64,000 nt of DNA from an uncultured Gemmatimonadota bacterium (GCA_964490075.1 CAZBBK010000009.1:1-64000), one strand, 5' to 3'. Shown: positions 1-64,000, numbered from the stretch's first letter. Notes: generated by a model from the letters alone, not told the origin. Numbers and translations: made by a program.

Positions 1-6
1 TCAAGT

Positions 7-55
7 GGGTCAATTCTCGTGAGCGGACCCGGGTCAATTCTGGCGAGCGTCTAAG
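7..55. mobile_element. Probable terminal region of an IS21-family-like insertion sequence (element body would lie left of the window)
   Basis: Two 19-bp direct repeats GGGTCAATTCTnGnGAGCG at 7-25 and 31-49 (24-bp period, 17/19 identical). Tandem subterminal repeats of this kind are typical of IS21-family ends. No transposase is in the window. Confidence 0.45.
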
Positions 56-63
56 TCCACCAC

Positions 64-893
64 ATGAGGGACCGCGGCAGCAACTCGAACAAGGGTGCAC
101 GGACCCTGGTGCAGGAGGTCGGAAACTGGGTCTCTGGAGATCGGTTCTGGGACCGAGACATCGAGATAGCGAGCCTTATCCGCCTCTTGAGCGAGGGGGC
201 GCACGTGAGCATCGTGGCGCCGCGCCGCGTGGGCAAGACCAGCTTGATGCGAGAGGTGGCCGGTCGTCTGACCGAGGAATTCACTTGTCTTCAGGTCGAC
301 TTGCAGAAGGCTCGTCACGCCGGTGATGCGGTGGTGGAGCTGAGCCTCGCCACCCGACCCCACCGAGGCCTCTGGAGCAGAACCAAGGAGGTGTTTCGGA
401 ACGTCCTGGAAGAAGTGGATGAGATGAAGGTCGACGATGTCGCGATCACGCTTCGCAGCGGAGTCACTGGCGAATGGCAGCGCCGAGGAGACCGGCTCTT
501 GGATGCGATCGCTTCGGGAGAGAGGCCATGCACGGACGAATTCGTCTCCTGGTTGCGCGCGGCCACGCGGAGCTCAGTCATTTCGAGGAGCGCTTGAATA
601 TGGTCTTGGGATCGAAGCGCTTGCCTCTTGCTCTCGAGCTGCTCACCGAAACGGCGGTCGTTGGAGTCCTCAGTTCCGATGCAGCTCGATTCTTGCACGA
701 CGAGCGCTGCGCGGAAGTCGAAGGTCGTGGGGAGCTTCGTGACGTACTGGATCTGCTGGAGCACGACGGCTATCTACGTCGAAGCGACGGGAGCTATCTC
801 TTCGTCAGCAAGCTGGTCGCGGATTGGTGGCGGCGGCGTTTCGGGTTCGGCTATCGACCCGTGTCGCGGCGTCGTGGCGAGGACGCAACATGA
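64..893 (+). pseudogene. P-loop ATPase (AAA/STAND-like, C-terminal winged helix), disrupted by internal deletion/frameshift
   Basis: Frame 64-597 has Walker A APRRVGKTS but no intact hydrophobic Walker B (ERPCTDE). Frame 474-893 carries a typical C-terminus (RGHAELSHFEERL...LLEHDGYL...YLFVSKLVADWW). The frames join at about 556-567. Confidence 0.7.
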
Positions 894-3451
894 AACACAA
901 TCCCGGCTTCTTGACCGATCAGCAGCTCGTCGACAACTTCGTGGTTCGCCAGCACGAGCTCGAGCGGCTCTTGGCGATCATTCGGGCAAATACTCGATCG
1001 GCGAATCAACACGCGTTGGTCATCGGCAAACGGGGATCGGGCAAGACCACGTTGGTGCGACGGGTCGCGGCGGAGCTGCGGCGGGATCCCAGCTTGGGGG
1101 ACCTCTGGTTTCCCCTGGTGTTCGGTGAAGAGAGCTACCAGGTGGCGACAGCGGGCGAATTGTGGTTGGAGGCGTTGCTGCACCTGGGCGACGCTGCGGA
1201 CCGCAACCGCTGGGGCAAGATACGTCAGGAGCTGCTGCGAGAGCCCGACGACCGGCGCCTGCACGACGCAGCCTTGGCCCGGCTGCTCGATTTCGCGGAT
1301 GAAGCTGGGAAGCGCCTCTTGCTGGTGGTCGAGAATCTGCAGGATGTACTGGGCAAGCAGATGCCCGACAAAGAGGGTTGGACTCTGCGACACACGCTGA
1401 TGAACGAGAGTCGAATCATGCTCCTGGGGACGGCCACCGGCCGTTTCGAGGAGATCGATTCACCCGGCCGTGCCACCTACGAGATGTTCGATGTGCTCGC
1501 GATCGATCCCCTCGACGAGCAGGAGTGTCGCGATCTGTGGCTGGCAACGACAGGAGAGGAGCTGGAGGGGCGGAACATACGGCCCATGCAGATCCTGACC
1601 GGCGGGAATCCGCGTCTCCTGGTGATCTTCGCCGAGTTCTCCCAAAACCACTCCTTTCGCACGTTCAAAGCCGATCTCTATCGGCTGGTCGACGATCTCA
1701 GCGACTACCTCAAGGCCAACATCGAAGCCCTCAGCCACGACGAGCGGCGTGTATTCACAACGCTCTGCGACCTTTGGCAGCCCAGCTACGCGAAGGAGGT
1801 GGCCAACCAGGCGCGCTTCGATGTGAACAAGTCCAGCATGCTGCTGGGGCGGCTCTGTGATCGTGGTGCGGTAGAAGTCGTGGGCAGAGCCGGACGGGCG
1901 AAGTGTTACCAGGTGGCGGAGCGCTCCTACAACATCTACCACGTCATGCGCCGGCGCGGCGGCGCTCTCGCCCGCCTGGAGGCGCTGGTGGATTGCATGG
2001 CGCATCTCTATGGGCGGGAGCAGTTGGTGGAATGCGCTTCGTGGATCGCCGACGAAGCGTGTGACGCGCCACCCGGAGATCGGCCGGAGCTGCTGGCGGC
2101 ACTGGAGATGATGCTGCGGCGCGTGGGCGAGCTGCGGGAGGCGATCGCCGCGGCGTTGCCGGAAAAGCTGTTCGAGTTGGAGGGGGTTCCGGAGGGGGTG
2201 TTGATGCTGCGAGAGCGAGCGAGTGATGCGAAGGGGCCGCGGGCGGAGGACGAGGTAGACGAGTTTGCAGCTCTGCTGGAGTTCCTGGCGCCCCTGATCG
2301 ACGGTCTCACGAAGGGGCATCTGGGGACAGCGGAGTTCGTTGCCGAAGTCGGCGCGTCGGATCAGGAGAGGTCGTTGCTCACGGTGGCCTGGGCGGTTGC
2401 CGCGGTCGGTTGCCATCAGGTCGACAATCGCACGGCGACCGAGGAGATGGTTGATCTCGCCGTAGGAGCGGCCAGCAACACTGAGCGCCCGGATCTCGTC
2501 TTGTGCGCCGCCTTGCTCGGACGGATCGAGCCGGAGTACGCGGAGCGCCTCTTGGTAGCCGGAGCGAAGGAGGCGGACTATCCAGCAGAGGCCTACCTGC
2601 TATACGGGCTGTGGCTGCAGGAGCAAGGTCTTGACCGGAGAGGTGAGGCTACACTTCGGCTTGCGGTGGAGAACGCCGCCGGAGCGACCGATAGGGGTGC
2701 GGCTCTTCACCAGCTCGCGGTGCTGGTTGCCGCTACGGAGGACCGCCTTGGCGAAGCCGCGGACATCTACCGCGAATTCATGCGGCAGGGTGATTGCTCC
2801 GGAAGTGAGGCTGCAATGATCGGGGAGATGGCGGCTTTGGGGTCCTTCCGACTGGCCGGCCAGTGCTTTGCGGCCCTACGTCTCATGGACTACTTCGGAG
2901 CAAGCCCAGAGCAAGTCGCGGTCGCGGTCAACAAGCTCGTCGGTCGGGCCGAAGATCCCGGCGCATGTCATCGCGAAGCCAGCACCGCCCTTTCCCTCTC
3001 GCGGCGCCGGGAGGTCCTCAAGCTCGCTCTGGAGTCCCACCAGCAGACCCTCGAGATCGGTGCCGATGCGCGCCTTTCCCCACTCGCGGAGCTCCGCATC
3101 CACATCGGCCTCGGCGATACCCCCTCAGCCCTTGCGGTCTGCGAGCGCCTGTTCGACGAGCCCGAAGCCTCGATACCTGATGCGTATCAAACGCTCCCCC
3201 TGCTGGTGCGCCTGGCCGCCGCGGCGCCAAGCCCGATCCTGAGGCTCCTGGAGCGTTTGCCGGTCAAATGCGGTCTCGAGCCTCTCGCCGTTGCGGTGGC
3301 TCTTGATCTGGAGGAAGAGGTGCGGGCGCCCGCGGAGATGGTGGAAGTGGCGAGAGACCTGCTGGCGGATATCCGCGAAGCACGTCGAGCGGCGCAGGCC
3401 GGAGGCCCGGCACACGATGTCTCTCGAGAAGATGCTGGAGCCGCGGGCTGA
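890..3451 (+). CDS. STAND-like ATPase with winged-helix and C-terminal helical/TPR-like repeats
   Basis: ATG at 890 overlaps the upstream stop (ATGA). Walker A GKRGSGKT, Walker B-like LLLVVEN, GGNPR motif, wHTH-like AKEVANQARFDVNKSSMLLGRLCDRGAV, then helical repeats. Confidence 0.8.
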   Translation: MKHNPGFLTDQQLVDNFVVRQHELERLLAIIRANTRSANQHALVIGKRGSGKTTLVRRVAAELRRDPSLGDLWFPLVFGEESYQVATAGELWLEALLHLGDAADRNRWGKIRQELLREPDDRRLHDAALARLLDFADEAGKRLLLVVENLQDVLGKQMPDKEGWTLRHTLMNESRIMLLGTATGRFEEIDSPGRATYEMFDVLAIDPLDEQECRDLWLATTGEELEGRNIRPMQILTGGNPRLLVIFAEFSQNHSFRTFKADLYRLVDDLSDYLKANIEALSHDERRVFTTLCDLWQPSYAKEVANQARFDVNKSSMLLGRLCDRGAVEVVGRAGRAKCYQVAERSYNIYHVMRRRGGALARLEALVDCMAHLYGREQLVECASWIADEACDAPPGDRPELLAALEMMLRRVGELREAIAAALPEKLFELEGVPEGVLMLRERASDAKGPRAEDEVDEFAALLEFLAPLIDGLTKGHLGTAEFVAEVGASDQERSLLTVAWAVAAVGCHQVDNRTATEEMVDLAVGAASNTERPDLVLCAALLGRIEPEYAERLLVAGAKEADYPAEAYLLYGLWLQEQGLDRRGEATLRLAVENAAGATDRGAALHQLAVLVAATEDRLGEAADIYREFMRQGDCSGSEAAMIGEMAALGSFRLAGQCFAALRLMDYFGASPEQVAVAVNKLVGRAEDPGACHREASTALSLSRRREVLKLALESHQQTLEIGADARLSPLAELRIHIGLGDTPSALAVCERLFDEPEASIPDAYQTLPLLVRLAAAAPSPILRLLERLPVKCGLEPLAVAVALDLEEEVRAPAEMVEVARDLLADIREARRAAQAGGPAHDVSREDAGAAG

Positions 3452-3540
3452 ACCTGGCGAGACCGGCACACTCGGGAAGATGTCGGCGGGAAACCACGGT
3501 GGAGGCGGCGGGGCGCGCCTCCGCCTGCTCGCGGCCGGCG

Positions 3541-3945
3541 TCAAGTGGGCTCTCGCCGCCCGTTTCCAGCGCCCATCCACCCCACCACGAGCCACGCACC
3601 CCCCAGGCTCAGCAAGCTGGCGGCCAGGTCCATCCAGTCGAAGGTGTAGGAGAGGCGCGCCAGGATGCCGGGGCGTGGCACGAGCTGCAACAGCTCCAGG
3701 CCGGCGGCGATCGCGGCCGTGATCAGGGCCGACTGAAGCGGTGTCAGGCGGGTGCGCTCGCTCTTGCTCGAGAGCAGCAGGAAGAAGAGCCCGGGGGGGC
3801 CGAGGACGCTCGGGGCGATGCCGATCGAGGTTGCCGCGGCGGCTTCGGGAGAGAGGCGCAGCAGCTTGATCGGGATGATCAGGAGCAGGCAAGCCGCACC
3901 GATCCAGCCGAAGAGATCGCGTCTTGCGGGGCCGATCGGATCCAT
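3541..3945 (-). CDS. Small integral membrane protein (about 4 TM; VanZ/DUF2809-like)
   Basis: Hydrophobic segments and an ELLQ...TFDWMDL motif. Confidence 0.6.
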   Translation of the reverse strand: MDPIGPARRDLFGWIGAACLLLIIPIKLLRLSPEAAAATSIGIAPSVLGPPGLFFLLLSSKSERTRLTPLQSALITAAIAAGLELLQLVPRPGILARLSYTFDWMDLAASLLSLGGAWLVVGWMGAGNGRREPT

Positions 3946-3996
3946 CCGCCTCCTGGGCTATTATTCGCGCCTGATGAGACACGCGAGGATAACTCA

Positions 3997-5430
3997 GTGA
4001 CCAGGTCCGACCCCAACGGCTTTCCGCTCCGCGCCGCCCTCACCGAACGGCTCGAGGAGCACTACGGCCTGAGCTGGCCGGGCAAGGGGCGGGCCGCGGC
4101 GCTCGCGGACACCCCTCCGAGCGGCGTCTTGCGTCCCCGTCCGACCGAGAGCGTCAACTGGGAGGCAACGCGCAACCTGATGATCGAAGGCGACAATCTC
4201 GAGGTCTTGAAGCTGCTGCGGGAGACGGACTCGGAAACCGTGTCGCTGATGTACATCGATCCGCCCTACAATACCGGCAACGATTTCGTCTATTCGGATC
4301 GCTTTCGAGGCGCCAGACGCGACCATCGCCAGCCCGCGGCACACCTGCACAGCGCCTGGCTGAACATGGTCTATCCGCGGCTCCTGGTGGCGCGCGATCT
4401 GCTGCGCGACGACGGAGTGCTGGCGGTGAGCATCGACGAGCACGAGTCGCACAATCTGCGCCATCTGCTCGACGAGGTGCTGGGCCCGGAGAATTTCATC
4501 GCCGAGCTCTGCGTCTCGCTCAACCCCAAGGGGCGTCAGCTCACCCGCTTCTTCGCCACAGCCCACGAGTACGTGACACTCTACGCCAAGAACGTCGCCA
4601 CCTGCGCACTGCAGGCGAGCTGCGCCAGCCTGGTCGACAGGCGCGACTTTCCGCGCAGCGATGACCGCGGGCGCCATCGACTGCTTCCCCTGCGCAACAC
4701 CAACAAGAAGTTCAATCCGACCACTCGCCCCAACCTCTACTTCCCACTCCACGTCGATCGCGCCGCCGGAACTGTGTCGACCGTCTCCGGGCCGTCCACG
4801 GTCGAGATCTACCCGGTCTTCGGCGACGGCAATCCCGCGGTCTGGCGCTGGTCTCGATCAAAGGTGGCGCGACAGTCCGACGAGCTCCTCGGTCGCCGGG
4901 TGCGGGGGCGCCTGGGTGAGCGCACCGACGTGTTCCAGAAGGACTACCTGGGCACCGGCCGCAAGAAAAAGCTCAAGTCGATCTGGCTCTCCGACCGGAT
5001 CGGCTCCACCGACGTCGCGGTGGAGGAGCTGAAAGGACTGATCGGCCCGGTCTTCCAGACCCCCAAACCGACCGCCCTGATCCGCGCGCTGATCCGCCTG
5101 ATGCCGCCCGACGCACGGGTGCTCGACTTCTTCGCCGGATCGGGCACCACGGGCCACGCGGTGATGGCCCAGAACGCCGCCGACGGGGGCAGCAGGCGCT
5201 ACATCTTGGTCCAGCTCCCGGAGCCTCTGCGCGTCGAATGCGCCGAGCAGAGGGCCGGCCGGGAGCTCTGCGAGCGGCTCGGGCGCCCCGCCAACATCGC
5301 CGAGCTGACGAAGGAGAGGCTGCGCCGGGCGGCGCGCGCGATCGCGGAGGAGCACACCCGCTGCGCGGCCGACCTGGGCTTTCGAGTGTTCGAGCTGGAC
5401 CGGCCCGGGCAGCATCAGGGAAATGTGTAG
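3997..5430 (+). CDS. Site-specific DNA adenine methyltransferase, type III Mod-like, orphan
   Basis: GTG start after GAGGA. Motifs NLMIEGDNLEVLKLL, IDPPY, HSAWLNMVYPRL, PKP, DFFAGSGTT and GFRVF. No res gene is adjacent. Confidence 0.9.
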   Translation: MTRSDPNGFPLRAALTERLEEHYGLSWPGKGRAAALADTPPSGVLRPRPTESVNWEATRNLMIEGDNLEVLKLLRETDSETVSLMYIDPPYNTGNDFVYSDRFRGARRDHRQPAAHLHSAWLNMVYPRLLVARDLLRDDGVLAVSIDEHESHNLRHLLDEVLGPENFIAELCVSLNPKGRQLTRFFATAHEYVTLYAKNVATCALQASCASLVDRRDFPRSDDRGRHRLLPLRNTNKKFNPTTRPNLYFPLHVDRAAGTVSTVSGPSTVEIYPVFGDGNPAVWRWSRSKVARQSDELLGRRVRGRLGERTDVFQKDYLGTGRKKKLKSIWLSDRIGSTDVAVEELKGLIGPVFQTPKPTALIRALIRLMPPDARVLDFFAGSGTTGHAVMAQNAADGGSRRYILVQLPEPLRVECAEQRAGRELCERLGRPANIAELTKERLRRAARAIAEEHTRCAADLGFRVFELDRPGQHQGNV

Positions 5431-6971
5431 CTGACTACCTCGCTGAGCGCGCAGCTGGAAGCATCGGCTGCCTGCAAGTAGACCGTGAGGCCGCTGGCCG
5501 GCCCGGGCACCAGGACCGACCAGGTGGCAACACCGTTGCCGTCGGCCTGGGGAGTGCCGAAGAGAGTCGGATTGCTCAACCCCAGATAGGTGCCCGGGCA
5601 CTGCGGGAGGATCTCCCACGAGCCGGGCGTGAGGCTGTAGAAGAGGCCGACGGTGCCGCCCGGCGTGGCGCCGCGCACGCTGAACACACTGCTCTGTCCC
5701 GCCAGCCCGGGGGTCGGTTCGGCGAGATCGAGCGCGCTGCCGCAGCCATCGTCGAGGCAGCCGCGGTTGTCTTTGTGGGTGATGATCTGGGCGATGGCGT
5801 CGGTGCCGAAGCTGGTGACGATTCCCGAGCAGCCGCCGAGGCAGGGACACATGATGCGGCAGCCGCCACAACCGAAGCAACCGGAGCAGCAGTGCTCGGC
5901 CGACCAGTTGTGGCCCAGCTCGTGGGCCATCAGACCGACCCGATTGGTGTAGTTGCTGGTGTAGCGTTCGGTCAGGCCGTAGCCGAAGCTGGACTTGCAG
6001 ATCGAGCTGAGGTAGGCGATCCCGATGGTGCCACCGTTCAGATTGCGGCCGGTCACCAGGTGGGCGACGTCGCGACGGATATGAGTTTGCTCGGCCTTCC
6101 AGTGGTCCTTGAACTGGTCGAGGAGCACGTCGGGGCTGCTGCTCGTGTAGGGATCGTTGCTGGTGGTGCGGACGATGATGTGGGTGAGGTCGTAGCAGAT
6201 GCCGGTGTCGCTCTGGTAGATCGCCTCGACACCGTTGAGCACGTTCTCGATGTCGGCGACGGTATTGGCGACCGACCGGCCGTTGTCGGCGTAGAATTCG
6301 TAGTCGGCATCGAAGGCGATCTCGGCGGTCTTGTCGTCCTCATCGCCCTGGACGATGGGCGCCGGGAGCTGCGTGCCAGGGGAGAAGGGGCTCGATGATT
6401 CGAGCTGCCCCGGGAGCCGGAATCGCCCCGGCAGCGACTGCGCCGCACCGGTGCCGCAGTGGTGATCGGTCGGCAGGATGTCCGCATGGCGGTAGACGAC
6501 ATGCTCCAGCGGCGCGGCGCCGTCGAGGTACTCGGAGAGCGGTTCGACGGTCCAGAGCTCACCATCGGCGAGCTCGATCCAGGCGCTGAGGCGGCCGTCG
6601 ATCAGCGATGCGGCGACCCGGCTGCCCGGGCGTCCGGCGACCGACCCGCGGTAGGTGGCGGGGGACGGGATCGCGGCGCGCACCATCCGCCCCTGGTCGT
6701 CCTGAATCGACACGGCGAAATCGGTCGCCCGCAACGAGTAGGGCTCCAGCAAGAGCACCTGCTCCTGGCCTTCGAGACGCACGAACGGCGTCAGCTCACC
6801 GTCGCCGCGAGGTTCGAGGCCGGCCAGGAGCTGGATGTCCCAGGAGGCGAGCGATGCCTCGAGGGTGGTGATCCGCCCCCCGGCGACCGGAGCGGCGGGC
6901 GCGGAGGGAGCGAGAAGGAGGATCGCTGTGGCGCACATGGACGCTGCGAGGGCGAATCTGCCGAGACTCAT
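5415..6971 (-). CDS. Secreted M12/reprolysin-like zinc metalloprotease with C-terminal beta domain
   Basis: Signal peptide, prodomain ending HHCGT (cysteine-switch-like), HELGHNWSAEH zinc motif and Met-turn (IM). Confidence 0.88.
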   Translation of the reverse strand: MSLGRFALAASMCATAILLLAPSAPAAPVAGGRITTLEASLASWDIQLLAGLEPRGDGELTPFVRLEGQEQVLLLEPYSLRATDFAVSIQDDQGRMVRAAIPSPATYRGSVAGRPGSRVAASLIDGRLSAWIELADGELWTVEPLSEYLDGAAPLEHVVYRHADILPTDHHCGTGAAQSLPGRFRLPGQLESSSPFSPGTQLPAPIVQGDEDDKTAEIAFDADYEFYADNGRSVANTVADIENVLNGVEAIYQSDTGICYDLTHIIVRTTSNDPYTSSSPDVLLDQFKDHWKAEQTHIRRDVAHLVTGRNLNGGTIGIAYLSSICKSSFGYGLTERYTSNYTNRVGLMAHELGHNWSAEHCCSGCFGCGGCRIMCPCLGGCSGIVTSFGTDAIAQIITHKDNRGCLDDGCGSALDLAEPTPGLAGQSSVFSVRGATPGGTVGLFYSLTPGSWEILPQCPGTYLGLSNPTLFGTPQADGNGVATWSVLVPGPASGLTVYLQAADASSCALSEVVSYTFP

Positions 6972-7090
6972 CGGAAACGCTCCGTTCGGATTCGCCCCGC
7001 CGAAACCTGGGAGAGATGGGCGGAGCGCGGGACGGGGGGGACTGTGCGCTCAGGATAACCGCGCGCGGCGCTCTGACGCCGAGGAGACGG

Positions 7091-7885
7091 TCAACCCGCG
7101 GCGGCACAGCCGCTGGACTGGTGCAGCCATTCGCCGCAGTCCCAGCCGAGCTGCGCTTCGAGCGCCATGATCTCCGGCTCCAGGATCGACCGCAGGTGCC
7201 GGAATTCCTCCTCGCTCATCGCGCGCCGGTAGGAGGTGGCATTCACGGTCTTGGCGGCGACTCCGTCGATGCGACGCACGCCGAGGAAGTCGCAGATCGT
7301 GTCGAGGGTCGCCTGGGGACGGTGGATCAGCTCTTCGCTGCGCAGGATCAGCGTCTGCTCTTCTCCGAAGTAGTGCCAGACACGACGGATCTGCTCGCTG
7401 TAGCGGCCGCGATCGACGTACGAGAAGTTGGGGTGCTGCAGAGGTCGCTGCGCGCGACAGCGCTCGCGTTCCTGGTCGATCGCCGCCAGGAGGGGCAGCC
7501 ACTCCGCCCCCCGCTGCCGCTCCATGGTCCAGTTGGAGTAGGCGCGCTCGATCGGGTTGCGCAGGAGCAGGATCCACTTCGTCGCCGAGTTGTAGGTCCA
7601 GATCCTGCGGGCCGCCGGCCACCAGTACATGTAGGTGGGCGTCGCTTCGCCGCGCAGCAGGTCGCGGCGCGTCCAGTCGAAGAGGGCGTGGTACGGGGAG
7701 ATGTTGACCGTCTTGCCCGCAAAGAATCTTTCCCGATCGAAGAAATGGGGCTCCTTGGCCGCTGCCATTGCGAGCTGGGGATGCAGGCGCAGGTAGTGGT
7801 CGAGCGCGGAGGTGCCCCCTTTTTGGGTTCCGCCGACGACGAAGTTGATTCGCTCCGGTCCTGTCGATTTGCGATGTTCATCCAT
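7091..7885 (-). CDS. PAPS-dependent sulfotransferase
   Basis: 5'-PSB GTQKGGTS, KEPHFFD, GEATPTY and 3'-PB LRNPIERAYS. The start could be 7912. Confidence 0.88.
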   Translation of the reverse strand: MDEHRKSTGPERINFVVGGTQKGGTSALDHYLRLHPQLAMAAAKEPHFFDRERFFAGKTVNISPYHALFDWTRRDLLRGEATPTYMYWWPAARRIWTYNSATKWILLLRNPIERAYSNWTMERQRGAEWLPLLAAIDQERERCRAQRPLQHPNFSYVDRGRYSEQIRRVWHYFGEEQTLILRSEELIHRPQATLDTICDFLGVRRIDGVAAKTVNATSYRRAMSEEEFRHLRSILEPEIMALEAQLGWDCGEWLHQSSGCAAAG

Positions 7886-8034
7886 TGGCAGGGGCCACTC
7901 CTGCAGGTCCACCTCTCACGCGATTCTGTCCGATTCATCGGACGATCGACGCGGCCTTCTTGACCGGTTTCTGCGGAATCGAGCGCGGGACCGGGCGCGG
8001 GGTGGGACGCCGGGCATGGGGACCCGGCGCCAAT

Positions 8035-8150
8035 CGCGTCACAACTCCTCGATCTCTATCGAGAGTGCCGAGTTGCGACGCGAATACGGTCGTAACTCCC
8101 GACTCTCATTCGAGATCGGGGAGTTGCGTCGCGAAAAGGCGTCGTAACGC
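8035..8150. repeat. Composite imperfect palindrome built from alternating-orientation units
   Basis: Arms 8035-8079 and 8089-8133 are reverse complements at 35/45 positions. The sub-motif GAGTTGCGWCGCG occurs at 8070 and 8121, with degenerate inverted copies at 8035, about 8086 and about 8139. Confidence 0.7.
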
Positions 8151-8659
8151 GCGTCTCTGGTCGCGGAGCCAGGCTTTGTGTCATGGATGGGGGCGATCCA
8201 AGGGCCTCCGCTCCGCGCCAGCAGGACCACTGAGAGCGCGACGCATGAAGCCCCCGCGGCCAGCGTTGCGGCCCGATCGGCGATCGGGGCTCTCGCGGAC
8301 GTTGGAGCGCCTGCCGCGGAGGAGCGCGGCGGAGGCGCGTGGCGTCGAGGCCCGACCGGGAGACGCCCGGGGAAGACGCGCCCACTCCATCCCACTCCGT
8401 CTTGAACAGGGCTGCCCGACGTTTCGATATGAGACCGCATCGTCGACATCCCCGGGGGGGAACCGCTCTCGACAGCGGCGCTTCTCGTGCCCCCGCCCCC
8501 GCCCCGGGCCATGCCCGACTCCGATGCCCGAATCGGACCTGGGCAGGGCATGGGCAGGTTTCGTGGCGTTCCGGCCGCTCCCCGCGTAGAGCAGGCGCTC
8601 TATCGAAAGCTCTGGCGGAATGACGCCCCGGTGCCTCCAAGACGGGAAAGAGCTTACCC

Positions 8660-11600
8660 TTGCATGCGACGCGCGACGCGCTGGAGATCGGCTTGGCGAA
8701 CGAAGTTCTCGACGGACGCTTCCGCCTGGAAGAGACGCTGGGGCACGGGGCCGCGGGGGCGGTTCATCGGGCCCGTGACCTGGCGCGCGAGCGGGATGTG
8801 GCGCTGAAGCGGCTGATCGAGCCGGAGCGGCAGGCGCGGCGGCGGCTCCTGGGGGAGTACCTGGCGATGCGCCGCATCTCCCACCCCCACGTGGCGCGGG
8901 CCTTCGACTGGGGGATCGGGGGCGACTACTTCACGATGGAGCTGGTCCGCGGGGTGGCCTTCGATCGCTTCGTGCGCGACCACGGCGCGGAGGCCTCGCT
9001 GCCGGTGCTGCGCGACCTGCTCGACGGGCTGGCGACGATCCACGCCCACGGGCTGGTCCATCTCGACGTGAAACCGGCCAATCTGCTGGTCGCCGGCGCC
9101 CAGCATCCCGACGCGCGGATCATCGACTTCGGGCTGTTGAGGAGGCTCGGCAGCCGGATTCACGGGGCCACCGGAACGCCCGCTTATGCGGCCCCCGAGG
9201 TGCTAGCGGGAGAGGGGCGGATCGACGGACGGGCCGATCTCTTCTCGCTGGGCGTGGTGCTGCTCGAGGCGCTCACCGGAGAGCGGATCGCGGCGGACGG
9301 GTCGGCCGCGCTGCTGCTGGAGCGACCGGCCTGGATCGCGGCGCGGCTGGCGGGGTTGGACGGAGTGCCGGCGGAGCTGCGGCGGCTGCTGGAGGCGCTG
9401 GTGGCCCACGCTCCCGACGAACGGCCGGGGTCGGCGCTCGATGCCCGGGCGCTGGCCGAGGGCGAGGAGCCGCGCGGGCGCTGGCCGCTGGTGAAGCCGA
9501 AGCTGGTGGGGCGCGCCGACGCGCTGGACGAGCTGCGCAGGTCGATCGACGCGGTGCACGAGGGACGCGCCGCGGCCAAGCCGGTGATCCGCATCGTCGG
9601 CGAGCCGGGGATCGGCAAGACGCGGCTGCTCGACCGGCTGGAGATCCGGCTGCGCGCCCAGGGCACGATGACGGTGCGCTCCGGCTGGACGGCGGCGTCG
9701 GCGGCGCCTTTCGCGCCCTTCCGCGGGCTGCTCGGAGAGCTGGAACGGCAGCTCGCCCGGGCGCCGGGGGCGGAGGGGACGGGGTTGCGGGCGGTAGGGG
9801 AGCTGATCGACGAGGGACGCGACCCTCAGCGAGCGGTGCGCGCGGTGGCGGACTTTGTCCTCGACGCGGTTCGGGCGCTGCGACCGCTGCGCTGGGTGGT
9901 GTTGCTGGAGGACGCGCACTGGGCCGGTCCGATCGGGTCGCGGCTGCTGGAGGAGCTGGCGGAGCGGCTGCCGCTGGCCGGGGCGGCGCTGGCCCTGGTG
10001 CTGACCCAGCGGCCCGACGCCGATCCGCGGCCGCCACGCCCCGGCACCGTGCACATCGGGCTGGGGCCGCTGCACCACAGCGCGGTGGAGCGGATGGCGG
10101 CGGGAATGTTGACGGCGCGCCGCCTGCAGCCCGAGATCACCCGCACGTTGTTCCAGGCGAGCGCTGGCAACCCCTTGTCGATCACCGAGATGGTGCGCAG
10201 CCTGGTGCTCTCGGGGGTGCTGCGCACGCGCCAGGGCACCGCCTACCTGGAGCGGCCGCTGGAAAGCGTTCTGAGCGCCCGGAGCCCGGCGTCGGACGGG
10301 CTTGCGGCGGCGCTGCGGGAGCGCATGAAGCTGCTCAGCCGTGCCGCGCAAAAACTGGTCGGGCAGGCGGCGGTGCTGGGCCCGCGGATCCGCTATGACG
10401 TGCTCTCGGCGGTGTCGGGGCTGGAGGACGAGGCGGTGATCGACCACCTGATGGAGGCGTTTCGCCTGGGGGTGATGGAGCGCAGCCCGGAGGCCGGAGG
10501 GGCGGGGCTGCGCTTTACGCACGAACGGGTGCGAGAGCTGACCGCGGAATCGCTCTCGGCCGACCAGCGGCGCACCCACCACCGCGCGGCGGCCGACGTG
10601 CTGCTGGCGATCGGCGACGACGAGCTGCGCGCCGATGCCGGCGTGCACCTGTTGCGTGCCGGGGACCGGGCGGCGGCGCGCGACCACCTGGTGGCCGGGG
10701 CACGGGACCGCAGCCGGGCGGCGCGGCTGCGGGAGTCGATCGACCTCTACCGAATGGCGCTGGAATGCCCGGCGAAGCGGCGCGACGAGGGCTTGGTGCG
10801 GCTGGCACTGGGGGAGCTGCTGCGTCAGATCGGGAGCCCGGAGAAGGCCGAGCGGATGCTGCGCCGCGGACTGGCGCAGGTGCTGCCGCGGCCGGCGTCG
10901 GCGGCGTTGCTCGAGCGCCACGACCTGGACGGGGTCGAGGGAGGGGACGCCAAGGCGGCCGGCGCCTTTCTGAGCGCGCTGGGGAGCGTCAGCCTGCACC
11001 GCGGCGACCTGGAGCAGGCGCGGCGGCGCTACGGCAGCGCCCTGGAGCTGCACACCCGGGCCGGCGAGGCGACCGAGGCGCGGGCGGTGCGGGTCAACCT
11101 GGGCGTGGCGCTGGGCAGCGCCGGCGACATCCCGGCGGCGATCGAGCTGCTCGATGAGGCGCTCTCGCCGGGCGGCGAGCCGACCGAGCTGCAGACGGTG
11201 GCGTTGATCAACCTCGGCCATTTCCGCAATCTCGCGGGGCAGGGAAGGCGCGCGCTCGAGGCCTACCGAGAGGCGCTGGCGGCGGCGCGGGCGCGCAGCG
11301 ACGAGTTCATGGCGGCGACGGTGCTGGGCAACCTGGGGGAGGTGCTGCACGCCATGGGGAGGCTGACCGAGGCGCTGGAGCACCACCAGCGGGCGCTGGA
11401 GATGTGCGAGCGGATCGGCGACTCGGCGGGCAGCCTGAACGCGATGAACGGCTGCGGCGAGGTGTTGACCGAGATCGGCCGCGACCGGGAGGCGCTCGAG
11501 ATGCTCGAGCGCAGCGTCGGCGCCGCCCGGCGCGCCGGATCGCTGGCGCTGCTGGGGCGGGCCCTGAACCGGCTCGGCGAGGGACTGATCCGCAGCGGCG

Positions 11601-12435
11601 ACTACGAGCGGGCCGACAGCGAGCTGCACGCCGCGCTGGTCGCCAACCGGCGGGTCGGAGAGCCGGGGCCGATTGCCTGGACGCTGAAGACGCTGGGGAC
11701 GGCGGCCCTCTCGGCGGGCGACTTGCGTCAGGCCGAGACGCTGCTGCGCGAGGCGGGCGAGGCGGCGCGGCAGGTGGCGCGGCCGCGCATCCAGGCGGCG
11801 GTGCTGCACCACCTGGCGCGCATCGACGCGCTGCGCGGCGACCTGGGGGCGGCGCGTGTGGGCCTCGAGGAGGCGCTGCGGCTGTTCCGGGAGATCGCGC
11901 ACCCCGCCGGCGAGGCGCGCGCCCTGCTGGCACTCGCGCAGCTCGACGAGACCGAGGGCAAGGACCCCGACGAGCGGTCGGCGGCGGCCGTGGAGATCGC
12001 TCGCGCGGTGGGCGGCCGGGCGCTGCTGGCCCAGGCGCGGGTGGCGCGCGCCGCCTGCCTGGCGCGCGGCGGACGCTTGGCGGCGGCGGAGCGTGAGGCG
12101 CGCGCCGCCGTCGACGAGCTGAGCGGGCGCCCGGCGGCGCAGGCGATCGCGCGGGTGCGCCTGGGATCGATCGCCGCGGAACGGGGGCGCACCAACCGCG
12201 CCGAGCGCGAGCTCGAGGCGGCGGCGAAGAGCCTGGGGCGGCTGGGGCGGCGGCTGGCCGAGGGGATCGCCCTACTCGCCTGGGGATCGATCGAGTACGG
12301 TCTCGGCGACGACGAGGCCGGGGACCGGCTGGGGGCGCGCGCCCGCGCGATCTTTGAACGCATCGGAGCGCCACTCCTGGCGGAACGTGCGCGGCATCTG
12401 AGCCGCGCCTCCCCGGAGGTCCCCTGGAGGGTCGT

Positions 12436-12439
<4 letters not shown>
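8660..12439 (+). CDS. Ser/Thr protein kinase fused to STAND/AAA ATPase and long TPR array
   Basis: Kinase motifs GHGAAG, VALK, HLDVKPAN, DFG, APE and DLFSLG. Walker A GEPGIGKT, Walker B VVLLEDAHW, GNPL, then multiple TPRs. The start may be TTG at 8693 (GGAG upstream). Confidence 0.9.
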
Positions 12440-13965
<1,526 letters not shown>

Positions 13966-13975
13966 CGATTCGGCC

Positions 13976-14023
13976 TCGTCGAAAACGACGAATCCCACCC
14001 TTCGCGCTCGTTGGAATCACCGA
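13976..14023. promoter_or_regulatory. Candidate tandem upstream activator sites for the sigma54 promoter
   Basis: Perfect palindrome TCGTCG-AAAA-CGACGA (13976-13991) and near-palindrome TCGTTG-GAAT-CACCGA (14008-14023), 32 bp apart and about 100-145 bp upstream of the -24 element. Confidence 0.6.
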
Positions 14024-14121
14024 GATCGGCGTCGCCCCGGCGCCGGACGAAGCCCCGGCTGATCCGGCCAAGCGGCGGAGCTCCAGCTACTTGCGCGCTA
14101 GCGCCGGATGCCGGCCCGATC

Positions 14122-14137
14122 TGGCACGATCGCTGCA
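14122..14137 (+). promoter_or_regulatory. Sigma54 (-24/-12) promoter
   Basis: TGGCACG-ATCG-CTGCA against consensus TGGCACG-N4-TTGCW, 41 bp upstream of an ATG with GGAGGAG RBS and just downstream of an EBP gene. Confidence 0.8.
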
Positions 14138-14177
14138 ATTGTGGTGCGCGACGCCAACCCATGCCCGGAGGAGATTC

Positions 14178-14969
14178 ATGATGCTCGCCACCGCCGCCAC
14201 CCTGCTGCTCACCGGCAGCGCCTGCGCCGACACCCAGATCCTCAGCCACCGCGTGCTGGACGAAGGCCAGTTCTCCGCCATCACCGAGCGCCGCTACGAG
14301 ATCATCGACAATGAGCGCGACTGGGCGGCCCTCTGGTTCGAGCACCAGGGCCTGGAGCAGGGCGTCCGCGACCTGCCCGAGATCGACTTCAAGCAGGAGA
14401 TGGTGCTCGCCACCTTCATGGGTCCGCAGCCGAACTACGGCAACCGCATCTTCGTCGATATGGTCGCCGAGCACGACTCCAGGTGCGCCGCCAAGATCGG
14501 CGAAGAGATCGCCCGCGTCGGTCCCCGCGTCTACACCACCCCCTTCCAGTTCAGTGCCGTCAGCCGCACCGATCTGCCGGTCTGGTTCCTCGACCGCGAG
14601 CATCGGATCGAGACCCTGGACCGCGGCTCCGACTGCGACCAGGATCAGCCCCAGACCCAGGTGATCCGCGACCGCAAGACCTGGCAACAGATTTGGGATC
14701 TGACCTTCCACAAGAGCATGGCGCCGGCGGTCGACTTCGAGACTGAAATGGTGTTGGCGGTGTTCCTCGGCGACCAGCCGACCAGCGGCCACTCGGTGCG
14801 CATCGTCGATGCCTCCGAGGCCGAGACCGAAGCCGGCACGGTGCTGGTACCGATCGCCTTGCATCGCACCCCCACCGAGGCCGCCCTGCCGATCATCACC
14901 AGCCCCTACCACTTCGTCGTCACCCCCGCCAGCGACCTGCCGGTCAGCTTCCAGACGATCGACTTCTGA
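14178..14969 (+). CDS. Secreted protein with two PrcB-C-terminal-like domains
   Basis: Signal peptide. Internal duplication LPEIDFKQEMVLATFMGPQPNYG / APAVDFETEMVLAVFLGDQPTSG, ending TTPFQF / TSPYHF. Confidence 0.75.
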   Translation: MMLATAATLLLTGSACADTQILSHRVLDEGQFSAITERRYEIIDNERDWAALWFEHQGLEQGVRDLPEIDFKQEMVLATFMGPQPNYGNRIFVDMVAEHDSRCAAKIGEEIARVGPRVYTTPFQFSAVSRTDLPVWFLDREHRIETLDRGSDCDQDQPQTQVIRDRKTWQQIWDLTFHKSMAPAVDFETEMVLAVFLGDQPTSGHSVRIVDASEAETEAGTVLVPIALHRTPTEAALPIITSPYHFVVTPASDLPVSFQTIDF

Positions 14970-15004
14970 GGCGAGGCGGCGCGGCGCACCGAGCGCGGTT
15001 GAGT

Positions 15005-15154
15005 TTGACATTCTCCGCACCGAACGGGGTTCAGTTTGACAGTTGACCCCGACTTGACGTCGACTTGGGCCTCTGGGGCGCCTATCGGGGCCGAATCGGG
15101 CTCCGAAGGGTCGGAGATGTCAAACTGAACCCCGTTCGGTGCGGGAGATGTCAA
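15005..15154. repeat. 150-bp inverted-repeat element (REPIN/MITE-like) between convergent genes
   Basis: 37-bp arms 15005-15041 and 15118-15154 with 27 bp perfectly complementary (TGTCAAACTGAACCCCGTTCGGTGCGG) and 3 mismatches overall. Confidence 0.75.
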
Positions 15155-15267
15155 GTTCAGGCGGGCTGGGTGTGTTCGCGGCGCGAAGTCGGACCCGAGG
15201 CCGCCGCCCTGCTCCTAGAGACGATCCGCGCCGCTCGCGTCGGCGACATCGGTCACCCCTTCCAAAA

Positions 15268-16545
15268 CTAGCCCCCCTCCCGATCCTGCCCCCACGGCCA
15301 GCACACCACCACGCGACACCCCCCCTCGCTCCCCTCCTCGATGCGCACCGTGCCGCCATGGCGCTCCAGCACGCGGCGCACGATCGCCAGACCGATGCCG
15401 TAGCCGGAGCCGCCGGCGGCGCGGTCGAGGCGGACGAAGGGCTCGAAGACGCGCGCGCGCTCGTGCTCGGGGATGCCCGGGCCGTCGTCCTCGACTTCGA
15501 TCCGCAGCTGCTCGGGCGCGGCGGCGGCACGCAGCGCCACGCCGGCGGCGGCGTAGCGCAGGGCGTTGGAGAGCAGGTTGCCGATGACGCGGCGGAAGAG
15601 GCGCGGATCGGCGTCTAGCTCGCAGCCGTCCAGGTCGGCGTCGAGCGCGAGGGCGATGCCGAGGGCGGCGGCTTCGTCGGCCATGCCGCCGACCAGGTCG
15701 GCCAGCTCGCGACCCGGCCAGGTGATCCCTTCGCAGGTCTCGCCGCTTTCCAGGCGGGCGTAGGTCAAGAGCTCGTCGACCAGGCGTGAGAGTTCCTCGA
15801 AGTCGCGGTCGAGCTCGCCGATGCGCCGGTCGCGCTCGGCCGAATCTTCGACGTGGGTGAGGATGTGCATCGCGGTCTGGATGCGGGCCAGGGGCGTGCG
15901 CAGCTCGTGGGAGACGGCGCGCAGCAGCTCGCGCTGCGACTCGATGGTGGCGTGGGTGGTCTCGGCCATGCGGTTGAGGGCGCGGGCCAGGGTGAGGGTC
16001 GGGCCGTCGATCTCGGGGGCGCGGGCGCTCAGATCGCCGCCGGAGATGCGCACGGCGGTGCTCTCGAGCAGGCGCAGCTCCTGTTCCACGGGGCGCAGCA
16101 GGCGACGGATGGCGAGGGCGCCGAGCAGGGGGACCAGCAGAGCCAGGGCGGCGGCGACGTAGTACTCGGTGTTCGGGTAGGGGGGCAGGGGGCCGAGGCG
16201 CAAGGTCTGGTCGCCGCCGGCGATCGGCAGGAAGATGTACTCGTGGTCGGCGTAGTGCCAGATGAGCTCCGATCCCCACTCGATCTCCTCCTGGACCTCG
16301 ACCGGCAGCGCCTCCCAGTCCAACACGCCGACCGGATAGCCGTAGCGCTCGCCGGCGGCGGCGGCGCGGACCGGATCGGCCGCGAGCTGCTCGGCCTCGG
16401 CGCCCAGGGGGCCGTGCAGCAGCGCCTCGTAGTAGCCGGCGTACTGGTCGGGCCACAGAAACTGGTCGTAGAGCCAACCGAGCGCGCCGACCGCCGAGCA
16501 GACCACGAAGACCATCGCCCAGAGGCGCAGGAAGAGCCCTCTCAC
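15268..16545 (-). CDS. Membrane sensor histidine kinase (HAMP-HisKA-HATPase, RstB/CpxA-like)
   Basis: Two TM, HAMP, SHELRTPL, NLLSNALRYA, DDGPGI and GYGIGL. Confidence 0.92.
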   Translation of the reverse strand: MRGLFLRLWAMVFVVCSAVGALGWLYDQFLWPDQYAGYYEALLHGPLGAEAEQLAADPVRAAAAGERYGYPVGVLDWEALPVEVQEEIEWGSELIWHYADHEYIFLPIAGGDQTLRLGPLPPYPNTEYYVAAALALLVPLLGALAIRRLLRPVEQELRLLESTAVRISGGDLSARAPEIDGPTLTLARALNRMAETTHATIESQRELLRAVSHELRTPLARIQTAMHILTHVEDSAERDRRIGELDRDFEELSRLVDELLTYARLESGETCEGITWPGRELADLVGGMADEAAALGIALALDADLDGCELDADPRLFRRVIGNLLSNALRYAAAGVALRAAAAPEQLRIEVEDDGPGIPEHERARVFEPFVRLDRAAGGSGYGIGLAIVRRVLERHGGTVRIEEGSEGGCRVVVCWPWGQDREGG

Positions 16546-17243
16546 GGCTGCTCGGCCAACAGGTAGCCGGCTCCGTGCACGGTCTTGATCCAGGTCGGGC
16601 TCTTGGGATCGTCGCCGAGGGCGCGGCGCAGGCGCGAGATGCGCAGGTCGGCCGAACGATCCAGACCGTCGTGCTCGAGGCCGCGCAGCTCGCGCAGAAT
16701 GTCGTCGCGGCTGACCACTTCACCGGCGTGGCGCATCAGCAGATGCAGCAGGTCGAACTCGGCGGTGCTGAGGGGCAGCGGCGCGCCGGCCAGCTCGGCG
16801 GCGCGGCGGCGCGGGTCGACCACCAGCTCGCCGACCCGGAAGGGCTGGGCGCGGCCGGCGGCGACGGGGGAGGAGCGGCGCAGCAGGGCGCGGACGCGGG
16901 CCAGCAGGCGCGGCGGGCTGACCGGCTTGGTCAGGTAGTCGTCGGCGCCCACCTCGAGCCCCAGGATCTCGTCGTGCTCTTCGCCGCGCGCGGTGACCAT
17001 CAGCACCGGGCGCTGGTAGCCGCGCGCGCGCACCGCCCGGCACACCGACACGCCGTCCAGACCGTCGAGGCCGATGTCGAGCACCACCAGGTCGGGGCGC
17101 TCGGCCAGAATCCGCTCCAGCGCCACGTCGCCGCGCGGCTCCAGCTCGGCCTCCATGCCCTGCAGGCCCAACAGCTCGACCACCAGGTTGCCGAGCCGCA
17201 CATCGTCCTCCACCACAAGGATCTTGGGTCGCGGCGTGCCCAT
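16542..17243 (-). CDS. OmpR-family response regulator (RstA-like)
   Basis: VVEDD, LDIGL, GADDYLTKP and winged helix ending IKTVHGAGY. Overlaps the kinase start. Confidence 0.93.
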   Translation of the reverse strand: MGTPRPKILVVEDDVRLGNLVVELLGLQGMEAELEPRGDVALERILAERPDLVVLDIGLDGLDGVSVCRAVRARGYQRPVLMVTARGEEHDEILGLEVGADDYLTKPVSPPRLLARVRALLRRSSPVAAGRAQPFRVGELVVDPRRRAAELAGAPLPLSTAEFDLLHLLMRHAGEVVSRDDILRELRGLEHDGLDRSADLRISRLRRALGDDPKSPTWIKTVHGAGYLLAEQP

Positions 17244-17252
17244 CGGCGAAGG

Positions 17253-18923
17253 CTACCTCCGGCGGCGGCGCGCCGACAGCGCGTCGATTACTTCCGCCGC
17301 CGCCCGCTCGCCGCTCTCCGCGGCGCCCTCCAGGAAGCCCTGGTAGATCGGCGCGGTGTGGTCGCCGGCGAAGTGCACCTTGCCGCCCTCCACCTCGCCC
17401 TCCAGGCCGCGGATGGTGGAGAACTGGCCGAGCGCGTATGCCGGGTAGGAGCCGCGCAGGATCGGCGACGTGTGGGGGCAGGCGCGGAACACTCGCCCGG
17501 TCCACTTGTCGCTCAGGCCGGGCAGCAGCGGCTCCACGTCGCCCAGGAAGGCGGCGGCGCGGCTCTCCGGAGTGCCCAGGTGGAACTCGGCGCCGTAGTC
17601 GCCGCCGACGTAGTCGACCAGCAGCCCGGCGTCCCCTTCCTGGGCGCCCGACGCCCCCCAGGTGGCCTGGAAGTCGCGGTCCGACCAGATGTCGCCGCTG
17701 CTTCCCAGGCTCCACCAGTGGCGGTCGCTGAACTGCATGATCAGCTTGGAGTTGGTGGCGATGCCGAGGTTCTGGATGGCGTTGCGCTTGACCTCGCGCA
17801 GGTCGAGCGCGGAGAGGTCGACCTCGCGCAGGATGTGGAAGGGCAGGGCCAGCACCAGCCGGTCGACCCGGGTCTCGACGCTGCCACCGATGGTGTCGAA
17901 GCTGAGCCGCACGCGGCCGCCCTCGGTGGCGGCCGACACCAGCCGGTGGCCGCGCTCGATTTGCCCGGGGATGCCGCCGGCCAGGCGCGCGGTCAGGAGA
18001 TCGGTGCCGCCCTTGACGTGCCAGAGGGTGAGCGGCCCCTCGTCGCCGCCGGCCAGGGCACCCGCGGCGCGTCGCCGCCGGCCGACCGCGGCGCCGCGAG
18101 GGCCAGTTCCGCCCCGCGCCTGCTCCTCGCCGCCGCCGGCCAGCCCGTAGACGATGTTGAGCGACGAGAGTCGATCCGGCTCCATACCCCATTCGTTGCG
18201 GATGTGCACGTCGAGCAGCTGGCCGATGCGCGAGCTCATGCCGCCCGCCACCCGGCTCTCGATCCACTCGGTGACGCTCATGTGGTCGAGGGTGCGGCCG
18301 TAGGGCGTGCTCTGGTAGTAGGTGGTGTCGGACCCGGCGCGCCAGCGGTCGCGCGCCGCCTCGCGCACCACCGGCATCAGGTCCTGCACGATGCGCCAGA
18401 AGGGGTAGGGACGGCCGTCGATCTCGAACATGCTGCGGGCATCGGGCGGGGTGTTGGCGTAGAGGTTCTCGGCCTCCAGCCCCAGCTCGTCGATCAGCCG
18501 CAGCACGGTGTGGTGGTAGTCGTCGATGAACTCGGCGTGGGCCTCGCCGATCTGGCCCTGGTCGAAGAAGCCGCGGATCGTCCAGCAACGCCCTCCGATG
18601 CGCGTGTCGGCCTCGTAGACTCTCGCCTGGATGCCGGCCTCGCGCAGCCGGTAGGCCGCCGTCAGTCCCGCCAGTCCGGCCCCGACCACCGCCACCTCGG
18701 CGTCCGTGCGCAGCGAGCCGGAGCTCGCCGCGGCGGCCGCGCGCAGCGGCCCGCGGGCGATCGGCGGCAACGCTGCGGTCAGCAGCAGTCCACCGCAGGC
18801 GGTGCCGGCGCGACCGATGAAGCGCCGGCGCGATGGCTGCTCGGGGCGCAGCTCGGCGGCGACCAGCGTCTCGGCGCGGCCCCACGCACTCTGGAACAGA
18901 TGGGTCTTGATCGACCGTGCCAT
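17253..18923 (-). CDS. Flavin monoamine/L-amino-acid oxidase family protein, possible Tat substrate
   Basis: SRRRFIG plus a hydrophobic stretch, GAGLAGL, EAxxRIGGR and FAGDHT...GFLEGAAESG. Confidence 0.85.
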   Translation of the reverse strand: MARSIKTHLFQSAWGRAETLVAAELRPEQPSRRRFIGRAGTACGGLLLTAALPPIARGPLRAAAAASSGSLRTDAEVAVVGAGLAGLTAAYRLREAGIQARVYEADTRIGGRCWTIRGFFDQGQIGEAHAEFIDDYHHTVLRLIDELGLEAENLYANTPPDARSMFEIDGRPYPFWRIVQDLMPVVREAARDRWRAGSDTTYYQSTPYGRTLDHMSVTEWIESRVAGGMSSRIGQLLDVHIRNEWGMEPDRLSSLNIVYGLAGGGEEQARGGTGPRGAAVGRRRRAAGALAGGDEGPLTLWHVKGGTDLLTARLAGGIPGQIERGHRLVSAATEGGRVRLSFDTIGGSVETRVDRLVLALPFHILREVDLSALDLREVKRNAIQNLGIATNSKLIMQFSDRHWWSLGSSGDIWSDRDFQATWGASGAQEGDAGLLVDYVGGDYGAEFHLGTPESRAAAFLGDVEPLLPGLSDKWTGRVFRACPHTSPILRGSYPAYALGQFSTIRGLEGEVEGGKVHFAGDHTAPIYQGFLEGAAESGERAAAEVIDALSARRRRR

Positions 18924-18926
18924 GAT

Positions 18927-19868
18927 TCAGTCCTCCCGCGCGCGGCGCGCCGCTCCGGGGTCGGTGACCTCGATGGTGAAGCTCTCGGCGTCGAGACGCA
19001 CCCCCTGGTCGGCGATCGACACCTCGACCAGATAGCTGCCCGTCGGTGCGCCGGCCGGCACCGGCACGCTCACCGGGCTCGACAGCGATCCGCCCGGGTC
19101 CACCGCCAGGCGCGGCGGCCCATCGTAGAGAGGCACGTTGGTCGGCGGAATCGGTCCGCTGGCGTCCAGGTCGGCCTCGTCGAAGTGGGCGACCGATTCG
19201 CCCTGGTTGGCGATGATGCCGGTGAACTCCAGGTTCGCCCCGCGATCGACCGAGGCCGGCACCCCCTCGAGGCTCAGATCGAGCACGGGTCCGCCCTCGG
19301 CGACCGTCCAGTCGCCGCTGTAGGTGTAGTCGCCCCAGGCGATGTAGTCGTTGTTGCCGGACAACGCCGTGAAGTGGAAGGACACCGCCCCGGCCCCCGG
19401 CGCCTCCGGCGCGGTCCAGATAACGCGCCAGCTCAGCGGACCGTCTTCGACGCCCCGTGCCGCCCCCAGCGTGCGCTGCTCGATGTAGTCGCGGCTGCCG
19501 GTCGACAGCACCTGCACCGAGTCGGGCGCCCCGGGGATCAGCTCCCCGGCGCGGGCGCCGAAGGCGTCGAGTGCGGTGAGCTGGAAGCCCCACACGCTCA
19601 TTCCGGGGTCCTCCGTGCTCACCCAGAAGGTGTAGCTCTGGCCCGGGCTGTAGCTCACGGGAGCCTCCAGGAGCTCTACGCTGCCGGGGCCGGAATCGAG
19701 CGGGTAGCTGTTGTGGCAGGCGGTGCAAGTGCCTTCGCCGGGCGCTCCCGCGAAGCCGGTCGGCGAGCCGCCGACGTAGGCGGATGCCGGGGAGGCCGCC
19801 AGCAGAGCCAGGATTCTGGCCGTGGCCCTCGCGGCGTTCTTCGAGGTGGGGTTCCGAAACTCGCCCAT
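18927..19868 (-). CDS. Secreted Reeler-like (choice-of-anchor V-like) domain protein with CxxCH and C-terminal Ig-like domain
   Basis: Signal peptide, GAPGEGTCTACH, GFQLTA, WTAP, then a beta-rich C-terminal domain. Confidence 0.7.
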   Translation of the reverse strand: MGEFRNPTSKNAARATARILALLAASPASAYVGGSPTGFAGAPGEGTCTACHNSYPLDSGPGSVELLEAPVSYSPGQSYTFWVSTEDPGMSVWGFQLTALDAFGARAGELIPGAPDSVQVLSTGSRDYIEQRTLGAARGVEDGPLSWRVIWTAPEAPGAGAVSFHFTALSGNNDYIAWGDYTYSGDWTVAEGGPVLDLSLEGVPASVDRGANLEFTGIIANQGESVAHFDEADLDASGPIPPTNVPLYDGPPRLAVDPGGSLSSPVSVPVPAGAPTGSYLVEVSIADQGVRLDAESFTIEVTDPGAARRARED

Positions 19869-20050
19869 GAGACGCTCCTTGTGCAGTCGTGGGAACGGGG
19901 ACGAAGCGCGCGGCAGGTCGGCCGGGCTTCGTGCTTACAAGTAGAAGCGGAGCGGGGGGGGCGCGCCATTGCGGTCTTGTAGCGGCTTGTACCGGGATGT
20001 ATCGGGGTGGCGGCGGTGGGAAACGCGGCGTCTCGATCCGCGCGACCGGG

Positions 20051-20461
20051 TCAGGAACTGGGCGGCGGATCCTGGGTGCCATCGAAGAGCGCCACTCCCA
20101 ACGCCTCGGCTGCGGCCTTCATGCGCCGATCGTAGGTGGCGAGCTGCGGGGATTCGCCGAGCGATCGCAGGAACTCCACGCTCGCCAGATGAAGCGCCTC
20201 GAGGGTGCGCACCGGAGCCGGGAAAGGTTCCAGAGCACGGCTCAGTACCCGAGGGCCCAGCTCCAGCATGGCGACTCGCGCCAGCAGCTGGCGCACCGCC
20301 TCCGCGTGGGTCGTGCCGAGGCCGCGGGCGTGGATCCTGGTCCAGAGCTCGTACTCCAGCAGGCGGCTCGAGATGAGCTGCTCATTCCACAGACGCTCCG
20401 GCGGTCGCCGATCCTCCGCCAGCAGGCTGGCCAACGCCACCGATGTGTCGAGGTAGATCAA
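20051..20461 (-). CDS. vapC: PIN-domain toxin (VapC family)
   Basis: IYLDTS and RTLEALHLAS. Overlaps the antitoxin stop. Confidence 0.85.
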   Translation of the reverse strand: MIYLDTSVALASLLAEDRRPPERLWNEQLISSRLLEYELWTRIHARGLGTTHAEAVRQLLARVAMLELGPRVLSRALEPFPAPVRTLEALHLASVEFLRSLGESPQLATYDRRMKAAAEALGVALFDGTQDPPPSS

Positions 20462-20748
20462 CGCGCCTCCCGGTCGCTTTCTATCTCAGCCAGCAACTCG
20501 GCCAGAGGCGCCACCGGAATGCTCGGGGGAGCACCGCCCCCAGGACTCGCCGCGGGGGTTAGCCAGCCGCGCCGCATGGCGTCAGCCAGCAACGCATCGG
20601 CCACGCGCGGGCCACGGTCGGCGCGCGGCGGCACCAGCTCCGCGACCACTCGATCTCGATCGGTGACCAGAACCGTCTCTCCGCTGGTGACGATCCGCAC
20701 GTACTCGCTGAGCCGATTCTTGAGCGCCTTGATGCCTACTGCTCTCAT
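20458..20748 (-). CDS. Phd/YefM-family antitoxin
   Basis: MRAVGIKALKNRLSEYVRIVTSGETVLVTDRDRVVAELVP. Confidence 0.85.
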   Translation of the reverse strand: MRAVGIKALKNRLSEYVRIVTSGETVLVTDRDRVVAELVPPRADRGPRVADALLADAMRRGWLTPAASPGGGAPPSIPVAPLAELLAEIESDREAR

Positions 20749-20758
20749 GTCTACTAAA

Positions 20759-20776
20759 GTAGCTACCGGTGGCTAC
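20759..20776. promoter_or_regulatory. Candidate antitoxin operator
   Basis: GTAGCTAC-CG-GTGGCTAC, an 18-bp near-perfect palindrome 11 bp upstream of the antitoxin ATG. Confidence 0.6.
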
Positions 20777-20841
20777 CCTGGTCAAGCAGCCGCAGTCGTC
20801 ACACCAATCGCACCGATGGAGAGCGGCGCATAGAGAAGCGA

Positions 20842-21618
20842 CTAACCCAACCGCGCCTCGACCCGCTCCCGAAGCTGCAGCGCCAGATCGTCGCACTCCA
20901 GCACGTCGCCGTGGGCCGGCACCAGGATCCGCGGGCTGTCCTGCGAGAGCTGGGCGAGCACCCACTCCTGGTAGTCCAACCGATCGGCCACCTGCAGGTA
21001 CTTGAAGCCGCGGCCGAAGCACAGCCCGGGGGTGGTCCCGGTGAGCCGCGCCACGAGCCCGAAGAAGCCGGGCGGGCTGCGGTCCACGTTGAAGAAGGCA
21101 TCGCCCACCAGCCAGGCCACACCGCGCTCGGTCTTCACCCGCAGCCAGACCTCGCCGCTGCGGGTGCCGGCGGGACAGAGAAAACGCGCGCTCGAAGGCA
21201 GCAGAGCTTCGACGGCCGCCAGCGACACCAACCCGCTATGCCCTTGACTGGCCAGACGCGGCAGCGCATTCGCCGAGGCGACCACCGCCGCCTCGGGAAC
21301 GAACGCGCGCCAGCGCCGCAACCCAAGGTGGTGAAAGTGGTTCGCGACCACCAGCGCAGCCACCCCGCCCTTCTTCTGGAGCACGCTCGAGGCGCGTCGC
21401 TCCTGCCGGGGGCCGGGGTTGAACACCAGAAATCCACCGCCAGGAAGCGCCAGCGCGCTCGCGCGCCCTTCCCAGGCCCCCACCGGAAAGGCCATGCTCC
21501 AGAGTCCGGTCGCCGCGTCCACCGGGACCCAGCCGGCGCTCTCGATGGCAGCAGACGCCGGCTCCGTCGCCGCCTCGCGCTCGGACACGTCTTCGGGAAT
21601 CGGTGGGGGGATCGTCAT
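20842..21618 (-). CDS. Metallo-beta-lactamase-fold protein (DUF4336-like)
   Basis: NHFHHLG, LVGDAFFN and LVPAHG motifs. Confidence 0.7.
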   Translation of the reverse strand: MTIPPPIPEDVSEREAATEPASAAIESAGWVPVDAATGLWSMAFPVGAWEGRASALALPGGGFLVFNPGPRQERRASSVLQKKGGVAALVVANHFHHLGLRRWRAFVPEAAVVASANALPRLASQGHSGLVSLAAVEALLPSSARFLCPAGTRSGEVWLRVKTERGVAWLVGDAFFNVDRSPPGFFGLVARLTGTTPGLCFGRGFKYLQVADRLDYQEWVLAQLSQDSPRILVPAHGDVLECDDLALQLRERVEARLG

Positions 21619-21849
21619 GTCTCGGCGCCCAGAGGAAAACACTCCAGAGCTATGGATCGGCATGGCGCGGGATCCAATCGAGCACCTGATCGAAATTCAC
21701 CACGAACGCCCGCAAAGATCCGGACATCGCCGGCAGGTCACCGCTCAGCTCCGCTCTCGCAGCCCGCGCCACCCCCATCCGGCGGCGGCGAAGCTCGGCG
21801 GCGTTCGGCGATCTGGCGGGCCCGCGGACATCCATCGATTGGCGTCCTT

Positions 21850-22030
21850 AGGGTCGGCGAAGAAATAGCTCCCCGGGTTTGCGCCCAGATGTGCCGTAGA
21901 TCCGGTCGATCGGTGGGTTCCGAAACCGGACGAGTAGCAGCGCTACTTCGAGGATTTCGGGGTCCACCGATCGGCCGGAGCTACGGTGCAGATGGGATGC
22001 AAACACGGGAGCTATTTCTTCGCCGACCCT
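21850..22030. mobile_element. MITE-like non-autonomous element (181 bp)
   Basis: Perfect 24-bp terminal inverted repeats AGGGTCGGCGAAGAAATAGCTCCC (21850-21873 / 22007-22030), extending inward imperfectly to GTTTGC/GCAAAC. No credible coding frame inside. Confidence 0.65.
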
Positions 22031-22180
22031 CAGGCTGTTCTCTCGCCGGGGAGGAGCGTCAATATTAGCCGAAACCGCACGCGAAATCCCTGACAACCGC
22101 CTGCTTCCGAGCTCCGGCGAACCCAGCGATCCACCATGGTCATGGCGGCGCGGGGGTCCCGGTGGCATGCTTGGAGGATC

Positions 22181-23206
22181 ATGAGCCGTGGTTCGACCCC
22201 TCTGAGCGAAGGCGCCCTGCTCGGCAGCTACCGGAGCCGGCCGTGGCCGCGGCTGTGGCCCGGGCCGGCCTGCGTGGCGGCCTACTACTGCGGAGGGCTC
22301 GCGGCCTCGGCACTGCAGCGCCCTCCGGCGCTGGCATCGCTCTTCGCCATCGCGGCCTTGCTCTACTGGCTGCGCGCCGTTCACGCCGTCCACGCCAAGC
22401 TCGCCGAGCTGACCGACGGCCGTCATCCCGTGCGACCCGGCGCGGCATGGTTCGGGCACCTGATTCCGGGCTACAACCTCTACTGGATCTTCGCCTGGCC
22501 GCGGGCGATCGATGGTTTCGTCGCGCCGGAGCGTGCTCGGTCGTGGGTCGCCGGCGGGGCCGGTGGAGCCTGGCTCTTGCTCAGCGCCGCCTGTTTCGTC
22601 CTGGTCGACGCCGGTCTCGGCACCCTCGGTCTCTACTGGGTGCTGGCGACCCGCATCCGGCTGCTGCGACTGGCGCTCGACGAGATCGGCGCACGCCGCC
22701 GCTCGCGGATCGGGCTGGCCCTGACCGGCGCCGGCGTGGGGACGCTGGTTCCCGTGGCCATGCTGGCGGGCTACGCGGCTCTGCTGGAGCTCGATCTCGT
22801 GCCGCCGGAGACGGTGGTGCGGGGAGCGGAGATCCATGGGCGCCACACCGAGACCTTGCGTCGCAGCGGCGTGCTGCAAGAGGGCGAGCGGATTCTGCTC
22901 GCCTACTTCAGCGGCATCTTCTCGGTCCGCGAGGGAGGCAGCTTGCTGACCAGCCGGCGGGTGATCCACTATTCCGATCTGGACGACGACACCGCGCTGG
23001 AGGCGGCTTCCTATGCCGAGGTCGACCAGATCGACGTGGTGCCCGCGCAGACCTGGAACGACCCCACCTCCTTGCGGATCTTCACCACCGGCGGCCGAGT
23101 CATTCAGCTCGACCTCAGCACCAGCGACGGGGGCGACCAGCTCTTCCTGCGAAGACTCGAGTCGCTGGCGTTCGGCGCCGCGCCGACGCAGTCGTCCGAT
23201 CTTTGA
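22181..23206 (+). CDS. Multi-pass membrane protein with C-terminal PH-like domain
   Basis: Several TM segments (LIPGYNLYW), then LQEGERILLAY...LLTSRRVIHY resembling a bacterial PH fold. The start may be 22136. Confidence 0.6.
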   Translation: MSRGSTPLSEGALLGSYRSRPWPRLWPGPACVAAYYCGGLAASALQRPPALASLFAIAALLYWLRAVHAVHAKLAELTDGRHPVRPGAAWFGHLIPGYNLYWIFAWPRAIDGFVAPERARSWVAGGAGGAWLLLSAACFVLVDAGLGTLGLYWVLATRIRLLRLALDEIGARRRSRIGLALTGAGVGTLVPVAMLAGYAALLELDLVPPETVVRGAEIHGRHTETLRRSGVLQEGERILLAYFSGIFSVREGGSLLTSRRVIHYSDLDDDTALEAASYAEVDQIDVVPAQTWNDPTSLRIFTTGGRVIQLDLSTSDGGDQLFLRRLESLAFGAAPTQSSDL

Positions 23207-23219
23207 ACGAAACAGCGCT

Positions 23220-24656
23220 ATGTCGAACAAGATCAAACGGATCATCAGCGAATCGAAGCACATCGAGACCGCGCCGCAGCTGCCGCGCCGGCGGCGCATC
23301 TTCGTAAACCGCAATCTGCACATGGGGCATGTGGACTGGATCGGATTCGACCTCGACTACACACTCGCCTGCTACAACAAGACCGCCATCGAAGAAAGCG
23401 CCTACGAGATTACGCAGCAGAAGCTGGTCGAGGAGAAGGGCTACCCGAAGGAGATCCTGGAGCTTCGCTACGATCCGGAATCGATGATTCGCGGCCTGGT
23501 GATCGATACCGAGCGGGGCAATGTACTGAAGCTGGATCGTTACGCCTATGTGAAGCTGGCCTTTCACGGCAAACGCCAGCTCTCCAGGGCGGAGCGCAAG
23601 AGGACCTACTCCACCCAGAGGATCGACTACGCCAGCGCCCACGCTCTCGATACACTTTTTTCGATTCCCGAGGCCTGCCTGTTCGCACAGATCGTCGAGA
23701 TGGCCGACTCGCGCCCCTACGACTACCCCCCCGCCTACCACGAGATCCACCTCGACATTCGCCAGATGATCGACAAGGCACACCGCGACGACACCTTGAA
23801 GAAGCGGATCCGGTCCGATCTGCCTCGCTTCTTCGACGTCGACCCCGATCTGGCGCCGATGTTGGAGCTGATGCGCGCCGGTGGAAAAAAACTGTTCCTT
23901 TTGACCAACTCCTACTGGGATTACACAGACCGCGTGCTCTCGCATTTGCTCGATCCTCGGCTACAGGCCCACGCACGCTGGCTGGAGCTTTTCGACTGCG
24001 TCGTAGTCGGCGCACGCAAACCCGATTTCCACCGCAGCAACGCTCCTTTTCTCGAGGTCGACACCAAGTCCGGGATGCTGCGCAACACCGATCGCGACGA
24101 GCTACAGCTCGGCCGCGTCTACCAGGGCGGCAACGCCGAACTGCTGGAGAAGCTGCTCGGCGCCTCCGGCGAGCGGGTGGTCTACTTCGGAGATCACATC
24201 TATGGCGACATCCTCCGCTCGAAGAAGACCCTGGGATGGCGCACCGGCCTGGTCATCGAAGAGCTGGAGCAGGAGGTCGAGATCCTCGAGGCTCACGTCG
24301 GCCGCTGGGCGGAGATGGACGCCGTGGACGAAGCGCGCCGGCGCCTGGAAGCGGCGCGCGATGCCGCGCGCGAGGCCGGTCCGGACTCGACCGAGCTGGA
24401 GGGGCTGGATGAACGGATCGAAGCCCTGCAGCGGCACGCCGGCCGCCTGTTTCGAGAGGCACAGGCCGCGTTCAATCCCTACTGGGGAGAGCTATTCCGC
24501 GCCGGCAAAGAGGTCAGCCTCTTCGGTCACCAAGTCGAAGGTTACGCCTGTCTCTACACCAGCCGCGTCTCGAACTTCCTCTACTACCCGCTCGATCGCT
24601 ACTTCCGCTGTCGCCGGGGAACGACGCCCCACGATCCTCAAGAGTGTTCAGAATAA
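23220..24656 (+). CDS. HAD-IG family 5'-nucleotidase (cytosolic cN-II-like)
   Basis: IFVNRNL, GFDLDYTL, LLTNS, ARKP, YFGDHIYGDI and YACLYTSRVSN. Confidence 0.92.
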   Translation: MSNKIKRIISESKHIETAPQLPRRRRIFVNRNLHMGHVDWIGFDLDYTLACYNKTAIEESAYEITQQKLVEEKGYPKEILELRYDPESMIRGLVIDTERGNVLKLDRYAYVKLAFHGKRQLSRAERKRTYSTQRIDYASAHALDTLFSIPEACLFAQIVEMADSRPYDYPPAYHEIHLDIRQMIDKAHRDDTLKKRIRSDLPRFFDVDPDLAPMLELMRAGGKKLFLLTNSYWDYTDRVLSHLLDPRLQAHARWLELFDCVVVGARKPDFHRSNAPFLEVDTKSGMLRNTDRDELQLGRVYQGGNAELLEKLLGASGERVVYFGDHIYGDILRSKKTLGWRTGLVIEELEQEVEILEAHVGRWAEMDAVDEARRRLEAARDAAREAGPDSTELEGLDERIEALQRHAGRLFREAQAAFNPYWGELFRAGKEVSLFGHQVEGYACLYTSRVSNFLYYPLDRYFRCRRGTTPHDPQECSE

Positions 24657-25838
24657 ACTCGCAACACTCTGGAAGGTGTACACACCGCCGTTCGTGGAAG
24701 CGATGCATAGATCGGGGCGCTGATCGCCGTTCAGATCGACGACCAGGGGCGTCGCTTGCACCGGGATGGCACAGTCGTGGTCGATCAAGGTCGCGCCGGA
24801 TACGGCGGAGCGGGCGCGCACACGCCCATCTCCGTGCAGCGTGATCGCATCCGGGGCACCGTCGAGATCCAGGTCGGCCGAGACCGTGAACACCGCGGCG
24901 GCGTCGATCTCCGGAACCGCGGCTGGGGCCGCCTGGGTGTGCTTGCCGCCCAGGATCTCGATCGCGGGCGTGGTGCTGCGCTTCGTGGGCGCCGAGGTGC
25001 GCGCCCCGTCCAGGATCTCGCCGCTGGCGGCGTCGACCAGGCAGGGAAGACCGTCGCCGAAGGAGACGGAAACTCTGTCGCCTTCGACGCTCAGGTTGCG
25101 CGGATTCGGACCGACACGCGCCGACCAGAGCCGCTCCCCGGTCATCGGCCGATACGCCCAGAGCTCTCCGTCGCCTGCCACCACCACCACCGCCGCTTCG
25201 GGCGGCGGCCGAAGCAGCCTCGGCGAAACCGTGATCGCGGCATCGGTCGACAGCCCGGAAAGCGGCTGCAGAGCGAACGCGGCCGCGGGCTCGGCGGGGC
25301 CACCGGCTAGGTCGACGGACAAGAAGAACAGCGCCAGAACGACGCCGCACACCGCCACCGCCAGGGTGCCGAGGAGCGCCTGTCGGGGAGTCACGCGATC
25401 GGAGGGAATCTCCGCCTCGATGATCTCCGGCTGCTCGGAGATGCGCCGATACTGAAGGACCACATCGCCGATACGGATCTCAGCGCCCAGCGGCACCACG
25501 GTCGGCTGCTCGATCGGGATATCGTCGAGCTCGATGTCGACATGCGGCGTCAACACCAGGTCACCCTCGCCGTCGAACTCCAGAGTCGCGGCCAAAGGAG
25601 GCAGATCGAGATCGTCGAACACCACCTCCAGCTCCTCGCGACTGCCGATCCGGCTCGCGAACGAGGTTGCCAGACGGATGCCGCGCCGGAGGTTTCCGGG
25701 CGCCAGCACGATCAGCCCCGGGCTGTCCGCCGGCGTCTCGTCCGCCTCCGCATCCCCGTTTCCGGGTCGCTCGGGCTCGATCGGCTCCTCGTCGTCCGGC
25801 CTCCGCTCCGGGTCCCTCTCGTCGAAAGGCTGGGTCAT
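24648..25838 (-). CDS. Membrane-anchored protein: degenerate FHA-like N-domain, TM, PQQ/FG-GAP-like repeats
   Basis: IRIGDVVLQY FHA-like end, one TM, TGERLWS, DLDLDGAPD and DLNGDQRPD. Confidence 0.55.
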   Translation of the reverse strand: MTQPFDERDPERRPDDEEPIEPERPGNGDAEADETPADSPGLIVLAPGNLRRGIRLATSFASRIGSREELEVVFDDLDLPPLAATLEFDGEGDLVLTPHVDIELDDIPIEQPTVVPLGAEIRIGDVVLQYRRISEQPEIIEAEIPSDRVTPRQALLGTLAVAVCGVVLALFFLSVDLAGGPAEPAAAFALQPLSGLSTDAAITVSPRLLRPPPEAAVVVVAGDGELWAYRPMTGERLWSARVGPNPRNLSVEGDRVSVSFGDGLPCLVDAASGEILDGARTSAPTKRSTTPAIEILGGKHTQAAPAAVPEIDAAAVFTVSADLDLDGAPDAITLHGDGRVRARSAVSGATLIDHDCAIPVQATPLVVDLNGDQRPDLCIASTNGGVYTFQSVASLF

Positions 25839-26557
25839 CTTCGATCCTCCCTCGCGGTCCGCGCTCGATCGCCCTCGATCCAGGCCGCGCCGCTCTCATA
25901 CTGCTCGCGCTTCCAGATCGGGACCGTCTCTTTCAGCCGATCGATCAGGAAGCGACCAGCTTCGAAGGCCTCGGCGCGGTGCGGCGCCGACACGGCGATC
26001 AAGACCGACATCTCCCCCACAGCCACCCGACCGACTCGATGATGAACCGCCACTGCGCCCAGCTCCCAGCGCGCCCGCGCCTGCTCGACCAGGGCGCGGA
26101 TCTCGCGCTGGGCCATCGGCAGGTGCGCCTCGTACTCCAGGCGAATCACCCGCCGACCCTCGTGGTGGTCGCGCGTGGTGCCGGCGAAGGTGCACACGGC
26201 GCCGCAGCCGGGCAGCACGACCGCCTGCATGAGGGCAGCGCCGTCGATCGGCTCGGGCCCGATGCGCACGGTGTCGGCCGGCGCGGCGCAGCCCCCGCTG
26301 ACCGGCGGCACGATCGCCAGCTCGTCGCCGTCGGCAAGCGGCCGGTCGCCGTCCGCGTAGGTCTGGTTGACCGCCAGCGCGACGTGCGCCGCGCGGGGGG
26401 CGAGCTCCGGCCAGCGCGCCACCACCGCCTCGAGCGCGTCGCGCGTGGTGGCGCCGGGGGGTAGCTCGAGCTCGGCCTCGCCGCGCCCGGTGGTGTCTTT
26501 CCACGATGCGAAGAAAAGGACGCGCACCTTCAGACCCGGGGTCGTCTCTCGATTCAT
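25835..26557 (-). CDS. Fused molybdopterin synthase MoaD-MoaE (MoaX-like)
   Basis: KVRVLFFA...AVNQTY...VPPVSGG followed in frame by GAVCTFAGTTR, LEYEAH, HRVGRV, PHRAEAF and LKETVPIWKRE. Confidence 0.9.
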   Translation of the reverse strand: MNRETTPGLKVRVLFFASWKDTTGRGEAELELPPGATTRDALEAVVARWPELAPRAAHVALAVNQTYADGDRPLADGDELAIVPPVSGGCAAPADTVRIGPEPIDGAALMQAVVLPGCGAVCTFAGTTRDHHEGRRVIRLEYEAHLPMAQREIRALVEQARARWELGAVAVHHRVGRVAVGEMSVLIAVSAPHRAEAFEAGRFLIDRLKETVPIWKREQYESGAAWIEGDRARTAREDRR

Positions 26558-26582
26558 CGTGCAAGCGTAGCCGCTACGCCCC

Positions 26583-27566
26583 TTAGGGCGCATAGCCCTC
26601 TTTCCGATACCAGGCCACCGCCCGGCCGAAGGCATCGCCGATCGGCGCGGGGGAATAGCCCAGCTCCTCGCTCGCCTTGGCGCAGTCGAAGAAGAGCCGC
26701 TTGTTGACCATCGCCGCACTGCCCACAGTGAAGGGCGAGCGGCGGCCGGCAAGCGCCATGGCGCCTTGCAGCAGCGCCACGCCCGCGATCACCACCGCAC
26801 CCGGCAGCAGCACCCGAGGCGCGGCACGCCCAGACGCCCGGGAGAGCATCTCGCCCAGCCTCCGGGCATCGAGATTGGCGCCGGTGAGCAGGTAGCGCTG
26901 GCCGCGGCGGCCGCGCTCCGCCGCCAGCAGATGACCGCGTACCACGTCGCGCACGTCGACGAAGTTGCCGGCGAAATCCGGCATCGCCACCAGCTGGCCC
27001 TTGAGATGGCGCAGAATCGTGTCTCCGGTCGCGGTCGGCTTCCAATCCCACTCCCCGATCGGAGCGCCGGGATTGACGATCACCGCATCGAGCCCGGCAG
27101 CCACCGCCCGCAGCACCTCGGTCTCCGCCAAGAGCTTGGTCGTCGAGTATGGGGACGGGGCCTCGCCGAGGTCCCAGACGCTCTCCTCGGTCGCCAGCCG
27201 GTCGCCCGATGCCGATCCCACCGCCACCCCCGACGAGGTATGCACCACGCGCCGGACACCGGCCTCGGCGGCGGCGCGCAGCAGGTGGCGGGTGCCGAGC
27301 ACGTTGGCCTCGTAGAAGTCGCTCCAACCGCCGCGCAGATCGTAGAGCGCCGCGACGTGGAACACGGTTCCGACGCCGGCGCAAGCCGCTGACAGGCTGC
27401 GCGGATCGCCGAGATCGCCGGGCACGACCTCGCACTCCAAGCCTTCGATGGCCCGGCGATCGCTGGTGGGGCGCGCCAGGGCGCGCACCTGGTGGCCCGC
27501 GGCGAGCAGGTGGCGCACCAGGTTCGATCCAACGAATCCGGTGGCGCCGGTGACGAGAGCGTGCAT
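26583..27566 (-). CDS. NAD-dependent epimerase/dehydratase (HpnA/dihydroflavonol-reductase-like)
   Basis: TGATGFVG, HVAA, YSTTK, VNPGAPIGEWDWKPTATG and VDVRDV. Confidence 0.88.
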   Translation of the reverse strand: MHALVTGATGFVGSNLVRHLLAAGHQVRALARPTSDRRAIEGLECEVVPGDLGDPRSLSAACAGVGTVFHVAALYDLRGGWSDFYEANVLGTRHLLRAAAEAGVRRVVHTSSGVAVGSASGDRLATEESVWDLGEAPSPYSTTKLLAETEVLRAVAAGLDAVIVNPGAPIGEWDWKPTATGDTILRHLKGQLVAMPDFAGNFVDVRDVVRGHLLAAERGRRGQRYLLTGANLDARRLGEMLSRASGRAAPRVLLPGAVVIAGVALLQGAMALAGRRSPFTVGSAAMVNKRLFFDCAKASEELGYSPAPIGDAFGRAVAWYRKEGYAP

Positions 27567-27728
27567 GGGTTCGAGTCCTGCCGATGATTGAAGACACGAC
27601 GCAGGCGTGTCGACGATACTACACGGCAATCGCCCCGCCTCGGTCGCGGCGAGCGTGGCGCGGGCGGGAGGTTATGGTGGTCGAAAGCTCGAGCCCCCCT
27701 TCCACCGCCGACCCCGCTGAGGAGAGCG

Positions 27729-29075
27729 ATGCATCCCCCCGAGAAGAGAACGACCCCGACAGGCACGGCACTCCGGTGGCGCTGGACTCTGCTCCCGCTG
27801 CTGGCCGCGACGCAGATCCATGCCCAGGACTTGCTGATCATTGGCATCGGGGCGGATCAGAGGAACTGGGACGGCATGGGCAAGGTGGTCTTCTTCCTGG
27901 AGTCGATCAACGGCGACGCCGTTCCGGAGATCGTGGCGACCGCCCATTGCGCGGACTGTCACGGGACGAACTCCGGCACCATCCAGGTCTTCAACGGTGT
28001 TCCCGAAGGTCTCACCGGCAAGCACGAGTTGCTGTGGCAGCGCTACGGGGACTCCGCGCGCGACCGGTTGGGCGAGGCCGCCGCGCCCTGCGGCGACCTC
28101 GATGGCGACGGCATCACCGACATCATCGTCGGCGCGCCCGGCGACAGAGATGCTGGAACCAGGGTCGGCAGCGTCTACCTGCTTTCCGGAATCGACGGCA
28201 GCGAGATCTACCGCTTCTGGGGAAGCGGTCCAAGAGGTCGCTTCGGCGCGACGGTGGCGCAGCTGGATGATCTGGACGGAGACGGCATCGGAGAGTTCGC
28301 CATCGGGGCGCCGGACGACACGGGAGTCGGCTCGGTCACGGTGATCGCCGGCGGCAACGGAGAAGTACTGGCGCGCTACTGGGGCGAGACCGACAGCCGT
28401 TTCGGAACGGCGATCGGCTCGGCCGGAGATATCTCCAAGGACGGCGTCGGAGATCTCTTGATCGGCGCACCGGCTTGGGACGGCGGACGGGGCAAGGGTC
28501 TCGTGCTGGACGGCGACGCGGTGGCGCGCGGGATCAGCGACCTGTCGGCCGTGACTCTGGCCGAGATCGATGGCAACAATCCTCTCTCCTACCTGGGACG
28601 GTCGATGAGCGCGATCGGGGATCTCGACCAGGACGGCGCCCGGGAAATCGCTGTCGGCGCGCCGGGAGACGACACCATATTTCTCTATTCTGGAGCGACC
28701 GGCGAGCTCCTAGACACCCTGGAGGGCAGGGGGCGCGATGGCGGTGATGTCGACGGCTTCGGCTACACCACGGTGGTAACGACCGGTGACGTCAACGCCG
28801 ATGGCATCGATGACTTCGCGGTGGGTGCGCCGGGCTACGCGGCAGCAGCGCAGGACAACGTGGGAATCGTCTACCTGTACTCGGGTCGCGACCGCAGTAT
28901 TCTGCGCACCAGTCAGAAATACGTCGACGAGGACGATTACTTCGGTGCATCGCTGGGAGCCGGCGGAACCGACTTCGACGGTGACGGTCGCCCCGACATC
29001 GTGATCGGCATTCCCGGCTACGGCGATCGCGCGGCGGGCAACGCCTTCGGCGCGGTCTACGTCGATCTGAGCTGA
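27729..29075 (+). CDS. Secreted FG-GAP/integrin-alpha beta-propeller protein
   Basis: Signal peptide and about seven repeats of GDLDGDGxxDxxVGAP. Confidence 0.88.
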   Translation: MHPPEKRTTPTGTALRWRWTLLPLLAATQIHAQDLLIIGIGADQRNWDGMGKVVFFLESINGDAVPEIVATAHCADCHGTNSGTIQVFNGVPEGLTGKHELLWQRYGDSARDRLGEAAAPCGDLDGDGITDIIVGAPGDRDAGTRVGSVYLLSGIDGSEIYRFWGSGPRGRFGATVAQLDDLDGDGIGEFAIGAPDDTGVGSVTVIAGGNGEVLARYWGETDSRFGTAIGSAGDISKDGVGDLLIGAPAWDGGRGKGLVLDGDAVARGISDLSAVTLAEIDGNNPLSYLGRSMSAIGDLDQDGAREIAVGAPGDDTIFLYSGATGELLDTLEGRGRDGGDVDGFGYTTVVTTGDVNADGIDDFAVGAPGYAAAAQDNVGIVYLYSGRDRSILRTSQKYVDEDDYFGASLGAGGTDFDGDGRPDIVIGIPGYGDRAAGNAFGAVYVDLS

Positions 29076-29119
29076 CCGGCGACGGCCGAGAGGACGCCGC
29101 CGGCGCGATCGATCGCGGC

Positions 29120-29692
29120 TCAGCCGCCGCAATTCAGGTCGACGCAGTCCGGGCGTCCCGAGAGCGGAATGCCGATGTCGGCCACGGCGTCGCCCCACAT
29201 CAAGCGACTGGCCCAGTCGATCGAAACGTCGACTCCGGGCACGATGTAACCGATCCCCAGGATCCAGCCGTATCCCGGCTGGTTCGGTGGGATCGGGCCA
29301 AAGTCGATCAACCCGCTGGTCATCACGTAGCCCCCGGGATTGCTGGTTCCGCACAGGTAGAATGCATCGATCCGATAGAGGTTGTGGGCCAGGTTGAGAT
29401 TGCAGTAGAGCCCCACGAAATGAGCCAGCTCCAGGGTGTCGCCTTCGTTGAAGCAGTAGTCTTCCGGTGTGTACCAGATCGGCCCTCCACCATCGGCGGT
29501 CCAGGAGTCGAACCACTCGATGGTGTCTTCGGGGAGCATCGCAGCACCGGGAGAGCCGGCGACCGGAACTTCGCATGCCCTTTGCGGCAGCGGTACCAGC
29601 TCGACGGCGCTGTTGCAGCTCAAGTCGAGATTGGCGGCGAGGGCGGAGGTGGCGAGGGCCAGCAAGGCCAGGGTGAAAGAAACCGTGCGCAC
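29120..29692 (-). CDS. Secreted hypothetical protein (Cys-containing)
   Basis: GTG start with GGAGGA RBS, signal peptide VSFTLALLALATSALA and gene-like codon usage. Confidence 0.65.
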   Translation of the reverse strand: MRTVSFTLALLALATSALAANLDLSCNSAVELVPLPQRACEVPVAGSPGAAMLPEDTIEWFDSWTADGGGPIWYTPEDYCFNEGDTLELAHFVGLYCNLNLAHNLYRIDAFYLCGTSNPGGYVMTSGLIDFGPIPPNQPGYGWILGIGYIVPGVDVSIDWASRLMWGDAVADIGIPLSGRPDCVDLNCGG

Positions 29693-29924
29693 GGCGATCC
29701 TCCAACGGGCCTGTTGCGGCCCGACTAGACAAGGTCTTGACCCCGCACCGCGATCGTCCCGGTCGCGGTGCACTCCGCTAGAGTAATCCGATCCTTGCGC
29801 GAGGTCAGCGCTGCGCGGGACACGAAATCGCTCGAACTTCGCACCTCCATTACTATAGTGTTCCGTTCTGCGAATATGGCGGCACGCGGCCGCCGGCACG
29901 ACCAATCGACTCCGGAGCCGAACG

Positions 29925-31604
29925 ATGAGCGAAGAGCCGAACAAGATCATCTACTCGATGATCCGGGTCTCCAAGAAACACAATCAGAGGACCGTGCTGA
30001 AGGAGATATCGCTGTCTTACTTCTATGGAGCCAAGATCGGCGTGCTGGGGCTCAACGGTTCGGGCAAGAGCTCGCTGCTGCGCATCCTGGCCGGCGTCGA
30101 CCGGGAGTTCGAGGGGCGCACCGCGCTGGCTCCGGGTCACACGGTGGGGCTGCTGGAGCAAGAGCCGAAGCTGCGGGCGGGCAAGACCGTGCGGCAGATC
30201 GTCGAAGAGGGCGTGCAGCCGATCGTCGACCTGGCGCGGGAGTACGAAGAGATCAGTCTGAAGTTCGCCGAGCCGATGTCGGACGACGAGATGAACGCGC
30301 TGATCGAAAAGCAAGGCGAAGTCCAAGAGCAGATGGACGCGCTGCAGGCCTGGGATCTCGATTCTCGGCTGGAGATGGCCATGGAGGCGCTGCGTTGCCC
30401 GCCGGGGGACGCGCCGGTCGATCGGCTCTCGGGGGGCGAAAAGCGGCGCGTGGCGCTGTGCCGACTGCTGCTCCAGAAGCCGGATATTCTGTTGCTGGAT
30501 GAGCCGACCAATCATCTCGACGCTGAGTCGGTGGCCTGGCTGGAACACCATTTGCAGCAATACTCGGGCACCGTCATCGCGGTGACGCACGACCGCTACT
30601 TCCTGGACAACGTCGCGGGTTGGATTCTGGAGCTGGACCGGGGCGAGGGCATTCCGTGGAAGGGCAACTACTCCTCTTGGCTGGAGCAGAAAGAGCGTCG
30701 GCTGGTCCAGGAAAAGAAGGGCGAGCAACAAAGGCGTCGAGTGCTGCAGCGAGAGCTGGAGTGGATTCAGATGACGCCCAAGGGGCGGCGCGCCAAGTCG
30801 AAGGCGCGCATCAACGCCTACGAATCGCTGCTGGCTCGGGGCAACCTGGAGCACGAAGAGGAGCTGCAGATCTACATCCCGCCCGGGCAACGCCTGGGTG
30901 ATATCGTGATTCGAGCCGACGGAGTTCGCAAGGCTTTCGACGAAACGATTCTGATGGACGACGTGTGTTTCGATCTTCCGCCGGGCGGGATCGTCGGGAT
31001 GATCGGGCCGAACGGGGCGGGGAAGACGACGCTTTTCGAGATGATCACCGGGCACGACCGACCCGACCAGGGCACCTTGCGCGTCGGCGATACGGTGCAG
31101 CTCTCCTACGTCGACCAGGCGCGCGCGATGGATCCCGAGCGAAACGTCTGGGAGCTGATCTCTGGCGGCGAGGACTGGGTGACTCTAGGCGACCGCAAGA
31201 TGAGCTCCCGCGCCTACGTCGGCCGCTTCAACTTCTTCGGTCCCGACCAGCAGAAGAAGGTGGGCATGCTCTCGGGCGGCGAGCGCAACCGCGTGCACCT
31301 GGCGCGCATGCTCACCGAAGGCGGCAACGTGCTGCTCCTCGACGAACCGACCAACGACCTGGACGTCAACACCTTGCGCGCGCTGGAAGAGGCCTTGCTC
31401 GCGTTCGGCGGCTGCGTGGTGGTCATCAGCCACGACCGCTGGTTCCTGGATCGGATCGCGACCCACATCCTGGCCTTCGAAGGCGACAGCCGCGTTGTAT
31501 GGTTCGAGGGCAACTACTCGGACTATGAGGCCGATCGGCGCAAACGACTCGGCGCCGAAGCGGAGGTCCCGCGACGCATTCGCTATCGCCAACTCACTCG
31601 CTGA
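29925..31604 (+). CDS. ettA: Energy-dependent translational throttle ABC-F protein EttA
   Basis: LSYFYGAKIGVLGLNGSGKS, two ABC cassettes, GNYSSWLEQK, ELEWI and KSKARINAYE. Confidence 0.95.
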   Translation: MSEEPNKIIYSMIRVSKKHNQRTVLKEISLSYFYGAKIGVLGLNGSGKSSLLRILAGVDREFEGRTALAPGHTVGLLEQEPKLRAGKTVRQIVEEGVQPIVDLAREYEEISLKFAEPMSDDEMNALIEKQGEVQEQMDALQAWDLDSRLEMAMEALRCPPGDAPVDRLSGGEKRRVALCRLLLQKPDILLLDEPTNHLDAESVAWLEHHLQQYSGTVIAVTHDRYFLDNVAGWILELDRGEGIPWKGNYSSWLEQKERRLVQEKKGEQQRRRVLQRELEWIQMTPKGRRAKSKARINAYESLLARGNLEHEEELQIYIPPGQRLGDIVIRADGVRKAFDETILMDDVCFDLPPGGIVGMIGPNGAGKTTLFEMITGHDRPDQGTLRVGDTVQLSYVDQARAMDPERNVWELISGGEDWVTLGDRKMSSRAYVGRFNFFGPDQQKKVGMLSGGERNRVHLARMLTEGGNVLLLDEPTNDLDVNTLRALEEALLAFGGCVVVISHDRWFLDRIATHILAFEGDSRVVWFEGNYSDYEADRRKRLGAEAEVPRRIRYRQLTR

Positions 31605-31620
31605 AAACCGGGGGAGGCTC

Positions 31621-33636
31621 ATGACCACGGCACTCTTCACACTGCTCGGCGTGGCGCTGTCCACGACCGATCCCCTCGCCTCGATCGCCCACCACCGAAT
31701 CCTCGCGACCATCGAGCCGGAGAGCGGAGCGCTCGCGATCGAGGACCGGATCGAGCTGCTGCCCGGCGCCGGCGCGTCGGCCCTCTACATCGGCTCCGCC
31801 CTGCAGGTTCGGTCGCTGGAGGCCGGAGGGAAGGCGACCGAGTTCCAGGTCGAGGCGAGCGCCGAGCCGGGCCGGGCGCTGCTCAGCTGGCGGGGCGGAC
31901 CAGACGCCGGCACGCTGGTGATCCACTGCACGGCGAGCTTCGCCCCGCCCGCGGAAGGCGAGGCGGTCGAGCTCGAGTACCAGGCGATGGCGATCGACGC
32001 ACTCATCGGCGAGCAAGGCGCGTTTCTGTCGCCCTCCGCGGGTTGGTACCCGCAGGGCGCGGAGGATCTGGCCCGCTTCGATGTCGTTGTCGACGTGCCG
32101 GAGGGCTGGCTGGCCGTGACCGAAGGGGCGCGCGCCACGGAGCGGACCAGCGCCGGGCGAACCCGGATCGAGCACACCGCCCCCTTTCCGGTCGACGGCG
32201 TGCATCTCTGTGCGGGCCCCTATGTGCGCGGAGAGTCGCGTCACGGCGAGGTCGCCGTGGAGACCTACTTCTTCGCCGCCGACACCTCGTTGGCCCCCAC
32301 CTATCTCGAGGCCACAGTCGGCTACCTCGAGCGCTACGAAGCGCTCTTCGGCGACTACCCCTTCGAGCGCTTCGCCGTGGTCGAGAACTTCATGCCGACC
32401 GGCTACGGCATGCCAACCTTCACGCTGCTCGGCCAGCGTGTGGTTCGGCTGCCTTTCATCGTGCGCACCTCGCTGGGCCACGAAGTGCTCCATAACTGGT
32501 GGGGCAACTCGGTCTACGTCGACTACCAGAGCGGCAACTGGTGCGAAGGCCTGACCTCGTACGGCGCCGACTATGCCTACAAGGTCGACCAGGGGCCGGC
32601 GGCGGCGCGCAGGTATCGCAAGGACCTGCTCAAAGCCTACGCCGACTATGTGGCGGCCGGAGCCGACCTGCCGCTGGCGCGTTTCACCGGGCGCACCGAC
32701 AACGCCACGCGGGCGATCGGCTACGGCAAGGCGGCCATGGTCTTCCACATGATGCGCGCGCGCATCGGCGCCGAGGCTTTCGACGCGGCGCTGCGCTGGG
32801 TGGCGGGCGCGTATCGCTGGCGCACGGCGTCGTGGGCCGACTTCTTCGCCGCCTTCGAGCGGGTATCGGGCGTGGATCTGGCGGGGGAGCGGGAGCAGTG
32901 GGTGGAACGTGAGGGAGCTCTCACGCTGAGCCTCGGCAGGGTCGGCGCGCGCTCGACCACCGCAGGGGGCCGGGTGATCGATCTCGAGCTGCGCCAGCAG
33001 GAGCCGCACTACGCGGTCGACGTTCCGGTGCGAATCACGGCGGGCGGTGAGCAACAGATGCACACGGTGCGGATCGAGGCAGCCTCGACCCGGGTGACGA
33101 TCCCGGTGCCGGGACCGCCGCAAGGGATCGACGTCGATCCCGGTTACGACCTGTTCCGGAGCCTGCACGACGCCGAGATGGAGGCGACACTTTCGCAGTT
33201 CTTTGGCGATGCCGGGCGCAGCGCCGTGATCGCATCGACGTTGCGCGGCGGCACCGGCGCCCAAGCGCTGGCGGCGGCGATCGCGCCTGCCGCCAGCACC
33301 GCAAAGGGGAGCGCCGCCGGCCACGCCAAGGCGCTGCTGACCAACAAGACCCCCTACCCGGAACGACTCCCCAGCGAGGCGATCTACGACGACGCCGGGC
33401 GCCTGGTGATCGACGGCCACCTCTTCGACCCCGATGGCGAAGCCTGCGTGCTCGCCCTCGCCGGCGCCGCCGGACCCGAGCTACACGTCATCACCAACGA
33501 CCCGGCCCAGCTCCAGCCCTTGACCAGGAAGCTGAGCCACTATGGTCGCTACAGTTACCTGGTGTTCCGCTCCGGGCACAACGTCGCCAAAGGCAACTGG
33601 TCGGTGAGCGACGGACCTCTGAGCCACACTTTTTGA
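31621..33636 (+). CDS. Exported M1-family metallo-aminopeptidase
   Basis: GYGMPT exopeptidase-motif variant, HEVLHNWWGN-x-NWCEG (HEXXH-18-E) and YGKAAMVFHM. Confidence 0.88.
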   Translation: MTTALFTLLGVALSTTDPLASIAHHRILATIEPESGALAIEDRIELLPGAGASALYIGSALQVRSLEAGGKATEFQVEASAEPGRALLSWRGGPDAGTLVIHCTASFAPPAEGEAVELEYQAMAIDALIGEQGAFLSPSAGWYPQGAEDLARFDVVVDVPEGWLAVTEGARATERTSAGRTRIEHTAPFPVDGVHLCAGPYVRGESRHGEVAVETYFFAADTSLAPTYLEATVGYLERYEALFGDYPFERFAVVENFMPTGYGMPTFTLLGQRVVRLPFIVRTSLGHEVLHNWWGNSVYVDYQSGNWCEGLTSYGADYAYKVDQGPAAARRYRKDLLKAYADYVAAGADLPLARFTGRTDNATRAIGYGKAAMVFHMMRARIGAEAFDAALRWVAGAYRWRTASWADFFAAFERVSGVDLAGEREQWVEREGALTLSLGRVGARSTTAGGRVIDLELRQQEPHYAVDVPVRITAGGEQQMHTVRIEAASTRVTIPVPGPPQGIDVDPGYDLFRSLHDAEMEATLSQFFGDAGRSAVIASTLRGGTGAQALAAAIAPAASTAKGSAAGHAKALLTNKTPYPERLPSEAIYDDAGRLVIDGHLFDPDGEACVLALAGAAGPELHVITNDPAQLQPLTRKLSHYGRYSYLVFRSGHNVAKGNWSVSDGPLSHTF

Positions 33637-33645
33637 GCAAATCCG

Positions 33646-36294
33646 ATGCGCACCAACAATCGAATCGTGATGCTGTTTCTCGCCACCACCTGCTGCGCCG
33701 CCTTGTCCGCCACATCGGCAACGGCCGGTCGCGACACCGGCACCGCGCCTGCCCTCGCCGACCCGGTTCGCGTCGTGCTGCCGCCGGCCGGGGTGCGGGT
33801 CACGACGCTCGACAACGGGCTCCGCGTGGTTGCCATCGCCGACCCGACCTTGCCGATGGTCGGCATCAACGTCGTGGTCAAGGTCGGCTCGGCAACCGAG
33901 AGCGTCGCCACCAGCGGTTCGTCGCACATGCTAGAGCACCTGCTCTTCAACGGCACCGAGACGCGCACCCAGGAGCAGCTCTACGACGACGTCGATTCCT
34001 TCGGTGGCTACAACAACGCCAACACCAGTCGCTTCTACACCAACTTCATGATGCTCGGCCCGTCGCAGGAGCTGGACCGCATGGTCGAGATCCAGGCCGA
34101 CATGCTGTTGCACTCCATCTTGCCGGCGGAGAAGCTGGAGAAGGAGCGCGGCATCGTCATCGAGGAGATCGGCCAGGGAGGCGACGATCCCGGCGAGGAC
34201 GCCGAGCGCTTTCTCTTCGAGAAGTGCTTCCCGGCCAGCCCGGTGGGCATGCCCGTGCTGGGCAACCCGGGCACCATCTCGGGCCTGGGGCGCGACGACC
34301 TCTACGACTTCTACAAGACCTACTACGTTCCGAACAACATGGTCATGAGTGTCGTGGGAGGCTTTGATCCCGAGACTTTGTCGGCGATTCTGGAACGACA
34401 CTGGTCGGCCGCGCCCGCCCGCCCCGTGCCGCGACCGGCGCGTGACTACTCGGCGCCGATCCCACGCTCGGCGGCCTATGCGCGGCGTGGATCCGGCTCT
34501 TCCACGTCGATCGGACTCGCCTTCGAGGCGCCCGCCTACGACAGTCCCGGCCACGTCGCGTTCGAGACCGGCGTCGATCTGTTGAACCGGGCGCTGCCGG
34601 CACTGCTCGACGACACAGCGGCGGCAGCCTTGACCGCGACCGGTGCCCACACCCTGCCCTGGCCGCCCGTCGGACGCCTGATGGTGTCGGGCGAGCTGGC
34701 CGCCGGCGCCGATGCGGCCGCCGCCGCCGAGGCGCTCGAGTCGACGATTCGGGCCTGGGCCGAGGGCCTGGGGAGAACACTGTCGGCGTCCGAGCTGAGC
34801 GCGGTCCTGGCTCGGTCCAGAGCCGAGGCGGCCGGGCTGCTCGAGAAGCCCCACTACTACGGCATCGCCAACGCAGAGCGCTACGCCCTGAGCGACGCGG
34901 ACGAGGTGCAGCTCGCGCTGCCGGCACGCGCCCGGTTGACGCCTGAGGAGATCGCCCGCGCGGCGCGTCCGCTGGCCCGGGGACCGGTGATCTCGACCGT
35001 GCTGCTGGCCGGCGCCGCGGCGAGCGCCGACACGGCGGCAGCGGCGCGGGTGCGCACCGAGCGCCGCGTGCTCGCCAACGGCCTCACCCTGGTGGTCCGC
35101 AACAACCCTTTCGCCAAGGTCTTCGCGGCCCACCTCCTGGCCCGCGACCGCGTGCTCCTGGAGGGCCCCGAGCGTGAGGGCTGGGTCGACCTGATCCACC
35201 GCCTCGTCGCCGGGCAGGGCGGCGATCGCTCGGCGCTCGAGTTCCGGGAAGCGCTGGCGGCGCTCGGAGGCAGCCTCAAGGCCTTCGACTCGGCCATGAT
35301 CCCCTACGACGACTACTACACCTCGCCGCGCTACTCCTTCCTGCGCCTCGAGGCGCTGCCCGAGCACGGCGGCGCCGCGTTGCGCCTGCTCGCCGAGCGG
35401 CTGCGAGCGCGACGACCCTCCGCGGAGGCACTGCTCGAGGTGATCGAGAGCGCGACCGGCGTCGCCTCCCGCAATCAGAGCTCGGCGCGGGCGACCTCGC
35501 GCGCGCTCTTCGATGCCGCGGTCCTCGGAAAGCAGCATCCGCTGGCGCGTGCCACCGAGCTACCGGCGGACGCGGCCACCGAGCGCATCGAGGGGGAGGC
35601 CTTGGAGGCGCTCTGGCGCGAGCTCTTCGACCCAGGCAACCTGGTGGTGTCGGTGGTGACCAGTTCGCCAGCGGACCGGATCGCCGACATCCTCCAGTCG
35701 ACCCTCGAGGGCGGCCCGGCTCCTTCGAAGCGGGAATGGCCCCCCCTGCCGCCCACCCCCGCCACGCAGGTCATCGAGGAGGATCTGGGAAAAGAGCAGG
35801 CCTCGGTGCGCTGGGGAAGCGTGGCGCGCATCGCGCCGGCCGACGAAGAGGCGCTGCGCCTGGCGGTGAGCGTGCTCTCCAGCCGGCTGCAAGACGACCT
35901 GCGAGAGACCCGCGGCCTGGCCTACTCGCTGGGGGCTTCGGTGAGCGTGATCGGCGACCGCGCCTGGATCGAGGTCGGCGGCGGAACCCGTCCCGAGAAC
36001 ATCGAGGAGTTCATGGAGGGGATTCGCACGATCGTCGCGTCGCTGGCGTCGGCCGGCACCACGCCCGAAGAGCTGGAGATCGCGCGTCGCGCCCTGCTCG
36101 GCAGGATGCGCATGCGCCAGCTCTCCAGCATGGGGCAGGCTTTTCGCCTCGGCGTGGGCGAGGCGCTGCACGGCTCCTACACCTGGAGCGACGATTCCAT
36201 GTCGCGGTTCGGCGCGGTCACCGTTCAGGAGGTCGATCGGGCCGCCGCGCGCTACCTGCGCCCCGAGCACAGGGTCGAGGTGGTGGTTCGGTAG
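33646..36294 (+). CDS. Exported M16 (pitrilysin-family) zinc peptidase, two-module
   Basis: Signal peptide, LDNGL, HMLEH, NANT, ERGIVIEE and LRETRGLAYS. The second module lacks HXXEH. Confidence 0.92.
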   Translation: MRTNNRIVMLFLATTCCAALSATSATAGRDTGTAPALADPVRVVLPPAGVRVTTLDNGLRVVAIADPTLPMVGINVVVKVGSATESVATSGSSHMLEHLLFNGTETRTQEQLYDDVDSFGGYNNANTSRFYTNFMMLGPSQELDRMVEIQADMLLHSILPAEKLEKERGIVIEEIGQGGDDPGEDAERFLFEKCFPASPVGMPVLGNPGTISGLGRDDLYDFYKTYYVPNNMVMSVVGGFDPETLSAILERHWSAAPARPVPRPARDYSAPIPRSAAYARRGSGSSTSIGLAFEAPAYDSPGHVAFETGVDLLNRALPALLDDTAAAALTATGAHTLPWPPVGRLMVSGELAAGADAAAAAEALESTIRAWAEGLGRTLSASELSAVLARSRAEAAGLLEKPHYYGIANAERYALSDADEVQLALPARARLTPEEIARAARPLARGPVISTVLLAGAAASADTAAAARVRTERRVLANGLTLVVRNNPFAKVFAAHLLARDRVLLEGPEREGWVDLIHRLVAGQGGDRSALEFREALAALGGSLKAFDSAMIPYDDYYTSPRYSFLRLEALPEHGGAALRLLAERLRARRPSAEALLEVIESATGVASRNQSSARATSRALFDAAVLGKQHPLARATELPADAATERIEGEALEALWRELFDPGNLVVSVVTSSPADRIADILQSTLEGGPAPSKREWPPLPPTPATQVIEEDLGKEQASVRWGSVARIAPADEEALRLAVSVLSSRLQDDLRETRGLAYSLGASVSVIGDRAWIEVGGGTRPENIEEFMEGIRTIVASLASAGTTPEELEIARRALLGRMRMRQLSSMGQAFRLGVGEALHGSYTWSDDSMSRFGAVTVQEVDRAAARYLRPEHRVEVVVR

Positions 36295-36304
36295 CGGCGG
36301 CTCC

Positions 36305-36595
36305 CTACCAGAGCATCCGCTCGATATGCTTGGGCTTGGGAGCCTGGGCCAGGTTCTGGCGGCCGTACTTGTCCTTGATGGAGCTGCTCACGTCGGCGCC
36401 CGACTTGCCCTCGCTCAGCTGCTCTTCGATGTCCGCGATCGCTGCGGTGACCCACGCCGGATAACGTCTCGGTTTGTTCCCGCCCCCCCCGTAGGGGACC
36501 CAGGGCGCGAAGGTATCGAGCAGGTCGTGAACTCTGTCGTCGGGGATGCTGAGCGTTTGGGAGATGTCGGGCACTGTGACCATCCGCGACCTCAT
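36305..36595 (-). CDS. Small putative HTH (MerR-like) DNA-binding protein
   Basis: TVPDISQTLSIPDDRVHDLLDTF...GNKPRRYP resembles a MerR-type winged HTH. Confidence 0.5.
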   Translation of the reverse strand: MRSRMVTVPDISQTLSIPDDRVHDLLDTFAPWVPYGGGGNKPRRYPAWVTAAIADIEEQLSEGKSGADVSSSIKDKYGRQNLAQAPKPKHIERMLW

Positions 36596-36802
36596 CGGCT
36601 GTGGAGGAGGAAGCCCGGCTCTGGTCCCGCGGGGGCTGACACCCCCTACAGCGCAACGAGTTATAGAAACTCGTGGCCGCGAGCTGGGGGGCCCCCGCTC
36701 CTGGTGAGCGACGCGCGCGGGGCGCGCCGGATTCGATCAGGCATCAACTCAAAACTAATCGATTTGGCCCGACTTGTCACCTGCTGAGCGACCTTGCCGA
36801 GA

Positions 36803-36820
36803 TGTACACTACACTGTACA
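36803..36820. promoter_or_regulatory. Candidate YefM-type operator
   Basis: Two TGTACA palindromes (36803-36808, 36815-36820) at 12-bp spacing, 25 bp upstream of the antitoxin start. Confidence 0.7.
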
Positions 36821-36844
36821 TTTGAGCATGGAAAGAGGTGACGC

Positions 36845-37081
36845 ATGAAGACCATTACGTTCACTGAGTTCCGCAAGAACGCCTCGGCCCTGTTCTCCGA
36901 TGTGGAGCGTGGCGAGGTGCTCGTCATCATTCGACACGGCAAGCCGATCGCCGAGGTGTCCCCGATTCCCTCGCCGGATATCCTACCGGCGTGGCAGCGA
37001 CCCGCCCTGCGTCTGTCGGCCCGGGGAAAGGGACTGTCGGAGGCGATCCTGGAAGAGCGTGCAGATGAAGACCTTTCTTGA
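36845..37081 (+). CDS. Phd/YefM-family antitoxin
   Basis: MKTITFTEFRKNASALFSDVERGEVLVIIRHGKPIAEV. Confidence 0.9.
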   Translation: MKTITFTEFRKNASALFSDVERGEVLVIIRHGKPIAEVSPIPSPDILPAWQRPALRLSARGKGLSEAILEERADEDLS

Positions 37082-37478
37082 CTCTTCGGCCTTCGCGAAG
37101 CGTTACGTCGAGGAAGAAGGGAGTGATGCGGTCGAAGAGCTCTGCGCGAAGGCAAGCGCACTGGCTCTCTCCGTCATCTGTGCTCCCGAGATCGTCTCGG
37201 CCCTGAATCGCCGCCTGCGCGAAGGCTCGCTGTCGCGCGGTCAATACCGGGAAGCAAAGACTCGTCTGTCGGCGGAGGTGGCCGATGCCACGATCGTGAA
37301 CCTGGTTCCGGCGGTGGTCGGAGAGGCGATCCGGATCCTGGAAGCCAATCCTCTGCGGGCGATGGATGCACTCCACGTGGCTTGTGCGTTGCTGTGGAAT
37401 GCGCAGCTCTTCGTTTCGGCGGATGCGCGGCAGGTGGGTGCGGCCAAGAAGGCCAAGCTGCGGACCCGGCAGGTGTGA
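37065..37478 (+). CDS. vapC: PIN-domain toxin (VapC family)
   Basis: FLDSSAFAKRYVEEEGS, LRAMDALHVACA and FVSADARQ. Confidence 0.9.
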   Translation: MKTFLDSSAFAKRYVEEEGSDAVEELCAKASALALSVICAPEIVSALNRRLREGSLSRGQYREAKTRLSAEVADATIVNLVPAVVGEAIRILEANPLRAMDALHVACALLWNAQLFVSADARQVGAAKKAKLRTRQV

Positions 37479-37497
37479 TCGGGGCCTGGCGCCTGCT

Positions 37498-40245
37498 CTA
37501 CGTCCCCACATCCGGGTCCAAGAGCCGCACTCCCGCGGTGGCGCGCGCCCCCACCGGCACCTCCACCGTCCCATCCACCACCGGCAGCGCGGCACCGTCC
37601 CGCTCCAGTACGTCGGTGCGCAGAGCGCAGCCGACCGCTTCGTTGCCGAGCATTACCCGCACGGTCGCCGACGATCCCGCGATCTCGCGCAGCCGCAAGA
37701 TCACTCCCCGGCCATCCTCGGCCGGCTTCAGGTCGATCATCTCGACCGCCGCCCCCTCCAGTCGCAGCGCCGAGGCGGTGGGCGCGGCCCCCGTCCCCCA
37801 TCCCATTCCCGGCGGCACCACCACGGCCCGCAAGGGATCGGCGAATCCGGCGCTCGCGCGGGACACCCCGAGCGCGTCCCAGCCCCCTTCGCGGGGCACG
37901 AGGCCGTAGCGCAGGACCATTCGCGAGCCTTCGCCCGGCTCCACATCGACCGGGCCGATCGCACCGCCGAAGTACTGCGCCTCGTCGGCCTTTTTGTCGA
38001 AGCGCGACACCAGCGTCGCTCGCTGGGGCGCCTCCTGGCGCGAGAACTGGATGGTCTCGAACTCCGCGACCAGCGCGTCGGGCGTCAACATCGTGATCGA
38101 CGCCTGCGCGCCGCTCAGATCGACCCAGGGACCGACGCTGAAGCGGCCCATCTCCGCGCCGGGAAGCTGGTCCGGCTGCTCGCCGTAGAGCCGCATCGGC
38201 CCGGCGGGGGAGGCGATCCGTGCCGCGAAGGGGTCGAGGTCGAGCGGAAAGCGGAAAGCGAAGTAGTCGAAGGAGCGGCTGTAGGGGACGTGGGGAAGGG
38301 CGTCGCGCAGCACGGTGTTGGAGAGCTCCAGCACGCTCGAGGCGCGGCGCAGCGCCACGTCGACGAAGCGGTGGGCGCTGCCCGCGCGACGGAAGCGCAC
38401 CGCTTGCAGCAAGGGCCCATCGGCCTGGATCAGCGGTTCCACGGCGCCGGCCTGGGTTGGGTGGACGAGACCGATCAGGTGCTGGCGGTTCGACGCGCGG
38501 ATCATGCCGTTGAAGGGTTGATCCAGCGCCGAGTCGATCCACTCGCGGCCGCTGCGCAGGTCGACCAGGGAGCTGATCCGCCCGTCGCCGTGCTCCACTC
38601 GCACCCGCAGCACACCGTTGTCGAGCACCGTCGCCTCATCGCCGAGCTCGATGCCCGGACGGCTCCGACCGCGCTCGGAGCAGATGGCCGGAGCGGGCGC
38701 CGATCGCCGCACCAGGAGCCGGCGGTAGCCGACCGGAGGAACCGGCGGAACCTCGACCAGGATCCGCTCCGCCCCCGGCACCGGCTGCACCGGCAGCACG
38801 CTCCCGGTGGCATCGTCGACGACCTCCACCGCACCGGGTGGCCACCCTTCGGGAAGCTCGACCCCGACCACGCCACCCCGCTCCCACTCCCGGGCGTTGG
38901 CGACCACCACCGCCAGCGAGTCGCCCGAGGTCACGCCCTGCGCCAGCGCCGCCAGCGCCTCGTCGAGCTCCTCGCGCGTCCACCGATCGGCCCTGCGGGC
39001 CACCTCGGCGACCTCGCGGTTATGGAGCTCGGTCTCTTCGACCGTCAACAGGCCCGGCCAGGGCGCGCCGCCGCCCGAATGCTCGTCGTACTCGGCGATG
39101 TCGTGGGCGATCCGCCGCCAACGCCGGCGGTCGCGGGCGGTGCCGGGGCTTTCGGCCAGCCACTCGCCCGCCACCGACAGCGCCTCGGCCGCGGGGGCGC
39201 GAAGCTGCGAACGACGGTTCTTGATCTGGGTGCGCGGCGCGATGATCGCCACCACGTCCCAGCGTCCGGCCCAGTCGCCGCGGTAGCCGGTCAGGTCGGG
39301 GGCGGTCTCCAGGATGTGCTCGAAGAACTCGCTGGGGGTGGCCAGCCGCAGCTTCGGGTTGTCGTAGGTCGCGTTCCATTCCCGCGCCAGGTCGGCCATG
39401 CCGAGCGACGCGTCGGCGTTGTCGAAGCCGCGCATCACCAGGATCGCGTCGAAGGGATAGCCCGCCTCCTCCCACTCCGGCAGCCGGCGCGAAAGCTGCT
39501 GGAAGGCGGTCTGCACCGTCAGCAGTCCGTACTCGATGTAGCCCTCGGCGTAGGAGCCGTCGGCGATCCAGGTGAGCACCTCGTCGCCGCCGGGGCCCGA
39601 CCAGCGAAAGGGGTAGTCGGCACGCGGAATGGTCGCGCCGGTGCCGATGAAATCGTTGGCACCGGCCAGGAAGTAGCGGATGCCCGCGTCCGCCATCACC
39701 TCCGGCAGCCCCCAGGACCAGCCCGGCACGTCGTCGCCCAGCACCACCCGCGGCGCGATCCCCAGCGCCCGCCCCGCCAGCCCCGCCGCACCCATCCAGC
39801 GGATCATCTCCCAGGGCGCCATCGAAGCCGAGTGCATGCTGGCGAGTCCCCCCCCGACCTCGACCCGGCCGGCCTCGATCAGCTCGCGCATGCGCAGCCG
39901 CGAGCCGGCGTCGGCCCGGATCCAGAACTGCTCGAGCTGCCACAGCTCCTCCACCGTCCAGCGGAAGTCGGAATCCTGGTCGGCGAACGAGACGACGTTC
40001 TCGAGAATGCGCCAGTGGGTCTCGGCAACCTCCGAGGGCGGCGCGGTGAAACCGATGTCGAGGTGCGACATCTCCACCACGTAGATCGTCTCGATCGAGG
40101 AAGGAATCCCCTGCCCCGGCGGGGGCGGCGGCGGCAGCGGTCGATCGTAGATGCGCTCGATCTCGCTCCAGGCCATGGGAGAGTGGGCGGCGGCGGTGGC
40201 GGCGGCGAGCAGCGTCGCCAGGATCGACAGCTTCTTCGTGTGCAT
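37498..40245 (-). CDS. Secreted glycoside hydrolase family 38-like (alpha-mannosidase-like) protein
   Basis: Signal peptide, SHLDIGF zinc motif, DDVPG, PFRWSGPGG, EHSGG and C-terminal LKPAEDGRGVILRLRE. Confidence 0.8.
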   Translation of the reverse strand: MHTKKLSILATLLAAATAAAHSPMAWSEIERIYDRPLPPPPPPGQGIPSSIETIYVVEMSHLDIGFTAPPSEVAETHWRILENVVSFADQDSDFRWTVEELWQLEQFWIRADAGSRLRMRELIEAGRVEVGGGLASMHSASMAPWEMIRWMGAAGLAGRALGIAPRVVLGDDVPGWSWGLPEVMADAGIRYFLAGANDFIGTGATIPRADYPFRWSGPGGDEVLTWIADGSYAEGYIEYGLLTVQTAFQQLSRRLPEWEEAGYPFDAILVMRGFDNADASLGMADLAREWNATYDNPKLRLATPSEFFEHILETAPDLTGYRGDWAGRWDVVAIIAPRTQIKNRRSQLRAPAAEALSVAGEWLAESPGTARDRRRWRRIAHDIAEYDEHSGGGAPWPGLLTVEETELHNREVAEVARRADRWTREELDEALAALAQGVTSGDSLAVVVANAREWERGGVVGVELPEGWPPGAVEVVDDATGSVLPVQPVPGAERILVEVPPVPPVGYRRLLVRRSAPAPAICSERGRSRPGIELGDEATVLDNGVLRVRVEHGDGRISSLVDLRSGREWIDSALDQPFNGMIRASNRQHLIGLVHPTQAGAVEPLIQADGPLLQAVRFRRAGSAHRFVDVALRRASSVLELSNTVLRDALPHVPYSRSFDYFAFRFPLDLDPFAARIASPAGPMRLYGEQPDQLPGAEMGRFSVGPWVDLSGAQASITMLTPDALVAEFETIQFSRQEAPQRATLVSRFDKKADEAQYFGGAIGPVDVEPGEGSRMVLRYGLVPREGGWDALGVSRASAGFADPLRAVVVPPGMGWGTGAAPTASALRLEGAAVEMIDLKPAEDGRGVILRLREIAGSSATVRVMLGNEAVGCALRTDVLERDGAALPVVDGTVEVPVGARATAGVRLLDPDVGT

Positions 40246-40352
40246 GATGCGCCTCGTGTCGACCCCACATCCGTCACCAAAGAGTAAGCTCTCCTGACCA
40301 TCCCCAGCTCGCGCACGCCGCTCAGCGAACCGCCCTTGCACGGAACACCGTC

Positions 40353-42419
40353 ATGAGAATCACCGCACTCGTCGCCGCATTCCTCCTTCTATCTCCGCTC
40401 GCCCTGTCGCCGGCCGCCGCCGCCGACCAGGGATCGACTCGCGCGTCCGCCCATGCCAACAGAGCGCAGGGCCGCGTCTGCGGCAATCCCCTCCTTGGCG
40501 ACCACTACCGTGCCGCCGAGGCGGCCCATCCGGCGCGCCTCCCAGACGAGTACGATCCGAAGGTCGCGCTCACGGCCCGGCCCAAGAACCGCGTCGGCGA
40601 TCCGCGCGTCTTCTGGGCCTTCGACCTCTCGGTGATGCCGCCTTTATGGATCCAGGTCCCCGCCACCTGCCGCGGCGTCGGCCAGCACTGCTACGTGTTC
40701 GTGGCGGACGACCAGTGGAACCTCAACATGGACGCCGACGACGTGCAGGAGGTGCTCTACCGCTGGGATACCAGCACCCCCGGCACCCCCGACAAGGGCA
40801 TCTTCCAGGTCGACACCGAAGTCTTCGGTCCGCCGCCGGACGAGCTCGACGAGGACCCGCGCATCTACATCTTCTACTCGGAGCTCGGCAGCTACGGTCG
40901 CTCGGTGTTCGACGGCTACTTCGATCCGATGAACGAGCTCACCGAGGAGCAGGCGCAAATCTACGGCGGTCACTCCAACGAGGTCGAGATGTTCTACATG
41001 AGCTGCGAACCGGTCAATCCGGTCGCTCCCTCGACCCTCTCGGTGCTGGCGCACGAGTTCGAGCACATGATCCACTGGAACATGGATCAGAACGAGCTGC
41101 CCTGGGTGGACGAAGGTTGCGCCGAGTTGGCGATGCTCTTCTACGGCGTGCCCGATCCGATCAGCGGCTTCCCCAACAACCCCGACAACTCGCTGGTGGA
41201 GTGGGATCAAGAATGGTCCGACTACATCAAGAGCTATCTGTTCACACTCTACTTCTACGAGCAATTCGGGACGGAAGCCGCGATCAGCGCGCTGGTCGCC
41301 GAGCCTCTGAACTCCGTCAGCGGCTACGAGCAGACCTTGCTCGATCTCGGTTTCGATGTCGACTTCGACGATCTCTTCGTCGATTGGACGGTCGCCAACC
41401 TGCTGGACGATACCGAGCTGGGCGATGGTCGCTACGGTTATCAGTCCGAGTCGTTGCCGATCTTCTTCAGCTGGTGGAACGGCCCTTACCCGGTGGTGCA
41501 GAAGAGCGGCAGTGTCGAGCACTGGGCCTGCGACTATCAGCGTTTCGACGATCCGGCCGGCGTCCCGCGCGCGTACTACGTCGACGGCGCGGACGATGCC
41601 GTGTTCCGCTGCACGATGATCGTCAAGGGGGACGGCGTAGAGACCCTGGTGCGCGAGATACCCCTCCACGGAGACATGTTCGGAACCGACGTCGTAGCAA
41701 CGGAGATCGGCTACGACACCCCCTATATCGTCGTCAACAACTGCACCGACAGCGACACCAAGACCTACCTGCACGGCACCGATCTGGCGATCCCGGTCGC
41801 CGCCACCGCCTGGGACGGCGCCACTCCGGGGGCGGGAATCGACGCGGACGATTTCGTGTCGCTGGCCTTCTCTTACCAGTCGACCATGCCCGCCATCGAT
41901 GCGACATCGATCGATAGCGTGCTGGCGCTCTCCGGGGGCCACACCTGGCTCGATGGCGAGGGCGCGATAGGCGGGTCGCAGTGGAACGCCGCGGGTGACA
42001 CGTTGACCGTGTGGCTGAGCGTCGGCGGCGCTGCGCCGACCATCGCCGTCGCCGATACCATCGTGTCACTGGTCGACGACACCCGAGCCTCCGTGGTGCT
42101 CGGTGGCTCCTTCGAACAGACAGGAATCGAGGACCGGGCCAGCGCGCCGCCGCCGGTCGCCGTGGCAGCTCTGCGCTCCGCCCCCAACCCCTTCAATCCG
42201 CTCACTACTCTGTCGTTTACGCTGGCGGCGAAGGCGCGCGTGGCGCTCCACGTCTACGATCTCGGCGGGCGCCTGGTCGCGACACCCTTCGAAGGAAGCG
42301 CGGAGCGCGGCGAGCATGCCGTGCGCTGGGACGCCACCGGCCTGGCCAGTGGTGTCTATGTCGCCACCCTGGTGACACCGGCCGCTCGCTCGACGCGCCG
42401 TCTGTTGCTGCTCAAATAG
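40353..42419 (+). CDS. Secreted zinc metallopeptidase (M30/hyicolysin-like) with C-terminal FlgD-Ig/T9SS-like sorting domain
   Basis: Signal peptide, SNEVEMFY, AHEFEHMIH...WVDEG and C-terminal APNPFNPLTTLSF...VYDLGGRLV...ASGVY. Confidence 0.82.
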   Translation: MRITALVAAFLLLSPLALSPAAAADQGSTRASAHANRAQGRVCGNPLLGDHYRAAEAAHPARLPDEYDPKVALTARPKNRVGDPRVFWAFDLSVMPPLWIQVPATCRGVGQHCYVFVADDQWNLNMDADDVQEVLYRWDTSTPGTPDKGIFQVDTEVFGPPPDELDEDPRIYIFYSELGSYGRSVFDGYFDPMNELTEEQAQIYGGHSNEVEMFYMSCEPVNPVAPSTLSVLAHEFEHMIHWNMDQNELPWVDEGCAELAMLFYGVPDPISGFPNNPDNSLVEWDQEWSDYIKSYLFTLYFYEQFGTEAAISALVAEPLNSVSGYEQTLLDLGFDVDFDDLFVDWTVANLLDDTELGDGRYGYQSESLPIFFSWWNGPYPVVQKSGSVEHWACDYQRFDDPAGVPRAYYVDGADDAVFRCTMIVKGDGVETLVREIPLHGDMFGTDVVATEIGYDTPYIVVNNCTDSDTKTYLHGTDLAIPVAATAWDGATPGAGIDADDFVSLAFSYQSTMPAIDATSIDSVLALSGGHTWLDGEGAIGGSQWNAAGDTLTVWLSVGGAAPTIAVADTIVSLVDDTRASVVLGGSFEQTGIEDRASAPPPVAVAALRSAPNPFNPLTTLSFTLAAKARVALHVYDLGGRLVATPFEGSAERGEHAVRWDATGLASGVYVATLVTPAARSTRRLLLLK

Positions 42420-42426
42420 CAGCGAA

Positions 42427-44670
42427 ATGCGCATGGCGCTCCCCCCCGCTCTGGCACTGGCGCTGCTCCTGGCCGGCAACGCCTTCGCCGGAACCATCGC
42501 CGGCTACGTGACCGACGCCGACTCCGGCGAGCCGCTGGCATGGGCCAACGTGTTGCTGCCGGGAAGCGATCGTGGCACCACCACCAATGCCGCCGGTTAC
42601 TACGCCCTGCCGGATCTGCCCCCCGGACTTCAAACCCTGCGCTACACCTACATGGGCTACCGGCCGCTGCAGCGCAGGATCGGCGTGCGGGCTGGCCAGC
42701 GCCGAAGAGTCGACGTGGCGCTCGAAAGCCGGCCGATCGCCGTGACCGGGGCCCAGGTGGTCGCCGATCGCGAAGAGGAGGAGCGCGCCATCCAGACCGG
42801 CTTCGTGGCCCTCGAATCGCGACAGTTTCGCGAACTGCCGGCGACGGCGGAGACCGACATCTTGCGCGGCCTGCAGCTCCTGCCTGGCATCCAGGCGGCC
42901 AGCGACTTCTCCAGCGGCCTCTACGTGCGCGGCGGGGGGCCTGATCAGACTCTGGTTCTTCTCGACCAGATCCCACTCTACAACCCGGCCCACGCTTTCG
43001 GCTTCTTCTCGACCTTCAACGCCGACGCCATCCGCGACATGAGCTTGCACAAAGGGACCTATCCCGCCAACTACGGCGGCCGCCTCGGGGCGGTGCTCGA
43101 CGTCGCCAACCGCGACGGCAACCGCCACCATTTCGCCGCGCAGGGCGGAGTCAGCGTGATCGCCGCGCGCACCACCCTGGAGGGACCGGTGGGCGACGGA
43201 TCGTGGATGTTCTCGGGCCGGCGCACCTACCTCGATCCGGTGCTGGCCGCCATGCGTCGCTCTGGAATCGACGTGCCGGACTACTACTTCTACGACGTCA
43301 ACCTGAAGGTCAACCAGGACTTCGGGAACCGGGACAAGACCAGCGTCAGCGCCTACTTTGGCAACGACTTGCTCGACTTCGAGCTCACGGACGCGACTTC
43401 TTTTCTGCTCGAGTGGGGCAACCATGCGGCAACCACCAAGTGGACGCACATCTTCTCGCCGCGAGTATTCGGCAACTTCTTGGCGGCTTGGAGTCGCTAT
43501 CAAAGCGTTACCTCCTTCAACCTGGTAGAGACACCTCTGCTCTTCCGGAGCGTGATTTCCGATCTGTCGCTCAAATCCGATTTCGACTGCTATCTGTCGT
43601 CGGAGCACACTCTTAATCTCGGCGCCATCGCCAGCCGCTTCGACTTCGACTACCAGCAGTCGTTCAACAGAGAAAGCCAGCTCGACGTCTCCATCCGTCC
43701 CTTCGAGCTCGCTGCCTACGCCCAGGACGAGTGGCGCATCGACGCGCTCACTACCGCCCGAATCGGCCTGCGCGCTTCCTACTTCTCGGAAGGGGATCGC
43801 CTGCATGCCGAGCCCCGGATTTCTCTCAGCAGGGTGCTCGGCGAAACGACCCGAGCCAAGCTCTCGACCGGCACCTATCACCAGCATCTGCAGCTGATCG
43901 CGACCGAGGGGTTCAACGGCGGTGATGTCTGGATTCCGCTCGACGATACCGTGCAACCGGGCGCAGCCACACAGTTCGCGGCCGGTGTCGACTGGAACCC
44001 CTCCAACGAGTGGCAGATCACCGGCGACTGCTACTACAACACGCTGCGCAACCTGGTCACGGTCGACACCCGGGTTGCCAGCGACAGTGCCGACGAAGAC
44101 AACACCGCCGAAGAGATCTTCATCACCGATGGCACCGGAAGCGCGAAGGGGATCGAGCTCTTCGCCCAGAAACGCGGCGGCGCTCTGCGCGGCTGGATCG
44201 GCTACGCCCTGGGTTGGACTCGGCGCGAGTTCGCCGAGATCAACGAGGGCGAGCCCTTCCCGCTCAAGCACGATCGGCGCCACGATTTCTCGCTGGTCGC
44301 GACCTGGCGGCGCGACAGGTGGACCTTCGGCCTGACCCAGGTGTACGCAACAGGCCAGGCATTCACGCCGGCCTCGGCCCGCTACTCCATGCGTGCCCCG
44401 GCGATCGGCACTCTGCTGCCCGACGACCTGCTGCTGCCCGCCGCCAAGAACAGCGCCCGCCTCCTTCCCTATCACCGCTTGGACCTGAGCATCAAGCGCT
44501 CGATCAGCCTCTTCGATGTCGACTGGGAGCTCTACCTGCAAGTATTCAACGCTTACAACCGTCGCAACGAATGGTTCGTCCAGTACGACACCTCCGAAGA
44601 AGAGGTCGATCCGGAGGTGGTCAACATGCTGCCGATTCTGCCCACATTGGGCATCAACTTTGCATTCTGA
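42427..44670 (+). CDS. TonB-dependent outer-membrane receptor
   Basis: N-terminal carboxypeptidase-regulatory-like domain, plug LQLLPGI...VRGG...YGGRLGAVLD, barrel motifs YHRLD and NAYN, terminal Phe. Confidence 0.92.
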   Translation: MRMALPPALALALLLAGNAFAGTIAGYVTDADSGEPLAWANVLLPGSDRGTTTNAAGYYALPDLPPGLQTLRYTYMGYRPLQRRIGVRAGQRRRVDVALESRPIAVTGAQVVADREEEERAIQTGFVALESRQFRELPATAETDILRGLQLLPGIQAASDFSSGLYVRGGGPDQTLVLLDQIPLYNPAHAFGFFSTFNADAIRDMSLHKGTYPANYGGRLGAVLDVANRDGNRHHFAAQGGVSVIAARTTLEGPVGDGSWMFSGRRTYLDPVLAAMRRSGIDVPDYYFYDVNLKVNQDFGNRDKTSVSAYFGNDLLDFELTDATSFLLEWGNHAATTKWTHIFSPRVFGNFLAAWSRYQSVTSFNLVETPLLFRSVISDLSLKSDFDCYLSSEHTLNLGAIASRFDFDYQQSFNRESQLDVSIRPFELAAYAQDEWRIDALTTARIGLRASYFSEGDRLHAEPRISLSRVLGETTRAKLSTGTYHQHLQLIATEGFNGGDVWIPLDDTVQPGAATQFAAGVDWNPSNEWQITGDCYYNTLRNLVTVDTRVASDSADEDNTAEEIFITDGTGSAKGIELFAQKRGGALRGWIGYALGWTRREFAEINEGEPFPLKHDRRHDFSLVATWRRDRWTFGLTQVYATGQAFTPASARYSMRAPAIGTLLPDDLLLPAAKNSARLLPYHRLDLSIKRSISLFDVDWELYLQVFNAYNRRNEWFVQYDTSEEEVDPEVVNMLPILPTLGINFAF

Positions 44671-44687
44671 ATCGATCGAGGCCGACC

Positions 44688-45638
44688 ATGAACCGTGTTT
44701 CTTCGCTCGCCACGCTGCTCCTGGTGGCCGCGACGGCGTGCGACACTACGCGCGAGCCCGGCGAGCTGATCGCCCCCGGGCTCTCCGACCTCTTGGTGCT
44801 CGATGCGACCCTGATCGTCGATCGACCCTTGCCGGCCATTTTCGTCCGCCGCAGCATCGCGATCGACCAGCCCTACAGTCAGGCGGCGGCGGCCGTGACC
44901 GGCGCGACGGTAGAGATCGAGACACCCCAGGGCTCGGTCTTCTACAGCGACGATCCCGACTCCGCCGGGCGTTATCTGCCCCCGGCCGACTCCCCGATCG
45001 TGCGCGCGAGTACCCGCTATCGGCTGCGGGTCGACTCAGCGGATCGCCACGCAAGCGCCGAGACCGTGACCCCGGAGAAGATCGAGATCACAGAGGCCCT
45101 ACTTCTCGACGAGGTGACCCTCGAGCCCGTGCGCACCCTGCTGACCTTCGCGGCGGCCGGCTGGGAGGAGCTCTTCGGCGCCCCGGAGAATCAGATTCCC
45201 TACCTGGAAGGGCTGCCGGAGTTGCGCTTCGACCAGGTCGAGGTCCCGGCCTACCAGGTGGGCGTGCTGCCCCTCGACCCCGAGGCCGAGCCGGTCATCG
45301 ATCTGAGCTTCCTCGACGAGGAGACGCTCGAGGAGGTCTACGAGCAGGCGCGCTCCGGGGCCGAGTCACCGCCGATGATCATCGAGGACGGACGCCTCAA
45401 GATGCCCTGGTTCGCCATCGTCTTCGGCGGTCCGCACCTGGTGAAGCTCTTCGCGGTCGACGAGAACTGGTTCGACTACATCCGCTCCAACGGAGTCGAC
45501 ACCGACAATCGCTGGGGCGGCCTGGCCGGGGACGCCTTCGAACGCCCGATCTTCCACGTGGAAGGCGGCATCGGCCTCTTCGGATCGGCCTCGGTCGACT
45601 CCCTGGGGCTGGTGATCCTGCCGCTGGCGGGTTCCTGA
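44688..45638 (+). CDS. Lipoprotein, DUF4249-like partner of the TonB receptor
   Basis: Lipobox ATAC and C-terminal HVEGGIGLFGS. Directly downstream of the receptor. Confidence 0.75.
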   Translation: MNRVSSLATLLLVAATACDTTREPGELIAPGLSDLLVLDATLIVDRPLPAIFVRRSIAIDQPYSQAAAAVTGATVEIETPQGSVFYSDDPDSAGRYLPPADSPIVRASTRYRLRVDSADRHASAETVTPEKIEITEALLLDEVTLEPVRTLLTFAAAGWEELFGAPENQIPYLEGLPELRFDQVEVPAYQVGVLPLDPEAEPVIDLSFLDEETLEEVYEQARSGAESPPMIIEDGRLKMPWFAIVFGGPHLVKLFAVDENWFDYIRSNGVDTDNRWGGLAGDAFERPIFHVEGGIGLFGSASVDSLGLVILPLAGS

Positions 45639-46607
45639 CTACTTCGACGGACCGAATCCCTGCATCAGCGCCGACCCGAAGGCCAGGCCCATGATTCGGG
45701 TCATCACCAGGACGGTGATCTCTTGCTCGGTGGCCGGCGCCAAACCGGGCTCCGGCTTGTAGACGAAATCTGCATCCGAGAGCTTCGGCGACATCTCGTT
45801 GACGATCTTGAGCTTCAAAGTCCCCTCTTGGCCCATCTTGGCGTCGCCGTCGAGGCCGGCGAAGCGCCCCTTGGAATCGAAGCTGAGCGCGAAGCGGGCA
45901 TCGATCGGCTCTTCCGGATCACTGATCTTGATCCGCATGCCGCTGGGCAGATCGCCCGTGTAGTCGAGCGCTACATCGGCGCGCTGCGTGCCGCCGTCGA
46001 CGAAGGCGTTCAGCTTCCAGGGCATGGCGCTCTTCTGTAGCACGTAGAGATCGAAGCGCTCCACGCCCGCGGCTTCGGCGGGATCGACCGGTCGCAGGTC
46101 GAGCTTCCAGGCCTTGCCGCTGGGGGCGCCCGATACCTCGCTCACCGATTCGACGCGCACCGCGCTGAGCATCTCGAGCAGAGTCTTCTCCAGGTCCTTG
46201 TGCTGCCCGCCGGAGCTCTCGGTCACGCCCAGCTGCTCGGCCGGCTCGCCCTGGTAGTAGCGCGCATCGCCGGTCGCCTCGAAGATCCACTGCCTGTTGT
46301 TGGTGCGCACCCGATAGCTGCCGACCGTGCTGGTGAGATCGGCGGCCAGGTCGGCCGGCGGACGGCTCTTGTAGGTCGCCGAAACCTGGATCGGGACCGG
46401 GCCCAGCGATTCGGAGACCAGAGTGGCTTCGAACGATCCCGCCATCGAGACCGGAACAGACTTCTCCGCCGTCCCCATGGTGGCGACCAGGGCTCGGACC
46501 ATCTCTTGGAGAATCGCCTCGCCGCTCTTGGCCTCTGCCGCGGGGGCCAGCAGGACCAGGCTGGAGAGGATCGGCAGCAGGCGATGCGGCGCGCTGACGA
46601 AGGACAT
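45639..46607 (-). CDS. Exported LolA-like fold protein
   Basis: Signal peptide, beta-rich body, AWKLDLRP and LSDADFVYKP ending typical of LolA-like proteins. Confidence 0.55.
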   Translation of the reverse strand: MSFVSAPHRLLPILSSLVLLAPAAEAKSGEAILQEMVRALVATMGTAEKSVPVSMAGSFEATLVSESLGPVPIQVSATYKSRPPADLAADLTSTVGSYRVRTNNRQWIFEATGDARYYQGEPAEQLGVTESSGGQHKDLEKTLLEMLSAVRVESVSEVSGAPSGKAWKLDLRPVDPAEAAGVERFDLYVLQKSAMPWKLNAFVDGGTQRADVALDYTGDLPSGMRIKISDPEEPIDARFALSFDSKGRFAGLDGDAKMGQEGTLKLKIVNEMSPKLSDADFVYKPEPGLAPATEQEITVLVMTRIMGLAFGSALMQGFGPSK

Positions 46608-46686
46608 CTTGGGACTCCAGGCAGGGGGTTCGCGAGGCCCACAAGGTACACCAGCGGGCCCGCGCACGCGGTCGATATTCGGCGGG

Positions 46687-48096
46687 CTACTGTCGATCGA
46701 GCCAGACATCGAGCTGGCTCCAGCCCGAGCTCACCGCCACCGAATGGGTAGCCGGCAGGTGGTCGGGCGCCGTGAAGGTCAGGGTGTAGGTGCCCGGCGG
46801 CAGCACCACGTGGTAGCTGCCGTGCCGGGAGTCGGCTCCGATCCGCTCGCCCTCGACGAAACCGATCTCGGCGATCTCGATCTCGGCACCGAGCGGGGTG
46901 TCGTCGCCGCCGTCGCGCACCCGGCCGAGCACGCCGGGGGCGCGGCCGATGCGCTCCAGGACCGCGCGCCAGGCCGGACGCACGTGCTCCTCGATCTCAC
47001 TGAGGGTCTCGTGGTACGGCGGCTGGAAGCCGGCGCCGATCTCGATCAGGTAGGCCATGCTGTTGTGGCTGTTGTAGTGCCACTCGAAATCCTCGCCCGA
47101 CGCCGAGGCCAGGCGCCAGTCGTAGTCGGCCACGCCGGCGTAGAAATTGCGGCCGGCCCACACTTTCTTCGACTCGGCCAGGGTCGCGCAGCGATAGGGG
47201 TAGAGCACTTCGCGGCCGTAGGAGTGGTAGCTGATCACCACCACCGGTCGTTCCCGCTCGGCCAACGCCATCATCGCCTGCACCTCCGGCTCCGAGCCTG
47301 GGCTCGGACCGCGGTAGACATCGGACTCAGGCATCGCCGACACGTTGCCGCACGCGCCCCACAGGAAGGGGTAGTTGCGATTCAGGTCGACGCCGTAGAC
47401 CCCACCGCCGTTGTCGCGCCGGTTCTTGCGCCAGTAGGCGTTGACCTGCCAGACATGCTCCAGCCCGTCGGGGTTGACCACCGGCACGATCCAGATCTGG
47501 TAGTCGTCGACCCAGTCGCGCACCTGCCGATCGCCGTCATAGCGCGCCAGCAGCTCCTCGGCGGTGTCGAAGGCTGCCTCGATGGTGTTCAGCTCGCGAG
47601 CGTGGTGCAGCGCGATGAAGAGCAGGGCCGGCTCGTCCTCTTCCTCGTCGACCCGGTCGGAGATCTTCAGGGCGAGCAGGTGCCGCCCCTCGGCGGTGGG
47701 TGGAATCGACAGGTCGTCCATCAAGTCGACCACCCGGGCCAGATCGGGACGCGCCGCCTCGAGCGCGACCAGGTCGGCCTGCACCTCGGCCCAGGTGCGG
47801 TAGCCGTCGTCGATCGCCATGGCATCGCCGGGCACGGCTCGGTCGCGGAAAGCTCCGCCCACCCCCAACAACTCGGCGCTCCGCCCCTCCGCGCGCAGGC
47901 AGTCCAACTCCGCCGCGTCTACGATCAGCCCGACGCCCCCCTCTCGGCTGCCCGCCACATCGAAGCCCGCCGCCTCGAAGGCAGCACGATCGGCGCCGGG
48001 ATCGAGGCTCTCGACCTCGATCCAGAGGGACTGCGCGAGCGCCGCGCCGGCCATGAGCGGCGCACTGATGGCGAAGAACGTCCTCTGGAAGCGCAT
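46687..48096 (-). CDS. Secreted M14 zinc carboxypeptidase with C-terminal regulatory-like domain
   Basis: HHARE, VNPDG, WRKNRR, GVDLNRNY, SEPE and ISYHSY. Confidence 0.92.
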   Translation of the reverse strand: MRFQRTFFAISAPLMAGAALAQSLWIEVESLDPGADRAAFEAAGFDVAGSREGGVGLIVDAAELDCLRAEGRSAELLGVGGAFRDRAVPGDAMAIDDGYRTWAEVQADLVALEAARPDLARVVDLMDDLSIPPTAEGRHLLALKISDRVDEEEDEPALLFIALHHARELNTIEAAFDTAEELLARYDGDRQVRDWVDDYQIWIVPVVNPDGLEHVWQVNAYWRKNRRDNGGGVYGVDLNRNYPFLWGACGNVSAMPESDVYRGPSPGSEPEVQAMMALAERERPVVVISYHSYGREVLYPYRCATLAESKKVWAGRNFYAGVADYDWRLASASGEDFEWHYNSHNSMAYLIEIGAGFQPPYHETLSEIEEHVRPAWRAVLERIGRAPGVLGRVRDGGDDTPLGAEIEIAEIGFVEGERIGADSRHGSYHVVLPPGTYTLTFTAPDHLPATHSVAVSSGWSQLDVWLDRQ

Positions 48097-48144
48097 GGGA
48101 TGTCCTGGGTGTTACGAACGGGCTCCTACCCAGGATAAAACGGC

Positions 48145-48178
48145 TCGCGGGCGCCGATCGGTCGATCGACGCCCGCGA
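48145..48178 (-). terminator. Candidate intrinsic terminator after the porin gene
   Basis: GC-rich stem TCGCGGGCG(C/T)CGATCG with one G-U pair on the minus strand, followed by GCCGTTTTAT. Confidence 0.45.
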
Positions 48179-48207
48179 TTTGGGCACTGGGGTGGGGCGG
48201 GAGCTCT

Positions 48208-49437
48208 CTAGAAGGTGCGCGTCACCCAGGCCCAGAACTTGGTGGTGTTGTTGTCGGGCGCGTACTCGTCGACGCTGAACGATGCGAACTTGGCGCCGAA
48301 GGCGTGGTGGGCGTCGCACTTGTAGGCCACCACGGCGTCGATCTCGGTGCCGTAGTGGGCGCTGCCCTCGACCGCCGCGAAGTCGTGGAAGAGAGCCTTG
48401 AACGAGAGCCCATCGACCGCCGCGATCTTGCCGCCGGCCGCCACGTAGAGATCGTTCAGACCGGTGGCCGGAGTCGCCAGGAAGCGATCGGCCCAGCCGT
48501 TGAAGGCGTGGTTGGTGCCGGTGAAGGTGCGGAGGGAGCGGAATCCACCATCGCCGTCCGGCTCGGAGCCCTGGCTCTCGTAGCCGCCCTTGAGCCAGTA
48601 GTCGCCGAAGCCGGCGCCGGCCACCACGTGGAAGTAGCTCACGCCCAGCTCGTCGGTGTCGCCGAACGCGGTCTGGGTGGCGAACTCGGCCTCGTAGATC
48701 GCCTTCAAATCGTCCGAGAGCTTGCGGGTTCCGGCCAGACGGCCACCGTAGGTCGCCTGGTCGCGGAGACCGGAGCTGACCGCGTAGTCGAACATGTAGG
48801 CGTAGCCGGTGAGCTTGCCGATGTCGGCGATCTGGTAGCCCGCGTTGATCGCCACGCCCATGTCGACGAGCAGATTGGCGCCGCTGATCGCGTTGGCGTT
48901 CCAGATGTAGGAGCCGATCAGGGTCAGGTTTTCGACCGCGCTGTTGACCACCGTGGCCGCGTCGTAGGTCATCTCGTTCAGGCGCCAGCCAACGTTGCCG
49001 ATGTGCCGGGCGTTGTCGAGGATGATGCGCTGGCGGCCGACCAGGAACTTGGTCTTGGGCAGCGCGTCGCCCTCGTAGCCGACGTACATCTGGTTGATCT
49101 CTGAGCCCTCGGGATCGAGCACGACCGGGTACTCGGTCTTTCCGTTGGTGTTGCTGTCGAACTTCGCGTCTCCGAGCGGCGCCACGGTCTCGGTCTCGAA
49201 GTAGCAATACAGACCTTCGTGAGAAGGCGTGCGGTAGCCGAGCAGAATGTCGGCGTTCAGAGCGTTGGCGACCTCGTCGCCCTCACGATCCACGTACTCG
49301 TAGCGGAAGGTCGTCTTGAAGGTGACCTTGCCTTTGTCAGCGGCCTGGGCCGCCCCGGCGGCCAGGCACAGAAGCGCCGCCGGCGCAATGACCAGACGGC
49401 GGACGTCGATAGCGGTAGACATATTTCGGTTCTCCAC
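48208..49437 (-). CDS. Alginate-export-family outer-membrane porin
   Basis: Signal peptide, RYEYVD, GRQRIILDNARHIGNVGWR, HAFNGWADRF, YGTEID and terminal Phe. Confidence 0.85.
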   Translation of the reverse strand: MENRNMSTAIDVRRLVIAPAALLCLAAGAAQAADKGKVTFKTTFRYEYVDREGDEVANALNADILLGYRTPSHEGLYCYFETETVAPLGDAKFDSNTNGKTEYPVVLDPEGSEINQMYVGYEGDALPKTKFLVGRQRIILDNARHIGNVGWRLNEMTYDAATVVNSAVENLTLIGSYIWNANAISGANLLVDMGVAINAGYQIADIGKLTGYAYMFDYAVSSGLRDQATYGGRLAGTRKLSDDLKAIYEAEFATQTAFGDTDELGVSYFHVVAGAGFGDYWLKGGYESQGSEPDGDGGFRSLRTFTGTNHAFNGWADRFLATPATGLNDLYVAAGGKIAAVDGLSFKALFHDFAAVEGSAHYGTEIDAVVAYKCDAHHAFGAKFASFSVDEYAPDNNTTKFWAWVTRTF

Positions 49438-49727
49438 TGGCCCGCGCTGGCGGGCGCCGATTAGCCCCTTCGAAATCGGGGCGGGAGCCAGACGACTCGG
49501 CCACGGCGGCGGGAGGACGCCGGCCGGCGCTGCCCCCGGACAGCGCGGCGATGGCTCATCTCGAACTCGACCGCCAAGGGCGCACGATACACACGGAGCC
49601 GAGCGCTGTCATCGCCTATTTCATGGCGACCGAATAGATCCGCCGTCGGCGGGCGATCAGTCGCGGGCGGCGTCGGGGTGCCACGTGTATGCTCGCTCGA
49701 TCGTCTCCAAACCCCGTGGATCGAACT

Positions 49728-50225
49728 ATGACCAAGAACTGGCTCCGTTTCGGATCGGTCTTCCTGCCCGCTCTGGCGGCCGACCTGCTCACCAAGCAAT
49801 GGGCGCTGGCGCAGCTCGAGCCGGGTCGCACGATCCGTCCCCTCGGCGCCCTCCTGCCGCTCACCCTGAGCTTCAATCGCGGCGCGGCATTCAGCCTGAG
49901 CCTCGGCGGCCATTCGCGTCTGCTCTTCACACTCTTCTCCATCGCGGCCTGCGTCTGGCTACTCGTCTACCAGCGCCAGACTCCGCCCGGCGCGCGCTTG
50001 CGATCGATCGCCCTGCCCTTGATCGTGGCCGGCGCCTGCGGCAACCTGGTCGATCGCCTGCGCTGGGATCGCGGAGTGATCGACTTCCTGGGGCCCTACG
50101 ATCTCGGCTTCATGGACTGGCCGATCTTCAACGTGGCCGATATCTGGATCACTTGCGGCGCCGCGGCGCTGGCGCTGGGATTGTGGCTGGAGGAGCGGCG
50201 CGGGCAGGCCGAGCGGGCGCGGTAG
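49728..50225 (+). CDS. lspA: Lipoprotein signal peptidase II
   Basis: DLLTK, NRGAAFS, GACGNLVDR, VIDF and WPIFNVAD. Confidence 0.93.
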   Translation: MTKNWLRFGSVFLPALAADLLTKQWALAQLEPGRTIRPLGALLPLTLSFNRGAAFSLSLGGHSRLLFTLFSIAACVWLLVYQRQTPPGARLRSIALPLIVAGACGNLVDRLRWDRGVIDFLGPYDLGFMDWPIFNVADIWITCGAAALALGLWLEERRGQAERAR

Positions 50226-50284
50226 CTGCTATCGTTGGGGCGACGGCGAACCCCCCGAACACTCCAGTGCGGAGGCGAGACGCG

Positions 50285-51379
50285 ATGTCCACCGTGGCGA
50301 TCACCGGCAGCTCCGGCTACTTCGGCGAGCGGCTGATCCACCGGCTGCAAGACCATCCGGGGATCGATCGGCTGGTCGGCGTCGACGTCCGCGACCCCCA
50401 TCCCGACCCCAGCGAGAAGGTCACCCACTACCGGCTCGACATCCGCAATTCGCTGCTGCCGCAGCTGCTGGCGGCGCTCGGGGTCGACACCATCATCCAC
50501 CTCGCCTTCAGCGTCAAGCCGATCCACGATCGGCGCGTAATGCACGAGATCAATCTTGTAGGCGCACTCAATCTGCTGCGCGCGGCGCGCCTGGCGAAGG
50601 TGAGGCGGATCATCCTGCTCTCGAGCACCACGGTCTACGGCTTCCACCGCGACAACCCCTACTACATGACCGAGGCACGGCGCCCGCGACCCAACCGAGA
50701 GATGCAGTATGCCGTCGACAAGGTAGAGGTAGAGACACTGGTCCAACACTATGCCCAGAAGAACTCGGCCTGCAGAACGGTGATCTTGCGGCCTTGCTCG
50801 ATGACCGGATCGAGGGTCCAGAACTACCTTTCGGACTACCTCTCCAATCCGATCGTGCCGGTCATCGTCGGCTACGATCCGCTCTTCCAGTTCGTGCACG
50901 TCGATGACGTGATCGACGCGACCATTTGCGCGCTGGACCGACGCGACGCCACCGGCATCTTCAACATCGTCGGCGACGGAGCGATTCCGCTGCGCAACGT
51001 CGTCAAGCTCTCCGGCGGCATCCCCCTGCCGGTGCCCACGCCGATCGCCGGGCCGGTCAACGATCTGCTCTGGTACCTGAAGCTGGCGCGCACCTCCTCC
51101 GGATCGCTCAGCCAATATCGCTTCTCCTGCCTGGCCTCCAACCAGAGGCTCAAGAACGAGCTCGGGATCACGCCGAGCTGCTCGTCGGAAGAGGCCCTGA
51201 AGCGCGAAATCGACTACCAGCGGGTGCGCCGCATCGATGGCGAGGAACCGCCTCGGGACCGTGCTCCGCTCTCCGATGCGCTGCGCGAGTACTACCGTGA
51301 TCGAGAGCGCGCCGAAGAGGAGCGGATCCTGCGCGTCATCCATCCACGACATTCGCAGGGCGCCCCGGCGCTAGACTGA
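50285..51379 (+). CDS. NAD-dependent epimerase/dehydratase family protein
   Basis: TGSSGYFG, HLAF, SSTTVYG, YAVDK and QFVHVDD. Confidence 0.88.
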   Translation: MSTVAITGSSGYFGERLIHRLQDHPGIDRLVGVDVRDPHPDPSEKVTHYRLDIRNSLLPQLLAALGVDTIIHLAFSVKPIHDRRVMHEINLVGALNLLRAARLAKVRRIILLSSTTVYGFHRDNPYYMTEARRPRPNREMQYAVDKVEVETLVQHYAQKNSACRTVILRPCSMTGSRVQNYLSDYLSNPIVPVIVGYDPLFQFVHVDDVIDATICALDRRDATGIFNIVGDGAIPLRNVVKLSGGIPLPVPTPIAGPVNDLLWYLKLARTSSGSLSQYRFSCLASNQRLKNELGITPSCSSEEALKREIDYQRVRRIDGEEPPRDRAPLSDALREYYRDRERAEEERILRVIHPRHSQGAPALD

Positions 51380-51393
51380 ACCGACCCGCCCTC

Positions 51394-51780
51394 ATGTCCA
51401 CCATGCGCTGCAATCTCGGCCTGTGGCCACCCGTAGTGGGCTGGGCGCTGGTGATCTTCGTTCTCAACTCGATCCCCAACCCGCCCGCGGCCCCGCCCGG
51501 CCCGGTTCCGATCGACAAGGTCGTGCACTTCGTGGAGTATTGCGTGCTTGGCGCGCTGATCTACCGCGCCGCCCGCGGAGCCGGATGGCGGCGCCCCATC
51601 GCCTGGGCGCTGGCTCTCGGCATCTCCTACGGCGCGCTCGACGAGTTCCACCAGGTTTTCATCCCCACCCGCTTCGCCGATCTCGGCGACGCCGCGACGG
51701 ATGGCGCGGGCGTGGTCGCCGGCGCATTGATCCTCAGCCACACTCACCGCCGCAAGAAGGTCGGCAGTCTCGACCCATGA
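51394..51780 (+). CDS. VanZ-family membrane protein
   Basis: DKVVHFVEY and YGALDEFHQVFIPTRFADLGD. Confidence 0.85.
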   Translation: MSTMRCNLGLWPPVVGWALVIFVLNSIPNPPAAPPGPVPIDKVVHFVEYCVLGALIYRAARGAGWRRPIAWALALGISYGALDEFHQVFIPTRFADLGDAATDGAGVVAGALILSHTHRRKKVGSLDP

Positions 51781-53573
51781 GCCAATCATCGAACCACTTC
51801 CGCACCCATAGCTCCGGCCAGCTCGGCACCGGCCAGACCGGCGAACGCGTCATTCTCTCCGGCTGGGTCCACCGGCGTCGTGACCACGGAGGGCTGATCT
51901 TCTTCGACCTACGCGATGGCGAGGGCTTGATCCAGGTGGTCTGCGACCCCTCCTCCGACTCGGCGGTGCACGAGACGGCCTTCGGGCTGCGCTCCGAGTA
52001 CGTGGTGCGTGTCGAGGGGGTGGTGCGGCTGCGGCCCGGCGGCCCCAACCCGAACCTGGCAACCGGCGAGATCGAGGTGGTCGCCGAGACGCTCGAAGTG
52101 CTGAGCACCTGCGCTCCTCTGCCCTTCCAGGTCGACACCGAGGGTCAGGCGCCTCCCGGCGAGGAGCTGCGTCTGAGCTACCGCTACCTCGATCTGCGGC
52201 GCCCCGAGATGCGCGAGCTGATCGTGCTGCGCCACCAAGTGTTGCGGGCGATCCGGGAGAGCCTGAACGACCAGGCCTTCTACGAGATCGAGACGCCGAT
52301 CCTGATGAAGAGTACGCCCGAGGGGGCGCGCGACTTCCTGGTGCCCTCGCGGATCAACCAGGGCAAGTTCTACGCCCTGCCCCAATCGCCGCAGCTCTAC
52401 AAGCAGATCCTCATGATCGCCGGCATGGAGCGCTACTACCAGATCGCCAAGTGCTTCCGCGACGAGGACTTGCGGGCCGACCGCCAGCCCGAGTTCACCC
52501 AGCTCGACCTGGAGATGAGCTTCGTCGATCGGGACGACGTGTTCGAGGTTGCCGAGGCTTGCATGGCGGATGCGGTGGCGGCGGTGCGCGGTGCGCCCTT
52601 GGCGCTGCCCTTGCCGCGCATGACCTACGCCGAGGCAATGCGCCGCTACGGAACCGACAAGCCCGACCTGCGCTTCGGTCTGGAGCTGGGGGTGATCGAC
52701 GACCTGGCGGCGACCAGCGGCTTCGGCGTCTTCCGCAAGGCCGTCGAAGCCGGCGGCACGGTGCGCTGCCTGGCCCTGCCGGGGGGCGCGACCTGGTCGC
52801 GGCGCCGCATCGAGGAGCTGGAGAAGATCGCCAAGACCTACGGCGCCAAGGGGCTGGCCTGGATCAAGCTGACCGGGGGCGCGGCCACGGGCGGAATCGC
52901 GAAGTTCCTCTCCGAAGGCGAGGTGGCGACGATCGCGGAGCGCTCCGGCGCGCGCGAGGGCGATGCGCTGCTCTTCGTGGCCGATCGGATGAGCGTCGTC
53001 TGCGCGGCGCTGGCGAATCTGCGCAACCACCTGGCGGCGGAGCTCGACCTGGCCGACCGAAACGAGCTGCGCTTTTTGTGGATCACCGATTTCCCGCTCT
53101 TCGAGCGCGATGAGACCAACGGGCGCTGGCAACCCTCTCACCACATGTTCACGCTGCCGGTCGAGGGCGACCTGGAGCGTCTGGAGAGCGATCCCGGAGC
53201 GGTGTCGTCCTACCAATACGACCTGGTGCTGAACGGTTGGGAGCTCGGCTCGGGCTCGATTCGTTGCCACCGCGCCGACATCCAGCGGCGCATCATGGCG
53301 GTGGTCGGTATGGACGAAGAGGAGGCCGAAGGGCGCTTCGGCTTCCTGCTGCGGGCCCTCGACTTCGGCGCCCCGCCCCACGGCGGGGTGGCGCTCGGGA
53401 TCGATCGCCTGGTGACACTATTGGCCGCGCGCGAGTGCGCGATGCGAGACGTGATCGCCTTCCCCAAGACGCTCACGGCGGTGTCGCTGATGGACGCCTG
53501 CCCCTCGGAGGTCGACGCAGAGCAGCTCGAGGAGCTGGGACTGGCGCTGGTAGAACGGGCGGAGGAAGACTAG
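51777..53573 (+). CDS. aspS: Aspartate--tRNA ligase (likely non-discriminating Asp/Asn)
   Basis: RRRDHGGLIF, STPEGARDF, PQSPQ, CFRDEDLRADRQPEFTQ, GAD insertion and PPHGG. Confidence 0.97.
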   Translation: MSQSSNHFRTHSSGQLGTGQTGERVILSGWVHRRRDHGGLIFFDLRDGEGLIQVVCDPSSDSAVHETAFGLRSEYVVRVEGVVRLRPGGPNPNLATGEIEVVAETLEVLSTCAPLPFQVDTEGQAPPGEELRLSYRYLDLRRPEMRELIVLRHQVLRAIRESLNDQAFYEIETPILMKSTPEGARDFLVPSRINQGKFYALPQSPQLYKQILMIAGMERYYQIAKCFRDEDLRADRQPEFTQLDLEMSFVDRDDVFEVAEACMADAVAAVRGAPLALPLPRMTYAEAMRRYGTDKPDLRFGLELGVIDDLAATSGFGVFRKAVEAGGTVRCLALPGGATWSRRRIEELEKIAKTYGAKGLAWIKLTGGAATGGIAKFLSEGEVATIAERSGAREGDALLFVADRMSVVCAALANLRNHLAAELDLADRNELRFLWITDFPLFERDETNGRWQPSHHMFTLPVEGDLERLESDPGAVSSYQYDLVLNGWELGSGSIRCHRADIQRRIMAVVGMDEEEAEGRFGFLLRALDFGAPPHGGVALGIDRLVTLLAARECAMRDVIAFPKTLTAVSLMDACPSEVDAEQLEELGLALVERAEED

Positions 53574-53755
53574 GCGCCCGGCGCCAAGCGTCGCTGCGGC
53601 TGCAACAGATCATCTCGCCATTGGCCGGGTCACCGACGCCGGCGCAACAATCGGTTGCATCGGTGCCCGCCATCTGTCGTGAGCGAGTGCTCCGTGGGCC
53701 GACGTCATGGCCGCAACCAATGGCCATGCCGCGTGTTGCTGGCGCACCATCGGCG

Positions 53756-53771
53756 TGGCACAAAGCGTGCA
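53756..53771 (+). promoter_or_regulatory. Sigma54 (-24/-12) promoter upstream of the PAS-EBP gene
   Basis: TGGCAC-AAAGC-GTGCA with exact GG-N10-GC spacing, 46 bp upstream of ATG 53817. Confidence 0.7.
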
Positions 53772-53816
53772 TCTATGCACGCCGAACGCCAAGAGACCAC
53801 CGCCCCGAGAGGACCC

Positions 53817-55205
53817 ATGACGCCAGGGCCGACGGACCGCTTCTTTGAGACCATCCTCGATTCAGTGGCTGACGGCGTGTTCACCGTCGGACGGGATTGG
53901 CGCATCACTTCGTTCAATCGAGCCGCCGAGAGAATCACCGGCATTCCCGCGGCTCGCGCCATCGGCCGGCCCTGCTCCGAGGTGTTTCACGCCGACATCT
54001 GCGAGAGCCGCTGCGCACTCCGCCGCTCGATGGAGACCGGGCAGGAGCTGATCGATCTTCCGGCACGAATCCTCGATGCGCGCGGTCGTTCGATTCCGAT
54101 CAGCCTGAGCACCGCGGTGCTGAGGGACTCGGGCGGCGAGCTGCTGGGGGCGGTAGAGACCTTTCGCGATCTGTCGGCCCTGGAGCGCCTGCGCAAAGAG
54201 ATCTCGCACGAGTACAGCTACGAGGACATCGTCGGCAAGAGTCGCGGGCTGAAGAAGATCTTCGCGATTCTTCCAGACGTCGCCGAGAGCGACGCGACGG
54301 TCCTGATCGAAGGGACGAGCGGCACGGGCAAAGAGCTGCTGGCGCGGGCGCTGCACAACCTCAGCCGGAGGCGCAAGCGGCCCTTCGTGGCCGTGAACTG
54401 CGGAGCGTTGCCGGTCAGCCTCTTCGAGTCGGAACTCTTTGGACACACCAAAGGCGCGTTCACCGATGCGCGGCGCGACAAGCCCGGGCGGCTGGCGCTG
54501 GCCGAAGGCGGCACACTCTTCCTGGATGAGGTCAGCGAGCTGCCTCCCGCCACACAGGTGAAGCTGCTCCGGGTCCTCCAGGAACGGGAGTACGAAGCGC
54601 TCGGCGGAGTGAAGACCCTGCGGGCCGACGTGCGGGTCGTTGCCGCCACCAATCAACGCCTGGTGGAGCTGGTGAGCGAAGGTCGGTTCCGTGACGATCT
54701 GTATTTCCGCCTCGCGGTGGTGCGCCTGGCGATCCCCCCGCTCAAAGAGCGTCGCGAGGATGTGCCTCTGCTGGTGAGCCATTTCATCGAGCGCTTCGAC
54801 GCCCAGCATGGGAGGGGGATCCATGGCGTGACTCCGCGCGTGATGGAAATTCTGATGCGACATGACTTCCCCGGCAACGTTCGCGAGCTCGAGAACATCA
54901 TCGAGCATGGCTTCGTGCTTTGCCACGATCCCGAAATCGATGTGCAGCATCTCCCCGAGGAGCTTCGAAGCGCCGCACCGCATCGCGTGGGGGAACAGGA
55001 CCGGCGCTCCAACCTGGCTCGCGCGGAGGCCGACGCGCTGCGCGGGACGCTGGAGCAGCACCAAGGCCGCATGATCGAGGCGGCCCATGATCTCGGGATC
55101 AGCCGCACCACCTTGTGGCGCAAGCTGAAAGAGCACGGCATCGTGGCGGCCGAATTCAAGAGCGAGCGCGGCCGGCCTGGAATCGACCAGGGTGCCGACA
55201 CGTGA
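53817..55205 (+). CDS. PAS-domain sigma54-dependent enhancer-binding protein
   Basis: PAS with three Cys (GRPCSEVFHADICESRCAL), GTSGTGKE, GAFTDA, FPGNVRELEN and HTH LGISRTTLWRK. RBS GAGAGGA. Confidence 0.92.
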   Translation: MTPGPTDRFFETILDSVADGVFTVGRDWRITSFNRAAERITGIPAARAIGRPCSEVFHADICESRCALRRSMETGQELIDLPARILDARGRSIPISLSTAVLRDSGGELLGAVETFRDLSALERLRKEISHEYSYEDIVGKSRGLKKIFAILPDVAESDATVLIEGTSGTGKELLARALHNLSRRRKRPFVAVNCGALPVSLFESELFGHTKGAFTDARRDKPGRLALAEGGTLFLDEVSELPPATQVKLLRVLQEREYEALGGVKTLRADVRVVAATNQRLVELVSEGRFRDDLYFRLAVVRLAIPPLKERREDVPLLVSHFIERFDAQHGRGIHGVTPRVMEILMRHDFPGNVRELENIIEHGFVLCHDPEIDVQHLPEELRSAAPHRVGEQDRRSNLARAEADALRGTLEQHQGRMIEAAHDLGISRTTLWRKLKEHGIVAAEFKSERGRPGIDQGADT

Positions 55206-55272
55206 TCGGCACGGAGCTTGCACGCTCATGACCGAAAGAGCACCCATCCGATCACCAGACAGAGAAATCCCC

Positions 55273-55590
55273 GTGAAAGTCGCCATCCCCAGATTGAGAG
55301 GCGCGATCGCCCCTTGTTTCGAGCACACCGCGACCATCGCCATCTACACCCTCGAAAAGGGTGCCGTCGCCGATGAGCTGGACATAATTCTGTTCAGCGA
55401 CCGCGCCCTCGACCGCGTTCGTCTGCTGACCGACCAGGAGGTCGATACACTGATCTGCGGCGGCGTGCAGAACCGCCTGGAGGACATGATCGAGGCCGCG
55501 GGGATCCAGGTGATCTCTTGGGTATCGGGCAGCGTCAACGAGGTTCTCGAACGCTTCGCACGCGGGCGCCTGATCTCGGAGCGGGACTAG
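55273..55590 (+). CDS. NifB/NifX-family (FeMo-cofactor-binding-like) small protein
   Basis: KVAIP...IAPCFE...VDTLICGG...GIQVISWVSGSVNEVL. The start could be ATG 55228. Confidence 0.8.
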   Translation: MKVAIPRLRGAIAPCFEHTATIAIYTLEKGAVADELDIILFSDRALDRVRLLTDQEVDTLICGGVQNRLEDMIEAAGIQVISWVSGSVNEVLERFARGRLISERD

Positions 55591-56372
55591 AAATTCGTCT
55601 CGTCACATCGTCTCTTCTCCGCGATCCATCCCCTGCGGATCCTGATTCGTTCCTGGCAGAGGTCCGCGAGCAACGAATCGGCGGCCGCGCTCACGTGATC
55701 CAGGTCGAAGCGGTGAAACTCGTGGGCCAGGGCCTCGACCCGCGGCACCAGGCGCTTGCGCACGTCCAGCTGTTGGTCGTCGCTCACCTTGGTGCAGATG
55801 GTGCGGAAGCAGCGATCGATCGATGCCATCTTGCCGAGCGTCTCCTCGGCGCGAGCCGGCAGCTCCGGGTGGTTCTCGGTCGTCTCGTTGTGGCATTGGC
55901 CACAGATCTCGGCCACCTGCGCCACACCGATCGCGGCGGGTCTCAGGGGTCCGTGGCAGGTCACGCAGTTGGGACCACGCTCCATCGCCTCGCCGTCCAG
56001 CAACATCTGGTAGTGCACGCTGTCGAGATAGCGCCTGGCGATCTCGCTGTGGCACCTGCCGCAGGTCTGGGGGATGCGGTCGAAGTCGACGGCCGAGTTA
56101 AAGGGCGCAGAGCCCGGCTCGGAGTGCGCGAGCGCCGCTTCGGTGGCGGTCGAGTCGCCGCCGTGACAGTCGACGCAGACCACCTGCTCGGCGTGATGCA
56201 CCGACTTCCGCCAGTCCTCGAAGTAGGTGAAGAGCTTGGGGTTCGTGACTCTGAGCTCGGGATTGCCGTGGCAATCGACGCAGCCATCGGCGCGCGCGAT
56301 CGAGGGCGCGCCGACGAGAATCGACAACGCTGCCGAAAGGGCAACGATCCAGGAGTCCGGGTGGGCGTTCAT
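55587..56372 (-). CDS. Exported pentaheme cytochrome c
   Basis: Signal peptide and five CxxCH motifs (CVDCH, CVDCH, CGRCH, CVTCH, CGQCH). Confidence 0.9.
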   Translation of the reverse strand: MNAHPDSWIVALSAALSILVGAPSIARADGCVDCHGNPELRVTNPKLFTYFEDWRKSVHHAEQVVCVDCHGGDSTATEAALAHSEPGSAPFNSAVDFDRIPQTCGRCHSEIARRYLDSVHYQMLLDGEAMERGPNCVTCHGPLRPAAIGVAQVAEICGQCHNETTENHPELPARAEETLGKMASIDRCFRTICTKVSDDQQLDVRKRLVPRVEALAHEFHRFDLDHVSAAADSLLADLCQERIRIRRGWIAEKRRCDETNF

Positions 56373-56407
56373 CGTTTCCTCCGTGGGGTCCGCCTCACCG
56401 GGTGCAA

Positions 56408-56423
56408 CGCAAGACGTAGGCCG
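56408..56423 (-). promoter_or_regulatory. Weak candidate sigma54 promoter for the cytochrome c gene
   Basis: Minus strand CGGCCT-ACGTC-TTGCG (GG-N10-GC), 36 bp upstream of the ATG. Palindromes GTTGC-N6-GCAAC (56510) and GTTTC-N6-GAAAC (56540) lie further upstream. Confidence 0.45.
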
Positions 56424-56568
56424 CGACTCGGATCCGCACGGAGGGAGTGAAATCGCCCGAGTATCAACACCTCGGAGAGCTCGTCTGGGAAGGACACTGC
56501 GCCGCAACCGTTGCGGACCTGCAACGGCCCGGTTGCGGTGTTTCGCCGCTGAAACTCCTCGCGCGCCG

Positions 56569-57183
56569 CTACTCGAGCAGTCCGTCCACCGCACGCTCGA
56601 GATCTTCGAGCGAGAAAGGCTTGGGGAAGGCCAGATCGGCTCCGAGGCGCAGCGCGGTCTCCAGGTAGAGCTGGTTGGTCGGCGCACTGATGGCGATGAT
56701 CTTGATGCCGGGATGCTCGCCGCGCAGCGCGATGATGGTCTCGATCCCGTCCTTCTCCGGCATCAGGATGTCGGTGATCACCACGTCGACCCGCTCGGTC
56801 TGGAGCTGCTCCATCGCGACCGCGCCGTTGCTCGCCTCGACGACCTGGTAGCCGGCCCGCTCCAGCTGCTTGCGCACCACCTTGCGGATCGGAGCCTCGT
56901 CGTCGACCACCAGCACGCGGCCGCGGCAATCGCGCCCGGCGTGCTTGCCGCGCCTTGCACGTTCGCGCGTCGCGGACCCCCTTTGCGGCTCACGGCCGGT
57001 TCGATCGGAGCCCGCCTGGTGCAGGCTTCCGCGGTCGTCGCCGGCCTTCGGCATCCAGGAGTACTCGAAGAAGCGCACGCGATCCTCGAGCTGCGCGCGC
57101 AGGGTCTCCGGCGATCTGGTGGCTGCTTGACTCAGGCCGAACATCTCCTGCGGCTCCCTCGCTTCCTGCCCTCTGCTTGTCAT
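56569..57183 (-). CDS. CheY-like receiver-domain protein (start uncertain)
   Basis: VLVVDDE, ITDILMPEKDGIE and PKPF. The N-terminal extension is of unclear status. Confidence 0.75.
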   Translation of the reverse strand: MTSRGQEAREPQEMFGLSQAATRSPETLRAQLEDRVRFFEYSWMPKAGDDRGSLHQAGSDRTGREPQRGSATRERARRGKHAGRDCRGRVLVVDDEAPIRKVVRKQLERAGYQVVEASNGAVAMEQLQTERVDVVITDILMPEKDGIETIIALRGEHPGIKIIAISAPTNQLYLETALRLGADLAFPKPFSLEDLERAVDGLLE

Positions 57184-57470
57184 CGGCTCATTCCGCCCGC
57201 CCGCCAGTCCGGGGACCAAGATCGAGTCCAGGTGCCACGGCGGGGCGGGCCCGCTCCCCAGGCCTCGGCGATACGGCTCATTTCCCGTGTGCATCTCGAA
57301 CCTCTCATGACCGTCGAGCGAATCGCTCGGCCGCGGACACGGGGGGGAGTCATCTTTAGGATAGACCATCGTCGGCGAATCGAGAATCGGGCGGAGCCTC
57401 TCCGAGGCCACTCGTGGTAGAGCTCGCGCGCTTGGAGCAGCTGTGGTCGACTCATGAGGAGACGTCTCGA

Positions 57471-58599
57471 ATGAACGCTTGGACCCTCGGCTCCCGTGCA
57501 TTGGTAGCGACCGGGTTGGCGGCTCTCTGCCTGCAGGCATGCGAGCAAGCCGATCAGAATCCCGTCGCGGCCGGCGAAGCCAGTTTCCGCGAAGGCCTGC
57601 GCAAGTACCGCGATGGCGACTTCGAGGCCGCCACCCAGAGCTTCCTTGCAGCGACCAAGCTCTGCCCCGACAGCGCCTCCTACCACTTCAACCTGGCCCT
57701 CAGCCTGTGCCGATCGGGGCAATCCAGGGAGGCCATCGCCGAATGCCAGGTCTACACCGGTCTGGCGCCCGAAGCCGAGAACATCCCCGACGTGATGAAC
57801 TGGGTCCAGGAGCTGGAAAGCCGCGCCGAGCGGCCCACCGCGCCCCAGGAGCGGCCGCTCCGCTCACCGAACCGCCCTCCAAGCGGCGCTGTCGCACCCC
57901 GATCGGCTGCTGCCCCGAGGGCTTCGCGCGCATCGAGGCCAGCACCTTCTGGATGGGCAGCCCGCGCGCTTCCACGATTGCGGCGACGACTGCCCGGTCG
58001 AGAGCGTGAGCTGGTTCGAAGCTGCCGAGTACTGCAACCGCCTGTCGGAGCTCGAAGACCGAGCTCCCGCCTACCAGATCGAGGGCAACGAGGTCGCCTG
58101 GGATCGCAGCGCGGACGGCTACCGACTGGCGACCGAGGCGGAGTGGGAGTACGCCGCCCGCGGTGGCAGCGAAGGCGCGGTGTACGCGGGTGAGTGGCGC
58201 ATCGAAGGAAAGAACAAGGCATCGGCGCTCGATCCGATCGCCTGGTTCGGGGGCAACAGCGGAGTCGACTACGGCGGCGGACGGAAATGCGGCGACTGGC
58301 CGGAGCGGCACTACCTATCGGAGCGCTGCGGGACCCACCCGGTCGCCACCAGGGAGGCGAACGCGCTTGGGGTCTTCGACATGCTCGGCAATGTGCGGGA
58401 GTGGTGCTGGGACTGGCACGGGGTCTACTCCAAGGAGCACCTGACCGATCCGGGTGGGCCGGGCGAAGGCAAGGAGAGGATCCTGCGCGGCGGCGGCTGG
58501 TGCAGCAATGCTCGCTTCTGTCGCGGCGCCAACCGCAGCCGCTTCTCGCCCAACTTCAAGACCCTGAACCTGGGCTTCCGTCCGGTGGCATCGTTGTAG
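57471..58599 (+). pseudogene. TPR lipoprotein fused to FGE/sulfatase-modifying (C-type lectin fold) domain, split over three frames
   Basis: Frame A: lipobox LQAC plus TPRs. Frame B: PEGFARIEASTFWMGSP (57914-57964). Frame C from 57961: PARFHDCGDDCPVESVSW...YRLATEAEWEYAARGG...DMLGNVREW...RGGGW...LGFR. Confidence 0.75.
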
Positions 58600-58806
58600 A
58601 CCGATCGAGCTCGAGCTTTCCGCGACCGGCCCCGCCCGCGGGCGACGGGGCCGGTGGTGCCGAAGTTGGAGCCGTAGCCAGTCACGCCGCTGCCGGACCA
58701 ATAGGTGTACGAACCGTTGTAGGTTCCGATGATGGCGGAGTGGCAGCTCGCCTCTTGCGTGGTCCTGCCGAACACCCCCACGTACGAGCCTCGACCTGCG
58801 CGGATC

Positions 58807-59583
58807 CTAGAACCCCTCGTCGCCTCCCAGCAATCCGCCCAGCACGTCTCCGCCCATCCCGGCGATCCCCTTCTTCTCGCCGCGCCTGGTCGAGCGGGCG
58901 CCGGCCAACACGCGATCGGCCAGCCTCGAGAAGGGCAGACTCTGCAGATAGGCCGTTCCGGGACCGGTCAAAGTGGCAAGGAAAAGCCCCTCGCCGCCGA
59001 AGAGAGCATTCTTGAATCCACCGATGAACTGGATGTCGTAGGAGACCGAGCTGGTGAGGCCGACCAGGCAGCCGGTGTCGATGCGCAGCCGCTGCCCCGG
59101 CTCCAGGTCCTTGCGGATGATCGTCCCGCCGGCATGCACGAAGGCCCGCCCGTCGCCCGTCAGGCGCTGCAGAATGAACCCCTCGCCGCCGAAGAGCCCG
59201 GCCCCGAGCCGCTTTGTGAACGCGACCTCGATCTCGATCCCCTGCGCCGCGCACAAGAAGGCGTCTTTCTGACAGATGAAGCTGCCGCCCATGCCGCCGA
59301 GATCGAGCGGGATGATCCTCCCCGGGTAGGGCGCCGCGAAGGCCACGTGACCCTTGCCCTGACCGTTGTGGAGGAAGGTGGTGATGAAGAAGCTCTCCCC
59401 CGTGACCATCCGCTTGAAGCCATTGAAGAGCCCTCCGCCGGTCGAGGTCTGCATCTCGATCCCATCCTCCATGTAGGTCATCGTGCCGACTTCGGCGCGA
59501 ACCCCCTCGCCCGGATCCAGCTCGATCTCCACGAGCTGCATGTCATCACCGTAGATGGAATAGTCGATCACGTCCGCTGCCAT
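58807..59583 (-). CDS. TIGR00266/AIM24-family protein
   Basis: [39 protein letters not shown] and [10 protein letters not shown]. Confidence 0.9.
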
Positions 59584-59646
59584 CTCTGGGTCCTTTCTGG
59601 TCGAGGAGATCGGGTTGGAGGAGCTGGTGCCATCAGGATCTTGGCC

Positions 59647-61152
59647 TCAGTTTCGGGCCCATGCCGGCAATACTCCCGGCTGTTCCACCCCCAAGGCGCC
59701 CAGACCGACGGCGTAGAGCACCAGGCAGAGGAGCACGCTGAGCAGCAGGTTGAGGGCCAGGCCGGCGCGCGCCATCTCCCCGATCCGAAGCAGCTTCGAG
59801 CCGAAGACCACCGCGTTGGGCGGGGTCGCGGTGGGCAGCATGAAGGCGCACGAGGCAGCGACCGTCGCCGGCAGCATCAAGACCGTGGGATGGACTCCGA
59901 GCGCCGGCGCCGCCGCCGCCAGGATCGGCAGAATCGTCGTGGTCGCCGCCGTGTTGCTGGTCAACTCGGTCAGGAAGGTCATCGTCAGCGCCACCGCCAG
60001 CATCAGACCGAAGGGGGGCAGGCCGGCGAAAGCGCCGAGCTGGCCGCCGATCCAGGCCGCGAGCCCCGAGGCGGCGAAGGCCGAGGCCAGGGCGAAGCCG
60101 CCGCCGAAGAGCAAGAGCACGCCCCAGGGGATGGTCACGGCCTCGTCCCAAGTCAGAAGCGCGCGCCGCGCTGCGGCGCTCGTTCCCGCCGGAACGATGA
60201 AGAGCACCAACGCGCCGAACACCGCCACCACGGCGTCGGTGATCATCGATGGGTCCGGGAAGAGTTGCGACCAGCCGGGCATCACCACCCCGGCCACCGC
60301 CACCGGGCGGCGCGTGATCCACAGCAGCGCGGTGCCGGCGAACACCAGCGCGGCGCGCCGCTCCTGCGTCGAGAGCGGGCCGAGCCGCTCCAATTCCTGG
60401 TGAAGATCGGCACCGACTCCCGCGGCCCGCGCGCGATCGACTCGACGCCCCCAGCCGCCGGCGATGACCAGGTAGGCCCAGGTGGCCGGCAGCAGCACCA
60501 CCACCACCGGCAGCCCGACCAGCAGCCACTCTGTGAATCCGATCTCCGGCGCCCCCGGAAAGATCTCCGCCATGAGCCCCGCGAACACCGCGTTCGGCGC
60601 CGTGCCCACCAAGGTGCCGATCCCGCCGATGGAGCAGGCATAGGCGACGGCGAGCATCAGGCTGCGCCCGAATCTCCTGTCACCGACCCGATCGGCGACC
60701 GCGACCGCGATCGGCAGCAGCATCACCGAGGTCGCGGTGTTGCTGATCCACATCGAGAGCGCGGCGGCCGCCAGCATGAAACCGAGCAGCAGGCCCGGCG
60801 GCGAGGTGCCGACGGTGATCAGAGTGCGCAGCGCGATGCGCCGGTGCAGCCCCGCCGCCTGGATCGCTCTCGCGATCAAGAAGCCCCCGAAGAGCAGGAA
60901 CACGAAGTGATGGCCGTACTGGCTGCTGGTATTCTGGGCCGAGAGGATGCCGAGCGCCGGCAGCAGGACGATCGGCAGCAGCGCGGTCGCCGGAATCGGA
61001 ATCGCCTCCAGCACCCACCACAGAGCCATCCAGGCGGCCACGGCGGCGGTCCGGGCGGCGCCCTCCGGCATGGCGCTGGCGCCGGCGGCGAGCAGATAGA
61101 CCACGCACCCCGCGATCGGACCGGCGAGAAGGCGCGCAAGGGACTTCCTCAA
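59647..61152 (-). CDS. SLC13/DASS sodium-coupled anion symporter
   Basis: EAIPIPATALLP, SMWISNTAT, TELTSNTA and AFMLPTATPPNA. Confidence 0.92.
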   Translation of the reverse strand: MRKSLARLLAGPIAGCVVYLLAAGASAMPEGAARTAAVAAWMALWWVLEAIPIPATALLPIVLLPALGILSAQNTSSQYGHHFVFLLFGGFLIARAIQAAGLHRRIALRTLITVGTSPPGLLLGFMLAAAALSMWISNTATSVMLLPIAVAVADRVGDRRFGRSLMLAVAYACSIGGIGTLVGTAPNAVFAGLMAEIFPGAPEIGFTEWLLVGLPVVVVLLPATWAYLVIAGGWGRRVDRARAAGVGADLHQELERLGPLSTQERRAALVFAGTALLWITRRPVAVAGVVMPGWSQLFPDPSMITDAVVAVFGALVLFIVPAGTSAAARRALLTWDEAVTIPWGVLLLFGGGFALASAFAASGLAAWIGGQLGAFAGLPPFGLMLAVALTMTFLTELTSNTAATTTILPILAAAAPALGVHPTVLMLPATVAASCAFMLPTATPPNAVVFGSKLLRIGEMARAGLALNLLLSVLLCLVLYAVGLGALGVEQPGVLPAWARN

Positions 61153-61174
61153 CGGAGGAGAGCCCTTTTCGAGA

Positions 61175-62071
61175 TCAGTCTACGACCGCATCTTCGGGCA
61201 AGAGATAGCGCCATGGATTGACCTTCTTGCCGTCCCGGTGGACTTCGTAGTGGACGTGCGAGCTGGTCGACCGCCCAGTCGACCCGAGCAGCGCGATCGC
61301 CTGGCCGCGCTCCACCTCTTGCCCCCGCTTGACGAGGTTCTTCTTGTTGTGCGCATAGGTGGTCAGGTAGCCGTTGCCGTGGTCGATCTTGATCTGGTAG
61401 CCGTAGCCGCCGTTGCGCCCCGAGAACACCACCTTGCCGGCGGCCGTCGCCAACACCTCGGTCCCTTCCCGCCCCGCCACGTCGACTCCCCAGTGGAAGC
61501 TTCTGCGGCCGGTGAAAGGATCGCGGCGCCGTCCGAAAGCGGCCGAGAGCCAGCCGTCGGTGGGCAGGATCGATGGAACCCCCTCGAGCCCCTCGCGAAC
61601 GTGCGTCAGCGCACCCTCGACCTGCGTCATGTCGCCCTTGAGATGGCTGGCCCGATGGGTGGCCCGCTCGAGGCTGGTGCGCAAGATCCTGACCCGATCG
61701 CCCTCGATGGCGTCGTAGGCGTCGGCGGCGCCGACTTCGTCTTCCAGCAGGGTCTCGGGCTCATCGAGCTCGTCGAGCCCGGCCAGGAGGCGCATGCGCT
61801 GCTCGACATCGCGCATGTCGACCAGGTCGGCCTCGAGCCGGGCGAGCTGTGCACAGGCCTGATCCAGGGCATCGTGCAGCGCTTCGTTCTCGGCTTTCTC
61901 GGCATGCAGCGAGGCGAAGTAATCGACGAAACGCAACCCGGCCAGCAGCACGCAGACGCCCACGACCCCCGCCACCACGGCGGGCACGGCGCGGTGCGGG
62001 ACGGCGCGCATGAAACGCTCGGTTGCTGCTCGTTGCCACATGGTTGGAATCACCCCCCGAACTCGGAACAT
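61175..62071 (-). CDS. M23 peptidase (TM, coiled coil, LytM domain); start may be 62041 or 62011
   Basis: HWGVD, YAH and GRSTSSHVHYEV. Confidence 0.88.
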   Translation of the reverse strand: MFRVRGVIPTMWQRAATERFMRAVPHRAVPAVVAGVVGVCVLLAGLRFVDYFASLHAEKAENEALHDALDQACAQLARLEADLVDMRDVEQRMRLLAGLDELDEPETLLEDEVGAADAYDAIEGDRVRILRTSLERATHRASHLKGDMTQVEGALTHVREGLEGVPSILPTDGWLSAAFGRRRDPFTGRRSFHWGVDVAGREGTEVLATAAGKVVFSGRNGGYGYQIKIDHGNGYLTTYAHNKKNLVKRGQEVERGQAIALLGSTGRSTSSHVHYEVHRDGKKVNPWRYLLPEDAVVD

Positions 62072-62100
62072 CTACCTATATCACGCCGAGGGGCGCTGAA

Positions 62101-63030
62101 TCAATGCTGCAGAAAGAGCTCGAGCTCCCGTTCCCCCGCTACCACGCGCAGCTTCTCGAGCGCCTTCTGCTTGATCTGCCGGATCCGCTCGCGCGTCAAA
62201 CCGAACTCCCGGCCGATCGCCTCCAGGGTGCAAGGATCCGAGCCGCCGATCCCGAAGTAGAGGCGCACCACCCGGGCCTCGCGCTCGGTCAGCGCGGCGA
62301 GCGCGCCCTCGATCTCCAGGGTCATCGCCTCTTCGACCAGGTCCTCGTCGACCTGCCGCTGCGACGCGTCGACCAGCACGTCGACCAACCCGCCGTCATC
62401 GTTGCCCTGACCGGGTGAGTCGAGGCTCACGTGGCTATTGGCGACGAACAGGGTCACCGCCACCTCCGACTCCTTCAATCCCAGGTGGGCGGCCAGCTCC
62501 GCGGCGGTCGGCTCGCGTCCCAGCTCCTGCTCCAGGGCCTGGGAGGCGCGTCCCAGGCGGTAGAGCACGGTCACGCGGTTCAGCGGCACGCGCACGATCC
62601 TCGACTGCTCTGCCAGCGCCTGCAGAATCGCCTGACGGATCCACCACACCGCGTACGAGATGAACTTGAAGCCCCGGGTCTCGTCGAAACGCCGCGCCGC
62701 CTTGATCAACCCGGAGTTGCCCTCGTTGATCAGATCGGAGAGCGGCACCCCCTGCTTGGCGTAGCCCTTGGCCACGCTCACCACGAAGCGCAAGTTGGCG
62801 GTCACCAGGCGGTCGAGCGCCTCCTCGTCGCCGCCGCGAATCCGTTGCGCGAGCTCCACCTCCTCCTCGCGACAGATGAGTGGGATGCGCGCGATCTCGC
62901 GCAGGTAGATATCGAGTGCGCAGTCGTCCTGGGTTTCGGTCCCGTCTTGCTGGGCCAAGCTGCACCATCCCAACAGGTTGGGGAGCTCCGCGCGGAATTC
63001 GCGCGGCGCATTGCGAGCGTCGAGGGCCAA
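62101..63030 (-). CDS. Short RpoD/SigA-family sigma70 factor (no region 1.1)
   Basis: YLREI, ANLRFVVSVAK, DLINEGN, RGFKFISYAVWWIRQ and LTRERIRQIK. Start uncertain. Confidence 0.9.
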   Translation of the reverse strand: MALDARNAPREFRAELPNLLGWCSLAQQDGTETQDDCALDIYLREIARIPLICREEEVELAQRIRGGDEEALDRLVTANLRFVVSVAKGYAKQGVPLSDLINEGNSGLIKAARRFDETRGFKFISYAVWWIRQAILQALAEQSRIVRVPLNRVTVLYRLGRASQALEQELGREPTAAELAAHLGLKESEVAVTLFVANSHVSLDSPGQGNDDGGLVDVLVDASQRQVDEDLVEEAMTLEIEGALAALTEREARVVRLYFGIGGSDPCTLEAIGREFGLTRERIRQIKQKALEKLRVVAGERELELFLQH

Positions 63031-63108
63031 CGCCCTCTTCCGAGTGATCGGCCCGGAATCGCAAACACTTGCGTCCTGCTTTGGGGTGGTGCAGGTGCGC
63101 CCGCGCCG

Positions 63109-64000
63109 TCAGGGTGCCAAGGCGAAGTAGCGCTGGCCCCCGCCGGGAAGCTCCACGTAGACCGCGATCGGCACGTCCTGGCCGCGTTGATCCAGCGCCT
63201 CGTGGGCCTGACCGAAATCGCGCATGCCGGCGATCTCGAACTCCGCGAGCTTCTGAATCACGTAGCCGGGGCGCAGATTCGCCCGCGATGCCGGCGAAGC
63301 GGGCGCGACCGAGACGATCATCACGCCGTGATCGGCGCTCACGCCGGCCGCCTCGGCCTCCGCCGACTGCAGCGACACCACCTCGAGCCCGTGCCAGGTC
63401 GCGCCGCCGGTCGCGGACGAGGCGCTTCCCTCGTCGGCCACCAGGTCGCTCATCAGAGCCAGCTCCACGGTGAAGCGCTGGCGCTCGCCATCCCGCACCA
63501 CCACCACCTTGCCCTTGCTGCCGACCTTGGTCTTGCCGACCATGCGCTGCAGCTTGGGGATGGTCTCGACCGGGGTGCCGTTGAACTCGACGATCACGTC
63601 GCCCTCACGGATCCCCGCCTCGGCCGCCGGGCCGCCGGCCACCAGACCGCTGACCAGCACGCCTTCGGGGCCGTCCAGGCCCAGCGCCTGCGCCAGGTTG
63701 GCGTCGACGTCCTGGATGTTCACGCCGAGAAAGGCGCGCCGCACCTCGCCGTGCTCTTTGAGATCGTCCAGGATCTCTTTCACCAGCCCGATCGGAATCG
63801 CGAAGCCGATGCCGACGTTGCCGCCCGAGGGCGAGCTGATGGCGGAGTTGATGCCGATCACCTCGCCGCGAATATTGGCCAGCGGACCGCCCGAGTTGCC
63901 CGGATTGATCGAAGCGTCGGTCTGGATGTAGTCCTGGATGTCGGGCGACGCCCCACCGAAGCGCAACGAGGATCGACCGTTGGCGCTGATGATGCCGAGC
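63109..64000 (-). CDS. DegP/HtrA serine protease, 3' part (5' end outside the window)
   Basis: [20 protein letters not shown] and two PDZ domains. Confidence 0.92.

Follow-up and report, generated by a model that had tools for sequence, protein, structure and literature searches.

Activators of the NifA, NorR and FhlA type sense a small ligand by themselves. PknK of Mycobacterium tuberculosis, a STAND Ser/Thr kinase, is reported to partner with an AraC-type regulator. The GAF domain of NorR acts as a repressor of the AAA+ domain (PMC2941729). A 'Kinase + MalT-like' class was listed by Krupa and Srinivasan in 2005, and the cyanobacterial 'dual protein kinases' of the same source have the architecture Pkinase-...-GAF-HisKA-HATPase (PMC1262709). 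PrcB of T. denticola is a lipoprotein in the dentilisin protease complex, where it interacts with PrtP and is needed for PrtP expression (PMC8167434).

The DNA analysed here, the window, is a stretch of 64,000 nucleotides from an uncultured marine Gemmatimonadota bacterium, whose genome is labelled G000. It is present in four DNA runs, all from one marine study. The locus at positions 8660-14969 consists of a kinase-STAND-TPR gene, an overlapping sigma54 activator gene, and then palindromes, a promoter and a gene encoding a PrcB-like protein. This anatomy, as set out in the original prediction, is borne out by the ORFs, the Pfam domains and the motifs in the translations. Going by the sequences, we consider it probable that the locus is a two-protein version of a kinase-STAND-TPR-GAF-sigma54 activator regulator, driving genes for PrcB-like proteins. 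For comparison we used the genomes G003, from a sister genus, G004, a class-level relative, and the relatives G001 and G002. The neighbour genes examined encode a sulfotransferase, a histidine kinase and an amine oxidase, and we did not find nif, nor or hyc genes among them. An Rfam search over 7800-15300 gave no matches at E<=1. Palindromes at 8030-8135 were considered as regulator sites and rejected, as they belong to a dispersed repeat.

The first gene, at 8660-12439 on the plus strand, encodes the 1259 aa protein P0001 (GC3 0.92), with orthologues in G003 (contig C305) and G002 (C213) that are 60-61% identical. Going by the start of the G002 orthologue, translation may begin at TTG 8693 and not at 8660. 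In brief, residues 22-257 (8723-9430, plus strand) form a Hanks-type kinase domain (Pfam Pkinase, E 5.6e-34, 118 bits), in which the catalytic Lys (VALK), the HxD...N motif, here the non-RD HLDVKPAN, DFG and APE are all there, as read in the translation and by regular expression. Residues 281-441 (9500-9982, plus strand) are a STAND-type P-loop NTPase of the AAA_16 family (58.7 bits, cut-off 32.6, E 1.3e-15), whose Walker A motif GEPGIGKT was found by the same two means. A TPR/MalT-like repeat array follows at about residues 761-1259 (10940-12436, plus strand; TPR_12 132.8 bits, 5e-39; TPR_MalT 52.8 bits), so that P0001 has the P-loop NTPase followed by a repeat sensor that defines STAND Ser/Thr kinases. 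The array closes with the helix FERIGAPLLAERARHL, in which R1243 and R1245 are invariant and A1241 nearly so (alignment A2), and which is kept in fused relatives immediately before their GAF domain. P0001 is more similar to unfused proteins, such as P0125 (1260 aa, 44% identity), than to fused ones, which are only 20-29% identical. A scan of JGI metagenome contigs with the kinase gave one match, unrelated and covering the kinase domain only.

The stop codon TGA of the kinase gene overlaps the start codon ATG of the activator gene by four bases, as ATGA at 12436-12439 on the plus strand (GTATGACG), an arrangement that points to translational coupling. A Shine-Dalgarno-like GGAGGG for the second gene can be read 7 nt upstream, at 12424-12429 (plus strand). 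The identical junction is found in G003, an independently assembled genome of another genus, and contigs of runs X2, X3 and X4 span position 12436 with 0 differences and no indel listed. The split is thus not a sequencing error, because it is kept in the sister genus and identical in contigs of three further runs, and this excludes the frameshift at about 12430 that, according to the original prediction, would have made one fused gene. G000, G003 and the X2-X4 contigs all carry a stop and a new start where fused proteins have all domains in one polypeptide.

The second gene, at 12436-13965 on the plus strand (GC3 0.95), encodes P0002, an enhancer-binding protein (EBP) of 509 aa. Pfam places a GAF domain at residues 26-162, Sigma54_activat at 196-362 (3.4e-68, 229 bits, cut-off 20.2), AAA_lid_14, and HTH_8 at 464-503 (37.1 bits, cut-off 22). 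The translation contains GETGTGKE, FLDEVG and GAFTGA, that is, an AAA+ domain with Walker A and B motifs and the sigma54-contact loop, together with a C-terminal Fis-type HTH. The GAFTGA loop (residues 271-276, 13246-13263, plus strand) is intact, and its columns G271-A276 are invariant in our alignments. The G000 genome has a single rpoN gene (Sigma54_DBD, 214 bits, C3:180547-181023). Pfam found no receiver (Response_reg, REC) domain in P0002, whose N-terminus is the GAF domain in place of the receiver of NtrC-type activators; the NCBIfam ntrC model aligns only from residue 184 onward and scores under its cut-off. Because a REC domain is lacking, the EBP has no His-Asp input, which is consistent with the regulation without a His-Asp phosphorelay that had been proposed.

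Orthologues of P0002 are 78% identical in G003 and 54% in G004, and the recognition helix of the HTH, TE[ST]RIR[AS]K, is common to the EBPs of G000, G003 and G004 and differs in the two fused proteins aligned with them. A genome_contigs scan with the EBP kept 80 loci, among which the sole orthologue is that of G003 (L047, on C305); the other loci match from about residue 170 on, as generic AAA+ proteins.

Downstream of the EBP gene, 14178-14969 (plus strand) encodes P0148, a putative exported protein of 263 aa with two tandem PrcB-like domains, identified by Pfam, NCBIfam and an AF2 model. The gene itself stands as originally described. Its start has moved from TTG 14091, the start of the mechanical ORF, to ATG 14178, preceded by the ribosome binding site GGAGGAG at 14167-14173, and the frame is backed by GC3. 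With this start, the promoter described below lies upstream of the gene. Comparison of N-termini indicates a signal peptide with a lipobox-like LTGSAC. The Pfam PrcB_C domain is found in the second half only (34.2 bits, cut-off 24), and NCBIfam denti_PrcB (NF033596) matches two stretches at 56 bits, under its cut-off of 125. The two domains that had been predicted are nevertheless supported by these two stretches, by a repeated consensus in the family alignment A4, and by the AF2 model, which has two domains of the same topology at 20-141 and 145-262 (mean pLDDT 89.2). A Foldseek search of this model against the PDB gave no match at E<=0.001; the best match in VIA-align wide was to NigD-like proteins (Z 3.1), and ESM Atlas returned PrcB_C clusters only (0.88-0.89). 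A terminator-like hairpin from the hairpin scan lies 44 nt past the stop codon (15013-15029, plus strand), and the next gene, encoding a HisKA-HATPase_c protein by Pfam (15268-16545), is convergent, so that the P0148 gene appears to be monocistronic.

The intergenic region contains two candidate activator sites and a sigma54-type promoter. Site 1, at 13976-13991, is the perfect palindrome TCGTCG-AAAA-CGACGA (TCGTCGAAAACGACGA), within CTCGTCGAAAACGACGAATC (13975-13994), and from its centre to the -24 GG downstream is about 140 bp. With up to 2 mismatches allowed, it has 2 matches in the window against 0.17 expected. Site 2, read in the sequence at 14007-14024, is the weaker, imperfect 7-N4-7 palindrome CTCGTTG-GAAT-CACCGAG, whose centre is 32 bp from that of site 1. 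The promoter, TGGCACGATCGCTGCA, is found at 14122-14137 on the plus strand with the -24 GG at 14123-14124 and the -12 GC at 14135-14136, and transcription is predicted to start near 14147-14148. The strict -24/-12 pattern occurs twice in the window, where 0.10 matches are expected, a count reached by 1 shuffle in 100; genome-wide it has 20 matches against about 9 extrapolated from the window. Because this is an enrichment of about twofold, a match to the pattern is weak by itself, and our argument rests on conservation. In the alignment of the G000 and G003 intergenic regions, the only conserved islands are site 1, site 2, of which the right half (AATCACCGAGAT) is conserved, and the -24/-12 element, present in G003 as TGGCACGGTTGCTGCA. 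The two palindromes and the near-consensus promoter of the original prediction are thereby confirmed as features conserved between two genera. The hairpin at 13976-13991 was also considered as a terminator of the EBP gene and rejected, as it has no T-run and recurs upstream of promoters that no EBP gene precedes.

The 20-mer CTCGTCGAAAACGACGAATC has 27 matches in the G000 genome at up to 4 mismatches, and only two at up to 2, the one in the window and one on contig C117. The C117 copy likewise precedes a promoter, TGGCAC-N5-ATGCA, and a second gene for a PrcB-like protein; at both places, TGGCAC-N5-xTGCA occurs within 103-147 nt of the site and the PrcB-like gene follows. The proposal of one secreted output is thus not supported. 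The palindrome pair and promoter also precede a PrcB-like paralogue of the C117 type in G002 (C213) and G003 (C107), and the PrcB-like gene of G004 is preceded by a copy of the site matching at 16 of 20 positions and by TGGCATGTTTCATGCA. The module of sites and promoter thus stands before PrcB-like genes in three related genomes, and there are six PrcB-like loci in all, at which the conserved promoter and palindromes predict activation of the -24/-12 promoter from the upstream sites.

The gene order kinase-EBP-PrcB-like and the ATGA overlap are kept on contig C305 of G003, where the three products are 60%, 78% and 63% identical to those of G000. Synteny that includes the kinase was found in this one other genome only; the G002 contig ends inside the kinase gene, and no orthologue was found with these queries in G001, which is 83% complete. 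The linkage of kinase and EBP is absent at class level, which is one of the observations that the original prediction had named as counting against it. In G004, the EBP gene has a gene for a Wzy_C-TPR membrane protein upstream and no kinase gene alongside, and the apparent target module is retained. The EBP lineage can thus do without a STAND kinase as its neighbour, and a ligand may be sensed by the GAF domain itself.

Together, P0001 and P0002 are collinear with an abundant family of single-chain proteins of 1600-1860 aa, in which Pkinase, AAA_16, TPR, GAF, Sigma54_activat and HTH_8 domains follow in the same order. These are named 'sigma 54-interacting transcriptional regulator' or 'Nif-specific regulatory protein' in the databases, and one of them, P0013, comes from a Thermoanaerobaculia MAG. 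A search in which the EBP was compared with longer proteins found at least 6654 of them at E<=1e-30 among 8000 candidates. Among the 120 matches listed, 101 are at least 1500 aa long and cover 92-100% of the EBP including its GAF domain, at 37-43% identity, compared with 54% for the unfused EBP of G004. Each of the 26 fused proteins printed aligns with P0001 over its front part and with P0002 over its last ~500 residues; in P0016 (1744 aa), for example, the respective ranges are 10-1210 and 1233-1743, and the summed length of the two proteins (1259+509 = 1768 aa) matches that of the fused ones. The HxD triplet of the 101 fused proteins is HLD in 31, HRD in 27, HND in 17, HMD in 11, HGD in 5 and HHD in 4, with no match in 6; DFG is found in 91, the STAND Walker A motif in 92 and an exact GAFTGA in 93.

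G000 itself holds three fused Pkinase-TPR-GAF-Sigma54_activat paralogues (C30, C84 and C18, with a Pfam GAF match at E<=1e-6 in C30 and C18 only) and three fused Pkinase-AAA_16-TPR-GAF-HisKA-HATPase proteins. We also found a second split at the TPR/GAF boundary on contig C4, where a kinase-AAA_16-TPR gene is followed after 25 bp by a GAF-PAS-HATPase-REC gene. The statement in the original prediction that these domains are often fused was therefore correct, and the description of the locus as an undescribed system does not hold, since a fused equivalent is abundant in databases and present in three copies in G000. What is new is the conserved split, the recurrence of site and promoter before a second PrcB-like gene, and the second split, into kinase-STAND-TPR and GAF-histidine kinase genes. 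A literature search, with supplements outside its scope, found no experimental paper on the fused family and no description of the fusion or the split; the myxobacterial kinome survey of Perez et al. 2008 may mention such fusions.

A tree was built with 93 AAA+ cores, taken from a search with 52 matches (of which the 10 weakest or partial ones were dropped and 42 used), 30 of the fused database proteins, 20 of the 79 non-orthologous loci from the genome_contigs scan, and G003. The window and G003 proteins pair together (99*) and do not fall within the main fused clade, and the backbone to which they attach is not resolved. The nearest relatives of both halves are unfused, and a recent fission of a fused gene is therefore not supported.

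We suggest the following mechanism. The first gene product would be a cytoplasmic sensor in which a non-RD Ser/Thr kinase that looks active is joined to a STAND switch driven by nucleotide and to a TPR array, and through the ATGA overlap it would be made together with the second, a NifA-like GAF-AAA+-HTH activator. The activator would bind the palindromes, which have a 7-4-7 layout (consensus CTCGTCG-AAAW-CRACGAG) and lie about 85-175 bp before -24/-12 promoters. Together with sigma54 RNA polymerase it would switch on two or more genes whose products are exported PrcB-like proteins, among them the one directly downstream and the one on C117. The sensor half would most likely contact the activator directly, through its GAF domain. 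On a presumed signal, GAF-mediated repression would be relieved or assembly of the AAA+ ring promoted, by phosphorylation or by STAND oligomerisation. Our grounds for proposing control of the EBP by the kinase are gene fusion elsewhere, translational coupling and the conserved order in one sister genus. A predicted complex of TPR residues 760-1259 with GAF residues 1-195 (alignments A2 and A3, without controls) scored 0.21 and 0.22 against a mark of 0.32, which counts neither way.

Kinase and EBP could also be co-transcribed and functionally independent, with the GAF-EBP sensing a small ligand, the kinase having other substrates, and the overlap reflecting operon packing. The G004 EBP, which shares the HTH helix and stands without a kinase in a genome that retains the module, agrees with this, as do the two other kinase-STAND-TPR proteins examined, which stand alone: the one on C1 of G000 has no GAF gene directly downstream but a PmbA/TldD ORF about 750 bp on, and the one on C1 of G004 is followed by a hydantoinase gene. 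Fusion of parts in some lineages signals, by the Rosetta-stone principle, a physical or functional interaction between them, and thousands of proteins combine the two halves, in this order, within a single chain. Given also that the ATGA coupling is kept across two genera and that the same TPR/GAF split occurs with a histidine kinase output in G000, we regard independence as rather unlikely.

Conflict systems commonly contain STAND NTPases that have TPR sensors, and the kinase could be an NLR-like conflict or defence sensor, with the EBP as its transcriptional arm and the PrcB-like proteins as induced countermeasures, such as surface protease partners or inhibitors. The PADLOC models mad6, PD-T4-6 and MkoA match P0001, the PrcB of T. 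denticola belongs to a protease complex (PMC8167434), and a gene for a reprolysin-like M12B protease was identified with Pfam at 5415-6971. The PADLOC matches, however, are confined to the generic kinase domain (residues ~14-265), and P0001 has no match to a full-length defence model. None of the neighbours examined is a mobile-element or defence-island gene, and the family is multi-copy and housekeeping-like in G000, which makes a defence role improbable. That the pair is a fused gene broken by a frameshift or nonsense mutation, or an assembly artefact, of which one half or neither works, is very improbable: the two proteins, one after the other, do span fused relatives, and the break falls in the linker that precedes GAF, but both ORFs are intact with GC3 of 0.92 and 0.95, every catalytic motif is retained, the EBP has its own ATG and Shine-Dalgarno-like sequence, the junction is shared with another genus and with the indel-free contigs of three further runs, and the closest relatives of both halves are unfused.

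Environmental bacteria have fused kinase-STAND-GAF-sigma54 activators in very large numbers, and a chain of ~1700 residues is hard to dissect; with the two-protein version, the halves can be expressed and mutated one at a time and then mixed. A short DNA site that is conserved, a clear sigma54 promoter and two candidate targets are available with it. The locus also shows that evolution cuts and joins such regulators between TPR array and GAF domain, and fused and split forms occur side by side in the G000 genome, with two different outputs. More tentatively, kinase-STAND-TPR plus GAF-output may be a general modular signalling logic parallel to two-component systems, a possibility that we hold with some doubt. 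Here the STAND kinase would be a trans-acting signal receiver and the GAF domain a docking or phospho-acceptor adaptor and not a small-molecule sensor, with interchangeable outputs (sigma54 activator, histidine kinase, GGDEF) and parts fused or split. The natural split pairs in G000 would then show the sensor half working in trans, and would be a first tractable entry to a family of giant regulators that has thousands of unstudied members, with the DNA site and the regulon of two genes serving as the read-out.

Among the known systems, the T. denticola PrcB resembles P0148 in its PrcB_C domain, and P0148 also has predicted export and a lipobox-like signal. Unlike PrcB, P0148 has two tandem domains, is apparently monocistronic, has no adjoining prcA or prtP, and is encoded ~2.4 kb from a protease gene of the reprolysin type, not the subtilisin type. 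P0002 follows the GAF-AAA+-HTH plan of the NifA, NorR and FhlA-type activators, with GAFTGA and HTH_8, and its best NCBIfam match is nifA (TIGR01817, an equivalog model). As its score of 406.1 bits is under the cut-off of 528.85, P0002 is not NifA, and unlike these activators it has a dedicated STAND kinase encoded in front of it. P0001 is built like PknK and other STAND Ser/Thr kinases, with an N-terminal Hanks kinase, an AAA_16/MalT-like NTPase and a repeat sensor region; in contrast to PknK, its partner is a GAF-sigma54 activator that is ATGA-coupled. With the fused family the locus shares a non-RD kinase, and it differs from it in having two polypeptides with a conserved ATGA overlap. The 'dual protein kinases' have the same front module and a GAF adaptor ahead of the output, which is a histidine kinase in those proteins and a sigma54 activator in this locus.

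The kinase-STAND-TPR protein (P0001) is encoded at 8660-12439 (+) and the EBP, a GAF-sigma54 AAA+-HTH_8 activator (P0002), at 12436-13965 (+). According to Pfam, P0001 contains Pkinase (22-257), AAA_16 (281-441) and TPR/TPR_MalT domains, with the motifs VALK, HLDVKPAN (non-RD), DFG, APE and Walker A GEPGIGKT. P0002 contains GAF, Sigma54_activat, AAA_lid_14 and HTH_8 domains and an intact GAFTGA. The two reading frames share the bases ATGA, and a GGAGGG stands 7 nt ahead of the EBP ATG. All elements named in the original prediction are present, namely the kinase-STAND-TPR protein, the GAF-AAA-HTH activator, the ATGA, the palindromes, the -24/-12 promoter and the two PrcB-like domains.

The order kinase, EBP, PrcB-like gene is the same in contig C305 of G003, another genus and an independent assembly, with identities to the window of 60% for the kinase (truncated by the contig end), 78% for the EBP and 63% for the PrcB-like protein. 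The 4-base ATGA overlap is kept there despite differing kinase tails. Contigs from three further DNA runs, X3 (12142-12527), X2 (12402-12735) and X4 (12405-12845), cross 12436 without differences and with no indel listed; these are separate samples, but the study that produced them also produced the probable source and is not an independent one. The split between kinase and EBP is real, and the conserved junction and the matching contigs dispose of the suggestion that a frameshift near 12430 conceals a single gene.

With the EBP as query against longer proteins, 6654 of the 8000 candidates scored had E ≤ 1e-30. Among the 120 matches listed, 101 are at least 1500 aa long and hold both halves (EBP coverage 92-100% including GAF, identity 37-43%), which bears out the statement in the original prediction that these domains are often fused. 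Precomputed Pfam lists of the long matches give Pkinase, AAA_16, TPR, GAF, Sigma54_activat and HTH_8, and the only database names are "sigma 54-interacting transcriptional regulator" and "Nif-specific regulatory protein". The 26 fused proteins printed all align collinearly, with P0001 at the front and P0002 over the last ~500 residues; in P0016, a single chain of 1744 aa, the ranges are 10-1210 and 1233-1743, respectively. The pair thus corresponds to a regulator that is common as a single chain and is split here, and it is not the undescribed system that had been proposed. Relative to the fused proteins, the split point lies in the linker that joins a conserved helix (FERLxA...RA, in which R1243 and R1245 do not vary) to the first GAF helix. 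The HxD triplet of the 101 long proteins reads HLD in 31, HRD in 27, HND in 17, HMD in 11, HGD in 5 and HHD in 4, with no match in 6, so that non-RD kinases are the norm in this family. Of the same 101, 91 have DFG, 92 a STAND Walker A and 93 an exact GAFTGA.

The data appear to tilt against a recent fission of a fused gene. Outside its own family, the nearest relative of the EBP is an unfused EBP of the class-level relative G004 (54% identical over the full length, 52% in GAF); its upstream neighbour encodes a Wzy_C-TPR membrane protein, and no kinase gene adjoins it. P0001 is most similar to P0125 (44% identical, 1260 aa), which lacks an output domain, and only 20-29% identical to the fused proteins. 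A quick maximum-likelihood tree was built from 93 AAA+ cores; in it the window and G003 form a supported pair (99*) outside the main fused clade, on an unresolved backbone, and the label "fused" requires at least three changes. The split pair and the fused proteins can be said to stand in a Rosetta-stone relationship.

The source genome, G000 (5.7 Mb, 136 contigs, 95% complete; the window is contig C9), also encodes three fused kinase-TPR-GAF-EBP paralogues (C30, C84 and C18; at E ≤ 1e-6 Pfam gives GAF for C30 and C18 only) and three fused kinase-AAA_16-TPR-GAF-histidine kinases. On contig C4 (L037) a Pkinase-AAA_16-TPR gene (94-3750) is followed 25 bp on by a gene for a GAF-PAS-HATPase_c-REC hybrid kinase (3775-5748), a second split at the TPR/GAF boundary, as in the window pair. 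This boundary can be said to be a recurrent cut-and-join point. On contig C22 (L043 2758-7859, -) the gene for a kinase of 465 aa that lacks STAND and TPR stands immediately before two EBP genes. The first of these encodes 513 aa with a GAF-like N-terminus (E 2e-10 and 32% to the GAF of P0002), and the second 510 aa. Across the whole genome, Sigma54_activat has 52 matches while rpoN is single, and matches to Hanks-type kinases run to dozens (71 candidates for P0001 at first look); it is regulator-rich for 5.7 Mb.

The window stretch is present in four DNA runs, all from one marine-metagenome study. Real genes around the locus were picked by third-position G+C, the G+C across the region being 65-78%. 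Upstream of the kinase gene and divergent from it are genes for a reprolysin-like M12B zinc metalloprotease (5415-6971, -) and a sulfotransferase (7091-7912, -), and then a 750-bp stretch without codon-position G+C signal (7913-8659). Two adjacent long palindromes at 8030-8135 (arms 8034-8056/8061-8083 and 8091-8107/8112-8128) are members of a dispersed repeat family, whose copies, 80-96% identical, occur on over 25 contigs and frequently at their ends. The two palindromes resemble REP/MITE-type elements and were rejected as sites of the kinase/EBP system.

Between the EBP and its putative target we found a palindrome, TCGTCGAAAACGACGA (13976-13991), a weaker palindrome, CTCGTTG-N4-CACCGAG (14007-14024), and a sigma54-type promoter, TGGCACGATCGCTGCA (14122-14137). 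Aligning this intergenic region between G000 and G003 revealed three conserved islands, CTCGTCGAAAAC[G/A]ACGA, AATCACCGAGAT[C/G]GG and TGGCACG[A/G]T[C/T]GCTGCAA, the remainder having diverged. A search of G000 with the 20-mer CTCGTCGAAAACGACGAATC gave 27 matches at ≤4 mismatches and just two at ≤2, the window site and C117:5258. Downstream of each, at 147 nt and 103 nt respectively, is TGGCAC-N5-xTGCA, with a PrcB-like gene beyond it. The strict promoter pattern has 20 matches in G000, where extrapolating from the window predicts roughly 9, and our argument for the promoter is therefore its conservation rather than the match itself. The second strict match of the window, TGGCACTGGCGCTGCT, is at 42452-42467 (+), and another EBP gene is at ~54228-54728. 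The HTH recognition helix TE[ST]RIR[AS]K is common to the G000, G003 and G004 EBPs and is not found in two fused proteins aligned with them, which fits a single DNA specificity for these EBPs.

The target gene (14178-14969, +) starts at ATG 14178, behind the RBS GGAGGAG, and not at TTG 14091, where the mechanical ORF starts. It is monocistronic, with a terminator-like hairpin at 15013-15029 and a convergent HisKA-HATPase gene (15268-16545, -) next; an amine oxidase gene follows (17253-18923, -). The hairpins between the convergent genes, at 15013-15029 (+) and 15146-15130 (-), are nearly identical, terminator-like and inverted (…CCGCACCGAACGGGG TTCAGTTTGA). The two PrcB-like domains of the product (P0148) are seen as two stretches matching NCBIfam, as a consensus repeated across 27 homologues and as two domains of the same topology in the AF2 model (mean pLDDT 89.2). 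A lipobox-like Cys is shared with P0149 (66% identical) and not with P0153 (50% identical).

The PrcB-like paralogue on C117 is 30% identical to the window target and has a plain signal peptide; the start of a second palindrome is 64 bp away from that of the first. Its orthologues in the related genome G002 (C213) and in G003 (C107) have the same layout, with palindrome centres ~176 and ~85 bp ahead of the GG in TGGCAC-N5-ATGC[T/G]. In G002 the palindrome-promoter-PrcB-like unit is directly upstream of the kinase orthologue and divergent from it, and a G004 PrcB-like gene is preceded by CTCGTTAAAAACAGCGAATC (16/20) and TGGCATGTTTCATGCA. Scored by regex or eye, six of the 12 loci returned by the PrcB-like query have both site and promoter (L001, L002, L003, L004, L008 and L009), L007 has a promoter-like match alone, L012 a 3-mismatch site alone, and L005, L006, L010 and L011 have neither. 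The split and the candidate sites of the original prediction hold up, whereas its single secreted output does not, the candidate regulon being two genes. On C117 (L135 1248-4127, -) the next two genes downstream of the PrcB-like gene, which share its strand, encode a protein of 960 aa that has three Lamin Tail Domains (LTD, E 6e-49) and one of 364 aa whose tocopherol-cyclase-like match is weak.

P0002 is a sigma54 activator without a receiver domain, and G000 has one rpoN. At the level of sequence, the enhancer-like sites and putative promoters are conserved, and the STAND kinase, with catalytic and P-loop motifs intact, is predicted to be co-translated with the EBP. We suggest that the sensor half, P0001, contacts the GAF-EBP and, on signal, would release or assemble the AAA+ ring, either by Ser/Thr phosphorylation or by nucleotide-driven STAND oligomerisation that gathers EBP protomers. 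Non-RD kinases do not need activation-loop phosphorylation, which fits control by assembly. That kinase and EBP are independent regulators is unlikely; it keeps some weight because the 54% identical EBP of G004 stands without an adjacent kinase, so that this lineage can function without one. Such unlinking had been named in advance as counting against the system; it occurs in G004, but the genes are linked in G003.

Turning from a sensor half that may control the EBP to its output, PrcB_C is a large family (2751 representative clusters at E ≤ 0.001) with one-, two- and three-domain forms, and among solved structures the model of the target had no convincing relative. A characterised member, PrcB of T. 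denticola, is a lipoprotein of 23 kDa; it interacts with the protease PrtP, whose expression depends on it (PMC8167434). P0148 falls short of the PrcB cut-off in NCBIfam, and its gene has no adjoining protease gene; by analogy, our guess is that it may serve a secreted enzyme as partner or anchor. The kinase/EBP pair itself is a split variant of a known regulator family, in which the split form is new and the fused form experimentally unstudied. It is valuable chiefly as a tractable way into the fused family, and it brings with it a candidate enhancer that is well defined and a candidate regulon of two genes.
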